Translations under genes and position numbers: made by a program
In this document: piece after piece, positions 1-64,000 of the stretch
How the letters are laid out: every line of letters begins with the position of its first letter
How positions within the stretch are numbered: the stretch's first letter is position 1
The notes under the pieces: generated by a model
What the model was told of the DNA's origin: nothing
Database searches by the model: none
The model's input: the letters and a program-made list of their open reading frames with translations, nothing else
Virus record (IMG/VR): IMGVR_UViG_3300047157_000197
Span: 62,001 to 126,000 of that record
DNA length: 64,000 nucleotides
Direction: 5' to 3' (one strand)

Positions 1-1
1 G

Positions 2-451
2 TTTGGTAAATTTTATCCAGACCAAGGAATTATAATTCTTAATCCATCTGCAGTTGAATCATCAATTGGTTCATCAATAGATAAAGATTCTAGTGATGGT
101 GGTGTATTAGGATATGGAATTTCTGCAGAAGCAAAAAATCATTTCTTATTATACAATGCAATTAAAGGTGGTGGAGATTTTGAAGCAAGAAGAACAGAAA
201 ACGTTTCTACTTCACATTACTTTATAAGAGCAACAAATAGAGAATTTAACTTTTCTAATAATCCATCATTTGTAACTGGTTCAGATAATTCATTTGTTGA
301 ATCATCTTTTGAAAAAGACCCAAAAACATTTATTACAACTATTGGATTATATAGTGATTCTAATGAAATGTTAGCAGTGGCTAAAACATCTCAACCAATT
401 GCTAAATCGTTTGATAAAGAAGTATTAATCAAAGTAAAACTTGATTTTTAA
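2..451 (+). CDS. 3' end of a baseplate/tail structural protein (partial, starts before window)
   Basis: Open frame 2 (FGKFYPDQGIIILNP...FITTIGLYSDSNEMLAVAKTSQPIAKSFDKEVLIKVKLDF*), stop TAA 449-451; C-terminus paralogous to next ORF; resembles tail-collar/baseplate 'IGLYD.DG..IAVAK' module. Confidence 0.6.
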   Translation, partial: FGKFYPDQGIIILNPSAVESSIGSSIDKDSSDGGVLGYGISAEAKNHFLLYNAIKGGGDFEARRTENVSTSHYFIRATNREFNFSNNPSFVTGSDNSFVESSFEKDPKTFITTIGLYSDSNEMLAVAKTSQPIAKSFDKEVLIKVKLDF

Positions 452-526
452 TAAATAACACAGAACGTTTGAGGTTGCAAACTTGAATGTTCACGAAAAA
501 ATTTAAAGAATGATATCATTTTTTAT

Positions 527-552
527 ACCCCACCACAAAGTGGGGTTTTTTG
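527..552 (+). terminator. Rho-independent terminator
   Basis: ACCCCAC-CACAAA-GTGGGGT stem-loop followed by T run. Confidence 0.85.
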
Positions 553-559
553 TTTCCAT

Positions 560-568
560 ATATTTATA
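560..568 (+). promoter_or_regulatory. ATATTTATA putative phage (late) promoter
   Basis: Motif recurs in nearly every intergenic gap; followed by GAGGAG SD and ATG 587. Confidence 0.65.
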
Positions 569-586
569 TAGAGGAGTAACAATATT

Positions 587-1726
587 ATGTTAAAAACAAT
601 TCCAAAATCAAATATAAACCAAAGAACTTTTAAAGTTCACAAAAAGTTTGTACAAACTGAGGCTACTAACCCAATATATGTTGGGGAGTTAGCAAGTGAT
701 GGTGCGTTTGAATCTTCTTCTGCAGCCACTACAAATGGAATATCTAATCATTCTTTATATGCATCAATAAAACATAAGTATTATAGAAATGATGGTAATA
801 TTTTTAATACATTTGGTAAATACAATAATTTAGGTTTAATTTCATTTGAAAGACAACTTGAAAATAAAATAAGAGTTATCTCAATTCCACAATCTAAGAG
901 AGGTTTGGGAATCAAACCAGGTAGTATTGAATTATTAGATACTAATACGGATATAATATATAGAGATACTGCAGATGGTACGATTTCATCAGATACACCA
1001 CAATATACTATAACTGATTTAGATTTTGGTACGGGAGACATAACAATATTAGATTCCGATAACGAAACCTTTACAGGTACTATTACCTCATTGGATTTAG
1101 AATCGGGTATATCAACAATGACATTTGATGGAGATACTAATATAGTAGATATTGTTTTAATAGATTTAGAAAATGGTATTTTAAAAACAGCAGCACCTTT
1201 AGAGTTTGAGGGATTAGAAATTGATGAACCAAGATTCGGTAATATATTTTACTCAGATGGTTTAATCGTTTTAGGAGATTCTACAAACATTGTTTCATAC
1301 AATTTAGAATATCGTTCAACAGAAACTATAACAGAACAAGAAGTTTTAATTACGGCTAAAGCAGGTGAATTCAATTATTCACAAAACCCATCGGCGGTAG
1401 AAGTTCAAGTTAGTGGTTCTTATGATTTTGTAACAACTGCAATACCAAATGTTTCTCCTGCAAGAACAAGAAAAATAACAGAATACAATGATATTAAACG
1501 AAGAGAATTTTATTCTGGTTCGATTAATCACTCAATAAGTGGTAGTTGGAATGACTATCATGAATCATCATCGATTGATAAAATAGGTTCATATTTATCA
1601 ACATACATAAGTACAATAGGATTATATGATACAGATGGTGATATGATTGCAGTAGCAAAATTACCAAAACCAATAAAAAATCTACCTAATTATGATGTAA
1701 ACTTTATAGTTAGATTTGACGTATAA
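587..1726 (+). CDS. Baseplate/tail structural protein
   Basis: 379 aa; C-terminal YISTIGLYDTDGDMIAVAKLPKPIK module shared with upstream ORF; SGS-rich. Confidence 0.5.
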   Translation: MLKTIPKSNINQRTFKVHKKFVQTEATNPIYVGELASDGAFESSSAATTNGISNHSLYASIKHKYYRNDGNIFNTFGKYNNLGLISFERQLENKIRVISIPQSKRGLGIKPGSIELLDTNTDIIYRDTADGTISSDTPQYTITDLDFGTGDITILDSDNETFTGTITSLDLESGISTMTFDGDTNIVDIVLIDLENGILKTAAPLEFEGLEIDEPRFGNIFYSDGLIVLGDSTNIVSYNLEYRSTETITEQEVLITAKAGEFNYSQNPSAVEVQVSGSYDFVTTAIPNVSPARTRKITEYNDIKRREFYSGSINHSISGSWNDYHESSSIDKIGSYLSTYISTIGLYDTDGDMIAVAKLPKPIKNLPNYDVNFIVRFDV

Positions 1727-1738
1727 TTAAAAAAAGTT

Positions 1739-1747
1739 ATATTTATA
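1739..1747 (+). promoter_or_regulatory. ATATTTATA putative promoter
   Basis: Intergenic copy, followed by AGGAG and ATG 1767. Confidence 0.6.
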
Positions 1748-1766
1748 TAAAATAGGAGAAAACATT

Positions 1767-1982
1767 ATGGCATATCAAATTTTAAACATTGATAAAACAG
1801 TACAAGAGGATAATTTAGAATTATCAGAAGAGCAATTACAAGCATACCGCGATTCTGCAGAATTAAATTATTACATTTACGACAGTTATGAAGGAGAGAG
1901 TGACATCTTTTCCGTACTTTTAGAAGAAAAAGGTGAAGAAGGTTGTGCAGATATACGAATCATTAAATTAATAGAAGAATAA
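1767..1982 (+). CDS. Small acidic hypothetical protein
   Basis: 71 aa, about 19 D/E vs 5 K/R; SD AGGAG. Confidence 0.65.
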   Translation: MAYQILNIDKTVQEDNLELSEEQLQAYRDSAELNYYIYDSYEGESDIFSVLLEEKGEEGCADIRIIKLIEE

Positions 1983-1986
1983 AATT

Positions 1987-2193
1987 ATGGCAGCAATATA
2001 CAACATTAAAGACATAGACGGAAACATCATATCAGAGAATGTTTCAATAGAAGATATCAACGCTATTTTTGAAGGAGACCAAATAAATCTTTTTTGGGAT
2101 GACGAAGGTTTAGCTGAAAGATTAAAAGATTCAGAAGATGATACTTCAAACGTACAATTAATTTCAACAATTGTTGAAGAAGACGAAGAATAA
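1987..2193 (+). CDS. Small acidic hypothetical protein
   Basis: 68 aa, about 20 D/E vs 3 K/R; N-terminus resembles previous ORF. Confidence 0.65.
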   Translation: MAAIYNIKDIDGNIISENVSIEDINAIFEGDQINLFWDDEGLAERLKDSEDDTSNVQLISTIVEEDEE

Positions 2194-2198
2194 TCTAA

Positions 2199-2378
2199 AT
2201 GGCATCAATCGAAGATTTATACAAAGGTTCTGATTTTTCTAAACTACCAAACAAAAATGGAGATAAAACTCCTGTTGAATTGGATGGTGGTAAAGACCTA
2301 AGACAAGAATCAAAGTTAGAAAAAGCCAGAGGTGGTAAATTAAACCTTAAAAAATATTCAGATTCAATAGAACGATAA
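2199..2378 (+). CDS. Small hypothetical protein (not in ORF track)
   Basis: MASIEDLYKGSDFSKLPNKNGDKTPVELDGGKDLRQESKLEKARGGKLNLKKYSDSIER*, 59 aa, fills the gap with + strand codon bias. Confidence 0.65.
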   Translation: MASIEDLYKGSDFSKLPNKNGDKTPVELDGGKDLRQESKLEKARGGKLNLKKYSDSIER

Positions 2379-2388
2379 ATTTCTAAAT

Positions 2389-2970
2389 TTGAGTTTATTA
2401 ATAAATCACCAATTAAAATGGGCATTCGTGCACATTCCAAAAACAGGTGGAACTTCAATTACAAGTATTTTATTAAAGGATGAAAACACCGAACAAATTT
2501 CGGTGCATGATTCCTTGCGATTGTTGGATTGTGATAATTCTTATTATATTTTTTCAATGGTAAGAAATCCGTTTACACGAATTTGTAGTGCGTTTGAAGA
2601 TGAATATAGAAAAGGAAACACTAAACATGATTTTGGTTATTACTTAAAAAATGTAGACCCAACCAATGTTTGGTTGTTACCACAAAGTTATTTTATCACT
2701 GCGGGAGAAACACAACATAAAAAAGTTTCATTTATAGGTAGATATGAGAACTATGTAAACGATTGCAACAAAATTTTTAACAAACTAAATTATATAAATA
2801 AACTTCCGCATCTTAACCGAAATCCCATATACGATAGACATTCAAATTTAAATCAAGAACAGTATTATAGTAAAATATATTACACAGAAGATTGGATGAA
2901 GGAATGGGTAATAGAAAGGTATCAAGATGATTTCAAAATATTTAACTATGACATGGACTTACCAAGGTAG
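2389..2970 (+). CDS. Sulfotransferase (Sulfotransfer_2-like)
   Basis: 5'-PSB motif FVHIPKTGGTSI and 3'-PB motif FSMVRNPFTRICSAF. Confidence 0.8.
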   Translation: MSLLINHQLKWAFVHIPKTGGTSITSILLKDENTEQISVHDSLRLLDCDNSYYIFSMVRNPFTRICSAFEDEYRKGNTKHDFGYYLKNVDPTNVWLLPQSYFITAGETQHKKVSFIGRYENYVNDCNKIFNKLNYINKLPHLNRNPIYDRHSNLNQEQYYSKIYYTEDWMKEWVIERYQDDFKIFNYDMDLPR

Positions 2971-3409
2971 AGTAATAAATGAACTACATGATATGCCAGA
3001 AGGTACACATGGGTTTATATACAAAATAACAAATGGATTAACTGGTGAATATTACATCGGTAAAAAACAAGTAACATCTACTCGTAAGAGAAAGTTTGGT
3101 AAAAAAGAGATTGCTAAATTAACTGATAAGAGAATGAAGCGATATGAAATGGTTACCAAAGAATCTAAATGGCAAGATTATCGTTCTTCAAATAAAACTG
3201 TTAGTGGTTGGTTTGATAAAGATGGAAGACCGAATCCAACTTCTAATGATAAACTTGAATTAAAAATACTTAAATTTTGTGGAAATAAGAAATCTTTAAC
3301 TTATTATGAGTTACAAGAACAGTTTTCACATAATGTATTGGGGGATGAACTATCTCTGAACGATAATCTTTTAGGTAAATTTTTTAGAAAAGATTTGGAT
3401 ATTACATAA
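2948..3409 (+). CDS. GIY-YIG family nuclease
   Basis: GFIYKITNGLTGEYYIGKK motif; probable start ATG 2948 (MTWTYQG) within track ORF 2927-3409. Confidence 0.7.
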   Translation: MTWTYQGRVINELHDMPEGTHGFIYKITNGLTGEYYIGKKQVTSTRKRKFGKKEIAKLTDKRMKRYEMVTKESKWQDYRSSNKTVSGWFDKDGRPNPTSNDKLELKILKFCGNKKSLTYYELQEQFSHNVLGDELSLNDNLLGKFFRKDLDIT

Positions 3410-3425
3410 ATTTTTCGTATATTTA
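3394..3425 (+). promoter_or_regulatory. Bacteroidota-type sigma70 (early) promoter upstream of primase
   Basis: TTTG (3394-97), 20-nt spacer, TATATTTA (3418-25), close to Bacteroidota -33 TTTG / -7 TAnnTTTG; near-identical copy at 18825-18856. Confidence 0.6.
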
Positions 3426-3445
3426 CAATGTTTTATAGGTAAATT

Positions 3446-4390
3446 ATGCTTTCACATCACGAGAAACAACAAGTTATAACAATATTAGATGAGGTATTAG
3501 GACCAGGTACATCTATGAAAAATGATGAACAGGCACACTTCTGTCCATTTTGTCATCATCATAAGAAAAAGTTACAAGTTAATATTAAAACACAATATTG
3601 GCATTGTTGGGTATGTGATGCAAAAGGTAGAAAGATACAGAGATTATTAAAAAGACTTCATGTAGATTCTCGTAAACAGAAAAAGTTATTTGAAATCTAT
3701 GGTGATGATTATATAGTTTACAATAAAGATACTGTTGATGAAAGAGTAGAGTTACGATTACCGAGTGAATTTAAATCACTTTTAAAAGTACCAACAGGTA
3801 AAGTAAAACCTGTTTATAGAAAGGCTCTCAAGTATGTTGAAGAAAGGGGTATTACTAAAGAAGATATTACGAGATATAATATCGGTTATTGTGATACTGG
3901 TATGTATTCCAATCGTATTATTATTCCTTCCTATGATTTGGATAATAGACTTAATTACTTCATTGCACGTTCTATACACGCTGAAGAAAAGTTTAAATAC
4001 AAGAATCCACCAGTTTCAAAAAATGTTATTATGTTTGAAAATCAAATAAATTGGAATGAACCAATAACCTTAGTAGAGGGTGCATTTGATGCAATTGCAG
4101 TAAAACGAAACGTAATACCAATATTAGGTAAATTTATTCCTAACAAATTAAATAATGCTATATTTAAAAATGAAGTAAAAAGTATCAATATCTTACTAGA
4201 TGAAGATGCTCAACAACAAGCGTTACGTTATACTATGCAATTTAGTAATCAAGGTATTTCTACAAAAAATATAATTCCAACAGATAAAGATGCATCTGAA
4301 ATGGGTTTCTCTAAAATTAATTCAAAATTAAAAAAAACAGAGGAAACTGATTTTGGTGACATCATATCACAAAAATTAAAAGGCATATGA
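3446..4390 (+). CDS. DNA primase (DnaG/T4 gp61-like)
   Basis: Zn finger CPFC...HCWVC, TOPRIM LVEGAFD and LLDEDA. Confidence 0.9.
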   Translation: MLSHHEKQQVITILDEVLGPGTSMKNDEQAHFCPFCHHHKKKLQVNIKTQYWHCWVCDAKGRKIQRLLKRLHVDSRKQKKLFEIYGDDYIVYNKDTVDERVELRLPSEFKSLLKVPTGKVKPVYRKALKYVEERGITKEDITRYNIGYCDTGMYSNRIIIPSYDLDNRLNYFIARSIHAEEKFKYKNPPVSKNVIMFENQINWNEPITLVEGAFDAIAVKRNVIPILGKFIPNKLNNAIFKNEVKSINILLDEDAQQQALRYTMQFSNQGISTKNIIPTDKDASEMGFSKINSKLKKTEETDFGDIISQKLKGI

Positions 4391-5529
4391 TTCATGTAAT
4401 ACCACATCATATTGGAAAGGGTTCATACGCTGCTTGGTATGATATTATTGATTTTCAATCATCAACTCAAGAAGTTACTTTTCATAAGTTTGATACTAAA
4501 AATTTAATTGAAGATAAAAATATTATAGATGAACAACCACCTAATGATAATTATTTTAAATTATTACAATCTCATATAGAAGAAATAAAACCAAATATAA
4601 ACGATTGGATTGTATGTGATTTTCAGTATTTAAATTATGAAAACTTTCCAGATGCAGAGGTAACTGAGTTAGCAAAAAAATATCAAGTTAAGTTAGTGTT
4701 TATAGATGATGATAATTATCAGTCGTATAAAGATACTGAATATTTTACATATCATTCTAATAAATTTTATTTATTAGATGAAACTAAGGTTTTTAATTAT
4801 TACAGATATAGAATTTCTCATACTGAATTTTATAAAAATTTAGATAACATATTAACACCTTATGTAGAAAATATAAGAGAAAAAAAATTAAATATGTTTA
4901 TAGGAGTTGACAAACCAGAACGATTTGAGGTATTTAAACATACATATAATATTGGATTAGATAAAGATTCATATTTGGCATATAGTGGGTTTTCAAGTAC
5001 ATATTCTGATAATGATATATCGAGTGATTTGTTAAAATGGAAAAAACAACATATACCAAAAATATTAGATACACCATTTGAAGTAAGTTGTCATGGTGGA
5101 GTAAATCCAGATATACCACCATTACCATATTGTATGAATAGTTATGTTTCTTGTGTATTGGAAACACAACTCTTAATTGATATAGATGAAACAGAAATTC
5201 ATTTAAGTGAAAAAAGTTGGAATCCTTTTGCTTCTTTTAATATTCCTCTTTTATTATGTGCATATGGAACTCGAAAATATTTAAAAAGAAGAGGATTTTG
5301 GCTTGCAGATGATTTATTTGATGTAAGTGAAAAAACAACACAAAGAGGCATAATTGAACAATTTAAATCCAATTTAGATATTGTAAATAATATGTCTAAC
5401 TTAGAATTAAGAGAATACTATATGAAGCACATAACTCATTTAGATAGAAATTATAATAAATTAATGAATCAATCTTTTACATTTAATAAATTAAATTACA
5501 TTCAACCTAAATTTAAAAGTAATATTTAA
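4387..5529 (+). CDS. Putative glycosyltransferase-like protein (ET...SEK..P family, paralog 1 of 4)
   Basis: VLETQ...LSEKSWNPFASFNIPL...LKRRGF motif shared with 27461, 31031, 34725. Confidence 0.45.
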   Translation: MIHVIPHHIGKGSYAAWYDIIDFQSSTQEVTFHKFDTKNLIEDKNIIDEQPPNDNYFKLLQSHIEEIKPNINDWIVCDFQYLNYENFPDAEVTELAKKYQVKLVFIDDDNYQSYKDTEYFTYHSNKFYLLDETKVFNYYRYRISHTEFYKNLDNILTPYVENIREKKLNMFIGVDKPERFEVFKHTYNIGLDKDSYLAYSGFSSTYSDNDISSDLLKWKKQHIPKILDTPFEVSCHGGVNPDIPPLPYCMNSYVSCVLETQLLIDIDETEIHLSEKSWNPFASFNIPLLLCAYGTRKYLKRRGFWLADDLFDVSEKTTQRGIIEQFKSNLDIVNNMSNLELREYYMKHITHLDRNYNKLMNQSFTFNKLNYIQPKFKSNI

Positions 5530-5538
5530 AATCATTTT

Positions 5539-8500
5539 ATGGTTATAAACAAAGTTTACCACCTTGCAGATTTACACATTAGAAATCTACAAAGACATAA
5601 AGAATACAAATTGGTATTCAAAAAATTCCTAAAAAAAGTTAAAGAAGATAAAATTGAGGATTCCCTCATTTATATTGCTGGTGATATTGCTCATGCTAAA
5701 ACTGAGATGTCACCCGAACTTGTACACGAAATAAGTTGGTTTCTCACCGAGTGTGCAAAGTTAAGAGAAACTGTGTTAATCACAGGTAACCACGATTGTA
5801 ATTTAAATAATTCCCACAGACTCGATGTTCTTACACCTATTATCGAAAATCTTGGAAATGATAGAATTCATTATCTTCGTGATACTGGTATTTACAATAT
5901 CCATAATCTTACTTTCTGTGTCTATTCTATATTGGATGATAAAGAAAATTGGCCTAAAGGAAATACCGTTGATGGAGAAAATACAATCTGTCTTTTTCAT
6001 GGACCAGTAAACAAAGCTCAAACAGATATTGGCTATACCGTTTCTTCAAATTCATTTCAAGTAAATATGTTTGATGGATTCGATATGGCCATGTTGGGTG
6101 ATATTCACAAACGACAAACGTTTGGAGATGGGTACGAACAAGTTGCTTATGCGGGTTCTATGATTCAACAAAATCATGGAGAGTTGTTAGAAAATCATGG
6201 TTATTTACTTTGGGATATACCAACACGAACTTTTACAGAACATCATATTCATAACGATTATGGATTCCTAACAGTTGATGTTGTTGATGGTAAAATACCT
6301 CAATGGGTTTATGATGAAGTTGGTGTAAAACTTCCAAAACACCCAAGATTAAGATTACGATTTACAAGGACTGAAGCTTCTGACATGAAAAGAAGAATAA
6401 CTGAACTAAAGAAGTTATTCAAAGTTGCTGAAGTTACTGTAACTAGAACTGATACAATTGGACAATTAAAAACAAATCAAAAGGTAAACAAAAACATTGT
6501 TGGTAACGTTAAAGATGAAACGTTTCAAAACCAATTAATCAGAGATTACTTAGAAAGACAATATCTTTTAGAAGATGAGGAATTAGATAAGATAGCAGAA
6601 ATAAATAAAGAACTTAACGGACATATTGATGATTCCGATTCAATGGGTAATATTTTATGGACACCAAAAGAATTTAAGTTTTCTAATATGTTTTCATATG
6701 GTGAAGATAATTTGATTAGATTCGATAAAGCACAAGGTGTTATGGGTATCTTTGCTCCAAACGCAAGTGGTAAATCATCTTTATTTGATGCATTATCTTT
6801 TTGTATATACGATAAAACTTCTCGTACCAATTCTTCAAAAAACATATTAAACAATAGAAAAGAAAACTTTTATTGTAAGTTTCATTTTGAAATAGATGGG
6901 GTTTCATATTTCATCGAGAGAACTGCTAAATGGACAAGAAAGAAATCTAACCTCAAAGTAGATGTAAACTTCTGGAAAGAGGATGCTGGCGTGATACAAT
7001 CACTTAATGGTGAACAACGTAGAGAAACTAATAAAAACGTTGAAAAATACTTAGGTAAATTTGAAGATTTTGTTTTAACTACTCTTTCTTTACAAGGAAA
7101 CAATGCACTCTTTATAGATAAATCACAATCTGAACGAAAGGAAATCTTATCTCAATTTATTGGAGTAGATATCTTTGATAAATTATATCAGAAGGCAGCA
7201 GATGAAAATAGAGATAATGCAACACTCATCAGAAAATTCAAGTCCGATGATTTTACTCAAAAACTAGCGGACATCGACGTTGATTTAAAAGAAAATAAAA
7301 ACCTCTACAAATTAACGGATTTAAATCAAAAAACATTAAAAGATGAAGAAGAAGTTTTTAATAAAAAGATTATATCCCTAAATGAAAAGATTGTAAAGTT
7401 AAATGCAGATAGTGGAGTATCTATCGAAGAACTTGAAAAACGATTAAAATTACTCGAAACGAAACGAGATACAATTCAATCGGATAAAAAATCTACACAA
7501 GATAGAATTACCCATAGAGAAGAATTACAAATCACTTTAGATGAAATCGTTGATAAATTTGATGAAGAAGAATTAGAAGATGGTATTGGTAAATTAAAAG
7601 ATTCGAAGGATAAACTAAGAGATATTGAATCTACAATTGATAAAATCAATATCAAAAAAGAATCTTTATATGAAAGAAAAGACCACTTAGATAAACACAA
7701 ATATAATGAAGAGTGTGATATTTGTATGGAAAATTCAGAAACGATTCTACAACAAAAAGAAAAGGTAGAAGCTGATATATCTCAATATCAAGAATTATTT
7801 TCAGATAATGATAAGACAAGATTACAATTGATGTTGGTGATTGATTCTTTAAAAGGATATGAAGATGAATGGAAAAATTACTTAGATGCAAAAGATAAAG
7901 AAGATAAGATTGATAGAGAGATATCACAACTTATTAACAAGTTATCAACAATTGAAACTGAGGAATTACGAAATAAACAACAAATTGCCCAACAAGACCA
8001 ACTTATAAAGGAATATTATAAGAATGAAAAACAAATTATAAAGAATAAAGAGATACGAACCGAAATACAATCGGTTAGAGAAAACTTGAATGTTACTAAA
8101 GATGATTTAAGAAAAGTAAATACTGATGTTCTTAAATTAAACGGTAAAGTATCAGCATTACAGAACCAAAAGGAAACTATTGAAGATAGAATTCACGAAG
8201 TAAAAGGGTTAGAAGAACAATCTAAATTATTTGATTTCTATCTAAACGCATTATCTAAAGATGGTGTATCATATGAGTTGATTGAAAAATCTCTACCAAT
8301 GATTGAAGGTGAGGTAAACAATATCCTTGCACAAATCGTTGAATTTGGAATGCAGTTAGAAATGGAAGGTAAAAACATTAACGCTTATTTAGTGTATGGA
8401 GACCAGAGATGGAGTTTAGAAATGTGTAGTGGAATGGAAAGATTCATTAGTGGATTGGCAATTCGAGTTGCACTTATAAATGTATGTAACCTACCAAGAC

Positions 8501-8697
8501 CCAATTTCCTTGTGATAGATGAAGGATTTGGTACTTTAGATAGTGAGAACTTACAATCCCTTTTTATGTTGTTCACATACCTTAAAACTCAATTTGATTT
8601 CGTAATGGTGATATCACACATTGACTCGATGAGAGATGTTTCAGATGGATTGATTGAGATTAAAAAAGAAAATGGATTCTCAAATGTTAAGTTTTAG
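5539..8697 (+). CDS. Mre11/SbcD nuclease - Rad50/SbcC ATPase fusion (gp47-gp46-like)
   Basis: DLHI, GD, GNHD, HG, GDIH phosphoesterase motifs; Walker A APNASGKSS, zinc hook CDIC, signature CSGME, Walker B LVIDEG, H-loop ISH. Confidence 0.92.
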   Translation: MVINKVYHLADLHIRNLQRHKEYKLVFKKFLKKVKEDKIEDSLIYIAGDIAHAKTEMSPELVHEISWFLTECAKLRETVLITGNHDCNLNNSHRLDVLTPIIENLGNDRIHYLRDTGIYNIHNLTFCVYSILDDKENWPKGNTVDGENTICLFHGPVNKAQTDIGYTVSSNSFQVNMFDGFDMAMLGDIHKRQTFGDGYEQVAYAGSMIQQNHGELLENHGYLLWDIPTRTFTEHHIHNDYGFLTVDVVDGKIPQWVYDEVGVKLPKHPRLRLRFTRTEASDMKRRITELKKLFKVAEVTVTRTDTIGQLKTNQKVNKNIVGNVKDETFQNQLIRDYLERQYLLEDEELDKIAEINKELNGHIDDSDSMGNILWTPKEFKFSNMFSYGEDNLIRFDKAQGVMGIFAPNASGKSSLFDALSFCIYDKTSRTNSSKNILNNRKENFYCKFHFEIDGVSYFIERTAKWTRKKSNLKVDVNFWKEDAGVIQSLNGEQRRETNKNVEKYLGKFEDFVLTTLSLQGNNALFIDKSQSERKEILSQFIGVDIFDKLYQKAADENRDNATLIRKFKSDDFTQKLADIDVDLKENKNLYKLTDLNQKTLKDEEEVFNKKIISLNEKIVKLNADSGVSIEELEKRLKLLETKRDTIQSDKKSTQDRITHREELQITLDEIVDKFDEEELEDGIGKLKDSKDKLRDIESTIDKINIKKESLYERKDHLDKHKYNEECDICMENSETILQQKEKVEADISQYQELFSDNDKTRLQLMLVIDSLKGYEDEWKNYLDAKDKEDKIDREISQLINKLSTIETEELRNKQQIAQQDQLIKEYYKNEKQIIKNKEIRTEIQSVRENLNVTKDDLRKVNTDVLKLNGKVSALQNQKETIEDRIHEVKGLEEQSKLFDFYLNALSKDGVSYELIEKSLPMIEGEVNNILAQIVEFGMQLEMEGKNINAYLVYGDQRWSLEMCSGMERFISGLAIRVALINVCNLPRPNFLVIDEGFGTLDSENLQSLFMLFTYLKTQFDFVMVISHIDSMRDVSDGLIEIKKENGFSNVKF

Positions 8698-8851
8698 AAA
8701 CTCTTAAAACATTTTTAGGTTTAGGTTGATTAATTCTTTGTTTTATCAATCGTTCAATTAATCCTGCTTTAGAATACCCATTCTCACAACAGTAATCGTG
8801 TAATTCCTTATATAACTCTCGTTTAACTTGTATTGTAGTGTATTTTCCCAT
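8687..8851 (-). CDS. Ribbon-helix-helix DNA-binding protein (not in ORF track)
   Basis: MGKYTTIQVKRELYKELHDYCCENGYSKAGLIERLIKQRINQPKPKNVLRVSKT*, 54 aa; alternating TTIQV strand, helix, G-x-S, helix pattern. Confidence 0.7.
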   Translation of the reverse strand: MGKYTTIQVKRELYKELHDYCCENGYSKAGLIERLIKQRINQPKPKNVLRVSKT

Positions 8852-8874
8852 AATCTATATAATTCTATATAATA

Positions 8875-8907
8875 TATATTTATAAATATATTTAGATAAT
8901 ATTTATA
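8875..8907. promoter_or_regulatory. Bidirectional ATATTTATA promoter region
   Basis: Perfect palindrome TATATTTATAAATATA (8875-8890) holds the motif on both strands; further + copy at 8899-8907. Confidence 0.6.
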
Positions 8908-8928
8908 TAAGAAAACAAGGAATCTTAT

Positions 8929-11900
8929 ATGGCTATTATTAAAAAATTCGCACCCTTTCAGAACCTATCAAACTTTGAAGTATTTGAAAATGATACTTTA
9001 CCAAATTCTGAATACTTCAAAATCACAGAATTAAAAGAAACATTTACAGGTGGTAAAAATGGGTTTTTAATCGAAGGGTCTGAATATCTAAAAGAAACAT
9101 CAGAAGTAAAAATAGAAATTCTTGATGTTGATGGAAATCCAATATATTTTGAACCAGGTAAAGGTGCACCTGAATATTATGAAGGAAACTCTACTTTAGT
9201 TTCTATTCATGTATATGATGATACTCCAATTGGTATTGGTAAAATTACTATATTAGGAGAATTAAAAAACTTTATTGGCCAAGATGAGGTTTCAACACCA
9301 ATTCCTTTAGATTGGGATGGTATTTACAATGTTAAGTGGGAAAGAGAGATACAGGTAAATAAAAATATTGCAAACGAAACAATTGTAAGATTTTATAAAA
9401 GACCAACTGTAACCATATCAGAAATTGTAAAACCAATATTTAGTAAAACAATAAATGATACAACAGATACTGGTAATGTAAATGGATTCCCACTACAACC
9501 ACCATTGGGTCAAAATTTATCACAATGGAGAGCAGGAACAAATTATTTATTACAAAGAACTTCTGGTACATGGGATGCTGATGTTGATGAAAATGTTATA
9601 TCTATTCCATCACTAAATTATAATTCAACAATTATTGAAGTTTTAAACGATACGGATGTAATAGTTGATATACCCCACACCGATACAAATGGTAATGTTG
9701 CAAAGTTTTCATCAGAAGCATTTTCAGTATCATATCAAGATATAGAAAACGAAACAATAGGAGAAACTTCAATAACAGGTTCTTTTGCTAAGATAGATAT
9801 TAAACAATTAAAAACTTTTGTTGGTGATGTTGCCAGAGTTAAAATATTTAGAAAATCTAGAAATGCTGTTGGTGATTTTTCATTTGTTCAAGAAGCTAAA
9901 TTAGAATCACAAGAATTATTAAGAGATGTAACTACAACAACAGATACAGAAGTTTTTTATGGAAAACTAACAAATGATAATATTTCAAACTATTGGATTA
10001 CTTCAAATAATGACCATCCAATATCAGTAGATTCATCTGTATTATTTAAAGCAGTACATATTGATTATAATAACGATAGTGGAAGTGTTCAACAATTTAT
10101 AACATCTCGTTCACTAGAAATATCAAATGATGTAGAATATACATTAAATTTTAAAACTCTATTAAGTGGTTCAATAGATGATACAAATAAATCTGTAAGA
10201 GCATTTTTCAGCTCATCAGATTTTACACAAGATTTCCTAACAGTAAGTGGTTCGGCAATATATCAATCAAAACAAGATATATCTCAAAACATAATATCAA
10301 CAAATACTGGTAGTGCTAAATTGGTGTTTGAAGTTCAAGGTGATGATTGGTATATTTCAAATATATCTTTAAGAAACGCACAAGATACATCATTCTCACC
10401 AGATGAGTTTACTATTATACAAGATATACCAAGAAAAACAGCAACAGAAACATTTGATTTCAGATTTGAATTTTATGATGTAAATAATAATTTTATACCC
10501 GTCAATGTAGTTGCTACAAAAGAATTTGATGGTGGTAATGATTTTCCAACGAGTGGTAAATTATTCACCTTTGAATCAGATAGAAATGCATTTAGATTTT
10601 CAAGTGGTTCTATTGGAAATCCACCATTCCAACAAATACAATTTAAAACATCACAACAAAACTTAACAGGTTCAGTAACATTCGCATCTTCCGCATTTGA
10701 TGAAGATGGTAATTATATAGACCCAAGTTCTTATGGTGGTGATTATCCTGGTGGTTTAACGAGTATTACTCCCGCAGGTTCTATAATTACAATAGCAAAC
10801 TTTAGTGGTAGTGAAGATGATGTTGTAGTTGGTTCTATTATTTATACTGCATCTTTGGGTTCACTAGAAGAATTTGAAACAGTATATAGATTAGAAGATG
10901 GTGATAATGCACCTCAACTTATAGTAACTTCTAATGCAAATCAATTTATATACGAACCAACAACTCTTTCACCAAAACCAAGTGGACAAAGTATAACCGT
11001 AAGAGCACAGAGAAAAAACTTGGCTTCATTGATAACACCAATTGAAGTAAATAGTGGAAGTAATAGACCACCACTTAATTTTGTAGAAACTGTAAATGGT
11101 ATAGATACCTATACAATATCTGCAACAGATTTTTCAGAATCATTTTCAGCTAATTCTTTTGATGATGTAACTTATTCATTTACTGGTTCAGATGTTTTTG
11201 GAAATGAACAATCAGATGAAATAACTTTATCTAAAGTAATTAACTTTGATGCAGTTTCACTTGTACTTTCAAATGAATCAACATCTTTTCCAGCAAAATC
11301 AACTGGTGAAGTTTTAGGAAATTTAGTACCATCAAGTGGTTCGGTACAAATGTTCATTGGTTCTAATCAAATTACACACGATGATGAGTTGGGTGGTAGA
11401 ACTAAAAATACATTTAATATAACTTCATCTATTGGAGATAATGTAACACCAACAGATACAACACCAAATACCTCAAATTATTCTATATCAGCTTTTGAAA
11501 CAAGTAAAGATAGTGGTTCATTAACACTTACAATAGATTATTTAGCAGGAGATAATTCTACAACACAATCATTTGAAAAGATTGTATCTTATACAAAATC
11601 TAAAAAGGCAGTACCAACTGTTTTAACTAAAATATCTCCATCAACACAAACAATTAATTCAAGTTCAATAGGATATGATGCTCCACAAACAATGGAGGTG
11701 ATAGTACAAGAAGGTGGAGATGAATATACATTTGATACACAATCATTAAGTGGTGGTGGTGATGCACTTGCACAAAAATTTAACATTAATGGTTTATTTG
11801 TAGATTCTGGTTCAATCAGTAATTCAAATACAAAGACATTAACATTTGGTTCACTAACCTCATCTTTCAATAGTATAATAGGTTCTGCATCACTAGATTA

Positions 11901-14313
11901 TGTAGATTCAGAAGGAACATATGTAACTGGTAAAAAAGTAAGATTTGATTTAGCAGTATCTAAAATTGGTGTTGATGGTATAAATGGTGCAAGTGGTTCT
12001 AATGCAAGAGCAGTATCTTTATCTTCAACAAAATATGCAGTAGTATATGATGGTGATGGGGTTTTATTTCCAACATCACAACCATTTACATTAAGTGGTT
12101 CTGCACAAAACTTTTCAAATCCACAATTTCAATTTTTACAAAATGGAAGTGATATATCAGATGGATTTGGTTCAGTATCAGAATTGATAATACCAACTGA
12201 TACAGGTTCATTACCAACTGCAGGTGGAACAAATTTATATGAAGTAAGAGTTAGAGAAACAGGAGGAAGTTGGGATGATTTTAATGTACTTGATAATATC
12301 GATGTATTCGGAGTACAATCGGGTTCAGATGCATTTACAGTATTCTTAACAAATGAAGCTCATGTATTCTCTGCAACATCTGAATCAGTAGTAACAAGTG
12401 ATTTAGAAGATGGAGCATTTGAAGTAAGATTCTTTAGAGGAGCTGAACAATACAACTTTGGTACAACAGGTAAAACATATAGTATATCTGCAACTTCATC
12501 AAATATAGTATTAACACAATCTACAAACAGTAATCAAAGATTATTTACCCCATCATCAATAACTGCAGATAGTGGTAGTGCAACAATTGTAGTAACAGAT
12601 AACAATACAAGTCAAACATTTGATAAAAAATATTCATTTACATTATCCAAAGAAGGATTAGTTGGTGAAAGAGGTGCTGATGGGGCAAATGGAGCAACTG
12701 GTGTTGATGCTAAAGTGGTATCACTATCATCAACGAAATATGCAGTAGTATATGATGGAGATGGAACATTGTTCCCAACAGACCAAGATTTTAATTTATC
12801 TGGTTCTGCACAGAACTTTACAAACCCAGAATTTCAATTCTTAAGTGCGAGTGCAGTATTACACGATTTCGCATCAACATCAGAAGTTACTATTTCAAGT
12901 TCTGGTTATCCTGAAGCAGGAAATGCTACTTTATACGAAGTACGAGTTAGAGAAAATGGTGAATCGTATGATGGTGTATTTGATAACATTGATGTATTTG
13001 GTGTTCAATCAGGTTCAGATTCATTCACAACGTTTTTAACAAATGAAGCTCATGTATTTTCAGCAAACTCAGATGGAGTAGTAACATCTACATTATCAGA
13101 TGGTTCATTTGAAGTAAGATTCTTTAGAGGAGCAGACCAATATGATTTCGGTACAAGTGGTAAAACATATAGTGTTTCGGCTACATCATCAAGTATTGAA
13201 TTAATACAATCAACAAATAGTAATCAACGAAAATTCACACCAAGTTCTGTATCTGCAGATAGTGGAACTGCATCTATTATATTAACTGATAACAATACAG
13301 GACAAACTTTTCCAAAAACTTATACATTTACCAAATCTAAAAAAGGTGCACCTGTAACAACGATTGCAGCATCACCACAATCACAAACAATTACAAGTGG
13401 TAGTGGAGGTATAGGAACACCAACAGATATAACAATAACAGTAAATGAGGGTGGAAGTGATTATGGATATGATACTGGAGGAGCAATACCTGCAAATAAA
13501 TTTAGAATTACTGGTGTAACAAATGCTACAAATAATAATGATGGAACAATTTCACCAGATACTCCAACAAGTTCAACTCCAGTTGTTGGTGATGCTACTA
13601 TTAGTTACACCAATTCAGAGGGAACTGCATTTACAAGTAAAACAATTCCATTTGATGTAGGTGTTGCAGGATTAGGAGATACAGGTGCAGCAGGTTCAGC
13701 GGGTTCTGATTCTTTATCTATAAAATTAACTGCATCTCAATATGCTGTTTTATATAATGGAGAAGGAACTAAAACTGCAGTAGCAATTGTATTAACTGGT
13801 ACTCATCAAAACTTTAGTTCACCCCAATATAGATTTTTAGAAAATGGTACAGAAAGACAAGCATGGAGTACAACAAGTACATATACAATACCAAATTCAC
13901 AAGAAGCAGCTGCAAATACAACTGACCTTTGGAGAGTAGAAGTAAGAGAAGGTGGTAGTGGTACTTATGATGCATTTGATGAAGTAAATATTTATGGATT
14001 AAAACAAGGAACTGATGGTGACCAAGGAGACCCTGGTACTAATGGTGCAGATTCATATACTGTAATTTTAACAAATGAATCACATACACTTCCAACTACA
14101 AACACAGGTACAGTAACTTATACAGGTTCAGGTACATCAATTATTGTTTATAAAGGTTCGACTGAACTTAATAGTGTAACAAGTACACCATCTACAAATG
14201 AATTTAAAGTTACAGTTACATCAGATACTAATATAACAGTAGGTGCACAAACTGTAACTGGTAATCCAGCCGTATTTGCAGTTGCAAGTGCGTGTAATGC
14301 AAATGCTGGCTAA
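8929..14313 (+). CDS. Large tail fibre/baseplate-associated protein, N-terminal part
   Basis: 1794 aa, S/T-rich beta repeats, duplicated ~225-aa units, short collagen G-X-Y linkers; last repeat continues in +1 frame into 14276-16291. Confidence 0.75.
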   Translation: MAIIKKFAPFQNLSNFEVFENDTLPNSEYFKITELKETFTGGKNGFLIEGSEYLKETSEVKIEILDVDGNPIYFEPGKGAPEYYEGNSTLVSIHVYDDTPIGIGKITILGELKNFIGQDEVSTPIPLDWDGIYNVKWEREIQVNKNIANETIVRFYKRPTVTISEIVKPIFSKTINDTTDTGNVNGFPLQPPLGQNLSQWRAGTNYLLQRTSGTWDADVDENVISIPSLNYNSTIIEVLNDTDVIVDIPHTDTNGNVAKFSSEAFSVSYQDIENETIGETSITGSFAKIDIKQLKTFVGDVARVKIFRKSRNAVGDFSFVQEAKLESQELLRDVTTTTDTEVFYGKLTNDNISNYWITSNNDHPISVDSSVLFKAVHIDYNNDSGSVQQFITSRSLEISNDVEYTLNFKTLLSGSIDDTNKSVRAFFSSSDFTQDFLTVSGSAIYQSKQDISQNIISTNTGSAKLVFEVQGDDWYISNISLRNAQDTSFSPDEFTIIQDIPRKTATETFDFRFEFYDVNNNFIPVNVVATKEFDGGNDFPTSGKLFTFESDRNAFRFSSGSIGNPPFQQIQFKTSQQNLTGSVTFASSAFDEDGNYIDPSSYGGDYPGGLTSITPAGSIITIANFSGSEDDVVVGSIIYTASLGSLEEFETVYRLEDGDNAPQLIVTSNANQFIYEPTTLSPKPSGQSITVRAQRKNLASLITPIEVNSGSNRPPLNFVETVNGIDTYTISATDFSESFSANSFDDVTYSFTGSDVFGNEQSDEITLSKVINFDAVSLVLSNESTSFPAKSTGEVLGNLVPSSGSVQMFIGSNQITHDDELGGRTKNTFNITSSIGDNVTPTDTTPNTSNYSISAFETSKDSGSLTLTIDYLAGDNSTTQSFEKIVSYTKSKKAVPTVLTKISPSTQTINSSSIGYDAPQTMEVIVQEGGDEYTFDTQSLSGGGDALAQKFNINGLFVDSGSISNSNTKTLTFGSLTSSFNSIIGSASLDYVDSEGTYVTGKKVRFDLAVSKIGVDGINGASGSNARAVSLSSTKYAVVYDGDGVLFPTSQPFTLSGSAQNFSNPQFQFLQNGSDISDGFGSVSELIIPTDTGSLPTAGGTNLYEVRVRETGGSWDDFNVLDNIDVFGVQSGSDAFTVFLTNEAHVFSATSESVVTSDLEDGAFEVRFFRGAEQYNFGTTGKTYSISATSSNIVLTQSTNSNQRLFTPSSITADSGSATIVVTDNNTSQTFDKKYSFTLSKEGLVGERGADGANGATGVDAKVVSLSSTKYAVVYDGDGTLFPTDQDFNLSGSAQNFTNPEFQFLSASAVLHDFASTSEVTISSSGYPEAGNATLYEVRVRENGESYDGVFDNIDVFGVQSGSDSFTTFLTNEAHVFSANSDGVVTSTLSDGSFEVRFFRGADQYDFGTSGKTYSVSATSSSIELIQSTNSNQRKFTPSSVSADSGTASIILTDNNTGQTFPKTYTFTKSKKGAPVTTIAASPQSQTITSGSGGIGTPTDITITVNEGGSDYGYDTGGAIPANKFRITGVTNATNNNDGTISPDTPTSSTPVVGDATISYTNSEGTAFTSKTIPFDVGVAGLGDTGAAGSAGSDSLSIKLTASQYAVLYNGEGTKTAVAIVLTGTHQNFSSPQYRFLENGTERQAWSTTSTYTIPNSQEAAANTTDLWRVEVREGGSGTYDAFDEVNIYGLKQGTDGDQGDPGTNGADSYTVILTNESHTLPTTNTGTVTYTGSGTSIIVYKGSTELNSVTSTPSTNEFKVTVTSDTNITVGAQTVTGNPAVFAVASACNANAG

Positions 14314-16291
14314 TATTGTATTTAGTGTTAATATCGAAAATGAAGTAACTATTCCTAAAATACAAAGTTTTAGTAAATCAATAGAAGGTGCTGATGGAGA
14401 CCCAGGAGACCCAGGAGACCCAGGAGATAATGGAAGAAGAACTGCAACTGGTATGGTTCATTACAATGCTGCATCCTCTACTGCTCCAACTGGTCCTGAT
14501 GATGGTTCAACTACCTTTACATTTAGTACTGGTGTAATGAGTGGTATGAGAAATGGTTGGCAAATGGGAGCACCAACTTATGCATCTGGTAATAGTAACA
14601 AATATTGGTACGCAACTTTTAGTTCCTTAGAAGAAACAAGTTTAAATGGTACTGCACTTAATAGTAATAATGATTTTGGTTCAGTAACCCAAGCAATTGG
14701 ATTTAGTGGTTTGGTAACATTTACTGGAGGAAATTCTGAATCAATTGATAATGGTTCAGATTACTTAACATTTGGTACTGCAGGTACAACTAAAATTCAT
14801 GGAGATAATATTGCAACAGGTAAAATTATTTCAACAAATTATGTAACTGGTTCTGGTGATGGATTTACTGCAACTGGTTCATTATTTGATTTAGATGAAA
14901 GTACATTGGCAGCTCCAAAATTTAAGATAACAAAGAGTGGTGATGCAGTTTTTCAAGGAACAATTGATGGTGGAAATATAACAATAGGAACTGGAAGTTT
15001 TACAGTAAGTCCCGATGGAGCTGTGAATGCAACCAACGCAACCATACAAGGTAACGTTACTGCTACTGTTGGAACAATTGGTGGATTTGTAATAGGTACT
15101 AATTCATTAACAAATACAGCTGAAACAATACAACTTGTAAGTTCGGCTAATCCAGTTATTAAATTACAAAATAGTTCTAATGAAGATAAATTGGTTCTAA
15201 GTACCGCATCGGGTCTAACTCCTATTGGTACAACATTTACCACTCCTGCAATTGCAAATAATACAACTACTATAAATTCACAAACAACTCTAGCAACTGT
15301 TTCTGGAACAACTGGTGGTGCAACAAATACTAATACAAATCTTAGTAGTGGAACTGCTACAAGATTTCCAAACACTGGTACTTTGGATGCAGCTGCAGAT
15401 GGCCTTTCTGCATCAGGTACAATTACAGTAAATAACTGGACAGGTACCAATCAAGAAATTGCTAGAGTCACTATAACCATGGGGGCTGGTAATTATTTAA
15501 ATTATGCAGCTTTAACATATAGATATGGTATTCAAATATTTAAAAATGGTAGTACATTAATTCAAACAAAATCTACTCCAATAGAAACTGTAACATTTGG
15601 ACCTGGTTCGACTGAATTACAAACAGTACTAAAACATCCTGCTGGTGCTGAAGCCTTTGCATATTCATTTACAGCTGAAGGTGGTGCATATTATGAATTT
15701 AAAACATTTGTTGATTATTTAAATGTTTATGCTGACTTTAATCCAGACCTACTTTTGAATCGTAGTAATACCATTAAAATGAGACTTAATACTCCTAAAA
15801 TAACTGGTCAGGCTACTGCTAATTTAGCATCTGGTGGTAGTGTATCATTTGCAGAGATAAATCAAGGAGGACTTCAAGTAGTAACAACAGCTACTAAACT
15901 TGTAAGAAGTGATTTTAATAGTCTCGATGCATTTTCAGTAACAGGTTCACTTTCAGCAACTGGTAATATTACTGCATTCGCTTCTTCAGATAAAAGGTTA
16001 AAAGATAATATAGAACTTATACAAAATCCTCTTACTAAGGTAAATAAATTAAATGGTGTTACTTTTGATTGGAAAGATGGGTTTGATGATGTTCATGGTT
16101 TCAAAGGAAATGATATTGGGGTAATTGCACAAGATGTAGTACCTATAATACCAGAGATTACAAAATTAAATGAAATTAATGGTTACTATGGGGTAAAATA
16201 CGAAAAACTAACTCCTTTATTAATTGAAGCAGTAAAAGAACTTGCAAATAAAATTGAAAAATTAGAAAACAAATTAAAAGATAAAGAATAA
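14276..16291 (+). CDS. Tail fibre C-terminal part with peptidase S74 intramolecular chaperone
   Basis: GDPGDPGDP linker, SSDKRLKDNI autocleavage motif (~15986) and terminal coiled coil; probably continuous with 8929-14313. Confidence 0.8.
   Translation: MQLQVRVMQMLANIVFSVNIENEVTIPKIQSFSKSIEGADGDPGDPGDPGDNGRRTATGMVHYNAASSTAPTGPDDGSTTFTFSTGVMSGMRNGWQMGAPTYASGNSNKYWYATFSSLEETSLNGTALNSNNDFGSVTQAIGFSGLVTFTGGNSESIDNGSDYLTFGTAGTTKIHGDNIATGKIISTNYVTGSGDGFTATGSLFDLDESTLAAPKFKITKSGDAVFQGTIDGGNITIGTGSFTVSPDGAVNATNATIQGNVTATVGTIGGFVIGTNSLTNTAETIQLVSSANPVIKLQNSSNEDKLVLSTASGLTPIGTTFTTPAIANNTTTINSQTTLATVSGTTGGATNTNTNLSSGTATRFPNTGTLDAAADGLSASGTITVNNWTGTNQEIARVTITMGAGNYLNYAALTYRYGIQIFKNGSTLIQTKSTPIETVTFGPGSTELQTVLKHPAGAEAFAYSFTAEGGAYYEFKTFVDYLNVYADFNPDLLLNRSNTIKMRLNTPKITGQATANLASGGSVSFAEINQGGLQVVTTATKLVRSDFNSLDAFSVTGSLSATGNITAFASSDKRLKDNIELIQNPLTKVNKLNGVTFDWKDGFDDVHGFKGNDIGVIAQDVVPIIPEITKLNEINGYYGVKYEKLTPLLIEAVKELANKIEKLENKLKDKE
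14396..14428 (+). repeat. 9-bp tandem repeat (GGAGACCCA x3 + partial) encoding collagen-like GDP
   Basis: Seen directly. Confidence 0.85.
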
Positions 16292-18804
16292 TGGCATTAC
16301 CAGCATCAGGAGAAATATCAATGTCAATGATTAACCTAGAAATAGGGAATAGTGCAATTACTCAGATAGATTTTGAAGCAATTGCTCTTGAATATAATTT
16401 AGAAGGACCCAATTATAGTGATGGTGTAGCTGGTCTTTCATTGGGCGAATTATATGGATTAAATCCTGCAGCTGGAGATTTTATTTTTTCTGATGCATAT
16501 GGAATACCAAGTAACACAGGTTGGACTATCTATAATTATGGAGCTATTGATTTAAGCCCAACACCAGATGAAGGTACCAATAATACTATTGATGGTCTTA
16601 ATCCATTCACTTGGCGTAGCACAACATATACAAAAGTATTTAGTCCTATTACACGAACGGCAACTGTTGTTGTTGATATTCCCCAATATGATACTTTAAA
16701 TCAAGGATATAATAACTATCCAGGAACAGTAAGTGGTACAATTTCCACAATACAACCAGCGTATAATTTAACAACTGCTGATGTATCTACACAACTTACT
16801 AGTGTACGTTCTCAAACGGGAGAGGTTATTTGGTATGCAGGTAATGATTCAAATGGACCAGGTTCAGTAACTCAAAATTTTACGAAATCAAGTCCAAATA
16901 TAACAACAAATTTACCCGCGGGACAGGTAGGAATATCCGCAACAAATTATGGCATATTATCAACAACAGATAGTGTCCAATCAAGAACAGTAAATTTTTC
17001 AATAGGAGTTCCATCAGGTGCACCAGATGGTGTGAGTGGAAATGAATATGGAAACGTAGGAAGTACTCTTACAAAACCATCTGCTACGGTATCTCAATAT
17101 TCATCTGCTTCAATAGAAGTTGGACTTCAATCAAATGGTAATGTAATCGAGACTGCAGCTGGATTAGGTTCTATGACTTTTGAGTACAATGAATTTGGTT
17201 GGAGTAATAAAAAAAAATTAGATGTAGATATTCTTACCGGCTATAGTCCAAGTACTATGACTTGGGGGATTGCAATATCTGAAGGTAATGTTTCCAACGA
17301 TGGTACGGGTGGAGGTGGACCAGGACCTGGTACGTTTAAAGTTGCTACAGCAGACGCAAACCCTCAGTCGATGTTTTTGTCAGGAACTGGTCCAGTTGCT
17401 TACTACAATTCTAATATTTATGCACACCCAACTACGGAAAATACAACTAGTGCTCAAATTCAACATTACCTTATGTGTACAACAAATAATAATGGTGATT
17501 CACCTGGTGGAATATTTTACATCAATGTAAATCAAAATCCTAATATCACATTTAATACATCTCCCGTATCTAATACTACTATTACACTTGCTAATACGGC
17601 TGATAATTCTAATGTAATACTTGAAACTCCATTAGGATATCAAGCAGAAATTACAGGTAGTGGATTTAGTGTATATGATGGTGATAATGTTCAATCAGCT
17701 ACACCTGGTAATGAAATTACAGGAAATGTATCAGCTCCATCTAATACATTTACAGTTAATGCAACTGCAAATACAGGACCTGCAAGAAGTGGAACATTTA
17801 ATTTATGGGCAACATCATATGATTATCTTATTAAAACATTTATTATTCAACAAGCAGCAGGTCCTCTTAATGAAAAATTATATACGAATATTGGTGGTAG
17901 TTGGTCTCCACTTTTGTTTAGTACGTTCCCATACACAATTCAACAATCAGCAACTAGTCCATTTGCATTCCCAATAACCTCTTTTGGATTTGCACTCAAA
18001 ACAGATTATGTAGAATCATATTCTGTTAGTATAGATAGTGATGATTATTTAGATATTGGATTAACTAGTACAGGTGGTAGTACATCTCTTAGCAACATTG
18101 ATTCACAAACAACTACTCCAAGTTCAGAACAATTTTTTGTAAGTATTGGTGATAGTGGTGGACAATATTCTAATACTGTATTTAGAGAAACAGTAATAAG
18201 TGTTACCTTTGGGTTTGAAACCCATGTAGCATTCTCTCCTCTTACAATAAGATTACAAGGAAGTGGAACAAGTACACCACCTTCACCACCAGGTCCTGGT
18301 GACCCTGGAGTTCCAGATGGGCCATGTTTAATCTATGGAACTCAAGTTTCAATGATAGATGGAACTACAAAAGAAATACAAAACTTAGTAATCGGTGATA
18401 TTGTTAAAAGTATAAACATCGATACAATGCCTGATGGTGAAAGTGAATCACTAAATTGGAGTTCAGATACATTATCATATACATCAGCACAATCTGAGGT
18501 AGTAGGTACTACTGAATATAGTGTTGATACGATATATTCTTTCAACGCAGGATTAATAGAAGCATCAACGGAACATAATCACTTTATAAAAAGAAACAAT
18601 ACACATATGTTCTTGAGTTCTAATAATATTCAAGTAGGAGATTACTTCTTAAATGATGAAAATGTATTTGTAGAAATAACTTCAATAGAACAAAATTCTG
18701 ATTCAAATAACTTTGTTTATAAGATAGATGTTGAATCAAAAGATTTATTCTTTGCAAATGGAATAGTTACTCACAATGCTAAAGGAGGTGCACCTCCAGG
18801 ATAA
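16291..18804 (+). CDS. Tail-fibre-associated/adhesin-like protein with C-terminal Hint domain
   Basis: N-terminal MALPASGEIS...LYG module typical of genes after S74 fibres; Pro-rich linker; Hint 18325-18777 (CLIYGTQV.MIDG...STEH...VYKIDVE...FFANGIVTHN). Confidence 0.75.
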   Translation: MALPASGEISMSMINLEIGNSAITQIDFEAIALEYNLEGPNYSDGVAGLSLGELYGLNPAAGDFIFSDAYGIPSNTGWTIYNYGAIDLSPTPDEGTNNTIDGLNPFTWRSTTYTKVFSPITRTATVVVDIPQYDTLNQGYNNYPGTVSGTISTIQPAYNLTTADVSTQLTSVRSQTGEVIWYAGNDSNGPGSVTQNFTKSSPNITTNLPAGQVGISATNYGILSTTDSVQSRTVNFSIGVPSGAPDGVSGNEYGNVGSTLTKPSATVSQYSSASIEVGLQSNGNVIETAAGLGSMTFEYNEFGWSNKKKLDVDILTGYSPSTMTWGIAISEGNVSNDGTGGGGPGPGTFKVATADANPQSMFLSGTGPVAYYNSNIYAHPTTENTTSAQIQHYLMCTTNNNGDSPGGIFYINVNQNPNITFNTSPVSNTTITLANTADNSNVILETPLGYQAEITGSGFSVYDGDNVQSATPGNEITGNVSAPSNTFTVNATANTGPARSGTFNLWATSYDYLIKTFIIQQAAGPLNEKLYTNIGGSWSPLLFSTFPYTIQQSATSPFAFPITSFGFALKTDYVESYSVSIDSDDYLDIGLTSTGGSTSLSNIDSQTTTPSSEQFFVSIGDSGGQYSNTVFRETVISVTFGFETHVAFSPLTIRLQGSGTSTPPSPPGPGDPGVPDGPCLIYGTQVSMIDGTTKEIQNLVIGDIVKSINIDTMPDGESESLNWSSDTLSYTSAQSEVVGTTEYSVDTIYSFNAGLIEASTEHNHFIKRNNTHMFLSSNNIQVGDYFLNDENVFVEITSIEQNSDSNNFVYKIDVESKDLFFANGIVTHNAKGGAPPG

Positions 18805-18824
18805 CCCATAAAAATACAAATAAA

Positions 18825-18856
18825 TTAGGATATATGAAATAATTTTCGTATATTTA
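18825..18856 (+). promoter_or_regulatory. Bacteroidota-type sigma70 promoter, second copy
   Basis: TTAGGATAT...ATTTTCGTATATTTACA matches 3394-3426, same 20-nt spacer. Confidence 0.6.
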
Positions 18857-18876
18857 CACAAGTAAAGTTATAAAAA

Positions 18877-20067
18877 ATGGCTATATTAAAAAATAAAGAT
18901 AAAGATGATATCAAAAGTGGTATTGTCAATTATTTGTTACATTGTAATGAAACCGTAGATACTAATATTTTAGTAAATAAAATAAATAGTTATTTACCTT
19001 TCGAAGAACGATTAAAAGACCCTAGTATGTTTGAAACTAGTTTAAATATTTTAGTTACTACTGGTGCAGGTAATACAATTCAAGGTGGGGCTGATATATG
19101 GACAAATCATTTTTTAAAATTAATCTGGCCAGAATTGCCAAAAAGAAAAAACTGGAAATTATTAATAGATTCTAAACGACCAACGAACTTTGATACAAAA
19201 TCTTTACCAGAGGGATTAGACTTCCATTTTCATGGAGATGACCCAAGCAAAACAGAAAAGTGGTTATCGGAGTGTATGGGGATTTATTATCTACACTCTC
19301 ATTATCATAAAAGAGAATATATATGGAAATGGGAACGTAAATTTAAAACTATTTTTGTTCATGCATACCCAACAGAAATGGAAGAAGTTATAAATAAAGT
19401 ACCTGAATTAAAAAGATTACAATTTAATACAAAGGTTGATAGTGCATTTTACAATGAGTTTGTACAAAGTTTTAATAAAAGAATTTGGATAGGTAATAAT
19501 CCAAGTAAACTATTAGATGATTTTCCAAACTACACATATACTATACCAAATTTTTATAAATTTAAACATAATATAAGACCAAACGATGAAATTAATAATA
19601 AAATTGGATTTGCATCAAGAGCAGAATCAAGAAAATGTTTGCATTGGGTTCATGGTCATTCAGGCTTTGTTTTAACAGGTAAATATGATTTTGAAAACTT
19701 AAAAGAGAGTACCGGCTACTCATTCCCAGGTGTTAAATTTTATCAATGGAATCCCTCTATTCATGATAAGTTTATGAGAAAAGATTTTGATATATTTCAT
19801 GGAGCTTATTTTAAAGAACCATTTGGTTATTCTATATTTCAAGCAGTTGATTATGGAAAAATTCCAATTATTCATACTGATTGGGCAAAAGAAATAGATT
19901 ACAAATATAGAGCAAGTTCTAAAAATGAATTTGATAAGATGGTTAAAAAAATAATTGGTGATGATAAAAATACACGATTTCAAGAATTTTTTAAGCTAAA
20001 AACTTATATGATGACTTTTGATAATGTAGAAAATTGGTCTACAAAAATATTAGAAAAATTTATTTAA
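18877..20067 (+). CDS. GT-B (GT4-like) glycosyltransferase
   Basis: N-terminal TTGAG...GGA loop; C-terminal EPFGYSIFQAVDYGKIPI motif. Confidence 0.65.
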   Translation: MAILKNKDKDDIKSGIVNYLLHCNETVDTNILVNKINSYLPFEERLKDPSMFETSLNILVTTGAGNTIQGGADIWTNHFLKLIWPELPKRKNWKLLIDSKRPTNFDTKSLPEGLDFHFHGDDPSKTEKWLSECMGIYYLHSHYHKREYIWKWERKFKTIFVHAYPTEMEEVINKVPELKRLQFNTKVDSAFYNEFVQSFNKRIWIGNNPSKLLDDFPNYTYTIPNFYKFKHNIRPNDEINNKIGFASRAESRKCLHWVHGHSGFVLTGKYDFENLKESTGYSFPGVKFYQWNPSIHDKFMRKDFDIFHGAYFKEPFGYSIFQAVDYGKIPIIHTDWAKEIDYKYRASSKNEFDKMVKKIIGDDKNTRFQEFFKLKTYMMTFDNVENWSTKILEKFI

Positions 20068-20068
20068 T

Positions 20069-20077
20069 ATATTTATA
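20069..20077 (+). promoter_or_regulatory. ATATTTATA putative promoter
   Basis: Intergenic copy. Confidence 0.55.
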
Positions 20078-20094
20078 TATACACAAAAGATACT

Positions 20095-20871
20095 ATGTCT
20101 ATTATTAACTATGTCTTAGTTAAAGAGTTTTTTACAAATAACTTCAAAATAAAAAAAGACACAAACGAAAAAGAGTTCAAAGAATTATCACCTGTTAAAT
20201 ACAGATGGACACATGGTGCAACTGATTTGCATCTTGGAGATGGTTTATTGATATATTCTGCTATCCAATACATGAGAGCAAAAATTTGTGTATGTTTAGG
20301 AAGTGGTGGTGGATTTATTCCAAGAATAATGTCACAAGCAAGAATGGATTTACATGACCAAAAAATATTTGACGGAGAAAAGTTAATGGAATGGGGTAAT
20401 GTAGGAACAACTATTTTAGTAGATGCATCAAATGGAGTTGGGGGATATACTGATTGGATAGAAAAAGATTCATTTTATAGAACACATTTTCCAAGTAGAG
20501 TAATATTAGATACAACAGAAAATGCATATTACAACTTTTTTGTTAAAGAAGATATAAAAATAGATTATCTTCATATAGATGCAGGACATTCATATGATGA
20601 TGTAAAGAAAGATTTTGAATTATACAGTAAAATACTAAACCCTAATGGTATTATATCTATTCATGATACTGATGAATCATTTGAAAAAGAACATATCATT
20701 ACAGATGATATATTAGATGATTTTCATCAAGAATATGCAAATGGACCAGCAAGGTTTGTTAAAGAGTTAAAAGAAAACAAAGAATGGGAAGTTTTTAATT
20801 TTTTTAATAATGGTATATTAAGAGATAAACCTTCTTCTACTGGTTTAACATTTATAAGAAGAAATGCATAA
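20095..20871 (+). CDS. Class I SAM-dependent methyltransferase (Methyltransf_24-like)
   Basis: VCLGSGGGF and IDYLHIDAGHSYDDVKKDF...GIISIHD. Confidence 0.85.
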   Translation: MSIINYVLVKEFFTNNFKIKKDTNEKEFKELSPVKYRWTHGATDLHLGDGLLIYSAIQYMRAKICVCLGSGGGFIPRIMSQARMDLHDQKIFDGEKLMEWGNVGTTILVDASNGVGGYTDWIEKDSFYRTHFPSRVILDTTENAYYNFFVKEDIKIDYLHIDAGHSYDDVKKDFELYSKILNPNGIISIHDTDESFEKEHIITDDILDDFHQEYANGPARFVKELKENKEWEVFNFFNNGILRDKPSSTGLTFIRRNA

Positions 20872-21712
20872 AATAAATTTAGTTACAGTTGTTGGACACA
20901 ACACTACACTTCTACCACATATGATAAATCACTACAAAGATATTGTAGATGAGATTTATGTAGTAGTTTACAGACAACATACCTTAGATGGTATTTTAGA
21001 AGATGTAATTAATCTTGGTATCAAACCTTATAAGATAGTAACTGAAGAAAAATTTAATTGGGAAAGAGTAACTCAATTATATAATGAAGTCAAACAAACC
21101 AAACCAAACGAATGGTGGGTGGTTTCAGATGATGATGAATTTCATATATATCCAAAACCTTTACAAGAAATGATAAATGATTGTGAGGATAATGGGTGGG
21201 AATTTATCACAGGAGGATTCCTCGATAGGATAGGAGAGGAAGGAGAGTTTCCTTTGGTAACAAAAGAAACAAATATTTGGAAATCGTTTCCACTTGCAGG
21301 ATTTTTTAGATATCCGATGAGTGGGGCGATGCCAAACAAATGTTGTGTAATGAAAGGTTCGGTGGATGTAACACCTGGTCAACATTTCGCAGTAATTGGT
21401 GATACTGATACTTGGAGAGAACGAGGGTGGAATCACCCTAAAAGATACCCAATGGGTAGAGGTGAGGGATTTATACAAGTTCATCATTTCAAATGGGATT
21501 CAACCGTTCTTGAAAGATTAAAAGAAGTATCAGAAACAAAAAAAGATTATTCTTATTGGAAAGAATATAAAAAAATGTATAAAGCTATAGAAATAAATGA
21601 TTGGAAAATTGACATTAATAATCCTGAATTTATGTTTGAAAAAATGATTGATAATAATCATTGGGATTATATAAAATGGAATAGATTATTTAAGAAAATA
21701 ATTTCCGTTTAA
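20864..21712 (+). CDS. GT-A glycosyltransferase (GT2/GT92-like)
   Basis: LLPHMINHY, WWVVSDDDEFH (DxD), IQVHHFKW. Confidence 0.7.
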   Translation: MHKINLVTVVGHNTTLLPHMINHYKDIVDEIYVVVYRQHTLDGILEDVINLGIKPYKIVTEEKFNWERVTQLYNEVKQTKPNEWWVVSDDDEFHIYPKPLQEMINDCEDNGWEFITGGFLDRIGEEGEFPLVTKETNIWKSFPLAGFFRYPMSGAMPNKCCVMKGSVDVTPGQHFAVIGDTDTWRERGWNHPKRYPMGRGEGFIQVHHFKWDSTVLERLKEVSETKKDYSYWKEYKKMYKAIEINDWKIDINNPEFMFEKMIDNNHWDYIKWNRLFKKIISV

Positions 21713-21723
21713 TCAATTTCTAT

Positions 21724-21732
21724 ATATTTATA
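21724..21732 (+). promoter_or_regulatory. ATATTTATA putative promoter
   Basis: Intergenic copy. Confidence 0.55.
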
Positions 21733-21766
21733 TATATTAACATTAATAATTAAAAATACAAACGTT

Positions 21767-21949
21767 ATGCCTGCAAAAAAAGATGAAACTGCACAACTTC
21801 TTGAAGAAAGAAAAGTTAAAGCTCTTGAAAAAATAGGGAATTCAATAGATGCACTTACTTTATGGTTTGAAGAAATTGATAAAGAGGAATGGGGACCAAG
21901 AATGGAATGGTACCTATCAGAGTGGTACGAAAACAAAATCAAAAAATAG
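21767..21949 (+). CDS. Small hypothetical protein
   Basis: 60-aa helical ORF after promoter motif. Confidence 0.6.
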   Translation: MPAKKDETAQLLEERKVKALEKIGNSIDALTLWFEEIDKEEWGPRMEWYLSEWYENKIKK

Positions 21950-21952
21950 TAT

Positions 21953-23374
21953 ATGCCTAAACTCGGTATCATTGTTCCATATAGAAACCGAAGAACTCAT
22001 TTAAATCATTTTACTACTGCAATTAAAAACTATTTCAATAATTCAAATATTGATTATGAATTAGTAATAGTTGAACAAGCAGATAAAAAATCATTTAATC
22101 GTGGTGCATTATTAAACATTGGTGTAAAAAAAGCACAAGAATTAGAATGTACTTATGTTGCTTTACATGATGTTGATATGTTACCCGAAGATGTTGATTA
22201 TTCTGATGTAAGAGTTCCAACACACTTAGCAACAAATTTCATTTCAGAAAACAAAGAAATGAAACGAATTGTATTTGATGAGTATTTTGGTGGAGTAACC
22301 CTATTTCCAATAAATGATTACTTTCATGTAAATGGGTATTCTAATAAATATTGGGGATGGGGGTACGAGGATGATGATTTACTTTGGAGATGTAAAGAAA
22401 ATTTTATTGATTTTAACACAAAACAATTACCATCAAAAGCACATAGTAGTACAGCACTAAAATTCAATGGTCATACGAGTCAAGTAACAATTCCAAAACC
22501 ATTTAAATTAAAAAACTATACATTATTTTGCTCATTTAATCCAGCAGAGATTGAGTGTAATGAAGGATATATGTTTGATGAATACAATATTCTTGCTATA
22601 CCAGGTATGGATACTGGATTTACGTTTAATTCATATAAAAGATACAAATTTGAAACTTGGACAGCAGATAAAAGATGTATAAGTTTAAAATCAAATATTT
22701 CATCTCCAAAGCAAACTATATTATGTGCATCAATAAATCAAGATGAAGGTAAAGTAAAATTTTACCAAGATGGTGAACTTGTTGATGAGGCTGAATATGA
22801 GGGAAGAATATTACATTATAATAATGAAAAAAAAATATATTTAGGAAATTCACCATCTCTTGAACATAATAAAAGGAGACCGTTTAAAGGAACAATTGAC
22901 TATTTTGCATTATTTAATCATTCACTAGAACCCACACAGATAAAAGAAATATCTACTAACACAGGTCTTGGATTGACAGAATCATTTGGAGCTTATGTTG
23001 CACCACATACTTTAGAAATGTGTTATGATATGAGAAATTCTAGTCTTTCAACAATCATAGATACCTCACATAGAAAAAAGATAGCAGAAGTGAAAGATTG
23101 TGATAGGGTTTTTGTAAATCAAGTAGCTGATTTTGTTGAAATACCAATACCATATCGTAGAGAAAGTACTTTTAAACTTTTATATCATAAAGAAAATGGA
23201 TTTTATGAAAATAAATGGACATGGACCGAAACAAGAAAAAATCAGCTTTATTTTTATAACAAAGTTTTAAAAGGAAAATCTGATTACAAAAGAGATGGAG
23301 TTGATAATGTAAGATTTGAATTATTATCAGATACAAAAATGGATAATTATTATTTTATATCAGTTGAATTATGA
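21953..23374 (+). CDS. GT7 galactosyltransferase-like enzyme with inserted LamG/ConA domain
   Basis: IIVPYRNR, FNRGALLN, HDVD, YFGGV, YWGWGYEDDDL; LamG insert (FYQDG, IYLG, GTIDYFALFNHSL); GT7 C-tail (YHKENG...YKRDG). Confidence 0.85.
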   Translation: MPKLGIIVPYRNRRTHLNHFTTAIKNYFNNSNIDYELVIVEQADKKSFNRGALLNIGVKKAQELECTYVALHDVDMLPEDVDYSDVRVPTHLATNFISENKEMKRIVFDEYFGGVTLFPINDYFHVNGYSNKYWGWGYEDDDLLWRCKENFIDFNTKQLPSKAHSSTALKFNGHTSQVTIPKPFKLKNYTLFCSFNPAEIECNEGYMFDEYNILAIPGMDTGFTFNSYKRYKFETWTADKRCISLKSNISSPKQTILCASINQDEGKVKFYQDGELVDEAEYEGRILHYNNEKKIYLGNSPSLEHNKRRPFKGTIDYFALFNHSLEPTQIKEISTNTGLGLTESFGAYVAPHTLEMCYDMRNSSLSTIIDTSHRKKIAEVKDCDRVFVNQVADFVEIPIPYRRESTFKLLYHKENGFYENKWTWTETRKNQLYFYNKVLKGKSDYKRDGVDNVRFELLSDTKMDNYYFISVEL

Positions 23375-23784
23375 TAGCAGAAAAATATGATGTAGGTATA
23401 ATTGCTGGAAACTTTGATGTAATACATCCAGGTTATATAAAAATGTTTAAAGAATGTAAATCATATTGTAAACAATTTATAGTTTTATTACATACAGACC
23501 CATCAATAGAAAGACCACATAAACTAAAACCAATTCTCACTAAAGAAGAACGAACTGAAATTTTAACTTCAATAAAGTATATAGATGGAATTGCATATTA
23601 TACTTATGAAAAAGAATTGGTAGATTTGATAGAAAGGTTATCACCCGATATCAGATTTTTAGGAGATGATTATCGTGGTAAAACATATACAGGGTTTGAA
23701 TTAGATGTACCAGTTCATTATTTAAACAGAGACCATGGTTGGAGTACAACTAAATTTAAAAAGTTAATAGCAGATACAATATGA
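23371..23784 (+). CDS. Cytidylyltransferase (TagD/HldE-like HIGH family)
   Basis: GNFDVIHPGY, GDDY, WSTT motifs. Confidence 0.85.
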   Translation: MIAEKYDVGIIAGNFDVIHPGYIKMFKECKSYCKQFIVLLHTDPSIERPHKLKPILTKEERTEILTSIKYIDGIAYYTYEKELVDLIERLSPDIRFLGDDYRGKTYTGFELDVPVHYLNRDHGWSTTKFKKLIADTI

Positions 23785-25250
23785 AGTTAGGAGTTTGTGT
23801 TCCGTATAGAAATAGAGAAGCTCACTTAAAAGAGTTTATACCAAAAGTTGGAAAATATTTAGATGCACAAGGCATTGATTACTGTATTTATTTTGCACAC
23901 CAAGTTGATGATAAATTATTCAACAGAGGGGCAACAAAAAATGTTGCAGCAAAACACGCATTTGAAGATGGATGTGATTATATAGTTTGGCATGATATAG
24001 ATATGATACCAGAAGAAGGGTGTGATTATTCATTTCCTAAAAAAACACCAATACATATTGCAACTTCAATATCACAAATGGATTACAAATTAAAGTATGA
24101 AGAATACTTTGGTGGTGCGGTTTTATTTTCAAAAGAACAGGTAGAAAAAACCAATGGATATTCAAATGATTATTGGGATTGGGGAATGGAAGATGATGAT
24201 TTATTTTGGAGATGTGTATTAGAAGGATATGCAGATGATACCTATATGGATTATCCAACTGATGACCAAACCTATTTAAATTTTAATGGTTTAAATTCTT
24301 TTATTAAAATAGATAAAGATGCTAAATTAAGAAACGTAACATCTCGTTCTCACACAGTTTCAATATTAGTTCGAGCATATCAACAAGAAGATAAAGTTAA
24401 TATTTGGTTGGTAGGTGATGATGAACGAAGATTTTGTGAATATCCAATAATTCGTAGACCAGGATATGATTGGGGATTGAGTTATAATAATTCAAGAGCA
24501 TATACTGCACAACTTTGGGATAATGAAAAAAATCATTTATATCAATGGATAAAAAGATATGAAGGCCAATGGACTTGGATAACTTTAAAAGTAGATTCTG
24601 CAACTCAAAAAATACATTTTTATTTAAATGGAAAAGAATCAGATGCAAGACATGGTCATGGTACACAATCTCCATTGTCATATGAGAATAGATTAAAATC
24701 TTATGGAATGGGTGATTGGTATATTGGAACTACTACATCTGCAAGAAAGAATGATATCAATCGTTGGTTAAAGGGAGATATTGGAAAAGTTTATGTATGG
24801 AATCGTAATTTAAGTGATGAGGAAATAAAAGATATTCATAAAAATGTACCTGAAAATAAATTGGTACTTCATTATGATTTTAATTCAGAACAACAAAAAA
24901 ACTCACCCTATACTGCAGTTGATTTAACTGGCAATGGATTACATGGTAGTATAAGAAATGCAGAATTAAAAAAAGGAAAAATTAAAATTCCTTATACAAT
25001 AATCCCACATAGAATACCTGGAAAACTAAAATGTTTACCTCACAAAGATGAGGGGTTGGTAAAAAACAAAGATGGAAAAGAAGTTTGGGCAAAAGGAGAA
25101 ACAACTGCAAGAAACGAAAGACGATATGTTCTTCAAATGCAACAAGGTACTTGGGATTATAAATCTGATGGTATTAAACAATTAAAATATGAATTAGTTG
25201 GAATTGAGGAAATAACTCCAAAAGCAAAACTAATAAATGTTAAATTCTAA
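23781..25250 (+). CDS. GT7 galactosyltransferase-like enzyme with inserted LamG domain (paralog)
   Basis: VPYRNRE, FNRG, WHDID, YFGG, YWDWGMEDDDL; LamG insert. Confidence 0.85.
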   Translation: MKLGVCVPYRNREAHLKEFIPKVGKYLDAQGIDYCIYFAHQVDDKLFNRGATKNVAAKHAFEDGCDYIVWHDIDMIPEEGCDYSFPKKTPIHIATSISQMDYKLKYEEYFGGAVLFSKEQVEKTNGYSNDYWDWGMEDDDLFWRCVLEGYADDTYMDYPTDDQTYLNFNGLNSFIKIDKDAKLRNVTSRSHTVSILVRAYQQEDKVNIWLVGDDERRFCEYPIIRRPGYDWGLSYNNSRAYTAQLWDNEKNHLYQWIKRYEGQWTWITLKVDSATQKIHFYLNGKESDARHGHGTQSPLSYENRLKSYGMGDWYIGTTTSARKNDINRWLKGDIGKVYVWNRNLSDEEIKDIHKNVPENKLVLHYDFNSEQQKNSPYTAVDLTGNGLHGSIRNAELKKGKIKIPYTIIPHRIPGKLKCLPHKDEGLVKNKDGKEVWAKGETTARNERRYVLQMQQGTWDYKSDGIKQLKYELVGIEEITPKAKLINVKF

Positions 25251-25275
25251 TATATATTAATATACAAGAAATTCA

Positions 25276-26724
25276 ATGGCAGAATTAATAGCAAAACAAG
25301 AAGAAAAAAAGAGAAAAATTAACATAGATGACGATAGTCCATTTTACGTTGATATACGAACTTCACTAAACGATACAGGATCTGGTTTTTGTTTAGCTAA
25401 ATGGACACAAGTTACAATGCATTTGCAACTTGGACATACGCATTCTTGTCATCACCCAAAAACACACCAAATTCCATTAAGGGAATTAAAAAGAAATCCA
25501 ACTGCTCTTCACAATACAATGTATAAAAAGAGAAGAAGAAAAGAAATGTTGGAAGGACAACGACCTGAAGAATGTGATTATTGTTGGAATGTAGAAGATA
25601 GTTCTAATAGATTTTCAGATAGAACTTTTAAATCTGCTGAGAATTGGTCTTATCCGTATATGGATGAAATAAAACAATTAGGTTGGAGAGATGATTATAA
25701 TCCAAAATACGTTGAAGTTTCTTTTTCAAATGCATGTAATTTCAAATGTTCATATTGTGGACCTGCATTTTCAACTCAATGGATGGTAGAGGCTGAAAAA
25801 TATGGTGCATATCCAACAACAGATGGATTTAATGATATAGAGTATCTCAAGCTAGAAGGAAAAATGCCAATGCCAGTTACACAAGCAAATCCTTATGTAG
25901 ATGCTTTTTGGAATTGGTGGCCAAACCTTTACACCGATTTACATACTTTTAGAATTACAGGTGGAGAACCTTTAATGTCACAAGATACTTGGAAAGTTTT
26001 AGATTATATCTTAGAACACCCAAATCCAAATAAAAATTTAAATTTAGCAATTAACTCTAACTTAGGAGTACCTGATAAATTAGTTGATAGATTTATAGAA
26101 AAAGTACAAAAAATATGTGAGGAGGATAGAGTTAAAGAATTCGTAATCTTCACATCAGTAGATAGTTGGGGAGCACAAGCAGAATATATTAGAAATGGTT
26201 TAGAATTTAATAGATTTTGGGATAACTGTCATAAAGTTTTAGAAAAGTGTCCAAAGGTTATTTTAACTTATATGGTTACTTATAATGCATTATCAGTTCC
26301 AAACTATGACAAACTTATTAGAGGTGTTTATGATTTAAAAACACAATATGGTTCTGATGATAGATATTGGAATTCTGCTACATTTTTAGATACATCTTAT
26401 TTAAGACATCCAAAACATCAAACAGTTCAAGTATTAGAACCACATTGGGCAGATAAAATTTATGCAGATGCTCAGTTAGTAGATTTCTTAGGTGTTCCTT
26501 TATTTGAAAAAGAATATATCGGTTATTCTGATGTAGAGATTCAAAAATTAAAAAGAACATTTGATTGGATGAAATCACCAATACCGGAAAAACAACTTGA
26601 AACACAGAGAAGAAATTTTGGATATTATTTTAGAGCACACGATGAACGAAGAGGAACTGATTTTTGTGCAACATTCCCAGAATTAGAAGAATTTTATAGA
26701 AAATGCTTAGAAATTAAGATATGA
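25276..26724 (+). CDS. Radical SAM protein with N-terminal Twitch/SPASM-like domain
   Basis: CLAKW...HSCHH...CDYCW then CNFKCSYC, ITGGEP, INSN. Confidence 0.85.
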   Translation: MAELIAKQEEKKRKINIDDDSPFYVDIRTSLNDTGSGFCLAKWTQVTMHLQLGHTHSCHHPKTHQIPLRELKRNPTALHNTMYKKRRRKEMLEGQRPEECDYCWNVEDSSNRFSDRTFKSAENWSYPYMDEIKQLGWRDDYNPKYVEVSFSNACNFKCSYCGPAFSTQWMVEAEKYGAYPTTDGFNDIEYLKLEGKMPMPVTQANPYVDAFWNWWPNLYTDLHTFRITGGEPLMSQDTWKVLDYILEHPNPNKNLNLAINSNLGVPDKLVDRFIEKVQKICEEDRVKEFVIFTSVDSWGAQAEYIRNGLEFNRFWDNCHKVLEKCPKVILTYMVTYNALSVPNYDKLIRGVYDLKTQYGSDDRYWNSATFLDTSYLRHPKHQTVQVLEPHWADKIYADAQLVDFLGVPLFEKEYIGYSDVEIQKLKRTFDWMKSPIPEKQLETQRRNFGYYFRAHDERRGTDFCATFPELEEFYRKCLEIKI

Positions 26725-27455
26725 TAGAACTTACAGGAGACAACGCATTCTTTGTCCCACCAAAAAATAGATACGGATTATCTAAAAAAGAAACATTTGA
26801 TTTAACGGAAAAAGATTTTACATTTACTGTTAAAGTAAAAATTAATTGGAAATCAATGATACCTGGAACTGCAACTCACGAAGGTGGTATTGTTGCAAAA
26901 AACGGTAGACATTGTGGATTAAGTGCAATTAAAACTGGTGATAATCAATGTTACATAAAAGCACAATTTTGGACATGGGTGAGTAGAGAAGTGGGAGTTG
27001 AATTTCACGATACATGGATTGATGTAAAGGAAAATGAAGATTGGATGTCCATTGCAATGATTCATGATAAAAGTAAAAAAATAGTAACTTGTTATGTTGA
27101 TGGTCAAGAATCAAAAATTTCATATTCAGGTGAAATAATTGATTATAGAGATTCTTGGATTTGGATTGGGTGTAATAATTCACTTGATAGTTGTTCACCA
27201 GAACATAGAGGATTTCTTTCAGGCTCCATTAAACACCTATCTATTTTTGATAGTGCATTAAATATATCCGATATTGAAGAAACTTTTAAAATCGAAGAAT
27301 TTTCAGATATAGATTTTAGTAAATCTCCTTGTGGTATTTATTCTTTTAATCCAAAATGGCAAACACCTTATAAAGTTATGGATATTACAAATAATGGTAA
27401 TTCTATGATATTATTTGATAAAAAGTGGATGGCAACAGAAACACAATTATTATAA
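26721..27455 (+). CDS. Stand-alone LamG/ConA-like lectin-domain protein
   Basis: DFTFTVKVK, CYVDG, IWIG, GSIKHLSIFDSAL pattern. Confidence 0.7.
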   Translation: MIELTGDNAFFVPPKNRYGLSKKETFDLTEKDFTFTVKVKINWKSMIPGTATHEGGIVAKNGRHCGLSAIKTGDNQCYIKAQFWTWVSREVGVEFHDTWIDVKENEDWMSIAMIHDKSKKIVTCYVDGQESKISYSGEIIDYRDSWIWIGCNNSLDSCSPEHRGFLSGSIKHLSIFDSALNISDIEETFKIEEFSDIDFSKSPCGIYSFNPKWQTPYKVMDITNNGNSMILFDKKWMATETQLL

Positions 27456-27460
27456 CTCAA

Positions 27461-28888
27461 ATGAAAAAGTATATTCATTTTGTATATGATTTTAAATTTC
27501 CAAATGGTTACTTACAATTTGGATACACTAAAAGTACGATAAAAGATAATTTTTTTTATCAAACAGAAAATACTCAAGAAGATGTTGTTCTTTTAGCAAG
27601 TCCACATGCTCCCTCTAATTTACGACCACAAGTTGGTATGTTTGCTGATGAGTATGTTAGTACAAACAAAAATTGGAACAAATTGGGTGTAAATCAAATT
27701 CAAGATATTATCGATAGAAAACATTACGATTCTAAGAAAACTTATTTTTTTATCACTTTAGAAGCAACAACAATATCAAATTTTTTTGAATATTATTTAA
27801 ATCCTAATTTGAATTTTGATGATATAATATCTCCAAAACTTTTAAATTATTTTAAAACAAGAGATGAGTTTAAAATAATTTTAATGGATAATAGAGAAGG
27901 TAGTTATCCCCATGATGTAAAGTTATTTACTAAATTTAGTAAATGGTTGGATAAACATAATGTAAATGCTAATAATAAAATTATTATTTCAACTTGTAAT
28001 GAAAAAATAAATAATATCAAATTAAATGACAAAAGAATAGTTGTTTACAATAATGATTATTATGTTTATTATGCAGGTAAATTCATACAAGAATGTGAAG
28101 AACAAAATAATATAATTAGAGAACATGGTAAAGAGTATCAGTATTCATTACAAGAAAATTTAAAATTTAATAAAAAAGAAAAATATTTTTTAAATTATAA
28201 TAGAAATTCTGCAAGGTGGCATAGACCCTTTTTAGTAAATGAATTATATAAACATAATATTTTAGAGAAAGGTATAGTTTCATTATTAAAAACAGATGAT
28301 TTTGACAAGAATCTTGGTGAAATTAAAAATGATTTTGAAAACTATGATTTAAAAAATGGTTTAAAATTAAATAATACTGATTATAAAGAATTATATTCCA
28401 ATCATAAAAAATGGTATCCTTTAGTTATTGAAAATGCAAACGAAGAAGAAGTTGCGTGGTATCATAATTTTTTAAGTAGAAAGGATGAATATGAAAAAAC
28501 ATATTTTTCAATAGTTTCTGAAACAAATGCAACTAGTTGGTATCTATTTATAACAGAAAAAACATTAAAACCAATAATGAATTTACATCCATTTTTAATA
28601 AATGGAAATCCATATACAATAAAACATCTAAAAAAATTAGGATTTCAAACTTTTGATAAATGGTGGGATGAAAGTTATGATAATGAAACAAATTATAAAA
28701 AAAGAACAGAGTTGTTAGTAAAACAAATTGAAATTCTTTGTAATAAAACACATGAAGAATGGATAGTAATGTTACAAGAAATGCAACCAATTTTACATTA
28801 TAATAAAAATCTTTTAAAAGAAAAATATACTAGTAAATCTTATGAAAAAAATTTACTAAATCAATTTAATAAAAATACAATGCTATGA
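27461..28888 (+). CDS. Putative glycosyltransferase-like protein (ET...TEK..KP family, paralog 2)
   Basis: IVSET...FITEKTLKPIMNLHPF...GFQTFDKWWDESYD; likely start 27461 (track 27425). Confidence 0.5.
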   Translation: MKKYIHFVYDFKFPNGYLQFGYTKSTIKDNFFYQTENTQEDVVLLASPHAPSNLRPQVGMFADEYVSTNKNWNKLGVNQIQDIIDRKHYDSKKTYFFITLEATTISNFFEYYLNPNLNFDDIISPKLLNYFKTRDEFKIILMDNREGSYPHDVKLFTKFSKWLDKHNVNANNKIIISTCNEKINNIKLNDKRIVVYNNDYYVYYAGKFIQECEEQNNIIREHGKEYQYSLQENLKFNKKEKYFLNYNRNSARWHRPFLVNELYKHNILEKGIVSLLKTDDFDKNLGEIKNDFENYDLKNGLKLNNTDYKELYSNHKKWYPLVIENANEEEVAWYHNFLSRKDEYEKTYFSIVSETNATSWYLFITEKTLKPIMNLHPFLINGNPYTIKHLKKLGFQTFDKWWDESYDNETNYKKRTELLVKQIEILCNKTHEEWIVMLQEMQPILHYNKNLLKEKYTSKSYEKNLLNQFNKNTML

Positions 28889-29850
28889 AAATTCTAATCA
28901 CAGGTGGTTCAGGTTATTTAGGTTCAGTTATTACAGAGAAGTTATTAAATAAAAACTATGAAGTTACAATCTTAGATAACTTAATGTATAATCAAACATC
29001 ATCAATTACATTTACACATAACCCCAATTTTAATTTTATTTATGGAGATGTTAGAGATAAATCATTACTAAAATCATTAGTAAATACTTTTGATGTAATT
29101 ATACCACTTGCAGCGATTGTAGGATTTCCCGCATGTGATAGAGATAAAGATTTAGCAACTGCAATTAATTACGAGCACGTAAGATATATTTGTGAGTTAG
29201 TAAATGGAACAAAAATAAGGGTGGTTTATCCGAACACGAATAGTGGATATGGGATAGGAGAGAGTGGTGAGTGTACTGAAGAAAGTCCACTTAACCCAAT
29301 ATCACATTATGGTGTAACGAAAGTAAAAGCTGAAGGAGAGGTTCTTGGGATAGGAGGGATTTCTGTTAGATTAGCAACTGTATTTGGTACATCACCAAGA
29401 ATGAGAATGGATTTATTAGTAAACGAATTTGTTTACAAAGCCCTAACAGATAAATACATTACAATATTCGAAAAAGATTTTGTAAGAAATTACATTCATA
29501 TTAGAGATGTTGCAAATGTATTTTTATTTATGATTGAAAACTATGAAAAACATAGTGGAGAAGTTTTCAATGTAGGATTATCAGATGCCAATTTATCAAA
29601 AGAACAATTGGTAGAAAAAATAAAAGGATATGTACCTGATTTTGCAATAACATATTCAGATTATTATTCAGACCCTGATAAAAGAGATTATATAGTATCT
29701 AATGAAAAAATCGAATCAGTAGGTTGGGTTGCAGAGCATTCATTGGATAATGGAATAGAAGAATTAATTAAAACATATACCATTCTTATACAAGATTTAA
29801 GCTCTAAGTATAGAAATGGTTTCCCATTAGGTTATGGCAAAAGGACGTAG
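28885..29850 (+). CDS. NAD-dependent NDP-sugar epimerase/dehydratase (SDR)
   Basis: TGGSGYLG, YGVTK (YxxxK), RLATVFG, RNYIHIRD. Confidence 0.9.
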   Translation: MKILITGGSGYLGSVITEKLLNKNYEVTILDNLMYNQTSSITFTHNPNFNFIYGDVRDKSLLKSLVNTFDVIIPLAAIVGFPACDRDKDLATAINYEHVRYICELVNGTKIRVVYPNTNSGYGIGESGECTEESPLNPISHYGVTKVKAEGEVLGIGGISVRLATVFGTSPRMRMDLLVNEFVYKALTDKYITIFEKDFVRNYIHIRDVANVFLFMIENYEKHSGEVFNVGLSDANLSKEQLVEKIKGYVPDFAITYSDYYSDPDKRDYIVSNEKIESVGWVAEHSLDNGIEELIKTYTILIQDLSSKYRNGFPLGYGKRT

Positions 29851-30418
29851 TATATTTTATAAACAAAGAGATTGGGATGATTTTCATTTTTATCATGGGT
29901 CAACTTTAAATGAAGTTAAAGTAGTACAACCATCGATATATTATGAACAACGAGGTTCAATATCTACAACATATCATTCGGATTATTATGATAGAATCTT
30001 ACCAGCAAACGATAGAAATAATGGTTTAAAATTTAAACACGATAGATTTTCAAAATCAAAAAAGAATGTGTTGAGAGGATTACATTATGATGATAAAACT
30101 TGGAAACTTGTTAATTGCTTACATGGTAAGATTTATTTAGTTGTATTAGATTTAAGACCTAAACAAGATAACTATGGTAAATGGGAATCATTTATCCTCT
30201 CACCAGAAACAGCAACACAAGTTTTAATTCCACCAATGTTTGCAAACGGTCATTATGTATTTGAAGATGATTCTATCTTTAGTTATAAATTGGCATACCA
30301 AGGGGAATTTAACGATGTAGATAAACAACAAACAATAAAATGGAATAGTACAAAGTTCAACATCGATTGGCCGTGTACAACTCCTATAATATCAAAAAGA
30401 GATGCAAATGGAAATTAA
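29834..30418 (+). CDS. rmlC: dTDP-4-dehydrorhamnose 3,5-epimerase-like cupin
   Basis: EQRG, SKSKKNVLRGLHY, KLV.C..G.IY.V..DLR, IPPMFANG, ISKRD. Confidence 0.85.
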   Translation: MAKGRSIFYKQRDWDDFHFYHGSTLNEVKVVQPSIYYEQRGSISTTYHSDYYDRILPANDRNNGLKFKHDRFSKSKKNVLRGLHYDDKTWKLVNCLHGKIYLVVLDLRPKQDNYGKWESFILSPETATQVLIPPMFANGHYVFEDDSIFSYKLAYQGEFNDVDKQQTIKWNSTKFNIDWPCTTPIISKRDANGN

Positions 30419-31046
30419 AAATTTAGATTATCACAAAGATAGATGGGTAGATGGCAACTGGTCAAAACAAGATTTAATTGATTTTGAGGATGATATTATT
30501 TCTCATTGGGAAAATGGAGAAATCACAGGCCCTATACATTTATCAAATGGTAATGAAGAACAACTTATAAAAATATTTAACAAAATTGGTATTAATGATT
30601 GGGTATTTTCAACTTGGAGGTCTCATTATCATGCACTACTACATGGTGTAGAACCACAAGTGTTAAAACAAAAAATATTAGAAGGAAAATCTATTACAAT
30701 AATTGATAAGGAATCTAATTTCTACTCATCAGCAATTGTAACAGGTATTTTACCTATTGCATTAGGTGTTGCAAAAGGAATAAAAGAAAAAGGTAGTGAT
30801 GAAAAGGTATGGTGTTTTATTGGAGATATGACATTTGAAACTGGTATATTCTATGAAGTACACAAGTACGCTAGAAATTTTAATTTACCACTTTATTTTG
30901 TAGTAGAAGATAATGAAGTTTCTACCAATACACCAACTTCACATACTTGGAATGAAATTCAAAGAGAAATTCCAGAAGATGTAATTTATTACAAATATAA
31001 ATCTAAATATCCTCACTATGGGACAGGAAAATGGGTAGTATTTTAA
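30402..31046 (+). CDS. TPP-dependent E1-alpha-like subunit (short)
   Basis: GPIHLSNGNE, STWRSHYH, GDMTFETG...VEDN TPP motif. Confidence 0.85.
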   Translation: MQMEIKNLDYHKDRWVDGNWSKQDLIDFEDDIISHWENGEITGPIHLSNGNEEQLIKIFNKIGINDWVFSTWRSHYHALLHGVEPQVLKQKILEGKSITIIDKESNFYSSAIVTGILPIALGVAKGIKEKGSDEKVWCFIGDMTFETGIFYEVHKYARNFNLPLYFVVEDNEVSTNTPTSHTWNEIQREIPEDVIYYKYKSKYPHYGTGKWVVF

Positions 31047-32233
31047 ATTTTGTTTTTTTGTTTGATGAAGTCTCTCAACCTAGTTGGTATATGAATGGGC
31101 CATTTTCTGATTATATTTCAATAAACTATAATTACACAGTTGGTATTGAGTTTGATAGTAATCTTAATAACATTATTGTATTAGAAACACACGAACATTT
31201 CAAAGGAACTCATCAAAATTTAGAAACACAAATTTTTGGAACAACAATACTTGAAATATTGAAAAACAATGACGTAAAAATAATATTTGCTTCAATCGCA
31301 GACCCACCTGATGATAGAGAAACTGTTAAATTAAAAAATAAAATTGAAAAAGCAGGATTAACTAATAAAGTTTATTATATAGAAAGTTCTATAAACAATC
31401 GAAATAAAAAGAATACATTTTGTTATCACCATTTCTTAGAAGAACCAGTTGTTCATAAATTAAAGAATGGAGAATGGAACTTTTTTAATAATTATACCAA
31501 TGAATTGGGATATAAAAGTACAGATATTCAAGAAACTGAAATAAATGAATATAGAGAAAAGAAATTTTTATCCTTTAATAGAACAATAGATAAGTTTAAT
31601 AGATGGAGTTTATTACACACTTACTTAGAAAATGATTTTTCGGATTCATATTTTAGTTTTTTAAACTTTTCAAATGATTACTCATCAAAAATAACTCATG
31701 AAAATGCACCAATATATTGTAAAACTCCTAGATTAGCATTTGAAGAATATACTAGTAGAATACCAATAGAACTTGATACACAAAATATAAAATCAAATAC
31801 TGATTTATCAAGATTTAAAACAAGTGATACTTTTAAAAAGAATTTGTTTTTAAACTCATGTATCAATATTGTAACTGAAACAACATTTAGAGAAAATGAA
31901 GTGTTCCTATCAGAAAAAATTATAAAGCCTCTTATAGGATATCAACCATTTATTGTTCTAGGCCCATATCAATATCTTAAAGAATTAAAAAATTTAGGAT
32001 ATAAAACTTTTTCTGAATTTTGGGATGAAAGTTATGATGAAATAGAAAACGCAGAAGAACGATATTTTGCAGTAGAAAAAATAATATTAGAATTAAATAA
32101 AAAAAATATTGATGAAATAAACGAAATTTATCAAAAAATTAAAAATATATGTATATATAATAGAAAGGTATTTGATAATTACGATATAGATTCGATTCCA
32201 AATATAATAAAACAAATAGAAAATGAAAAATAA
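31031..32233 (+). CDS. Putative glycosyltransferase-like protein (paralog 3)
   Basis: FLSFNR...IVTETTF...FLSEKIIKPLIGYQPF...GYKTFSEFWDESYD. Confidence 0.5.
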   Translation: MGSILNFVFLFDEVSQPSWYMNGPFSDYISINYNYTVGIEFDSNLNNIIVLETHEHFKGTHQNLETQIFGTTILEILKNNDVKIIFASIADPPDDRETVKLKNKIEKAGLTNKVYYIESSINNRNKKNTFCYHHFLEEPVVHKLKNGEWNFFNNYTNELGYKSTDIQETEINEYREKKFLSFNRTIDKFNRWSLLHTYLENDFSDSYFSFLNFSNDYSSKITHENAPIYCKTPRLAFEEYTSRIPIELDTQNIKSNTDLSRFKTSDTFKKNLFLNSCINIVTETTFRENEVFLSEKIIKPLIGYQPFIVLGPYQYLKELKNLGYKTFSEFWDESYDEIENAEERYFAVEKIILELNKKNIDEINEIYQKIKNICIYNRKVFDNYDIDSIPNIIKQIENEK

Positions 32234-33188
32234 AAAGGTTTTGATAACAGGTGCCAACGGATTGGTTGGTAATTACATGGTTCAAAAATGTATCGATAGA
32301 GGTGCATTTGTAACGGCGGTTGATATAAGACAACCAGACAATCAACTAGAAAAATATAAAGATGAAAATTACCAATTCATTAATGCAGATTTAAGAGAGT
32401 TCTCCTCGTGTAAAAGAGTTGTAGAGGGTCAAGATATCATATTTCATATTGCAGGTGTTAAGGGTTCTCCTAAGAGGGCAATGGAACAACCTGCTGATTA
32501 CTTTGTACCTATGTTACAATTTAATACCAATATGATGGAAGCAGCAAGATTAGAAGATGTAGAATGGTATGTGTACACTTCAACTGTTGGAGTATATCAA
32601 CCAGCTGAGGTATTTTATGAAGATGATGTATGGAAAACATTCCCATCAGAAAAAGATAAGTATGCTGGATGGGCAAAGAGATTAGGTGAATTACAAGCTG
32701 AAGTTTATTCTGTATCATTTGATTGGAATAAGGCATCGGTTGTAAGACCAGCAAACATTTATGGTAGACATGATAACTTCGGACCAGAATCAACAGTAAT
32801 TGCATCACTTATTAAAAGATTATTTGGTGAAAAGGAACATCCACTAATTTGTTGGGGAGATGGTTCACCAATCAGAGATTTTATTTATGCTGGTGATGTT
32901 GCTGATGGTATCATAAAATCATACGAACAAAAATTAACACAACCAATCAACTTAGGTAGTGGTACTGGTGTTACCATTAGAGAACTTGCTGAAACTCTTG
33001 TAGATATTTACGAAGAAATGTATGGAGTTAAGGTTGGTATCGAATGGGATAGTACAAAACCAAATGGAGATGCTAAAAGATTGATGAGTACAGAAAGAGC
33101 AGAATCTTTCGGAGTTATTCAACAAGTATCTTTAAGAGAAGGATTAAAAGAAACAATAGATTATTATTTAAACGAATTTACAAAATAA
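32223..33188 (+). CDS. NAD-dependent NDP-sugar epimerase/reductase (GDP-fucose-synthase-like SDR)
   Basis: TGANGLVG, RPANIYG, WGDGSPIRDFIY, NLGSG. Confidence 0.85.
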   Translation: MKNKKVLITGANGLVGNYMVQKCIDRGAFVTAVDIRQPDNQLEKYKDENYQFINADLREFSSCKRVVEGQDIIFHIAGVKGSPKRAMEQPADYFVPMLQFNTNMMEAARLEDVEWYVYTSTVGVYQPAEVFYEDDVWKTFPSEKDKYAGWAKRLGELQAEVYSVSFDWNKASVVRPANIYGRHDNFGPESTVIASLIKRLFGEKEHPLICWGDGSPIRDFIYAGDVADGIIKSYEQKLTQPINLGSGTGVTIRELAETLVDIYEEMYGVKVGIEWDSTKPNGDAKRLMSTERAESFGVIQQVSLREGLKETIDYYLNEFTK

Positions 33189-33194
33189 AAAGTT

Positions 33195-34187
33195 ATGAAA
33201 AAAACAGACAAAATATTAGTTACAGGAGCAAGTGGATTTATAGGTTCACGATTAGTTAAATCACTTTATGAAGGTGGATTTACAGATATAAGAGCAACAT
33301 CTTGGAGTAGAGATTTAAGAAATGATTTCGAAGGATGTGAAAATGTAGAATTTTTAAAAGGAAATTTACAAGATGCAGATTTTTGTGAAATCGTATCAAA
33401 AGATATTGATGTAATTTTTCATTGTGCAGCTAACACTTCAAATGCTTTGGATACAAAATTTAATCCATTACTTCATGTTACACCAAATATTGAAATGAAT
33501 GTAAATCTTATGGAACAAAGTTGGAGAAACAAAGTTCGTAAGTTTATGTTTATATCATCTAATACAACATATCCTGATATGGGAGATGTTCCTTGTACTG
33601 AAGATATAGAAGTTCAAACACCAGATATTGTACCTGTATATAAAGCAGTGGGTAATATGAAAAGATATTGTGAAACACTTTGTGATTTCTTTTCAAATCA
33701 GATTCACGACCCAATGCAGTGTATTATTATCAGACCTTCTAATGCATTTGGACCAAATGATAAATTTGATTTTGAAAAATGTCATGTTACACCAGCAAAC
33801 ATTAGAAAAGTAGCAGATAATTTAAATCCTATTCCTGTATGGGGAGATGGAACTGAAGTAAGAGATGTTATTCATGTTGATGATATGGTAGGTGGGTTTA
33901 TTACAGTTGCAGAAAAAGTTGATACATACGATATTTACAATGTATCCTATGGTTCAGGTTATACTGTAATGGAAGTACTTGATAAAATTAAAGAAATAGA
34001 AGGAAACACAAATCCGGTAGAATTTGTTAATAACAAAGCACCGATGATACCTGTAAGACTTCTTGGTAACGATAAACTTGTTGCACTTGGATGGAAACCT
34101 AAATATGATTTAGATAGTGGATTGAGAGATGCACTTAAGTGGTATAAAGCAAACAAAGACCAGTTTAATCCAAATTCAAGACCATAA
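33195..34187 (+). CDS. NAD-dependent NDP-sugar epimerase/reductase (SDR)
   Basis: TGASGFIG, RPSNAFG, WGDGTEVRDVIHVDD. Confidence 0.85.
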   Translation: MKKTDKILVTGASGFIGSRLVKSLYEGGFTDIRATSWSRDLRNDFEGCENVEFLKGNLQDADFCEIVSKDIDVIFHCAANTSNALDTKFNPLLHVTPNIEMNVNLMEQSWRNKVRKFMFISSNTTYPDMGDVPCTEDIEVQTPDIVPVYKAVGNMKRYCETLCDFFSNQIHDPMQCIIIRPSNAFGPNDKFDFEKCHVTPANIRKVADNLNPIPVWGDGTEVRDVIHVDDMVGGFITVAEKVDTYDIYNVSYGSGYTVMEVLDKIKEIEGNTNPVEFVNNKAPMIPVRLLGNDKLVALGWKPKYDLDSGLRDALKWYKANKDQFNPNSRP

Positions 34188-34738
34188 TGGCAGAACCAAA
34201 ATTTACACCATATTTAGATGCTTTAACAGAAGCAATGAAATTAAGTATGGAAAATGATAACACAATATTCATCGGACAGCAGATAGTTTATTATGGCAAC
34301 CCAATGAGTAAAACCATTGAAGGATTGCCAAAAGAACGAATGATTGAAACTCCTGTAATGGAAGAAGTTCAAATGGGAATGACTTTAGGGTTAGCAATGT
34401 ATGGTCATTCAGTAATTAGTTTTTATCCAAGATGGGATTTTGTTATATGTGCTGCAAATCAATTAGTAAATCATTTAGATAAAATAAATGTAATGTCTGA
34501 TGGTGCATGGAATCCAAATATAATTATTCGAGTTGGTAAGGGAAGTGATACACCACTTGACCCTGGTCATCAACACAAAGCAGATTATACAGAAGAATTT
34601 TCATCTATGTTAAAACATACAAATGTAGTAAAACTTGATACTCATGAAAAAATACTTCCAGCTTATAAAGAAGCATTAACAAATGGTGGTATTTGGGTGA
34701 TGGTTGAATATCCTCAATTATACTATGAAGATAAATAG
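34187..34738 (+). CDS. TPP-dependent E1-beta/transketolase pyrimidine-binding subunit (short)
   Basis: ETPVMEE.QMG..LGLA, CAANQLVNH, PGHQH. Confidence 0.85.
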   Translation: MAEPKFTPYLDALTEAMKLSMENDNTIFIGQQIVYYGNPMSKTIEGLPKERMIETPVMEEVQMGMTLGLAMYGHSVISFYPRWDFVICAANQLVNHLDKINVMSDGAWNPNIIIRVGKGSDTPLDPGHQHKADYTEEFSSMLKHTNVVKLDTHEKILPAYKEALTNGGIWVMVEYPQLYYEDK

Positions 34739-36179
34739 AGTATTTGATATTATTGGACCACGAGGACCAGTGCCAAATGGTTTAAATTGGAATTTTACTG
34801 ATACGTTTTGGGATTACGATTTTTATATCTATCATAAACTTATTGATAAATTTAATGAATCATATACACAAATATCTGTTTATGATTGTAATTTAAATTT
34901 ACCACAAGATATTATAAAAAACTATCATATAAGTGATTTACATTTTGATGAAAATGCAAAAGAAATCACAAACAAAAAAGAAAATTATTTTTTTACCATA
35001 CATCCATTTGGTAACATTCACATTTCTACTGGATTAGATACGAGCTATCACGAAGGTAGACATAGTTTTGATTTTATATCAAAGAAAACAAAATCATATT
35101 CTAAAGCTTCAAATTTTTGGTTTATATATGATTATAGTAGTGAAGGTGATATTAACGAATATATATTTGAATCATTACATCTTGCGTGTGAACGAAACAA
35201 TATAAATCCCTCAAAAATTATTGTAATAACTGCATCTGAAAATACTTTTGATATTTACAAAAAATATTTAGATAAAAATCCACAAGATAATTTATTATAT
35301 ACAGCATTTTATCCATGGTCACTTCTTGGAAAAGCAAAAGATACAAATTCCATTTTGTTTGAAAATAAAATAATAAATTTTCATGGGTTTAAAAATAAAA
35401 ATTCTGTAATGTTAGATGAAGAATTTGATAATCTAACTCAACGAGAATCTCATGCACTTTGTTTAAATAGAAGATTGGCACCTCATAGAATAATATTAAT
35501 AAGTTGGTTACTTGAAACTAAACTTTTTGATAAAACAAAAACTTCTTTTGATATAAATCTGTTACACTCACATGATGCCGGATTAGATTTAATATCAGGC
35601 AGTGGACATGATGAAGAGGGCTATATTAAAACACAGCCTATTAAAAATCTAATAATGGGTGGTTATCGAAAAATGATAAAGAAAGAAAAAAGTATTATAG
35701 ATTTTGAAGATATAGAAAATGTTTGGGGATTTGCATTTGAAAACTCAGAAAACTATAAATCAACCTATTTTTCAATTGTAACAGAAACTCTTTTTTATGA
35801 GTTTGGAAATTATTTATCTGAAAAAACTTGGAAACCAATTGCACACTTACATCCATTTATTTTTGTTGGTAGACCTGGTATGTTGAAGTTTTTACATAGT
35901 TTAGGATTTAAAACTTTTAGTGAGTATTGGGATGAAAGTTATGATACTGTCGAATCAAACTCATTAAGAATGGAAAAGATATTTGAAGTTACTACAACAC
36001 TATTATCTAAAAGTAAAGATGAGTGGGATTTATTAAATAAAAAATTAAAACCTATACTTATTTATAACAGAAATTTACTTTTATCATTTCAAGAAGAAAA
36101 GGTAGGTAATGCTTATAAAAATAAATTATTTAATTTAATTAAACATGAACCTAATCAAGAAAATTATTACTTACTTTAA
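34725..36179 (+). CDS. Putative glycosyltransferase-like protein (paralog 4)
   Basis: LCLNRR...IVTETLF...YLSEKTWKPIAHLHPF...GFKTFSEYWDESYD; likely start 34725 (track 34704). Confidence 0.5.
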   Translation: MKINRVFDIIGPRGPVPNGLNWNFTDTFWDYDFYIYHKLIDKFNESYTQISVYDCNLNLPQDIIKNYHISDLHFDENAKEITNKKENYFFTIHPFGNIHISTGLDTSYHEGRHSFDFISKKTKSYSKASNFWFIYDYSSEGDINEYIFESLHLACERNNINPSKIIVITASENTFDIYKKYLDKNPQDNLLYTAFYPWSLLGKAKDTNSILFENKIINFHGFKNKNSVMLDEEFDNLTQRESHALCLNRRLAPHRIILISWLLETKLFDKTKTSFDINLLHSHDAGLDLISGSGHDEEGYIKTQPIKNLIMGGYRKMIKKEKSIIDFEDIENVWGFAFENSENYKSTYFSIVTETLFYEFGNYLSEKTWKPIAHLHPFIFVGRPGMLKFLHSLGFKTFSEYWDESYDTVESNSLRMEKIFEVTTTLLSKSKDEWDLLNKKLKPILIYNRNLLLSFQEEKVGNAYKNKLFNLIKHEPNQENYYLL

Positions 36180-36261
36180 AAATAGAAAAAGAGAAAAAAT
36201 CTATAAAAAAAAGTTAGAAGAACTTAGAAAAAGAGACCCCTTTATCTATAAGAATCATTAA
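36145..36261 (+). CDS. Very small basic protein (not in ORF track)
   Basis: MNLIKKIITYFKNRKREKIYKKKLEELRKRDPFIYKNH*, 38 aa. Confidence 0.5.
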   Translation: MNLIKKIITYFKNRKREKIYKKKLEELRKRDPFIYKNH

Positions 36262-36275
36262 TTATAAATTCTACC

Positions 36276-36284
36276 ATATTTATA
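36276..36284 (+). promoter_or_regulatory. ATATTTATA putative promoter
   Basis: Followed by TAAGGT SD (36291) and ATG 36306. Confidence 0.6.
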
Positions 36285-36305
36285 TACTGATAAGGTGTAC
36301 CGAAT

Positions 36306-39300
36306 ATGAATAAACTTTCCAAATTTCTCGTAGAGAGTATAATGGAGGATGCGAATCCTATTAAAAAAACCGTAGTTGTCTATGTGGGTAGGTTTCAACC
36401 TATGCATAAAGGACATGCTGGTACTTACCAACACCTTGTCAAAAAGTTCGGTAAGGATAATGTTTATGTTGGTACATCTGATAAGGTACAATTACCTAAA
36501 TCACCTTTTAACTTTAAAGAAAAGGTAAAAATTATGACTACTATGTTTGGAATTCCAAAATCCAAAATACATAAAGTCAAGAATCCATACAAACCCACAG
36601 AAATTCTTAAAAAGTTTGATGAAGAAACAACTGCATTCGTAACTGTTGTTGGTGAGAAAGATAAAAACCGATTAGGTGGTAAATACTTTCAACCATATAA
36701 GGGAGAACCATCTGTGGGATATAGAGATGGTGGGTATGTTTATGCAGCTCCAATGACTGGTGGTTCAGTAAGTGGTACAGAAGTACGAAATGGATTATCA
36801 GTTGGTTCTGATGAACAGAAAAAGAATTTCTTTAAGAAACGAGCATATGGAAAGTTTAATGCAACTATTTTTAGTATGATTACTGATAAACTCGATGAGG
36901 GAATTGAAATTTCTAAAGAGATGATTGAGGAGTGGTTGTTAAACGAGGGTTCTAAGATGGGAAGTGGTCAAGCAGATGACGGACCTAACTTTATGTTTCC
37001 AAATTATGATGTTTTCTCTAAGATAAATGTAGATAGAGCAAAAAGAATTGGTTATGAAGTGGTAAATATGATTACTAACAAAGAGTTAGAAGATTACTAT
37101 GACCATCCAACATACCCAAATGGACCTGTTAAAGCAGTAACTCCATTTCCAGCAGGTGTACTTGGTACAACAACTGCAACTAACCAAGTTGATATCTATT
37201 CATCAGATGCTTATTCTAAATGGTTTAAGCACGTAACTCGTAAAGCAGCATTAGTTGGTTACGAATTAGTAAAAGGATTAGATACTAATAAAGATGAAAA
37301 AGAACAATCATTAGATTCTCAAAAAGGTGATAAAAAATCACAAGAAGAATACGAAGCATCTTTAAATGAAAATATAGTACTACCAATTAAAGTTGGCGAT
37401 ACCATTATGACTGGTAGATTTAAGAACAAGAAAACAGTTGTTAAATCAATCGGTAAAGATGAACATGGAATGCCAACAATCAATGGTAGAAAAGTAGTTA
37501 CCTTTAGAATGGTTAAAGAAGGATTCATTTCAGAACTTGCAGGAACAGAAGTAAAGTGTGAAAAATGTAATCACCAATGGGAAATCGAATCTGATGATAG
37601 TGAAAAGTATTTATGTCATTCATGTGGATGGGATTCTCAAAAAGGAGAATACGATTTTGATGCATTTGATTCGTGGCAAGAGAAAATGGGTATATCCGAA
37701 GATGTAGATGTAGAAGAAAGTAAAGGTAGATTAAGACCCGCCGCATTACTTAGAAGAAAAGCAGCGATGGCTGGAAAACGAGCTCAAATTGCAAGAAGGA
37801 GAGCAAGAACAATGAAGAGAAGAAAACCTCTTTCTAAACTTAAAAAGATTGCATACAAAAAAGCATACCTACAAGTTTATGATGAGTTTATGAAAGATTT
37901 GTTTCCTGGTAAAAAGAAAAATGAATTATCTATCGCACAGGCTAAAGTAGTTCATAAGAATGTATTAAGAAAAAAAGGTAGAGTTAGGAAAAGAGCCAAG
38001 TTTAGATTCTTGCCAGCATTAAGAGATGCAGAAGTACAGAAGTTTGGTAAAAAAGATGATACTAATGAATTGATGATTGGATATGCTGGACCTGAAGATA
38101 TGAAAAGGTTCGATAAAAGAAATAAGGAATATAGAAAAGATTCTGATTCTAATAAAGAATATCAATACGATACTATAAAGGAAGTTAATGAATTCTTTTA
38201 TATGGATTTCAAAAAGTATGTTTACAAAAACAGAAAACAAATCAATCAAAAACTAAAAGGATTATCTTATAGAAAAAAGGCAGAGTTCTTAGAGTTACTT
38301 TGGAAAAAACAAGTTGGTAAAGGATTCGGTAAAGATGCTGATGGTAGAGATATACATTACAAACTTAAATCAGATAAAGTAATTAAGGAATCGTTACCAA
38401 CAAAGGTAACAGATAAGTTTAAATCTGTAAAGAGTAGTAAACCTTCATCAGAAGCTGAAAAGGATTTTAATAAACATCATACATATTCATCATATGCAAA
38501 AAGAGGTTCAATAGCTGAACCAGATACAATTGATTTTGATGATGATGATAAAAAAGGTGGACATCAAGAGAAAGAAAAGGATACTAAGAAAAGAGGATAT
38601 GAACCAATTGAAGAAAGTTTAAAAGATTTAGGAATAAAAGATTTTAAATCGTTATTTAAGAAAATGCCTTCTGATTTACAAAAGAGAGTTTACAATCTAA
38701 AAAACTTTGGACAGAGAGTAGATAAACATCCTGAAGGAAATGTTCTTAAACACACAATCGTAGTTGTAAATCGTTCAATCAAAGAAGATGATATTGATAT
38801 TGCAATAGCAGCAATGTTCCATGATATAGGAAAAGATGAAACTGCAGGTATTCATCCAAAGAAAGGACACATTACACACTTTGGACATGAGAAAGTATCG
38901 GCATCTTTAGTAAAGAAGTATAAAAAGTTTATAGAATCAGTTGGTGGTAATCCAGCAAATGTATTTTACATTGTTAAAAACCATATGAGATACAAACAAC
39001 TATCTGTAATGACTCCTAAAAAAGTAAATAAACTAAAATCATTCAGAGCATTTGATAAATTAGGTAAATTCTCAAAACACGATAGAAGTGGATTAGATGA
39101 GAACAAAGCAACAAGAACTAAATTTAGTTTATCTGTACCATCTGATATTAAAAAACTTCAAAAGGCATTTAAAAAGAATAAAAAACAACTTTATGTTGTA
39201 GGTGGAGCAGTTAGAGATGCACTTATGGGTAATTCCCCAAAAGATTTCGATTTAACAACAGATGCAACACCAGAAGAAATGATTAAGATTGCTAAACAAG

Positions 39301-41513
39301 GTAATTTTAAACATTCAACAAATAACGTAAACTCAAATCTTGGATTGGGTAGTATAATCATAAATGGACACGAGGTAACTACATTTAGAGAAGATATTGG
39401 TAAAGGTAGAAGGCCTGATAAAGTAAAGTGGTGTGATATTTCAACTGATTCTAAAAGAAGAGATTTAACTTGTAACTCATTATACTATGATATTGATAAA
39501 AAAGAGATTATTGATTTTCATGGTGGAGTAGAAGATTTAAAAAAGGGTGTTGTTAAAACAGTTGGTAAAGCATCAGAACGATTTGATGAAGACCCATTAA
39601 GAAAATTAAGAGCAGTAAGGTTTGAAACTAGATTAGGTGGTAAACTTGATAAAGAAACATTAACTGCACTTAAAAAAGATAACAACATATCACAACTTTC
39701 AGGTGAAAGAATCATGAGAGAGTTTAGAAGTGCAATCAAACAATCAAAAAACACTAAAGTTTATTTAGAAAGATGTGATGAGATTGGATTTACTAAACAA
39801 ATCCTACCAGGTCTTAAAGTAAGTAAACCATATCCACACGATAATAACTATCTTACATTTATTGCATTTATTTTAAGAGATAATGACCCGAGTAAAGTAG
39901 GAAACGTATTAAATAAAATTAATTATAGTAATAATGATAAAGATGATATTACATTTTTAATATCATTAAAGGATTTCACACCAGAAAAGATTATCCAATT
40001 TAAAAAACAACATGAAAATGTAAAATCAATATCTGATAAAGATATTTTAGAATTTGGTAAACGAATTGGTAAAAAACTTGATAAGTTTGTAAAATTTAAG
40101 TTATCTGTAAAGGGAAGTGATATACCAAAAGATATACCTAATGGACCAGAACGAGGTAATTGGATTAAAAATCAAGAAAAGGAAAAGTTTATGAATGAAA
40201 TAGAACAATTAATAAGTGATATTGATAATAAAATAGTTGAAATGTTTTTACCAAACACTAAAACACCACAACAACTAATCAAAGAAAACATAAACGAAAC
40301 CAAATTACTACAAGAGGGTGGTGCGTATGGACACATGTCTCATCCATTTGATACTGATATCAATTTAACCTTTGGACAACTTAAAGATATCGTAAATCGT
40401 GCTTTAGAAGGTACACTTGAGTTCACACGAGAGAAAACAGATGGTCAAGCACTAGCTATTTCATGGAGAGATGGTAGGTTAGTAGCCGCAAGAAACAAAG
40501 GACACCTTAAAAACAAAGGTGAGAACGCTTTAGATATCAAAGGTGTATCAGATAAGTTCCAAGGTAGAGGTGGATTGAGTGATGCTTACAATTATGCAAT
40601 GAAAGACTTATCGAATGCTATCAAATCCCTTTCAGATAAACAAAGAGATAAGATTTTTAAACAAGGTGCGTGTTTTATGAACCTTGAAGTGATATATCCA
40701 ACATCAGTAAACGTTATTCCTTATGGTCAAGCATTACTTGTGTTCCATGGTACTATGGAATTCAACATGGATGGTGTTGCAATTGGAGAGAATGGTGATG
40801 CGGCTAGAATATTAGCTGGTATGATTAAACAAGTTAACAAAGATGTACAAGATAATTACACTATTCAAGGACCTCCTATTGTAAAATTACCAAAATCACA
40901 AGATTTATCTACTAAACGTAGTAAATACTCATCAATGATATCCAAATTGCAGAGTGAGTTTAGTTTAAAAGATACTGATGGTGTTGCAAACTATCACCAA
41001 TCATGGTGGGAACAATGGGTTGATAAGAATTCTCCATCATCACTTGATAATAAAACCAAAATGGGGTTAGTTAAGAGATGGGCATTCATGGATAAGAAGT
41101 TTAGATTAGATAAAAAGAACATTACTGATGAAAAAACATTAGAATGGGCTAAGAAAATAGATAAAGAAGACCAAAAGAAGATTAGTAAAAAGAACTTAAT
41201 GAAGTTTGAACAAATATTCTTAGGTTTAGGTGCAGAAGTGTTAGAGTTTACCTCATCTGCACTAACAGTTAATGCTGATGGAGCAGTTCGTGATATGAAA
41301 AAACGAATTGATAAGACAATTAAAGATGTTAAGAAATCAGGTGACCCAAAAAAGATAGAAAAACTTAAATTAGAACTTGGTAGATTAAAATCTATCGGTG
41401 GTTCTAAAAAAATTGTACCGAATGAAGGTATTGTGTTCTTATATAAAGGAAATACTTTTAAACTTACAGGTACATTCGCATCCGTAAATCAGATACTAGG
41501 TATTTTCTTTTAA
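36306..41513 (+). CDS. Multi-domain polyprotein: HIGH nucleotidyltransferase + Zn ribbon + basic module + HD domain + CCA-adding enzyme + ligase-like domain
   Basis: GRFQPMHKGH (~36387); CEKC/CHSC; HPEG.V..HT...FHDIGK...FGHE (38620-39100); VGGAVRD, DFD, RRDLT, EDPLR (39110-40190); EKTDG...EGIVF...FKLTG (40320-41510). Confidence 0.88.
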   Translation: MNKLSKFLVESIMEDANPIKKTVVVYVGRFQPMHKGHAGTYQHLVKKFGKDNVYVGTSDKVQLPKSPFNFKEKVKIMTTMFGIPKSKIHKVKNPYKPTEILKKFDEETTAFVTVVGEKDKNRLGGKYFQPYKGEPSVGYRDGGYVYAAPMTGGSVSGTEVRNGLSVGSDEQKKNFFKKRAYGKFNATIFSMITDKLDEGIEISKEMIEEWLLNEGSKMGSGQADDGPNFMFPNYDVFSKINVDRAKRIGYEVVNMITNKELEDYYDHPTYPNGPVKAVTPFPAGVLGTTTATNQVDIYSSDAYSKWFKHVTRKAALVGYELVKGLDTNKDEKEQSLDSQKGDKKSQEEYEASLNENIVLPIKVGDTIMTGRFKNKKTVVKSIGKDEHGMPTINGRKVVTFRMVKEGFISELAGTEVKCEKCNHQWEIESDDSEKYLCHSCGWDSQKGEYDFDAFDSWQEKMGISEDVDVEESKGRLRPAALLRRKAAMAGKRAQIARRRARTMKRRKPLSKLKKIAYKKAYLQVYDEFMKDLFPGKKKNELSIAQAKVVHKNVLRKKGRVRKRAKFRFLPALRDAEVQKFGKKDDTNELMIGYAGPEDMKRFDKRNKEYRKDSDSNKEYQYDTIKEVNEFFYMDFKKYVYKNRKQINQKLKGLSYRKKAEFLELLWKKQVGKGFGKDADGRDIHYKLKSDKVIKESLPTKVTDKFKSVKSSKPSSEAEKDFNKHHTYSSYAKRGSIAEPDTIDFDDDDKKGGHQEKEKDTKKRGYEPIEESLKDLGIKDFKSLFKKMPSDLQKRVYNLKNFGQRVDKHPEGNVLKHTIVVVNRSIKEDDIDIAIAAMFHDIGKDETAGIHPKKGHITHFGHEKVSASLVKKYKKFIESVGGNPANVFYIVKNHMRYKQLSVMTPKKVNKLKSFRAFDKLGKFSKHDRSGLDENKATRTKFSLSVPSDIKKLQKAFKKNKKQLYVVGGAVRDALMGNSPKDFDLTTDATPEEMIKIAKQGNFKHSTNNVNSNLGLGSIIINGHEVTTFREDIGKGRRPDKVKWCDISTDSKRRDLTCNSLYYDIDKKEIIDFHGGVEDLKKGVVKTVGKASERFDEDPLRKLRAVRFETRLGGKLDKETLTALKKDNNISQLSGERIMREFRSAIKQSKNTKVYLERCDEIGFTKQILPGLKVSKPYPHDNNYLTFIAFILRDNDPSKVGNVLNKINYSNNDKDDITFLISLKDFTPEKIIQFKKQHENVKSISDKDILEFGKRIGKKLDKFVKFKLSVKGSDIPKDIPNGPERGNWIKNQEKEKFMNEIEQLISDIDNKIVEMFLPNTKTPQQLIKENINETKLLQEGGAYGHMSHPFDTDINLTFGQLKDIVNRALEGTLEFTREKTDGQALAISWRDGRLVAARNKGHLKNKGENALDIKGVSDKFQGRGGLSDAYNYAMKDLSNAIKSLSDKQRDKIFKQGACFMNLEVIYPTSVNVIPYGQALLVFHGTMEFNMDGVAIGENGDAARILAGMIKQVNKDVQDNYTIQGPPIVKLPKSQDLSTKRSKYSSMISKLQSEFSLKDTDGVANYHQSWWEQWVDKNSPSSLDNKTKMGLVKRWAFMDKKFRLDKKNITDEKTLEWAKKIDKEDQKKISKKNLMKFEQIFLGLGAEVLEFTSSALTVNADGAVRDMKKRIDKTIKDVKKSGDPKKIEKLKLELGRLKSIGGSKKIVPNEGIVFLYKGNTFKLTGTFASVNQILGIFF

Positions 41514-41536
41514 AATTTCGGTTTCTCTATTTTTAT

Positions 41537-41545
41537 ATATTTATA
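41537..41545 (+). promoter_or_regulatory. ATATTTATA putative promoter
   Basis: Intergenic copy. Confidence 0.6.
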
Positions 41546-41574
41546 TATGTAACAATATAACCTAATATGTAAAA

Positions 41575-42234
41575 ATGGGTAAAGAATTCAAGAAGAAGTA
41601 TATGCACCCAACTCGTAGAAAGTTGGTAGATATGGTACAAACTGGTGAGTATGATAAAAATACTACCATTGGGTATGATAAAATAAAAGAAACTCGTAAT
41701 GTTGGTGATGTTTGGGAAGATGAGCATAATAGATACGAGAAAAAAGAAGGATACATCCTAAAGACAGGAAAAAACTCTGAAGCTTTTCAAGAAATTAGAA
41801 ATTACCTTCAAGAAAAAACAAGTTGTAAAAATTCTGAATGTAAAACCATTAAGAAAACCGATAAAGATTTAAAATTTATCCAACGAGGTGGATTTTGTAT
41901 GGAATGTACTATTGATAAAGAACATCAAATACGAACTGCTGGTTTATGGGAAGAATATCAAAATTATAAAGTTTGGACAAAGATGATTGTGTATGGAAAA
42001 GCTAAATTAGATTCATATAAACAATCAATAGATGAACTTAAAGAAGAATATGAAATGATAGGTTCAGATGGTAAGGTTACCGAAACATGGAAGTTACCAA
42101 AACCAATTAGTGAAGTTAAAGCCGAGATACAAGAACTTATTGATTACGGCGAAAACGAAATTAAAGAATTAGAAGTCAAAAGAGAAGAAGCTTTTGATAA
42201 ATTAAGGGAAAAAAATTATGAGCATTATATTTAG
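41575..42234 (+). CDS. Hypothetical protein with Cys pairs, upstream of terminase
   Basis: CKNSEC and CMEC motifs, helical C-terminus. Confidence 0.6.
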   Translation: MGKEFKKKYMHPTRRKLVDMVQTGEYDKNTTIGYDKIKETRNVGDVWEDEHNRYEKKEGYILKTGKNSEAFQEIRNYLQEKTSCKNSECKTIKKTDKDLKFIQRGGFCMECTIDKEHQIRTAGLWEEYQNYKVWTKMIVYGKAKLDSYKQSIDELKEEYEMIGSDGKVTETWKLPKPISEVKAEIQELIDYGENEIKELEVKREEAFDKLREKNYEHYI

Positions 42235-42907
42235 TTTATTGATTAAACGATGGAGGGAAGTAGTAATCCTTCTTTTATTAGGAATTATTTTATTTTTAAG
42301 AGGGTGTGGAGAAGATTATGGAGATAAGACTCTTGTAGAAGTAGATGGAGAACAATATGAGTTATTAGAATCAAAAACTGATACGATATATGTAGAAAAA
42401 GAAGTTAAAGTAACAAAGTATGTACCGAAGTATATTACAAAAGAAGTAATTAAGGAAGTAGAGATACCAGTTGATGTAGATTCACTTGCAATTATTAAAG
42501 ATTACTTTTCAAAGGTAACAGTCAAAGATACATTAAGTTTAGCATATGATTTTCCTGATGTAGTTACTGATTCAGTAGGTAACAAACCAAGTGGAGATTT
42601 AGGATTTGGTATTCTTACTGATGTTATTTCACAAAACAGAATTGAATCAAGAGAAATCGATTGGTATTTCAAGATTCCAACAGTTTATAATACTACAATA
42701 GTAAAAGAATTACCAAAGAATGAATTTTATATTGGATTTGGAACAGGAATAGACCAAACCAATGGATTAAATAATCTTAGTGGTAATGTTTTATTTAAAA
42801 CAAAGAAATTAAACATCTATGGTTTAAATCTTGGTATATCAAATCAACTTGGTGAGTATAAACCATTTGTTGGTGGTTCTATGTATTGGAAACTAGGAAA
42901 AAAATAG
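42218..42907 (+). CDS. Membrane-anchored/lipoprotein-like protein, possible spanin-type lysis protein
   Basis: Basic N-terminus, hydrophobic helix, LRGC lipobox-like site, C-terminal amphipathic beta strands ending YWKL. Confidence 0.4.
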   Translation: MSIIFSLLIKRWREVVILLLLGIILFLRGCGEDYGDKTLVEVDGEQYELLESKTDTIYVEKEVKVTKYVPKYITKEVIKEVEIPVDVDSLAIIKDYFSKVTVKDTLSLAYDFPDVVTDSVGNKPSGDLGFGILTDVISQNRIESREIDWYFKIPTVYNTTIVKELPKNEFYIGFGTGIDQTNGLNNLSGNVLFKTKKLNIYGLNLGISNQLGEYKPFVGGSMYWKLGKK

Positions 42908-42908
42908 A

Positions 42909-44501
42909 ATGGCTAAACAAAGTTTAAAAGAAATAATAAAACTTGAGTATCAGAAATGTGCTCAAGACCCTATATACTTCATGAAGAAGTACTGTATGAT
43001 ACAACATCCAGTTAGGGGGAAAATTCCTTTTCACTTATATCAGTTTCAAGAAAGAACTTTAGACCAATTCGCAGAACACAGATACAACATCATTCTTAAA
43101 TCTCGACAAACGGGTATCTCAACCTTAACTGCGGGATTTTCACTTTGGAAGATGTTATTCAATCAAGATTTTAATGTATTGGTAATTGCAACTAAACAAG
43201 AAGTTGCCAAGAACCTTGTAACGAAGGTTCGTGTAATGAATCAATATTTACCATCATGGTTAAAACAAAATACAGTAGAGGATAACAAACTATCCTTAAG
43301 ATACTCGAATGGTTCTCAGATAAAAGCAACTTCAGCCGCTGGTGATGCTGGTCGTTCTGAAGCATTATCTTTATTAGTATTTGATGAGGCAGCATTTATT
43401 GATAAGATTGAAGATATTTGGGTATCGGCACAATCAACACTATCGACTGGGGGTAATGCAATTATCCTATCTACTCCAAATGGTGTAGGAAACTTTTTTC
43501 ACAAAACTTGGGTAGGTGCAGAAGAAGAAACAAATACTTTTAACACTATTAGATTACATTGGAGTGTACATCCAGAAAGAGACCAAGATTGGAGAGATGA
43601 ACAAGAAGTTTTATTAGGACCAAAAGGAGCAGCACAAGAATGTGATTGTGATTTTGTATCTTCGGGTGATACTGTGATAGACCCACAACTCCTTATGTTC
43701 TATAAAGAATCATTTATCCAAGAACCAGTTGAAAAGACTGGATTCGATGGAAATCTTTGGAAGTGGGAATATCCAAACTATCAGAAATCTTATATGGTAG
43801 TTGCCGATGTTGCTCGTGGTGATGCTGCCGATTTCTCGGCATGTCATGTTATTGATATAGAAGAATCATCTCAAGTTGCAGAATATAAAGGTAAATTAGA
43901 TACAAAAGATTTTGGAAATTTTCTTGTATCTCTTGCAACCGATTATAACAATGCATTACTAGTAGTTGAGAACGCAAATATTGGTTGGGCAGTAATTCAA
44001 CAAGTAATTGATAGAGGATATGGAAACCTTTTCTATATGAGTAAAGATTTAAAGTATGTAGATGTAGAGAATCAATTAACAAACAAATACAGAGCACAAG
44101 ATAGAGGGTTAACTGCAGGTTTTAGTACAACATCTAAAACAAGACCTCTAATCATATCTAAATTAGAACAATACATTAGAGAAAAATCCGTTACAATTCG
44201 TTCACAAAGAACAATAGATGAATTATTTACATTTATATGGAATGGTAATAGAGCAGAAGCAATGAGGGGTTATAATGATGATTTAACGATGTCCCTTGCA
44301 ATATCGTTGTGGGTTAGAGATACTGCTTTGAGATTAAGACAAGAAGGAATTGATTTAACAAAACAGGCATTAGGTGGAATTGGAGCACATCAATTGGATG
44401 TTGCTGGAATGGGATTTGGTGGTAATGCTTCTATGGATGAAAACCCATGGAAAATGCGGGTTGGGGATAGTAATGAAGATTTAACTTGGTTAATTAAATA
44501 A
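42909..44501 (+). CDS. Terminase large subunit (T4 gp17-like)
   Basis: YQFQ Q-motif, KSRQTGIST Walker A, LLVFDEAAFI Walker B, VADVARG and YNDDL nuclease motifs. Confidence 0.95.
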   Translation: MAKQSLKEIIKLEYQKCAQDPIYFMKKYCMIQHPVRGKIPFHLYQFQERTLDQFAEHRYNIILKSRQTGISTLTAGFSLWKMLFNQDFNVLVIATKQEVAKNLVTKVRVMNQYLPSWLKQNTVEDNKLSLRYSNGSQIKATSAAGDAGRSEALSLLVFDEAAFIDKIEDIWVSAQSTLSTGGNAIILSTPNGVGNFFHKTWVGAEEETNTFNTIRLHWSVHPERDQDWRDEQEVLLGPKGAAQECDCDFVSSGDTVIDPQLLMFYKESFIQEPVEKTGFDGNLWKWEYPNYQKSYMVVADVARGDAADFSACHVIDIEESSQVAEYKGKLDTKDFGNFLVSLATDYNNALLVVENANIGWAVIQQVIDRGYGNLFYMSKDLKYVDVENQLTNKYRAQDRGLTAGFSTTSKTRPLIISKLEQYIREKSVTIRSQRTIDELFTFIWNGNRAEAMRGYNDDLTMSLAISLWVRDTALRLRQEGIDLTKQALGGIGAHQLDVAGMGFGGNASMDENPWKMRVGDSNEDLTWLIK

Positions 44502-44505
44502 CTAT

Positions 44506-44514
44506 ATATTTATA
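44506..44514 (+). promoter_or_regulatory. ATATTTATA putative promoter
   Basis: Followed by TAAGGAG SD and ATG 44533. Confidence 0.65.
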
Positions 44515-44532
44515 ATATAAGGAGAAATAACT

Positions 44533-44922
44533 ATGATATCATTAAAAAATTTACTTAACGAAGAAATACACACAGAAGAATATACTGTGGAAAATTATCA
44601 CGATATAAAAGAATTCTGTGAATTCATGAAAGAATACAAATCTGATATGAATGAAGCTGAGTATCAAGGTAGAACAGTTAAACTTGGAAAACCAATGCAA
44701 GGTGATACTAAGAAATTCAAAGTATATGTCAAAAACCCCAAAGGTAATGTAGTAAAAGTAAACTTTGGACATGGAGGAAGTTCAGCAAAGAAATCAGGAG
44801 AAAAAACAATGTCTATTCGAAAGAATAATCCAGATGCAAGAAAAGCATTTAGAGCTAGACACAATTGTGATTCACCAGGTCCAAGACACAAAGCAAGATA
44901 CTGGTCTTGTAGAAAATGGTAA
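44533..44922 (+). CDS. Small basic head-associated protein with acidic leader
   Basis: MISLKNLLNE leader, DMNE/AEYQGRTVKLGKP...FRARHNCD...YWSCRKW. Confidence 0.6.
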   Translation: MISLKNLLNEEIHTEEYTVENYHDIKEFCEFMKEYKSDMNEAEYQGRTVKLGKPMQGDTKKFKVYVKNPKGNVVKVNFGHGGSSAKKSGEKTMSIRKNNPDARKAFRARHNCDSPGPRHKARYWSCRKW

Positions 44923-44963
44923 AACAAAAACAAATAAAGGTTATAATTTAAATTAGGAACAAA

Positions 44964-46700
44964 ATGGCAGATACTTCATTTTTTGGTAGATTAACGAAAC
45001 TCTTTCGTACTCAAGCAGTTGTTACTGTTGATAAAGAGGGTAAGAGAAAAGTAATTGATACCGATGAAAGACAACAAACTAACTTATCTTCTTTAAGAGA
45101 TAGGTACACGAAACTACAAAAAGGTTTCTATGAACAAGCAGGTGGTGCTCAATCAATGGCATACCAACAAGTTCGTAGAGAAGTTTTTAGAGATTTTGAT
45201 GCAATGGATAATGACCCAATATTAGCATCAGCTCTTGATATATACGCAGATGAATCAACACTAAAAAATGAATTTGGTGATACTCTTGGAATTGTATCTG
45301 ATAATCAACAAGTACAAGAAATATTAAGAAACTTATTTTATGATGTTCTTAATATTGAATTCAACTTATGGCCATGGGTAAGAAATATGTGTAAGTATGG
45401 AGATTTCTTCTTAGGTTTAGAAATCGCTGAAGGTAAAGGTATTGTTAACGTTACACCTCATTCAGTTTACAACACAGAAAGATTAGAAAGAACAGACCCA
45501 TCGAATCCAAACTCAGTAAAGTTTAAAATTACTGAAGACCCAAATGGAAAAGAACAATACGAAAACTTTGAAGTTGCTCACTTTAGATTATTAGCAGATA
45601 CAAACTGGTTACCATATGGTAAATCTATGATTGAGAATGGACGAAGATTGTGGAAACAATTATCTTTAATGGAAGATGCAATGTTAATCCATAGAATTAT
45701 GAGAGCACCTGAAAAGAGAGTTTTCAAAGTAGATATAGGAAACATACCTCCAACAGAAGTAGATAACTATATGCAAAGAATTATGAACAAGATGAAGAAA
45801 GTTCCTTTTGTTGATAGAAATACTGGTGATTACAACTTAAAGTACAATATGCAAAACCTAACAGAAGATTTTTATCTACCTGTTCGTGGTGGTGATAGTG
45901 GAACCAATATTGAAAATCTTGCTGGTTTAGAATATGCAAGTATTGAGGATATTGATTATCTAAAAAACAAATTATTTGCAGCTCTAAAGATTCCAAAAGC
46001 TTATTTAGGATATGAAGAAAATGTAGGTGGTAAAGCAACTCTTGCTGCAGAAGATGTTAGATTCGCAAGAACAATAGAAAGAATACAAAGAACCGTAGTA
46101 TCTGAATTAACTAAAATTGCAATAGTACATTTATATGCACAAGGAGTTACTGATTCAGAAATGACAAACTTTGAATTACAATTAGTAAATCCATCTTTTA
46201 TTTACGAACAAGAAAAATTAAATCTTTGGAGTGAAAAAATTAGATTAGCTCAAGATATACAAGGTCTTAATATGTTATCTAAAGATTGGGTATATGATAA
46301 TGTATTTAAATTATCAGATGGAGAATCCGATGAACAAAGAGTTCAGATGTTAGATGATTTAAAAGATAGATATAGATTCCGTTCTATTGAAGATGAGGGT
46401 AATGACCCTGCACAAGAAGATGAAGAGCCAGATGATATTGAGGAATCAATTGAAAAACTAAAACAAGAAATAAAAGATAAAGGTGGTAGACCGAAAGAAG
46501 GTGGAACATATGGAAAAGATAAACACCCATATGGAAGAGACCCTTTAGGAGATAAAGAAAGAAAAGATGCTAAAAGAAACACAACTTCTGAAGAAAAAGC
46601 TATACAATATATTAATGGTATTGCATCAAAAAGAAAATATTTACATGAATTAAAAGGTATGTTAGATGAGGAGAATATCCTCAAAGATACTGAAAATTAA
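44964..46700 (+). CDS. Portal protein (T4 gp20-like)
   Basis: LMEDAMLIHRIMRAPEKRVFKVDIGNIP, EDFYLPVRGG, ALKIPKAYL. Confidence 0.95.
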   Translation: MADTSFFGRLTKLFRTQAVVTVDKEGKRKVIDTDERQQTNLSSLRDRYTKLQKGFYEQAGGAQSMAYQQVRREVFRDFDAMDNDPILASALDIYADESTLKNEFGDTLGIVSDNQQVQEILRNLFYDVLNIEFNLWPWVRNMCKYGDFFLGLEIAEGKGIVNVTPHSVYNTERLERTDPSNPNSVKFKITEDPNGKEQYENFEVAHFRLLADTNWLPYGKSMIENGRRLWKQLSLMEDAMLIHRIMRAPEKRVFKVDIGNIPPTEVDNYMQRIMNKMKKVPFVDRNTGDYNLKYNMQNLTEDFYLPVRGGDSGTNIENLAGLEYASIEDIDYLKNKLFAALKIPKAYLGYEENVGGKATLAAEDVRFARTIERIQRTVVSELTKIAIVHLYAQGVTDSEMTNFELQLVNPSFIYEQEKLNLWSEKIRLAQDIQGLNMLSKDWVYDNVFKLSDGESDEQRVQMLDDLKDRYRFRSIEDEGNDPAQEDEEPDDIEESIEKLKQEIKDKGGRPKEGGTYGKDKHPYGRDPLGDKERKDAKRNTTSEEKAIQYINGIASKRKYLHELKGMLDEENILKDTEN

Positions 46701-46718
46701 TTAATCTTATATAATTTT

Positions 46719-46727
46719 ATATTTATA
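46719..46727 (+). promoter_or_regulatory. ATATTTATA putative promoter
   Basis: Intergenic copy. Confidence 0.6.
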
Positions 46728-46766
46728 TAAGGGAAATTTACTATATCATAATAGGAAAAAATAACG

Positions 46767-47639
46767 ATGAAAAAAATAAAACACTCAAAATTTAAGAATA
46801 CTGGTTTTCTTTTTGAGCTTTTAACTCGACAAATTACCATGGAAATACTAAATGGTAGTGAGGAAAAGGCTAAAGGAATAATTAAAGAATTCTATGGCAG
46901 AGGAACAGAATTATCTAAAGAACTTAGATTATTTAACCTTTTAATAAATGAAAGATATAATACAGAATCAAAGGCTGAAAAGTTTATTGATGCTATTTTA
47001 GAAGCACATACTAAAATAAATTATAAAACAATTCAACGAGAAAAATATAATCTTATTAAATCTATTAAAGAAAATTTTGAAATAAATAATTTTTTATCAT
47101 CTCCCGTAACAAATTATAAAATTTTAGCATCAATTCATAAATTATTTGAAGGTAAAAAGAATAATATTCTTGATGTTAAAGATGTATTTAATTCTAAAAT
47201 AACTATTGTAGAGCACATTTCATCGAATTCCCAAATTACAAAAAATGCTAAACAAGATAAATTAGTTGAAGAATACAAAAAACAAGAAAAAGACCTTAGA
47301 TTGTTGACATATAAGATTCTTGTTGAAACTTTTAACAAAAAATATACTACTTTAGATAAATCACAAAAAGGATTATTAAGAGAGTATATTAATAATGTTA
47401 CTAACACATCAAAGTTTAATGAATATTTTGAATCTCAGTTAATTGAAACAATCACATCTTTACATTCAATGTATAAAGGTATGAAAGATAAGATTACAAA
47501 AATAAAGTTGAGAGAAACAATAAATGTTTTGAAAAAACAGAAAATCGGTAAGAAAATTACAGATGAACAAGTTTCAGCTTTAATGATGTCTTATGAGTTG
47601 ATTAAGGAGATAAAAAATGTCAATGGAACAAAATCTTAA
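46767..47639 (+). CDS. Head-region helical protein (prohead core-like)
   Basis: KHSKFKNTGFLFELL N-terminus; position after portal. Confidence 0.5.
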   Translation: MKKIKHSKFKNTGFLFELLTRQITMEILNGSEEKAKGIIKEFYGRGTELSKELRLFNLLINERYNTESKAEKFIDAILEAHTKINYKTIQREKYNLIKSIKENFEINNFLSSPVTNYKILASIHKLFEGKKNNILDVKDVFNSKITIVEHISSNSQITKNAKQDKLVEEYKKQEKDLRLLTYKILVETFNKKYTTLDKSQKGLLREYINNVTNTSKFNEYFESQLIETITSLHSMYKGMKDKITKIKLRETINVLKKQKIGKKITDEQVSALMMSYELIKEIKNVNGTKS

Positions 47640-49164
47640 TAAATTTTTAGAAGAACTTATCCAAGAAGTTGAAAAAGAATTGGATGAGGCAACTGCAACA
47701 GGCAATGTAGCTGGGTATAATGTACCTGGTGCATTTTCTAATGGTGGTGCTAAAGATAAGAAGCGTAAGAAAAAGATTTCAACTCAATTCGGTATGAAGA
47801 TAGTTGGTAAGGTGGATGAAGATTCAGTAAACGAATCAATAATTACTGAAAAACAATTAAAAGGATTAGATGGAATTGATTCTAAAACTCATCTAAAAAA
47901 AATCTCAGATAAACAAAAATTAAAAATCATACAAGGGAATGGAAATATTATTTCATTTAAAGTTCCAAAGGGAAGTAGTAGAAATTTTTGGCAAGTAATA
48001 GTAAAAGGTAAAATTAAAAAAACAAGAAATCTTCAAGGATATGTAAGGTATATTGTACCTGGTAAAATGATAAATTCTCCTTTTTTTAAATCTGAGAAAG
48101 ATTTAATTAATGGTGTTGATTGGGATTCTGTTGAACAAACTCGTAGATTTAACGAATCAGTAAAAGAAGCAACATTCAGACCAAATTCAGGTACTATGAG
48201 TGGTGGTACATATGGTTTAGATAAAAGAAAGTATGAATTAAAAAGAGATGTTAAAGGTGTACAAATCGGTGATTATACAAATGTAACATTACCTAAAGGA
48301 ACTATTATATATAACTTACCAGGTGGAGTATTTGCACACCATCGTTCATTAAAAAGCTATGAAGCTGGAATGAATAAATATTTTAATAAACCTACATTCA
48401 GAGGAATATCAATTAGAAGAGAAAAAAATGTTATTCTTTCAATAGAAAAAAATTCAAAGATATTAGAATCAGTAAACGAAATATTAGTAATAGTAGATAA
48501 GTTTGATAAAAGGAAACAAGATTACGATAAAGTTTATTACCAAGATGGTGGTAAAAGACCAGGTGATGGAGATATCAACAAAGCACAAAAAGAATTTGCT
48601 AAGTTAAGTAAGAAACATAAAGGTTTAACTCTTATATCTGTTGATAGAAACAGTAAGATGTATGATGTAAATGAATCGGTAAACGAAGCAAAAAAAACTG
48701 ACCAATGGACACTTGATGTAATAGACCACTTAGAATACTTAAAATATCCAAAAAAAGATATAGATTATATAATGGATTTTGAGAAAAAGAAGATTAAAGG
48801 ATGGAAAAGAAAAAAAGTAAATCCAACTTCGGTGGGGCAACAATTAAATATTATTCTTAAAAAACTCAGAAGGAACGAAGCAATAGAATCAGTAAACGAA
48901 GCTAAAGTAAAAAGACCAGTAAATCGTTGGTTAGAATTAAAAAACGATGATTCAATGCATGCTCATAAGAAAATGGCTATGGGATTGAAAGAACTTAAAT
49001 ATCAACTTAGAGAAACAGAAAAATTCTTTAATTGGTATAATAAGATTAAAACAATGAATGAGTTAGATTCTGATAACTATTGGAAAAGAACAAACAAACA
49101 TATTTATAAGATAAAGGAGAGATTGATAAACATCGCTCGAACTATACAGGAGATAGAAAAATGA
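47617..49164 (+). CDS. Modular internal head polyprotein with five ESVNE-type linkers
   Basis: Linkers at 47821, 48154, 48466, 48673, 48886 separate unrelated 60-100 aa basic modules. Confidence 0.7.
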   Translation: MSMEQNLNKFLEELIQEVEKELDEATATGNVAGYNVPGAFSNGGAKDKKRKKKISTQFGMKIVGKVDEDSVNESIITEKQLKGLDGIDSKTHLKKISDKQKLKIIQGNGNIISFKVPKGSSRNFWQVIVKGKIKKTRNLQGYVRYIVPGKMINSPFFKSEKDLINGVDWDSVEQTRRFNESVKEATFRPNSGTMSGGTYGLDKRKYELKRDVKGVQIGDYTNVTLPKGTIIYNLPGGVFAHHRSLKSYEAGMNKYFNKPTFRGISIRREKNVILSIEKNSKILESVNEILVIVDKFDKRKQDYDKVYYQDGGKRPGDGDINKAQKEFAKLSKKHKGLTLISVDRNSKMYDVNESVNEAKKTDQWTLDVIDHLEYLKYPKKDIDYIMDFEKKKIKGWKRKKVNPTSVGQQLNIILKKLRRNEAIESVNEAKVKRPVNRWLELKNDDSMHAHKKMAMGLKELKYQLRETEKFFNWYNKIKTMNELDSDNYWKRTNKHIYKIKERLINIARTIQEIEK

Positions 49165-49442
49165 AAATAACAAGAGAAGCATTAAAAAACATAGTTAAAG
49201 AAACTATGATTGAAGAATCTGAATATCAAGAATTTTTCAAAAGAGCCTTAGAAAAAGCAGGTAAATCTATTCCTTCTATGTCTGATGAAGAAAAGAAGGC
49301 ATTCTTTAACAAGATTGAAAAAACTTGGAAAGGTAGAGGAGCAAAAAAAGAACAAGTTTCTGAATTAACAGATGCTCAGAAAAAACTACCACCAGCACTT
49401 CAAAAGGCAATAGAGAAAAAAGATAGTAAGAAGAAAGACTAA
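49161..49442 (+). CDS. Small prohead core-like protein
   Basis: MKITREALKNIVKE leader; YQEFFKRALEKAGKSIPSMSDEEKKAFF; upstream of protease as T4 gp67/68. Confidence 0.55.
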   Translation: MKITREALKNIVKETMIEESEYQEFFKRALEKAGKSIPSMSDEEKKAFFNKIEKTWKGRGAKKEQVSELTDAQKKLPPALQKAIEKKDSKKKD

Positions 49443-49443
49443 A

Positions 49444-49620
49444 GTGACTAAAAAAGAATTGTATGATATAATCAATGAGGAAATCGTTAACTTCAAAAAA
49501 GGAAAAATTAACGAAGACCTTAATGAGTCTGATAAAGATTTAATAAGAAAAATCATCAGACAAGAGGTATCAGCAATCTTTTTTGATTTATTTAAAAAAC
49601 GTAAAAGTTGGGGAGCATAA
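49444..49620 (+). CDS. Small prohead core-like protein (GTG start, not in ORF track)
   Basis: VTKKELYDIINEEIVNFKKGKINEDLNESDKDLIRKIIRQEVSAIFFDLFKKRKSWGA*, 58 aa; stop overlaps protease ATG. Confidence 0.65.
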   Translation: MTKKELYDIINEEIVNFKKGKINEDLNESDKDLIRKIIRQEVSAIFFDLFKKRKSWGA

Positions 49621-50201
49621 TGGCAAATTTATTAATAGAAACAAACCTATTCGAAGGTAGAGTAAACGAGGACGAGAGTGGAAGAACTATCGTTAAGGGT
49701 ATTTTACAAAGAGCAGGTGCAGAAAATCAAAATGGAAGGATATATCCTAAACCAATTTTGATGAGAGAAGCTAAGAAATACGAAACACTTATTAAAGAAA
49801 GAAGAGCACTTGGTGAATTAGACCATCCAGATTCTTCTGTAATCAATCTAAAGAATGTATCTCATAACGTAAGAGAGATTCATTGGGATAACGATGATTT
49901 AGTAGGAACAGTTGAGATATTACCTACCCCATCTGGTAACATCTTAAAAGAACTACTTAAAGCAGGAATCCTTTTAGGTATATCATCAAGAGGTATGGGT
50001 TCAGTAGAACCTCTATCAGGTGGTAAAGTACAAGTAGGTGAAGATTTTGAATTGATAGGTTGGGATTTTGTTTCTAATCCATCAACACATGGAGCATTTA
50101 TGACTCCGATGAACGAATCTGTTAACAAACAAGGTGAAGTTTGTAACGAGTGGTGTAAATCACAAGATTTAATGAGAGAAATTATAACAGAATTAAACTA
50201 A
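49620..50201 (+). CDS. Prohead protease (T4 gp21-like)
   Basis: NQNGRIYP, ALGELDHP, NVSH, GISSRGMGS, WDFVSNPST; likely start 49620 (track 49608). Confidence 0.95.
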   Translation: MANLLIETNLFEGRVNEDESGRTIVKGILQRAGAENQNGRIYPKPILMREAKKYETLIKERRALGELDHPDSSVINLKNVSHNVREIHWDNDDLVGTVEILPTPSGNILKELLKAGILLGISSRGMGSVEPLSGGKVQVGEDFELIGWDFVSNPSTHGAFMTPMNESVNKQGEVCNEWCKSQDLMREIITELN

Positions 50202-50204
50202 GTT

Positions 50205-50393
50205 ATGGCATTTGATATAAAAAAATATTTAGGTGATAATGATATTAAATTAGGAACAGTAACAAGAAACGTTGCAAGTGTTCCATTTAAAGGTGGTCAC
50301 AACGATATAAGAAAAACTAATTATGATGTTAAGATTACCGAAGATGGTAAACTTGATTTATATACTCTTAAAAAGGAGACAAAGAAATTATGA
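50205..50393 (+). CDS. Small head-region protein
   Basis: 62 aa, MAFDIKKYL N-terminus resembling capsid MANFDLSKL. Confidence 0.55.
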   Translation: MAFDIKKYLGDNDIKLGTVTRNVASVPFKGGHNDIRKTNYDVKITEDGKLDLYTLKKETKKL

Positions 50394-52204
50394 TTAAACT
50401 AACTGATTTATTACAAGAACAAGATTCATTTACTGCAATCAACAAAAGTAGTGGTAACGTAACTGCATTTAAATCAAAAGATGCAAGAGACTCTGCAGTT
50501 AAATCAGGTACTCATGATAAAAATAAAGATTCAGAAGATGATGATGATAAAAAAGATACTCCTAAAGTAAACATCTTTAAAAGGGATAATGATTCCGACT
50601 CAAAGAAAAATCTTCAGAAAATGAAAAAAGATAAAAGTGGAACTCAAAAATCTTTATTTCCTGATGAGAAACCAGATTCAAAACCAACTGGTGATTCTAA
50701 TAAAATAAAAGACCCAAAAGGAATGTCAAAGGTTGTTCCTAAAGATATTGGAACAGACCCTGATAAGATGGAAGCTTGGCTATTTGATGAAGATGGTGCA
50801 ATTGGAGATGGTCAAAGTTTCGGAATGAGTGATAAAAACGCAGATGAACTTTACAATTTACATGGTAAATATGATGATGCAAAAAAAGCTGGTGATAAAA
50901 AAGAAATTGAACGAACTAAGAAAGAGTACATTGAATTTGTTTATAACAATTTAGAAAAAAATCAAAACAAACCAAAAGAACCTGAAACAAACGATTATTG
51001 GAACAAGGATAAAGATGCACCTAAGAGAGATGATAACACCGATACACAGATAGATGATGTTCAAAATAATATTGGTGATTTAGATGGCGATGAAATGAGA
51101 GATTATGCAGAATCAGATATATTCCCATATCTTAAAGGGAAAGATTTAGAAATTGCAAAATCATTAGTAGATGATATTGAAGATTCTGGTTCAGATTTTG
51201 TTAGAAGTGCTGATGTAAGGGCAGATTTAAAAGATTTATTTGATAAGAAAATGACTTTAGATTCTCCAAAAATAAAACCTTTTGCTCCAAAACCATCTAA
51301 AATTGTACTAAAGAACCTTGATACATTAGGTGACATGGCGATTGGTGATAAACCAGCATTAAATCCAAAAGATATGGGTGATGCAGAATATGAAAGAACA
51401 ATGTTACGAATGATACATAATTCATTAGAAGATTCAAACTATCATACGGCTAACAGATTTATCTTTGCAGATTTAGAAGGTAATAAAGAAAAAAGAAAGA
51501 AAGCTGATTTCAGAAATGCTCCAGATTTAGGTTCGCCTGATTATAAAGATTGGACAGAAAAAAACACTATCTATACAAAAGATTTTAATGCAGGATTTAA
51601 TAGAAAAAATGAAAGAGATGATTTATTTGATAAAGTTTCAATTGAAGCTGCTCAAAAATCAGGACATGATGGTGGACAAATTCTTGCTGGTTATCTTGTA
51701 AAACTAAGAAAAGATGGTAAAGAAGATTTAGCAAATAGAATTCAAAAATCATTTGAAGATGCTGAAAAATCTATGGATGAGGGTAAACTTAGTATCACAT
51801 CTCTTGTTAAAGAATCTATATTTATAAAAAATTTAATCAACGAAGGAACTCGTTCTCAAGTTGGTGTGATTGGTAGAAATGGTAAGATTGTTTCTGCATA
51901 CGTTCATTTCGATGGTTATCCATCAAATATGAAACCAGGTTTAAAACATCACATGAAGAACGAAAAAGATGTTCTTAAACTAATCAAGATGGGTGGGGCA
52001 AGAGGAATCTTTGATGATAAAGAAATTGAATATTACAAAAAAAGTGGTCAACCATTAAAAGGTGATTCTAAAGATATTAAATCATATATTAACGATGCTG
52101 GAGTTGAGGCTGGAGCAGAATATGTATATTTATACAATATAAAGGATAAGAAATGGTATTTCGCCGATGTATATGGTAAAAAAGAACTAAAAAAATTATT
52201 TTAA
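50390..52204 (+). CDS. Internal head polyprotein with C-terminal TRS...HFDGYP domain
   Basis: MIKLTDLLQE leader; D/K-rich middle; LINE/GTRSQVG...YVHFDGYP...AEYVYLY C-terminal module. Confidence 0.65.
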   Translation: MIKLTDLLQEQDSFTAINKSSGNVTAFKSKDARDSAVKSGTHDKNKDSEDDDDKKDTPKVNIFKRDNDSDSKKNLQKMKKDKSGTQKSLFPDEKPDSKPTGDSNKIKDPKGMSKVVPKDIGTDPDKMEAWLFDEDGAIGDGQSFGMSDKNADELYNLHGKYDDAKKAGDKKEIERTKKEYIEFVYNNLEKNQNKPKEPETNDYWNKDKDAPKRDDNTDTQIDDVQNNIGDLDGDEMRDYAESDIFPYLKGKDLEIAKSLVDDIEDSGSDFVRSADVRADLKDLFDKKMTLDSPKIKPFAPKPSKIVLKNLDTLGDMAIGDKPALNPKDMGDAEYERTMLRMIHNSLEDSNYHTANRFIFADLEGNKEKRKKADFRNAPDLGSPDYKDWTEKNTIYTKDFNAGFNRKNERDDLFDKVSIEAAQKSGHDGGQILAGYLVKLRKDGKEDLANRIQKSFEDAEKSMDEGKLSITSLVKESIFIKNLINEGTRSQVGVIGRNGKIVSAYVHFDGYPSNMKPGLKHHMKNEKDVLKLIKMGGARGIFDDKEIEYYKKSGQPLKGDSKDIKSYINDAGVEAGAEYVYLYNIKDKKWYFADVYGKKELKKLF

Positions 52205-52214
52205 GGAGAGTACA

Positions 52215-52967
52215 ATGATTAAATTAACCCAACTAATGAACGAATCAGAAGAAAAGAGACCTCTTTCTAATGAAGTTAAAAAACACTTCTTAGAAATCGT
52301 TTCTACTTACAACAAGTACCAAGAATCAATGGATAGAAAATCTGATATTACTCAAGTAGCAGAAACACTTGGTGGTATTACAGAAGCAGCTAGAACATTA
52401 GCAATTCACGAAGGAGATGATTGGTTTGATAAACACACCATTAAAAGAAACATGAGTGAATTGGATAAGTTGGGTAAACAATTCGATAAAGTTGCTCTTG
52501 AAGCTAAGGCACTTGACCAAAGAATGGGTGGATTATATGAAGATATGGGACACATACTTTCAAGGTACTACAAGATTGGTGAGATTTCAGAAGACCAGAT
52601 GAAAGAACGTTTAGGAATGAACGAATCTAAAGAAGATTGTGGTTGTGGATGTAATGGAACAACTCCAGGTGGATGTAATGAATCTTTAAACGAAGAACCT
52701 GTTGCAGTATCAATGAGAAACGATGATGGTTCTATCACTACTACAATAAAAGAAGTAAATGAATTAAATGAACAAGAAACTGCATTATATGAGTTTGGCC
52801 AAAAGGTTGAAACTCTAATGGAGAAAAATTGTCCAACTGATTCAAGTAAATGGAGTTCTTACAAATCACAAGCAAAAAAGAAATTTGATGTTTATCCATC
52901 AGCATATGCTAATGGTTGGGCAGCTAAGAAATATAAAGCAGCAGGTGGAGGATGGAAGAAATGCTAA
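52215..52967 (+). CDS. Internal head protein with C-terminal YPSAYANGW module
   Basis: MIKLTQLMNE leader; helical domain; CGCGC; LME/KNCPTD...YPSAYANGWAAKKYK. Confidence 0.6.
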   Translation: MIKLTQLMNESEEKRPLSNEVKKHFLEIVSTYNKYQESMDRKSDITQVAETLGGITEAARTLAIHEGDDWFDKHTIKRNMSELDKLGKQFDKVALEAKALDQRMGGLYEDMGHILSRYYKIGEISEDQMKERLGMNESKEDCGCGCNGTTPGGCNESLNEEPVAVSMRNDDGSITTTIKEVNELNEQETALYEFGQKVETLMEKNCPTDSSKWSSYKSQAKKKFDVYPSAYANGWAAKKYKAAGGGWKKC

Positions 52968-53983
52968 TCAACGAAAGATTTAAATCTCCAAACAAAGAAT
53001 TTGAAAAAGTATTCAATCTTTTTAGAAAGAAAGATTACTTTGATGAAAAGAGTCAGGTCAAGAAAAAACAAGAAGAGTTTGTACGATTCTTGAAAAAAGG
53101 TGACCCTATGGCAACCAAAGTTTTCAAACAAAATAAAGAGGATATGAAATCTTCATTATCTTTTATTGAAGATATGGTAATGGACTATAATAAGAAAAAT
53201 CATTTTGAAGCTTTTCAAATATTTTCAAAAGCAGTAAATAATATTGAAATGAAAGATTCTAAATCAGCTGAAAAATCTGGTAACTTCATTAAAAGTAAAA
53301 TTCACAACAACTCACAAAAATACTCATTGGCAATTTATAGTGCAATTCGTAAACAAAAATTTAACAACTATAAAGATGTTCATAAAGATGTAGATGAATT
53401 GGTTTCTAAGAACGAATCAGTAAACGAAGGTAAAACAATATCTTCTTCTAAAATATCTATGATGGGTGCAAGAGTTCTTAATAAAATTAGCATCGGTACT
53501 ATATTTAATACAGAAGATGGAAAGTATGAAATTACGGATTATGGCCGACAGGCAAATGCATTTAAAGAATTTGAAGCAGAACATAATGGTAAAAAAGTAA
53601 AGGTAAAATTAACTGCAATGTATGGTGTTGAGTTAGAAGTAACTAACGATGTACGCAGCACTAGATTTAATAAAAAAGTAAAGCTAAATTCTATTATTTT
53701 AGAATCAGTAAACGAAGGTAAGAAAAGATTCAAAAGACAAGATGGTATTGGTAAAGCAAAATACACAATCTCTTTCCATGATGGAAAAAAGAAACATAAA
53801 GATGGTAGTGATTTCTTTGATATCAAAATTTTCAAAAACAAAAAAGATTTAAGTGATTTCGTTGGAACACTTGCAAAACAAGGATACAAACTAACAAGAG
53901 AATCAGTAGTTACTGAAGGTTATCAGTATTTCAAAGGCAAAATGGCTAGAGACCTTAAAGGTGACTCTGGTCGTCAAGTTTAA
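52952..53983 (+). CDS. Modular internal head polyprotein with three ESV(N/VT)E linkers
   Basis: Linkers at 53414, 53702, 53900; likely start 52961 after GGAGG; last module appears to continue in +1 frame. Confidence 0.7.
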   Translation: MEEMLINERFKSPNKEFEKVFNLFRKKDYFDEKSQVKKKQEEFVRFLKKGDPMATKVFKQNKEDMKSSLSFIEDMVMDYNKKNHFEAFQIFSKAVNNIEMKDSKSAEKSGNFIKSKIHNNSQKYSLAIYSAIRKQKFNNYKDVHKDVDELVSKNESVNEGKTISSSKISMMGARVLNKISIGTIFNTEDGKYEITDYGRQANAFKEFEAEHNGKKVKVKLTAMYGVELEVTNDVRSTRFNKKVKLNSIILESVNEGKKRFKRQDGIGKAKYTISFHDGKKKHKDGSDFFDIKIFKNKKDLSDFVGTLAKQGYKLTRESVVTEGYQYFKGKMARDLKGDSGRQV

Positions 53984-54368
53984 AAAAGGAACTAAGGTTA
54001 CTTTAGAAATTCAGCCCAACTATTATATTATTTATGGACCTAATAGAAAACAAATCAGTTTAGATAAACAAGATTTTGATTCAGAGACATTACAACAGTA
54101 TGTTATATATGAATCAGCAAACCAAGAAGTACCACAAGGATATAATCCAGTGGTAGAAGATAAAAAACAAATCAAAGATTTAGTAAAAAAAGTTAAACAC
54201 GAAAAACTATTTTACGATGTACTTGATACCATGGAAAAAAAGTATGGTAAAAACAAATACAGAATTTGGTTAGAAAAATCCCTAAAAGATTTTGGAGTAA
54301 ATCCAAAACATTACGATTACAGAACCAATGCTGGTGCAGAAGAAAAATTATTCCAATTAGGTAAGTAA
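53961..54368 (+). CDS. Probable frameshifted continuation of 52952-53983
   Basis: GTG start without SD; removing one T at ~53980 gives DSGRQVKKGTKVTLEI; contains IYE and VVE linker-like sites. Confidence 0.5.
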   Translation: MTLVVKFKKGTKVTLEIQPNYYIIYGPNRKQISLDKQDFDSETLQQYVIYESANQEVPQGYNPVVEDKKQIKDLVKKVKHEKLFYDVLDTMEKKYGKNKYRIWLEKSLKDFGVNPKHYDYRTNAGAEEKLFQLGK

Positions 54369-54712
54369 TGAGATTACAAAATATCATAGACGAGATATTT
54401 GAAGAAACCACAAATGAAGATTTGAGAAACTGGTTTAAATCCAAGTGGGTTAACATCGGTAAAAAAGATAAAAGTGGTAAACACCCCCCATGTGGTACAA
54501 GTGGTAAGAAAAAAGGATATGCAAAATGTGTTCCTGCCAAGAAAGCCGCATCTATGAGTAAGAAAGAAAAAGAATCTGCAACTCGTAGAAAAAGAGCAGC
54601 ACAAAACAAATCCAATAGAGGTGGTAAATCATCTGCAGGACAGGGTAAAAAACCTATCAATGTTTCTACACATACCAAAGGAAGAAAATCAGGAACTGGT
54701 AAAGGTTCTTAA
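54368..54712 (+). CDS. Small basic head-associated protein
   Basis: MRLQNIIDEIFEETTNE leader then DLRNWFKSKW...CG...KCVP...RRKR. Confidence 0.6.
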   Translation: MRLQNIIDEIFEETTNEDLRNWFKSKWVNIGKKDKSGKHPPCGTSGKKKGYAKCVPAKKAASMSKKEKESATRRKRAAQNKSNRGGKSSAGQGKKPINVSTHTKGRKSGTGKGS

Positions 54713-54763
54713 ATTAAAATTATATATACTTATATAAAATAACGTTACACTAAAATTAGGAGA

Positions 54764-55072
54764 ATGAGTAAAAAGAAATCAATTGTTTCTGTTAAGGTAA
54801 TCAAAGGAGATATCAACAGAGCATTAAAAAAATTAAAAAGAAGAACCATTGACTCTGGTCATCTTCTAGAACTAAGAGAAAGAAAATATTATATAAAACC
54901 CACAACAGTTCGTAGAAGAGAAAAACAATTAGCAGTTAGAGAACAAGAAAAGGAAACTATACTTGGTAAAATAGCAGATGGTGATACTAAATTAAGATTT
55001 TATACTAAAAAACCTAAAAGAAAAGGTAACAAAAACGATAAAAATAAGAATAATGAAAAAAAAGATAAGTAA
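54764..55072 (+). CDS. rpsU: Phage-encoded ribosomal protein bS21 with basic C-terminal extension
   Basis: VSVKVIKGDINRALKKLKRR...G.LLELRERKYYIKPTTVRRREK matches bS21 core. Confidence 0.85.
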   Translation: MSKKKSIVSVKVIKGDINRALKKLKRRTIDSGHLLELRERKYYIKPTTVRRREKQLAVREQEKETILGKIADGDTKLRFYTKKPKRKGNKNDKNKNNEKKDK

Positions 55073-55099
55073 AATTATCTTTTAAAATATATATTCTAT

Positions 55100-55108
55100 A
55101 TTTATATA
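55100..55108 (+). promoter_or_regulatory. ATATTTATA putative promoter of scaffold-capsid operon
   Basis: Intergenic copy ~150 nt upstream of ATG 55256. Confidence 0.65.
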
Positions 55109-55114
55109 CTGAAT

Positions 55115-55227
55115 AACCTACCCAATGTAGGTTCTTACTAAGGTTAATGAATACCCACGATTCTTATGTGAGGTGACTAAAAAACCGTTTTACAATAATC
55201 ATTATTGAAAATCCCTAAATATTTTCA
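55115..55227 (+). promoter_or_regulatory. Structured 5' leader of scaffold/capsid operon
   Basis: Hairpins AACCTAC/GTAGGTT (55115-33), ACCCAC/GTG-GGT (55153-74), CAATAA/TTATTG (55193-207), TGAAAAT/ATTTTCA (55206-27). Confidence 0.45.
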
Positions 55228-55255
55228 CGAACACAAAACGAAAAGGTAAACTATT

Positions 55256-56413
55256 ATGGCAAACTCAAATTTGTTAAAAGAAGCTATCGCTGATGCAAAA
55301 GCTGTTAGAGAAACTGCAATTGCAAATGCTAAAATAGCTTTGGAAGAAGCTTTTACACCTCGTTTACAATCTATTCTATCTCAGAAACTTCAACAAGAAA
55401 TTGAAGAAGGTGAAGAGGAAGAAGAAAAGGTTGAAGAAAACGAAGTAGTAGAAGAAACTGAAACAGTAGTAGAAGCTGAAGTAACTGAAGACGAAGATAA
55501 AGAAGAAGTTGAAGAATCAACTGAAACTGAAACTGTATCTGAAGAAGAAGTAACTGAAGGTGAAGACGCTGAAGAAGAAAAAGAAGTAAAAGAAGAAACT
55601 GAAGTTGTTGCTGAAGAAGAATCAGAAGAAGAATCGAAAGATGAAGTATCTGAGGAAGCTGAAGAAGAAGAACAAGAAGTATCTGAAGAAGAAGATGAAG
55701 ATGAACTTGACTTAGAATCAATCATTAAAGAATTAGAAGCTGAATTAGACGAAGACTCTCACGAGGAAGAAGCTGATGAAGTTGAAGAAGAACTTGATGG
55801 TGAGGAAGAAGAACAAGTATCTGACATCGCATCTGATGAAATCGAATCTCACGAAGATGAACATCACTCTGAAGAAGAAGTATCTGAAGAAGGTGAAGAA
55901 CACTCCGAAGAAGAAGATGACATAGATGAAGAAATCGACTTAGACGAAATCCTAAAAGAAATGGGATACGGAGAAGAAGATGAATCTGATGAAGAAGAAG
56001 TTTCTGAAGAAGTTGTAGAAGAAACTAACGAACTTGAAGAAGTAAAATCAGAGCTTACAGAAGCAATGAGTACAATCAAGGAACTTAAATCTACAATCAA
56101 CGAAGTAAATTTATTGAACGCTAAATTACTTTACACTAACAAACTATTCCGTTCTTATGATTTAAACAATGACCAGAAAATGAAAGTTGTTGAAACATTA
56201 GATAGAACTAAGAATGTTAGAGAAGTAAAATTAGTATTTAGTACATTAGCAGAATCACTAAAAATTGGTGGAACTGCAAAAAAACAAAAACAAGCTAAAA
56301 TCAACGAATCATTCGCATCTAAACCAGTTGCAAGTACTGCTCCTACAAAGGAAGTAATTACTGAATCAACTAACACGATGGCAGAAAGATTTAAGAAATT
56401 AGCAAATATTTAA
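55256..56413 (+). CDS. Prohead core scaffolding protein (T4 gp22-like)
   Basis: LLKEAIADAKAVRE N-terminus, long Glu-rich tract, EVNLLNAKLLY, RFKKLANI end; precedes capsid gene. Confidence 0.85.
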   Translation: MANSNLLKEAIADAKAVRETAIANAKIALEEAFTPRLQSILSQKLQQEIEEGEEEEEKVEENEVVEETETVVEAEVTEDEDKEEVEESTETETVSEEEVTEGEDAEEEKEVKEETEVVAEEESEEESKDEVSEEAEEEEQEVSEEEDEDELDLESIIKELEAELDEDSHEEEADEVEEELDGEEEEQVSDIASDEIESHEDEHHSEEEVSEEGEEHSEEEDDIDEEIDLDEILKEMGYGEEDESDEEEVSEEVVEETNELEEVKSELTEAMSTIKELKSTINEVNLLNAKLLYTNKLFRSYDLNNDQKMKVVETLDRTKNVREVKLVFSTLAESLKIGGTAKKQKQAKINESFASKPVASTAPTKEVITESTNTMAERFKKLANI

Positions 56414-56448
56414 AAATTTAATTAACCCAAAAAAAAGGAAAAATAAAA

Positions 56449-58056
56449 ATGGCAAATTTTGATTTATCTAAATTAATGGAAGGAAAGAACCCACAACAAG
56501 TGATGCTAGCTGAAACTAGAGAACTTAAAGGTAAATGGGAACAAACTGGACTTCTTGAAGGTTTAGGAGAGAGAGAACAATCACAGGTATCTGTATTGTT
56601 AGAAAACCAAGCAAAACAATTGCTTGATGAAGCTACTGCTACCGGTACAGGTGGTGGAAATGAAGAGTGGAGTGGAGTAGCTCTACCATTAGTAAGACGT
56701 ATCTTCGGTGAAATTGCATCGAAAGAATTCGTTAGTGTACAACCAATGAACTTACCATCTGGACTAATCTTTTATCTAGATTTCAAATACGGTTCAGCTC
56801 AACCAGGAAACCCATCATTCAGCGGAAATTCACTTTTCGGTGGTACAGGTGCAGACCTTGGTTCAACTGATTCTGCTGTAAATGGTCTTTATGGTGAAGG
56901 TAGATTTGCATATACTGCAAATGACGTATCTGATTCAGTAGGTAATAGTGATTTAACTATCGCTTCTGCTTCTTGGGCAGATGTAAATTATGATGCATCA
57001 TTATCAGCTTCAGTTGCTGATGGTTCATTAGCTAGTATTAAATTTAACGCATCTGAATTAGTAAGACCTGATTTAGACGGTGTAAGAAGTTTTTACATCT
57101 CATCTTCAGATTTCGCATCTGCAGATTCTTATTACCCAGCACACTCTAGTGTTTCTGGTGTTGTAGGTTCAGAAGTAATTACTACATTCGCAAAAATCTC
57201 ATCTTTAGGTGGTGATTTAGCAGTTAAACATTCACAACAACCAATCGCTGCAAACAGAGGAGACTTCGAAGATGCTTCTCCATCTGAACCTGCAACTGAT
57301 ATAGGTATTCCAGAAGTTGATTTAGAACTTAAGTCTGAAGCAATTGTTGCTAAGACAAGAAAACTAAAGGCTGTATGGACACCTGAATTGGCTCAAGATT
57401 TAAATGCATACCACAGTATTGATGCTGAGGCTGAATTAACTTCAATGTTATCTGAGTACATCTCATTAGAGATTGACCTAGAAATCCTTGATATGTTAAA
57501 GTCTAACGCGTTAACAACTGAATACTGGTCTGTATCTTTAGGTGAAGAGTATGATGCAAACACAAGTGGTTGGGTTGCTGGAAGTAATTCTGCAGCTTAT
57601 ACTAAAAACTCTTGGTTCCAAACTTTAGGAGCTAAGTTGAATAAAGTATCTAACAAGATACACCAATTAACTTTAAGAGGTGGAGCTAACTTCGTTGTTG
57701 CTTCTCCTGACGTATGTACAATTTTAGAATCTATTCCAGGATTTGCAGTTTCAGCTGATAAAGATGCTTCATCTTTCGCTGCAGGTGTAACTACTGTTGG
57801 TTCTTTATCAAACAGATATACAGTTTACAAGAACCCTTATATGACTTCTAACGAAATCTTATTAGGATTCAAAGGAAGTAATTTCCTTGAGACTGGAGCT
57901 GTTTATGCACCATATGTACCGTTAATTATGACTCCACTTGTATATGACCCAACTAACTTTACACCAAGAAGAGGTGTAATGACTAGATACGCTAAGAAAA
58001 TGGTAAGACCAGAATTCTATGGTAAAATCTATGTTAAAGATTTAAACAACTTATAG
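56449..58056 (+). CDS. Major capsid protein (T4 gp23-like)
   Basis: LLENQ, LPLVRR, VQPMNLPSGLIFYL, KTRKLKAVWT.ELAQDL.A.H.IDAEAEL, YAPYVPL, GVMTRYA. Confidence 0.97.
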   Translation: MANFDLSKLMEGKNPQQVMLAETRELKGKWEQTGLLEGLGEREQSQVSVLLENQAKQLLDEATATGTGGGNEEWSGVALPLVRRIFGEIASKEFVSVQPMNLPSGLIFYLDFKYGSAQPGNPSFSGNSLFGGTGADLGSTDSAVNGLYGEGRFAYTANDVSDSVGNSDLTIASASWADVNYDASLSASVADGSLASIKFNASELVRPDLDGVRSFYISSSDFASADSYYPAHSSVSGVVGSEVITTFAKISSLGGDLAVKHSQQPIAANRGDFEDASPSEPATDIGIPEVDLELKSEAIVAKTRKLKAVWTPELAQDLNAYHSIDAEAELTSMLSEYISLEIDLEILDMLKSNALTTEYWSVSLGEEYDANTSGWVAGSNSAAYTKNSWFQTLGAKLNKVSNKIHQLTLRGGANFVVASPDVCTILESIPGFAVSADKDASSFAAGVTTVGSLSNRYTVYKNPYMTSNEILLGFKGSNFLETGAVYAPYVPLIMTPLVYDPTNFTPRRGVMTRYAKKMVRPEFYGKIYVKDLNNL

Positions 58057-58107
58057 TAGTTGATTAAAACTTGTTAAATAGGTCATTACAAATGTGATGA
58101 TAAAACT

Positions 58108-58142
58108 AAGAGAGATTCCGAAAGGTTTCTCTCTTTTTTTTT
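58108..58142 (+). terminator. Rho-independent terminator after capsid gene
   Basis: AAGAGAGA-TTCC-GAAA-GGTT-TCTCTCTT followed by long T run. Confidence 0.9.
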
Positions 58143-58162
58143 ACTTCCTTTTGAATAAATTT

Positions 58163-58171
58163 ATATTTATA
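58163..58171 (+). promoter_or_regulatory. ATATTTATA putative promoter
   Basis: Followed by TAAGGAG SD and ATG 58206. Confidence 0.65.
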
Positions 58172-58205
58172 AGAGTATAATTGTATAATAAGGAGTTAAG
58201 AAAAT

Positions 58206-59357
58206 ATGTCACAAGCAAGAATTTGGACAGGTTCAGCTGATTTTTCATCAGGTTCCTCTACACCATTTGGTACTTATGATTCAGATATAGTATTTCAATC
58301 AGATGCACCTAAGATAGCATCATGGTGTGCTAAAAGATTAGGATATCCAATCATTGATATTGAATTAGAAGGTGAAAACTTTTTCGCAGTATTTGAAGAA
58401 GCAGTAAGTGAATATTCTTCACAAGTAAATCAATTTAATATAAGAAATAATCTTGGTTCGTTAGAAGGTCAACCAACCGGTGCTAATTATCAAGGTAGTT
58501 CGGTACAAGGTTCAGAACTAAATAATACAGTAACTATTGCAGAAACTTATGGTAACTTTGCAAACGTTGGTGGTAGAACTGATATCAAAAAAGGTTCAAT
58601 AGATGTAACTACTGCTTCCCAAACATATGATTTACAGGCTCTTTATGGAGATGTATCTGAAAGTGGTGAAAGAATTGATGTAACTAAAGTATTTTACGAA
58701 ACAACTCCAGCAATTAACAGATTCTTTGACCCATATTCAGTTAGTGGACAAGGAACACTTAACTTAGTTGATGAATTTGGATTTGGTTCATTCTCACCAG
58801 CGGCACAATTTATAATGATGCCAATTTATGAGGATATGTTAAGGATTCAACAGATTGAATTCAATGACCAAATGAGAAAATCTGCACATTCATTCAATAT
58901 AGTAAACAATAAAATAACAATTTTACCAAAACCTGCATCAGATTACAAACTTTGGTTTGAATATCAAGTTGTAAAAGATAGAAGAGAAAACTCTACTATT
59001 ATAGTTCCAAACGTAGTATCAGATTATTCAAATATTGGATATAACTTTGCAGAATATTCTAAAATAAATGATGTTGGTAAACAATGGGTTAGAAAATATA
59101 CTCTTGCACTTGCAAAAGAGATGTTAGGTGCAGTTAGAGAAAAATATAGTACAATTCCAATACCAGGTTCAGAAGTTTCTTTAGATGGTTCTGCATTAAG
59201 AGCTGAGGCACAAACAGAAAAAGATGCTCTTATAGAACAACTAAGAGAAAATCTTAATGAAGTAAGTAAAAAAGTAAGAATAGAGAACGAAGCTTCTATG
59301 GTTGACCAACAACAAACAATCATAAACAAAGTTCCACTAGCAATTTATATAGGATAA
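58206..59357 (+). CDS. Neck protein (T4 gp13-like)
   Basis: RLGYPIIDIEL, WVRKYTLALAKEMLG..R.KY..IP.PG..VSLDG..L..EA. Confidence 0.8.
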   Translation: MSQARIWTGSADFSSGSSTPFGTYDSDIVFQSDAPKIASWCAKRLGYPIIDIELEGENFFAVFEEAVSEYSSQVNQFNIRNNLGSLEGQPTGANYQGSSVQGSELNNTVTIAETYGNFANVGGRTDIKKGSIDVTTASQTYDLQALYGDVSESGERIDVTKVFYETTPAINRFFDPYSVSGQGTLNLVDEFGFGSFSPAAQFIMMPIYEDMLRIQQIEFNDQMRKSAHSFNIVNNKITILPKPASDYKLWFEYQVVKDRRENSTIIVPNVVSDYSNIGYNFAEYSKINDVGKQWVRKYTLALAKEMLGAVREKYSTIPIPGSEVSLDGSALRAEAQTEKDALIEQLRENLNEVSKKVRIENEASMVDQQQTIINKVPLAIYIG

Positions 59358-59361
59358 CGAT

Positions 59362-59925
59362 ATGCCGAAGTTTTTTAATTCACGAGATTTGGATTTCATA
59401 AAAACTATCTCCGAGGAGGTAGTAGATTATGTAGTAGAACAAGCAGTAACCTTGTTCAAGGTATCTGTGGGTGAAACTAAAACTAATTTATATGGTGAAT
59501 CTCTTGGTAAAGTATGGAGAGCACCTTCTACTATTATGGCGATAGTAGATAGAGAACCAATGAATGTAGTTTACGAAGGATTTGGTGCAGATAAACAACA
59601 AGCAGTTGAATTTAGGTTCAATAGAGAACGATTAAGAGAAACTTCACACTCAGTTCCTAAAATTAGAGATGTAAACGGTACATTAATACCAACAGAAGCA
59701 ATACAAAACTTATCAGTTGGTTATCCTGAGATTGGAGATGTTATTTTATTTGATGGTATCTATTATGAAATGGATAACATACGAGAAAACCAAAGAATTG
59801 GTGGACAACCTCAAATTTACGATAAAGAAACAAATACATTCCAAAATTCTAACAATACACTTATTGGTGTTGGATTTATGGTAAGAAGAAGTCAAATTCA
59901 AATAGATGAAAGGATATATCACTAA
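59362..59925 (+). CDS. Head completion/neck protein (T4 gp14-like)
   Basis: NLYGES, PEIGDVI...YYE; position after neck gene. Confidence 0.65.
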   Translation: MPKFFNSRDLDFIKTISEEVVDYVVEQAVTLFKVSVGETKTNLYGESLGKVWRAPSTIMAIVDREPMNVVYEGFGADKQQAVEFRFNRERLRETSHSVPKIRDVNGTLIPTEAIQNLSVGYPEIGDVILFDGIYYEMDNIRENQRIGGQPQIYDKETNTFQNSNNTLIGVGFMVRRSQIQIDERIYH

Positions 59926-61085
59926 TGGCAATCGACCCATTAAAAAATATAAAACAGAATAAAGCTCTTCAATATAAAAAAGAAAGTATTGAACAAGGAA
60001 AGGGTGTAAAATTATATGATGTGGATATGGCAATTGCCGAACACATGATAGATACCGTATTACCTACTGTTGAAATCTTCCAAGAGAAACAAAAGATACC
60101 AGTTGTGTATGGAAATCCTGAAAGATGGAAATCTGTACAAAAAGATGGGTATTTAAGAGATAAAAAAGGAGTATTACAAATTCCATTGGTAATGTTTAAA
60201 AGAAACTCTATTAATAGAGATGATGCGTTATCAAATACAATGAATAGACACGTTTCATACCCTTCAGTATCAAGATATTCAAAAAAACACAGATATGATA
60301 AGTTTTCAGCAATGACTGGAACACAAAAACCAGTTGAATTATATGATATTGTAATACCTGATTATGTAAACATTACATATGAAGTAATCATTTGGACTGA
60401 TTTTACAGAACACATGAATAAAATTGTTGAAGCCTTCCAATATGCAACAGATGAGTATTGGGGAGATAAGGGTGGATTTAAATTTAGAGTAAAAATAGAT
60501 TCATTTGATAATACAACCGAAGTAAGTGAAGGTTCTCAGAGAATAGTTAGAACTAATTTTACAATGGCAGTTTATGCTTATCTTTTACCAGAACAATTCG
60601 ATAATCAATCTACTCATAAAAAATCAATGAGTGCCAAAAAAGTAGTTTGGGGAATGGAAACCGATTTAACTGGTTTAAGTGGTGGTAATGTTACTAATTC
60701 TTCAATTAAACAGAATTTAGTTAATGAATATGCAGATGCAATAGATTTTTTATCAATTAGAGGTTCAAAACAAGGTTCATTTGTAGATGCAGATACTATG
60801 AAACTTACAAACGTAGAACTACCAAAACTTCCACCCGAATTAATTGGTACGTTTGATGAGGATGAGTGGTTTAGAGTTTACATCAATGGAGTATTTATTC
60901 CAAAAACAAAATACAATTTTGTACATGGGGATTCTGTTGATGAAATCGTATTTAATTTCGCAACAGGTTCACTTTCAGTAGGTGGAACATATCCTACTGA
61001 TTTACAATCAACTCAAACTGAGTTAGGATATATTTTAGAAAATACAGATGAATTTGGTATAACTGGTAAATTTATAGAATTATAA
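59925..61085 (+). CDS. Tail completion/terminator-like protein with extra C-terminal beta domain
   Basis: IPVVYGNPERW, IPLVMFKR, PDYVNITYEVIIWT..EHMNKIVE. Confidence 0.6.
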   Translation: MAIDPLKNIKQNKALQYKKESIEQGKGVKLYDVDMAIAEHMIDTVLPTVEIFQEKQKIPVVYGNPERWKSVQKDGYLRDKKGVLQIPLVMFKRNSINRDDALSNTMNRHVSYPSVSRYSKKHRYDKFSAMTGTQKPVELYDIVIPDYVNITYEVIIWTDFTEHMNKIVEAFQYATDEYWGDKGGFKFRVKIDSFDNTTEVSEGSQRIVRTNFTMAVYAYLLPEQFDNQSTHKKSMSAKKVVWGMETDLTGLSGGNVTNSSIKQNLVNEYADAIDFLSIRGSKQGSFVDADTMKLTNVELPKLPPELIGTFDEDEWFRVYINGVFIPKTKYNFVHGDSVDEIVFNFATGSLSVGGTYPTDLQSTQTELGYILENTDEFGITGKFIEL

Positions 61086-61414
61086 TGGCATTAAAAGATT
61101 TACAAAAAATATTACAACAAGTACATGAACCCGATGAATATCAGTTGGTTGCTCACGACCTGACTCACGAGTATTATTGGATATGGAAACTTGAAAATGG
61201 TAAGATGAAAGATTTAGATTTAAATTTAAGACAGTTTAGGCCGGAACATGCAAGATTTGATATATTTATTAATGGTCAATATATTTTAGAAGATGATTAT
61301 ATTCAAGAACATAGTGGAAAAAATCTACTTGTAAAGTTTAAAAAGTCAAATTTTGATTTTATTTTAGAAGAAGATGATGTTATAAAGATAGAAGGAGATA
61401 TACAAGTAGGATGA
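61085..61414 (+). CDS. Small structural protein
   Basis: FDIFINGQYI motif shared with neighbours. Confidence 0.5.
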   Translation: MALKDLQKILQQVHEPDEYQLVAHDLTHEYYWIWKLENGKMKDLDLNLRQFRPEHARFDIFINGQYILEDDYIQEHSGKNLLVKFKKSNFDFILEEDDVIKIEGDIQVG

Positions 61415-61779
61415 GTTCAAGAAAAAAACCAAATATTGTAACCCCATTTGATGATAAACAAAGGTTTAAAAATTTAATACAAGATGTATTTAATGATATG
61501 GAAATCTTCAGTCATGTACCAGATTCTATTAGTTTAAATGGTGTTTTATTTACATTAACTCTTAGTAATAAGAAATTTGTATATGAAGAGGTAAGTGTAG
61601 ACAACTTATCTGACTATATTGATATTTATTTACAAGGAATAAAGAAGATGGCAAGTACATATTCAGTTACAGATAATGGAACAGATATAGTAATTAATTT
61701 TACTGAAAATATAACACTTGTCCCTGCTGATATAGTGAATACAGATTTTTCAGTAAAAGGAAAGATAGTGAGTAGATAA
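61411..61779 (+). CDS. Small structural protein
   Basis: IDIYLQGIK...IVINF motif shared with neighbours. Confidence 0.5.
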   Translation: MSSRKKPNIVTPFDDKQRFKNLIQDVFNDMEIFSHVPDSISLNGVLFTLTLSNKKFVYEEVSVDNLSDYIDIYLQGIKKMASTYSVTDNGTDIVINFTENITLVPADIVNTDFSVKGKIVSR

Positions 61780-61781
61780 GA

Positions 61782-64000
61782 ATGGCAACATTAATTCAAA
61801 GTAAACAGGTACAAGGGGTAGTAACCGCATCGGTAATCGAGGGGGATTTCGCTGTAAACGCAGGTTCGGTTAACTTAGCAGCTGCAAGTGGTGTAACTGG
61901 TTCATTTAGTGGTTCATTCGTTGGTGATGGTAGTGGATTACAAGGAATAGATTATTCTCAAATAATTAATACACCTGTATTTCTACCAGGAAACAATATA
62001 ACAATCACATCTGGTAGTAATATCATTACTATAACTTCAACTGCAAGTGGTGGAGGTGGTTCAAACGAATCTTTAAACTCATTTACTGCATCATACTATA
62101 CAGATTCTTCATCATTTGATTCAAGAATTGTAGGTATTTCTGCAAGTGGTAGTGGTGCTGATTGGAATACTAATTTACAAAATATTCCAAATGGAATTAT
62201 TAGTGGTTCTATTCAAATTCTTGGTGGAACTGATATTATTAGTAGTTCTGCTCAAATATCATCTTTAGGATTTTTAACATCATCACATACAGATATATCA
62301 TCTTTAAATGATTATACTGCATCAAATGATTTAAGATTAACTAATTTAGAATCAACAACTTCTTCATTAGATACACGAATAACTCAATTATCAGATACGA
62401 CTGGTTCTTATGAAACAATAGGTAGAGGGATAATAAGTTCATCAGAACAATTCCCAAGTGGTATTGTTTCAAGTTCGGTTCAAATATTAGGTGGGACAGG
62501 AATCCTTAGTGGTTCACATAGTGATTTATCATCATTAAATACATACACATCATCTACTGATGAAAGATTATCAAATATAGAAGCTGCAACTGGTTCTTAC
62601 TTAACAAGTGATAGTGATTCTCAAACACTTTCTATAAGTGGAGACCAATTAACAATATCAAGTGGTAATGTTGTAACTATACCAACTGGTTCAAGTGCAG
62701 TAGAAGGAACTATTAGTGGTTCACAACAAATAACTGATTTAGGATTCATTTCTTCATCACATACAGATGTAACTCATTTAAATACGTTTACTTCATCAAT
62801 ACAAACCGAAGTAGATGCATTATCTGCAGCAACATCATCGTATTTAACAAGTGAAACTGATTCTCAAACACTTTCTATAAGTGGAGACCAACTTACAATA
62901 TCAAGTGGTAATACAATAACAATACCAAGTGGTAGTAGTGGTACAACAGATTATACTCAACTTACAAATGTTCCAAGTGGATTAGTAAGTGGTTCATCTC
63001 AAGTAGATTATGATGTTCTAACTGGTGGTAAAGGATTACTTAGTGGTTCTCATACAGATATAAGTTCATTAAATGATTATACATCATCAACCGATACACG
63101 ATTAAGTGGTATAGATTCAATAACTTCTTCTTTAGAACAAAGAGTTAGTGAAATTGAATCAAATACAGGTTCATATGATGATTTAACAAATATAACACAC
63201 TTAAATACATTTACATCTTCTTATTATACTGATTCTGCATCATTTGATACTCAGATATCAACTGAAAAGGGTAGAATAGATAATATACTAAGTGGTGCTA
63301 ATGCAGATTACGACCAATTCGTAGAAATTGTTAATTTAGTTAACTCAACTGATACAGAAAACGATACGGCATTTGCAAACCATTATACTTCAAGTAGACA
63401 AAGGTTAACTGCTCTTGAAACATTCACATCATCAATAGATACAAGTATAAAATCTAAATTAGATTCTGATGGTGTATTTAGTGGTTCATTAGTTGCAGGT
63501 GAAAATATAACAATAAATGTAGATGGTAGTAACTATATTATATCATCTTCTGCAAGTGGTGGTAGTTCAAGTGTAACTGTTTCAGATTCTGCACCAAGTT
63601 CTCCATCACAAGGAGATTTATGGTGGAAATCAGATGATGGTAATCTTTATGTTTACTATGATGGGTATTGGGTAATTTCACTTGATACTACATCTACTTT
63701 ACCAAGTGGTGTAATTAGTGGTTCATCTCAATTAACTTCTTCTTATGATACAAGATATTCTTTAAGTGGTTCAAGTGGTGTATCTGATTATACTGATTTA
63801 ACAAATATACCTACTAATATTATTAGTGGTTCACAACAAATTACTGATTTAGGATTTATATCCTCATCACATACTGTAATTGACTCGTTAAATACATTTA
63901 CTTCATCAATACAAACAGAAGTAAATGCTATATCTGCTCAAACATCATCTTACCTAACAGAACTTCCTGATGGATTAGTTTCTGGTTCTGTTCTTAGAAC
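61782..64000 (+). CDS. Ser/Gly/Thr-rich fibre-like structural protein (partial, runs off window)
   Basis: MATLIQSKQVQGVVTAS...; repeats ISGSQQITDLGFISSSH, LNTFTSS, DSQTLSISGDQLTISSG; PSSPSQGDLWWKSDDGNLYVYY module; frame read in part only. Confidence 0.7.
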   Translation, partial: MATLIQSKQVQGVVTASVIEGDFAVNAGSVNLAAASGVTGSFSGSFVGDGSGLQGIDYSQIINTPVFLPGNNITITSGSNIITITSTASGGGGSNESLNSFTASYYTDSSSFDSRIVGISASGSGADWNTNLQNIPNGIISGSIQILGGTDIISSSAQISSLGFLTSSHTDISSLNDYTASNDLRLTNLESTTSSLDTRITQLSDTTGSYETIGRGIISSSEQFPSGIVSSSVQILGGTGILSGSHSDLSSLNTYTSSTDERLSNIEAATGSYLTSDSDSQTLSISGDQLTISSGNVVTIPTGSSAVEGTISGSQQITDLGFISSSHTDVTHLNTFTSSIQTEVDALSAATSSYLTSETDSQTLSISGDQLTISSGNTITIPSGSSGTTDYTQLTNVPSGLVSGSSQVDYDVLTGGKGLLSGSHTDISSLNDYTSSTDTRLSGIDSITSSLEQRVSEIESNTGSYDDLTNITHLNTFTSSYYTDSASFDTQISTEKGRIDNILSGANADYDQFVEIVNLVNSTDTENDTAFANHYTSSRQRLTALETFTSSIDTSIKSKLDSDGVFSGSLVAGENITINVDGSNYIISSSASGGSSSVTVSDSAPSSPSQGDLWWKSDDGNLYVYYDGYWVISLDTTSTLPSGVISGSSQLTSSYDTRYSLSGSSGVSDYTDLTNIPTNIISGSQQITDLGFISSSHTVIDSLNTFTSSIQTEVNAISAQTSSYLTELPDGLVSGSVLR

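Follow-up and report, generated by a model that had tools for sequence, protein, structure and literature searches.

A phage-encoded bS21 lacking the Tyr54 and Ile55 residues and Shine-Dalgarno sites enriched in late genes of a marine jumbo phage: a possible link

A 276-kb T4-like marine phage, which most likely infects flavobacteria, was found to encode its own ribosomal protein bS21 without the residues that make the ribosomes of such hosts blind to Shine-Dalgarno (SD) sites. In the same genome, SD sites are enriched only in the late genes, including the virion genes, and are conserved there in relatives. This combination suggests, but does not prove, that the phage re-tunes host ribosomes for its late messages. 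The analyzed window is a stretch of 64,000 nucleotides, bases 62,001-126,000 of the 275,970-bp IMG/VR virus record IMGVR_UViG_3300047157_000197, which is rated 100% complete. The GC content is about 30%, and 337 of the 342 called genes are located on the + strand. All coordinates below refer to the window unless genome positions are indicated.

The bS21 gene is located at 54764-55072 (+) and encodes a protein of 102 aa. The protein matches Ribosomal_S21 (PF01165; E 6e-12, 45.5 bits against a cut-off of 27), TIGR00030 (E 3.7e-12, 45.9 against a cut-off of 28.95), and phrog_21469. Its core comprises residues 9-64. An AlphaFold (AF2) model of moderate confidence (pLDDT 67) predicts helices at residues 14-29, 32-41, and 49-71, in agreement with the N-terminal helix pair and the long C-terminal helix of bS21. 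The gene lies in a T4-like head module that includes, all on the + strand, the large terminase (42909-44501), the portal protein (44964-46700), the prohead protease (49620-50201; Peptidase_S77 in the orthologue), a basic protein of 114 aa (54368-54712; weak DUF5872 match, phrog_23735), bS21, a very acidic scaffold-like protein (55256-56413), the Gp23-family major capsid protein (56449-58056), and a gp13-like neck protein (58206). The 114-aa gene lies directly upstream of bS21 in 24 related loci and also in a related complete genome, herein referred to as G006, where the pair sits elsewhere.

Nucleotide and tblastn searches of the bS21 region against the GenBank phage collection returned nothing (tblastn of the protein, E<=1e-3), and relatives were reached through the capsid protein. 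By this protein, the nearest phages in the database are an uncultured 484-kb phage (57% identity), Microcystis phage Mel-JY01 (53%), Flavobacterium phage immuto (51%), and Rhodothermus phage RM378 (39%). A literature search on Mel-JY01 found no papers. Homologues of the bS21 itself form more than 300 clusters at 90% identity; they are 67-98% identical and originate from seawater data, including Tara Oceans.

The residues at the tyrosine position were determined by comparison with a host-type bS21 from a Flavobacteriaceae MAG, which is 60/64 identical to the Flavobacterium johnsoniae ribosome chain 7jil_z. The segment KPTTVRRREKQLAVREQ is present in the phage protein. In a MAFFT alignment, the stretch from the conserved Lys-Pro onward is ungapped, and R59 and E60 of the phage protein fall on Tyr54 and Ile55, respectively; phmmer gave the same offset. 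R59, E60, and A57 are invariant in 22 aligned members of the family, as is much of a C-terminal extension (ILGKIxDGDTKLRFYTKK) that is absent from host bS21 and is followed by a Lys/Asn-rich tail. In the predicted structure, R59 lies inside the long third helix. In F. johnsoniae, Tyr54 stacks on A1534 and Ile55 contacts the sequestered 3' tail of 16S rRNA (Jha 2021, PMC7797042), and the Y54A and deltaC mutants raise SD-dependent translation 3-5 fold (McNutt 2023, PMC9976891). Neither the aromatic residue at position 54, nor Ile55, nor a C-terminal part less basic than in other phyla, all characteristic of the anti-SD-sequestering bS21 of Bacteroidia, is found here.

The sequence-only reading had listed 12 SD-like motifs in the window, and all of them are located exactly where it placed them, with spacers of 6-11 nt for the structural genes and 1 nt for bS21 itself. 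On the + strand these are GAGGAG at 571-576 (gene at 587) and AGGAG at 1754-1758 (gene at 1767), both abutting a late promoter motif described below; AAGGA at 8917; TAAGGT at 36291; TAAGGAG at 44518-44524 (gene at 44533, 129 aa), directly downstream of a late motif; TAAGGAG at 47603-47609 (gene at 47617, 515 aa), which is operon-internal; AGGAG at 49148-49152 (gene at 49161, 93 aa); AAGGAG at 50373-50378 (gene at 50390, 604 aa); TAAGGAG at 52202-52208 (gene at 52215, 250 aa); TAGGAG at 54757-54762 (bS21); AAGGA at 56435-56439, a weak SD of the major capsid gene; and TAAGGAG at 58189-58195 (gp13-like gene at 58206). Genome-wide, the phage is SD-poor with a real SD-bearing subset. Genes with a duplex dG <= -8 kcal/mol make up 6.4% against 1.3% at internal ATGs, the counts of AGGA and GGAG peak at spacers 5-11, and 8 of the 12 TAAGGAG copies on the + strand of the genome lie 12-17 nt before a start codon.

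Two upstream motifs were used to classify the genes independently of their SD sites. The first, found in about 35 copies, consists of ATT(T/A)GG, about 19-20 nt, and TCGTATATTT(G/A), half of the copies having TATATTTG and half TATATTTA. This motif fits the -33/-7 consensus TTTG/TAnnTTTG of Bacteroidota (PMC6847099), although it can also be read as a sigma-70-like TTGGAA-N17/18-TATATT. The same TCGTATATTTAG core, preceded by TTGC, recurs in phage immuto, whose host is Flavobacterium. The second motif, TATATTTATA, lies 8-45 nt upstream of many genes, and a variant of it, TATACTTATATAA, is located upstream of bS21 (54725-54739, +; TATACTTATATAAAA). No copy of the first, host-type motif occurs between genome positions 80.8 and 162.4 kb. 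Each gene was assigned to the last motif upstream of it. Host-type units include genes for DNA polymerase, ribonucleotide reductase, and a carbamoyltransferase, whereas the TATATTTATA units include those for tail sheath, tape measure, baseplate wedge, terminase, and portal. The two classes were therefore treated as early and late. The T4 late promoter TATAAATA is not enriched upstream of genes, and scans for sigma-70 promoters and intrinsic terminators around bS21 and the capsid gene gave results at chance level.

An SD core (AGGA, GGAG, or GAGG at -17 to -4) was found in 17 of 173 early-unit genes (10%), 49 of 163 late-unit genes (30%), and 8% of internal ATGs (p=4e-6). A genome-wide scan of duplex free energy by gene class, named beforehand as a check, agreed with this result: dG <= -6 was found for 9/170 early genes and 30/167 late genes, against 7% of internal ATGs (Fisher p=3e-4; Mann-Whitney p=2e-7). 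Thus, SDs are 3-fold enriched in late units over early units, which sit at background, but about 70% of the late-unit genes lack an SD core. Within the window, a core was found in 14 of 25 genes of the head module and in none of the 18 genes of the glycan-modification cluster at 18877-36179 (+) (p=6e-5), confirming the earlier claim that the glycan genes lack SDs. This cluster encodes GT7-like glycosyltransferases, sugar epimerases/dehydratases, a radical SAM protein, and a methyltransferase. It is preceded by a host-type early promoter at 18816-18861 (+; TTAGG, spacer, TCGTATATTTAC), and a second copy of this promoter lies near 3385-3430.

Across distinct orthologous upstream regions in relatives, the presence of an SD is a stable trait of each gene. 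An SD core was found in 27/27 orthologues of the capsid gene (56449), where relatives have TAAGGAG, 18/18 of the gp13-like gene (58206), 18/18 of the gene at 49161, 14/14 of the gene at 47617, 10/10 of the gene at 52215, and 22/23 of the gene at 59362. In contrast, a core was found in 0/18 orthologues of the gene at 50205, 0/17 of the gene at 61782, and 1/13 of the 114-aa gene (54368). The SDs are kept where the flanks have diverged, as for the gene at 52215. In 23 non-duplicate loci of the bS21 family, 212 of 348 genes around bS21 (61%) carry a core, against a background of 8%. These sites are complementary to the 16S 3' end, properly spaced, positionally enriched, and conserved, as is characteristic of canonical SD-led initiation sites.

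SD-core frequencies were compared in eight related genomes, given here for early units, late units, and background. This phage (Arg at the position of Tyr54) has 10, 30, and 8%; G006, which has a bS21 of the same family (Arg), 6, 14, and 8%; and three further relatives, herein referred to as G011 (Arg), G014 (Tyr), and G013 (Ala), have 6, 8, and 7%, 12, 11, and 9%, and 37, 44, and 7%, respectively. A fourth one, G015 (Leu), has no early units, with 57% in late units and 8% in the background, and Mel-JY01 (Arg) has 32, 31, and 4%. Immuto, which has no bS21, has 4, 3, and 16%. Thus, immuto shares the early promoter core but avoids SDs at gene starts (3.7% against 13%). G013, G015, and Mel-JY01 use SDs genome-wide; G013 and G015 also lack the host-type early motif, so they may infect other hosts. 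G006 and G011 carry Arg but are SD-poor; G011 has the same early promoter.

Among 80 capsid relatives, bS21 sits 1.3-2.5 kb upstream of the capsid gene in 28. The residue at position 54 there is R in 17 loci, L in 5, K in 2, A in 1, Y in 3, and H in 1. The simple rule that a non-aromatic residue 54 goes with SD-rich late genes was tested across these relatives. Pooled gene counts looked strong (21% against 4% against 9.6%), but the rule failed at the locus level (p=0.07; Arg-type loci against loci without bS21, p=0.41) and in the complete genomes G006 and G011. Additionally, the class of loci without bS21 is unreliable because G006 carries the gene 100 kb away. The rule was rejected as a sufficient predictor: a non-aromatic residue 54 may be necessary, but it is clearly not sufficient.

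A better correlate of SD use is the SD that abuts the bS21 start codon. AGGAGA directly precedes the ATG (a GTG in one subgroup) in 31 family loci whose sequences further upstream are otherwise unrelated. No alternative start codon fits, since an in-frame stop lies directly upstream in many relatives and nothing lies 5-10 nt after the SD. The family members without this arrangement, namely G006 (locus L246) and loci L248-250, are the SD-poor ones, with a core in 5 of 52 flanking genes, although in G006 the flanks of bS21 are not the head module. Host rpsU in Flavobacteriaceae MAGs has GAGGAGGTG with an 8-nt spacer instead, so the extended SD at productive spacing of the host autoregulatory site is not found in the phage. 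By established knowledge of SD spacing, a 1-nt spacer cannot place the AUG in the P site while the SD is paired with the anti-SD. The arrangement therefore fits translation by SD-blind ribosomes and inhibition on anti-SD-free ones. The phage bS21 leader is unstructured, and no Rfam family and no unusual RNA structure were found in it or in the 125-nt scaffold leader (z=0.75-0.76). Phage copies of bS18 and bS6 were also not found.

Transcription of the region was observed in seawater metatranscriptomes. Six runs contain 80-86% of the sampled words of this region. Over 53900-59400, depth in assembled contigs is 1-8 before bS21, 36-60 over bS21 in two runs and about 5 in the other two, 100-1000 over the scaffold and capsid genes, and 4-7 over gp13; such steps cannot come from contaminating DNA. 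One contig begins at 54750, several begin at 55131, one of them directly after adapter sequence, and RNA ends fall near 58097-58113. The scaffold-like gene is co-transcribed with the capsid gene, and RNA coverage runs from about 55131 to about 58100. These contigs, which come without a time course, place bS21 RNA next to very high scaffold and capsid RNA but fix neither exact 5' ends nor the timing of infection.

The host is inferred to be a member of Bacteroidota, most likely of marine Flavobacteriia, and this is considered likely. The inference rests on the early promoter type shared with immuto, the absence of SD selection in early genes, the nearest cultured relatives, and the Bacteroidota labels on about 18 of 46 MAG bins holding related capsid genes, including a Flavobacterium sp. 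bin with a contig of this bS21 family. All of this evidence is indirect. On the other hand, Mel-JY01 is recorded as a Microcystis phage, although it also carries TTGC..TCGTATATTTG motifs, and the sigma-70-like reading of the early motif is not excluded. A T9SS sorting domain, sought as a host marker, is absent.

The observation made from the sequence alone, a phage bS21 with Arg in place of Tyr and a long basic tail beside SD-bearing structural genes, is confirmed. Its interpretation, in which phage bS21 displaces the host protein, frees the anti-SD, and redirects ribosomes to late phage mRNAs, is partly supported, since the argument from the single residue proved too simple. The favored explanation, held only tentatively, is that the gene is a late-expressed phage copy of bS21, belonging to a distinct marine family of about 100-112 aa carried by T4-like jumbo phages that most likely infect marine Flavobacteriia. 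The analysis itself demonstrates the identity of the protein, the invariant Arg-Glu in place of the two residues with which Bacteroidia bS21 holds the 16S 3' tail in the bS21/bS18/bS6 pocket, the conserved extension, the lack of SDs above background in early genes, the well-spaced and conserved SDs in a defined subset of late genes (capsid, neck, head-module, and tail genes), and transcription of the region. The host, binding to the 30S platform near the 16S 3' end, displacement of host bS21, release of the anti-SD, and feedback are all inferred, the release by analogy with the F. johnsoniae Y54A and deltaC mutants. In this view, early genes would be translated by SD-blind host ribosomes, after which phage bS21 would exchange into 30S subunits and leave the anti-SD free, and these altered ribosomes would favor SD-bearing late mRNAs. 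The AGGAG abutting the bS21 start codon would let SD-blind ribosomes translate bS21 but would trap anti-SD-free ones, giving negative feedback, the mirror image of host rpsU autoregulation; the sequence-only reading had also suggested that this site may act as feedback. The within-genome contrast between early and late genes, the bS21-less control, and the conserved abutting SD argue for a link between this bS21 and SD use, whereas the SD-poor Arg-type relatives, the late genes without SDs, and the weak AAGGA of the capsid gene, the most highly transcribed gene here, argue against it. Pelagiphage bS21 in E. coli ribosomes cut in vitro translation to about 5% of wild type (PMC6375957).

Alternatively, the phage bS21 might simply supply or replace bS21 on host 30S subunits, to sustain initiation capacity, to resist a host translation-stalling defence, or to give some other mRNA preference through its divergent N-terminal helix or basic tail, while the late SDs would work independently, for instance through the natural pool of bS21-free ribosomes that read SDs in F. 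johnsoniae (PMC9976891). This is the published model for phage bS21 (PMC9723584, PMC6375957, PMC9976891), and it agrees with the two SD-poor Arg-type relatives and the lack of significance per locus. However, it does not explain the restriction of SDs to late units, their absence above background in immuto, or the co-occurrence of SD-rich head modules with AGGAGA at the bS21 start, and it is considered somewhat less likely than the favored explanation, remaining doubtful. It is unlikely that the host is an SD-competent bacterium outside Bacteroidia, with a non-aromatic, proteobacterial-looking bS21 that is merely host-like and late SDs that are ordinary ribosome binding sites. The phage protein does score better against E. 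coli-type chains (E 3e-6) than against F. johnsoniae (E 1e-4), three relatives use SDs genome-wide, and many MAG labels are non-Bacteroidota, but the absence of SD selection in early genes is unusual for phages of SD-using hosts, and the early promoters and the Bacteroidota-labelled bins described above speak against it. Finally, several SDs directly abut the late motif (571, 1754, and 44518), so the AGGAG-like motifs might be parts of late promoters or transcript starts, or chance purine runs. This is very unlikely, since their distance to the start codon is fixed at 6-11 nt while that to the promoter motif varies, many lie inside operons with no promoter motif (47603, 49148, and 52202), they match the anti-SD complement over up to 7 nt, and they are kept when the flanks diverge.

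The replacement of host bS21 by phage bS21 to favor late mRNAs has been proposed previously (PMC9723584, PMC6375957), whereas the loss of Tyr54, the restriction of SDs to late genes, and the conserved 1-nt SD on the bS21 mRNA were not found in the retrieved papers. In freshwater Bacteroidetes jumbo phages (Chen et al. 2022, PMC9723584), for which Bacteroidetes hosts are predicted, bS21 likewise lies in the terminase-portal-protease-capsid block of a myovirus, and its expression in those phages is linked to the late stage. [quoted passage not shown] Here the gene is on the same strand as its neighbors, the protein is only 33% identical to flavobacterial bS21, carries a 40-aa extension, and has a C-terminal helix that looks more like the E. 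coli type, and the late genes carry SDs; the present family is therefore a different lineage. In F. johnsoniae, loss of Tyr54 or of the C-terminal helix frees the anti-SD, and an rpsU gene with its own SD acts as a feedback sensor of anti-SD availability (PMC7797042, PMC9976891), but these are laboratory mutants of a host gene with productive SD spacing, giving positive sensing, whereas the natural phage paralogue, with its SD 1 nt from the AUG, predicts the opposite sign. The bS21 of Pelagibacter phage HTVC008M (Mizuno et al. 2019, PMC6375957) is also encoded by a marine T4-like myovirus and enters ribosomes when expressed in E. coli, but it is host-derived (54% identical to the Pelagibacter protein), and its host is an alphaproteobacterium. 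Phage T4 also uses the SD element to separate early from late translation, through the RegB endoribonuclease, which cuts GGAG in early mRNAs; in the phage studied here, early genes carry no SDs above background, and the proposed switch would act on the ribosome.

In its furthest form, which is possible but doubtful, this explanation is a two-state ribosome program with a built-in governor, in which ribosomes converted by phage bS21 to the anti-SD-free state would be caught unproductively on the AGGAG abutting the bS21 AUG, shutting off further bS21 synthesis. This would be an inverted copy of the host rpsU feedback loop and a natural case of a virus switching the start-site selection mode of its host's ribosomes. 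The family bears on the questions of why Bacteroidia keep a functional anti-SD while hiding it and of what phage-encoded bS21, the commonest viral ribosomal protein, actually does. It offers a concrete link that can be tested with the reporter, toeprinting, and cryo-EM systems existing for F. johnsoniae, being a natural bS21 variant that lacks the sequestering residues and is paired in the same genome with early genes at background SD levels, SD-bearing late genes, and a conserved SD at a non-productive spacing on its own mRNA. If the idea is right, this would be a virus reprogramming how ribosomes choose start sites, in abundant ocean phages of a major group of marine polysaccharide degraders.

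Two classes of promoter-like motif stand out in the genome of this phage. The first, a highly conserved early promoter, is present in about 35 copies genome-wide, including copies at positions 3385-3430 and 18816-18861 of the window, and consists of ATT(T/A)GG, about 19-20 nt, and then TCGTATATTT(G/A). This promoter fits the Bacteroidota TTTG/TAnnTTTG consensus, and its core is shared with Flavobacterium phage immuto, with the compared genomes G006, G011, and G016, and, in about six copies, with Microcystis phage Mel-JY01. The second, a late-type motif TATATTTATA (variant TATACTTATATAA), was found at window positions 560, 1739, 8876-8899, 20069, 21724, 36276, 41537, 44507, 46719, 54726, 55098, and 58164, lying 8-45 nt upstream of structural genes and of some glycan genes. 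The late-type motif contains TATTTATA, which is the reverse complement of the T4 late promoter TATAAATA, rather than TATAAATA itself. This motif is shared by all the relatives examined.

Mel-JY01 carries a 75-aa bS21 with Arg at position 54, encoded between the protease and capsid genes. This phage uses weak SDs genome-wide and has Bacteroidota-like TTGC..TCGTATATTTG promoters, which sits oddly with a cyanobacterial host. In G014 (loci L180-L186), a relative with a Tyr-type bS21, TTGACATT is enriched upstream of the genes (10 of 19 copies). This sequence looks like a sigma-70 -35 box, so hosts or promoter use may differ within this capsid clade. In the genome studied here, three early promoters lie in the terminal regions outside the window, where the two contig ends repeat each other over roughly 1-2 kb with small differences (paired genome positions 864/274811, 1471/275418, and 1978/275924). 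This repetition suggests terminal redundancy or an assembled circular permutation, although the record is classed as linear in IMG/VR.

The glycan cluster (window 18877-36179) follows a host-type promoter, contains internal late motifs, and has no SDs. Genes for two GT7-like glycosyltransferases fused to laminin-G/concanavalin-like domains, three NAD-dependent epimerases/dehydratases, a radical SAM protein, and a methyltransferase were found in this cluster. The scaffold-like and capsid genes form one very abundant RNA (window 55131-58113) in four metatranscriptomes, with 20-100 times the depth of their neighbours and with a 125-nt leader. The leader holds a conserved CCTAA(A)TATTTTCAC box (about 55213-55227). 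No structure was predicted for the leader and no Rfam match was found.

In addition to bS21, a second translation-related function was found in this phage. A 1735-aa multidomain protein (window 36306-41513) has a tRNA nucleotidyltransferase (CCA-adding-like) domain and an N-terminal cytidylyltransferase-like domain. No tRNA genes were found by ARAGORN within the window itself, but tRNA-like sequences are visible just upstream of several small genes outside the window, at about 15.8-17.4 kb of the genome.

The bS21 gene itself belongs to an insert of about 5 kb located between the prohead protease and the scaffold-like gene (compared over window 50390-54368), which encodes 604-, 250-, 343-, and 135-aa proteins, a 114-aa protein, and bS21. 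Two of the inserted proteins share DUF5872-like pieces. At the corresponding place in immuto (positions 10346-10731 of locus L002) only two tiny ORFs were found. The 114-aa basic protein (window 54368-54712), which has a weak match to DUF5872 and viral-only look-alikes, is more conserved than bS21 itself (75-100% identity) and lies directly upstream of bS21 in 24 loci. The pair stays together in G006, a relative with a bS21 of the same family, where it has moved about 100 kb from the capsid gene. The 114-aa protein may be a functional partner of bS21.
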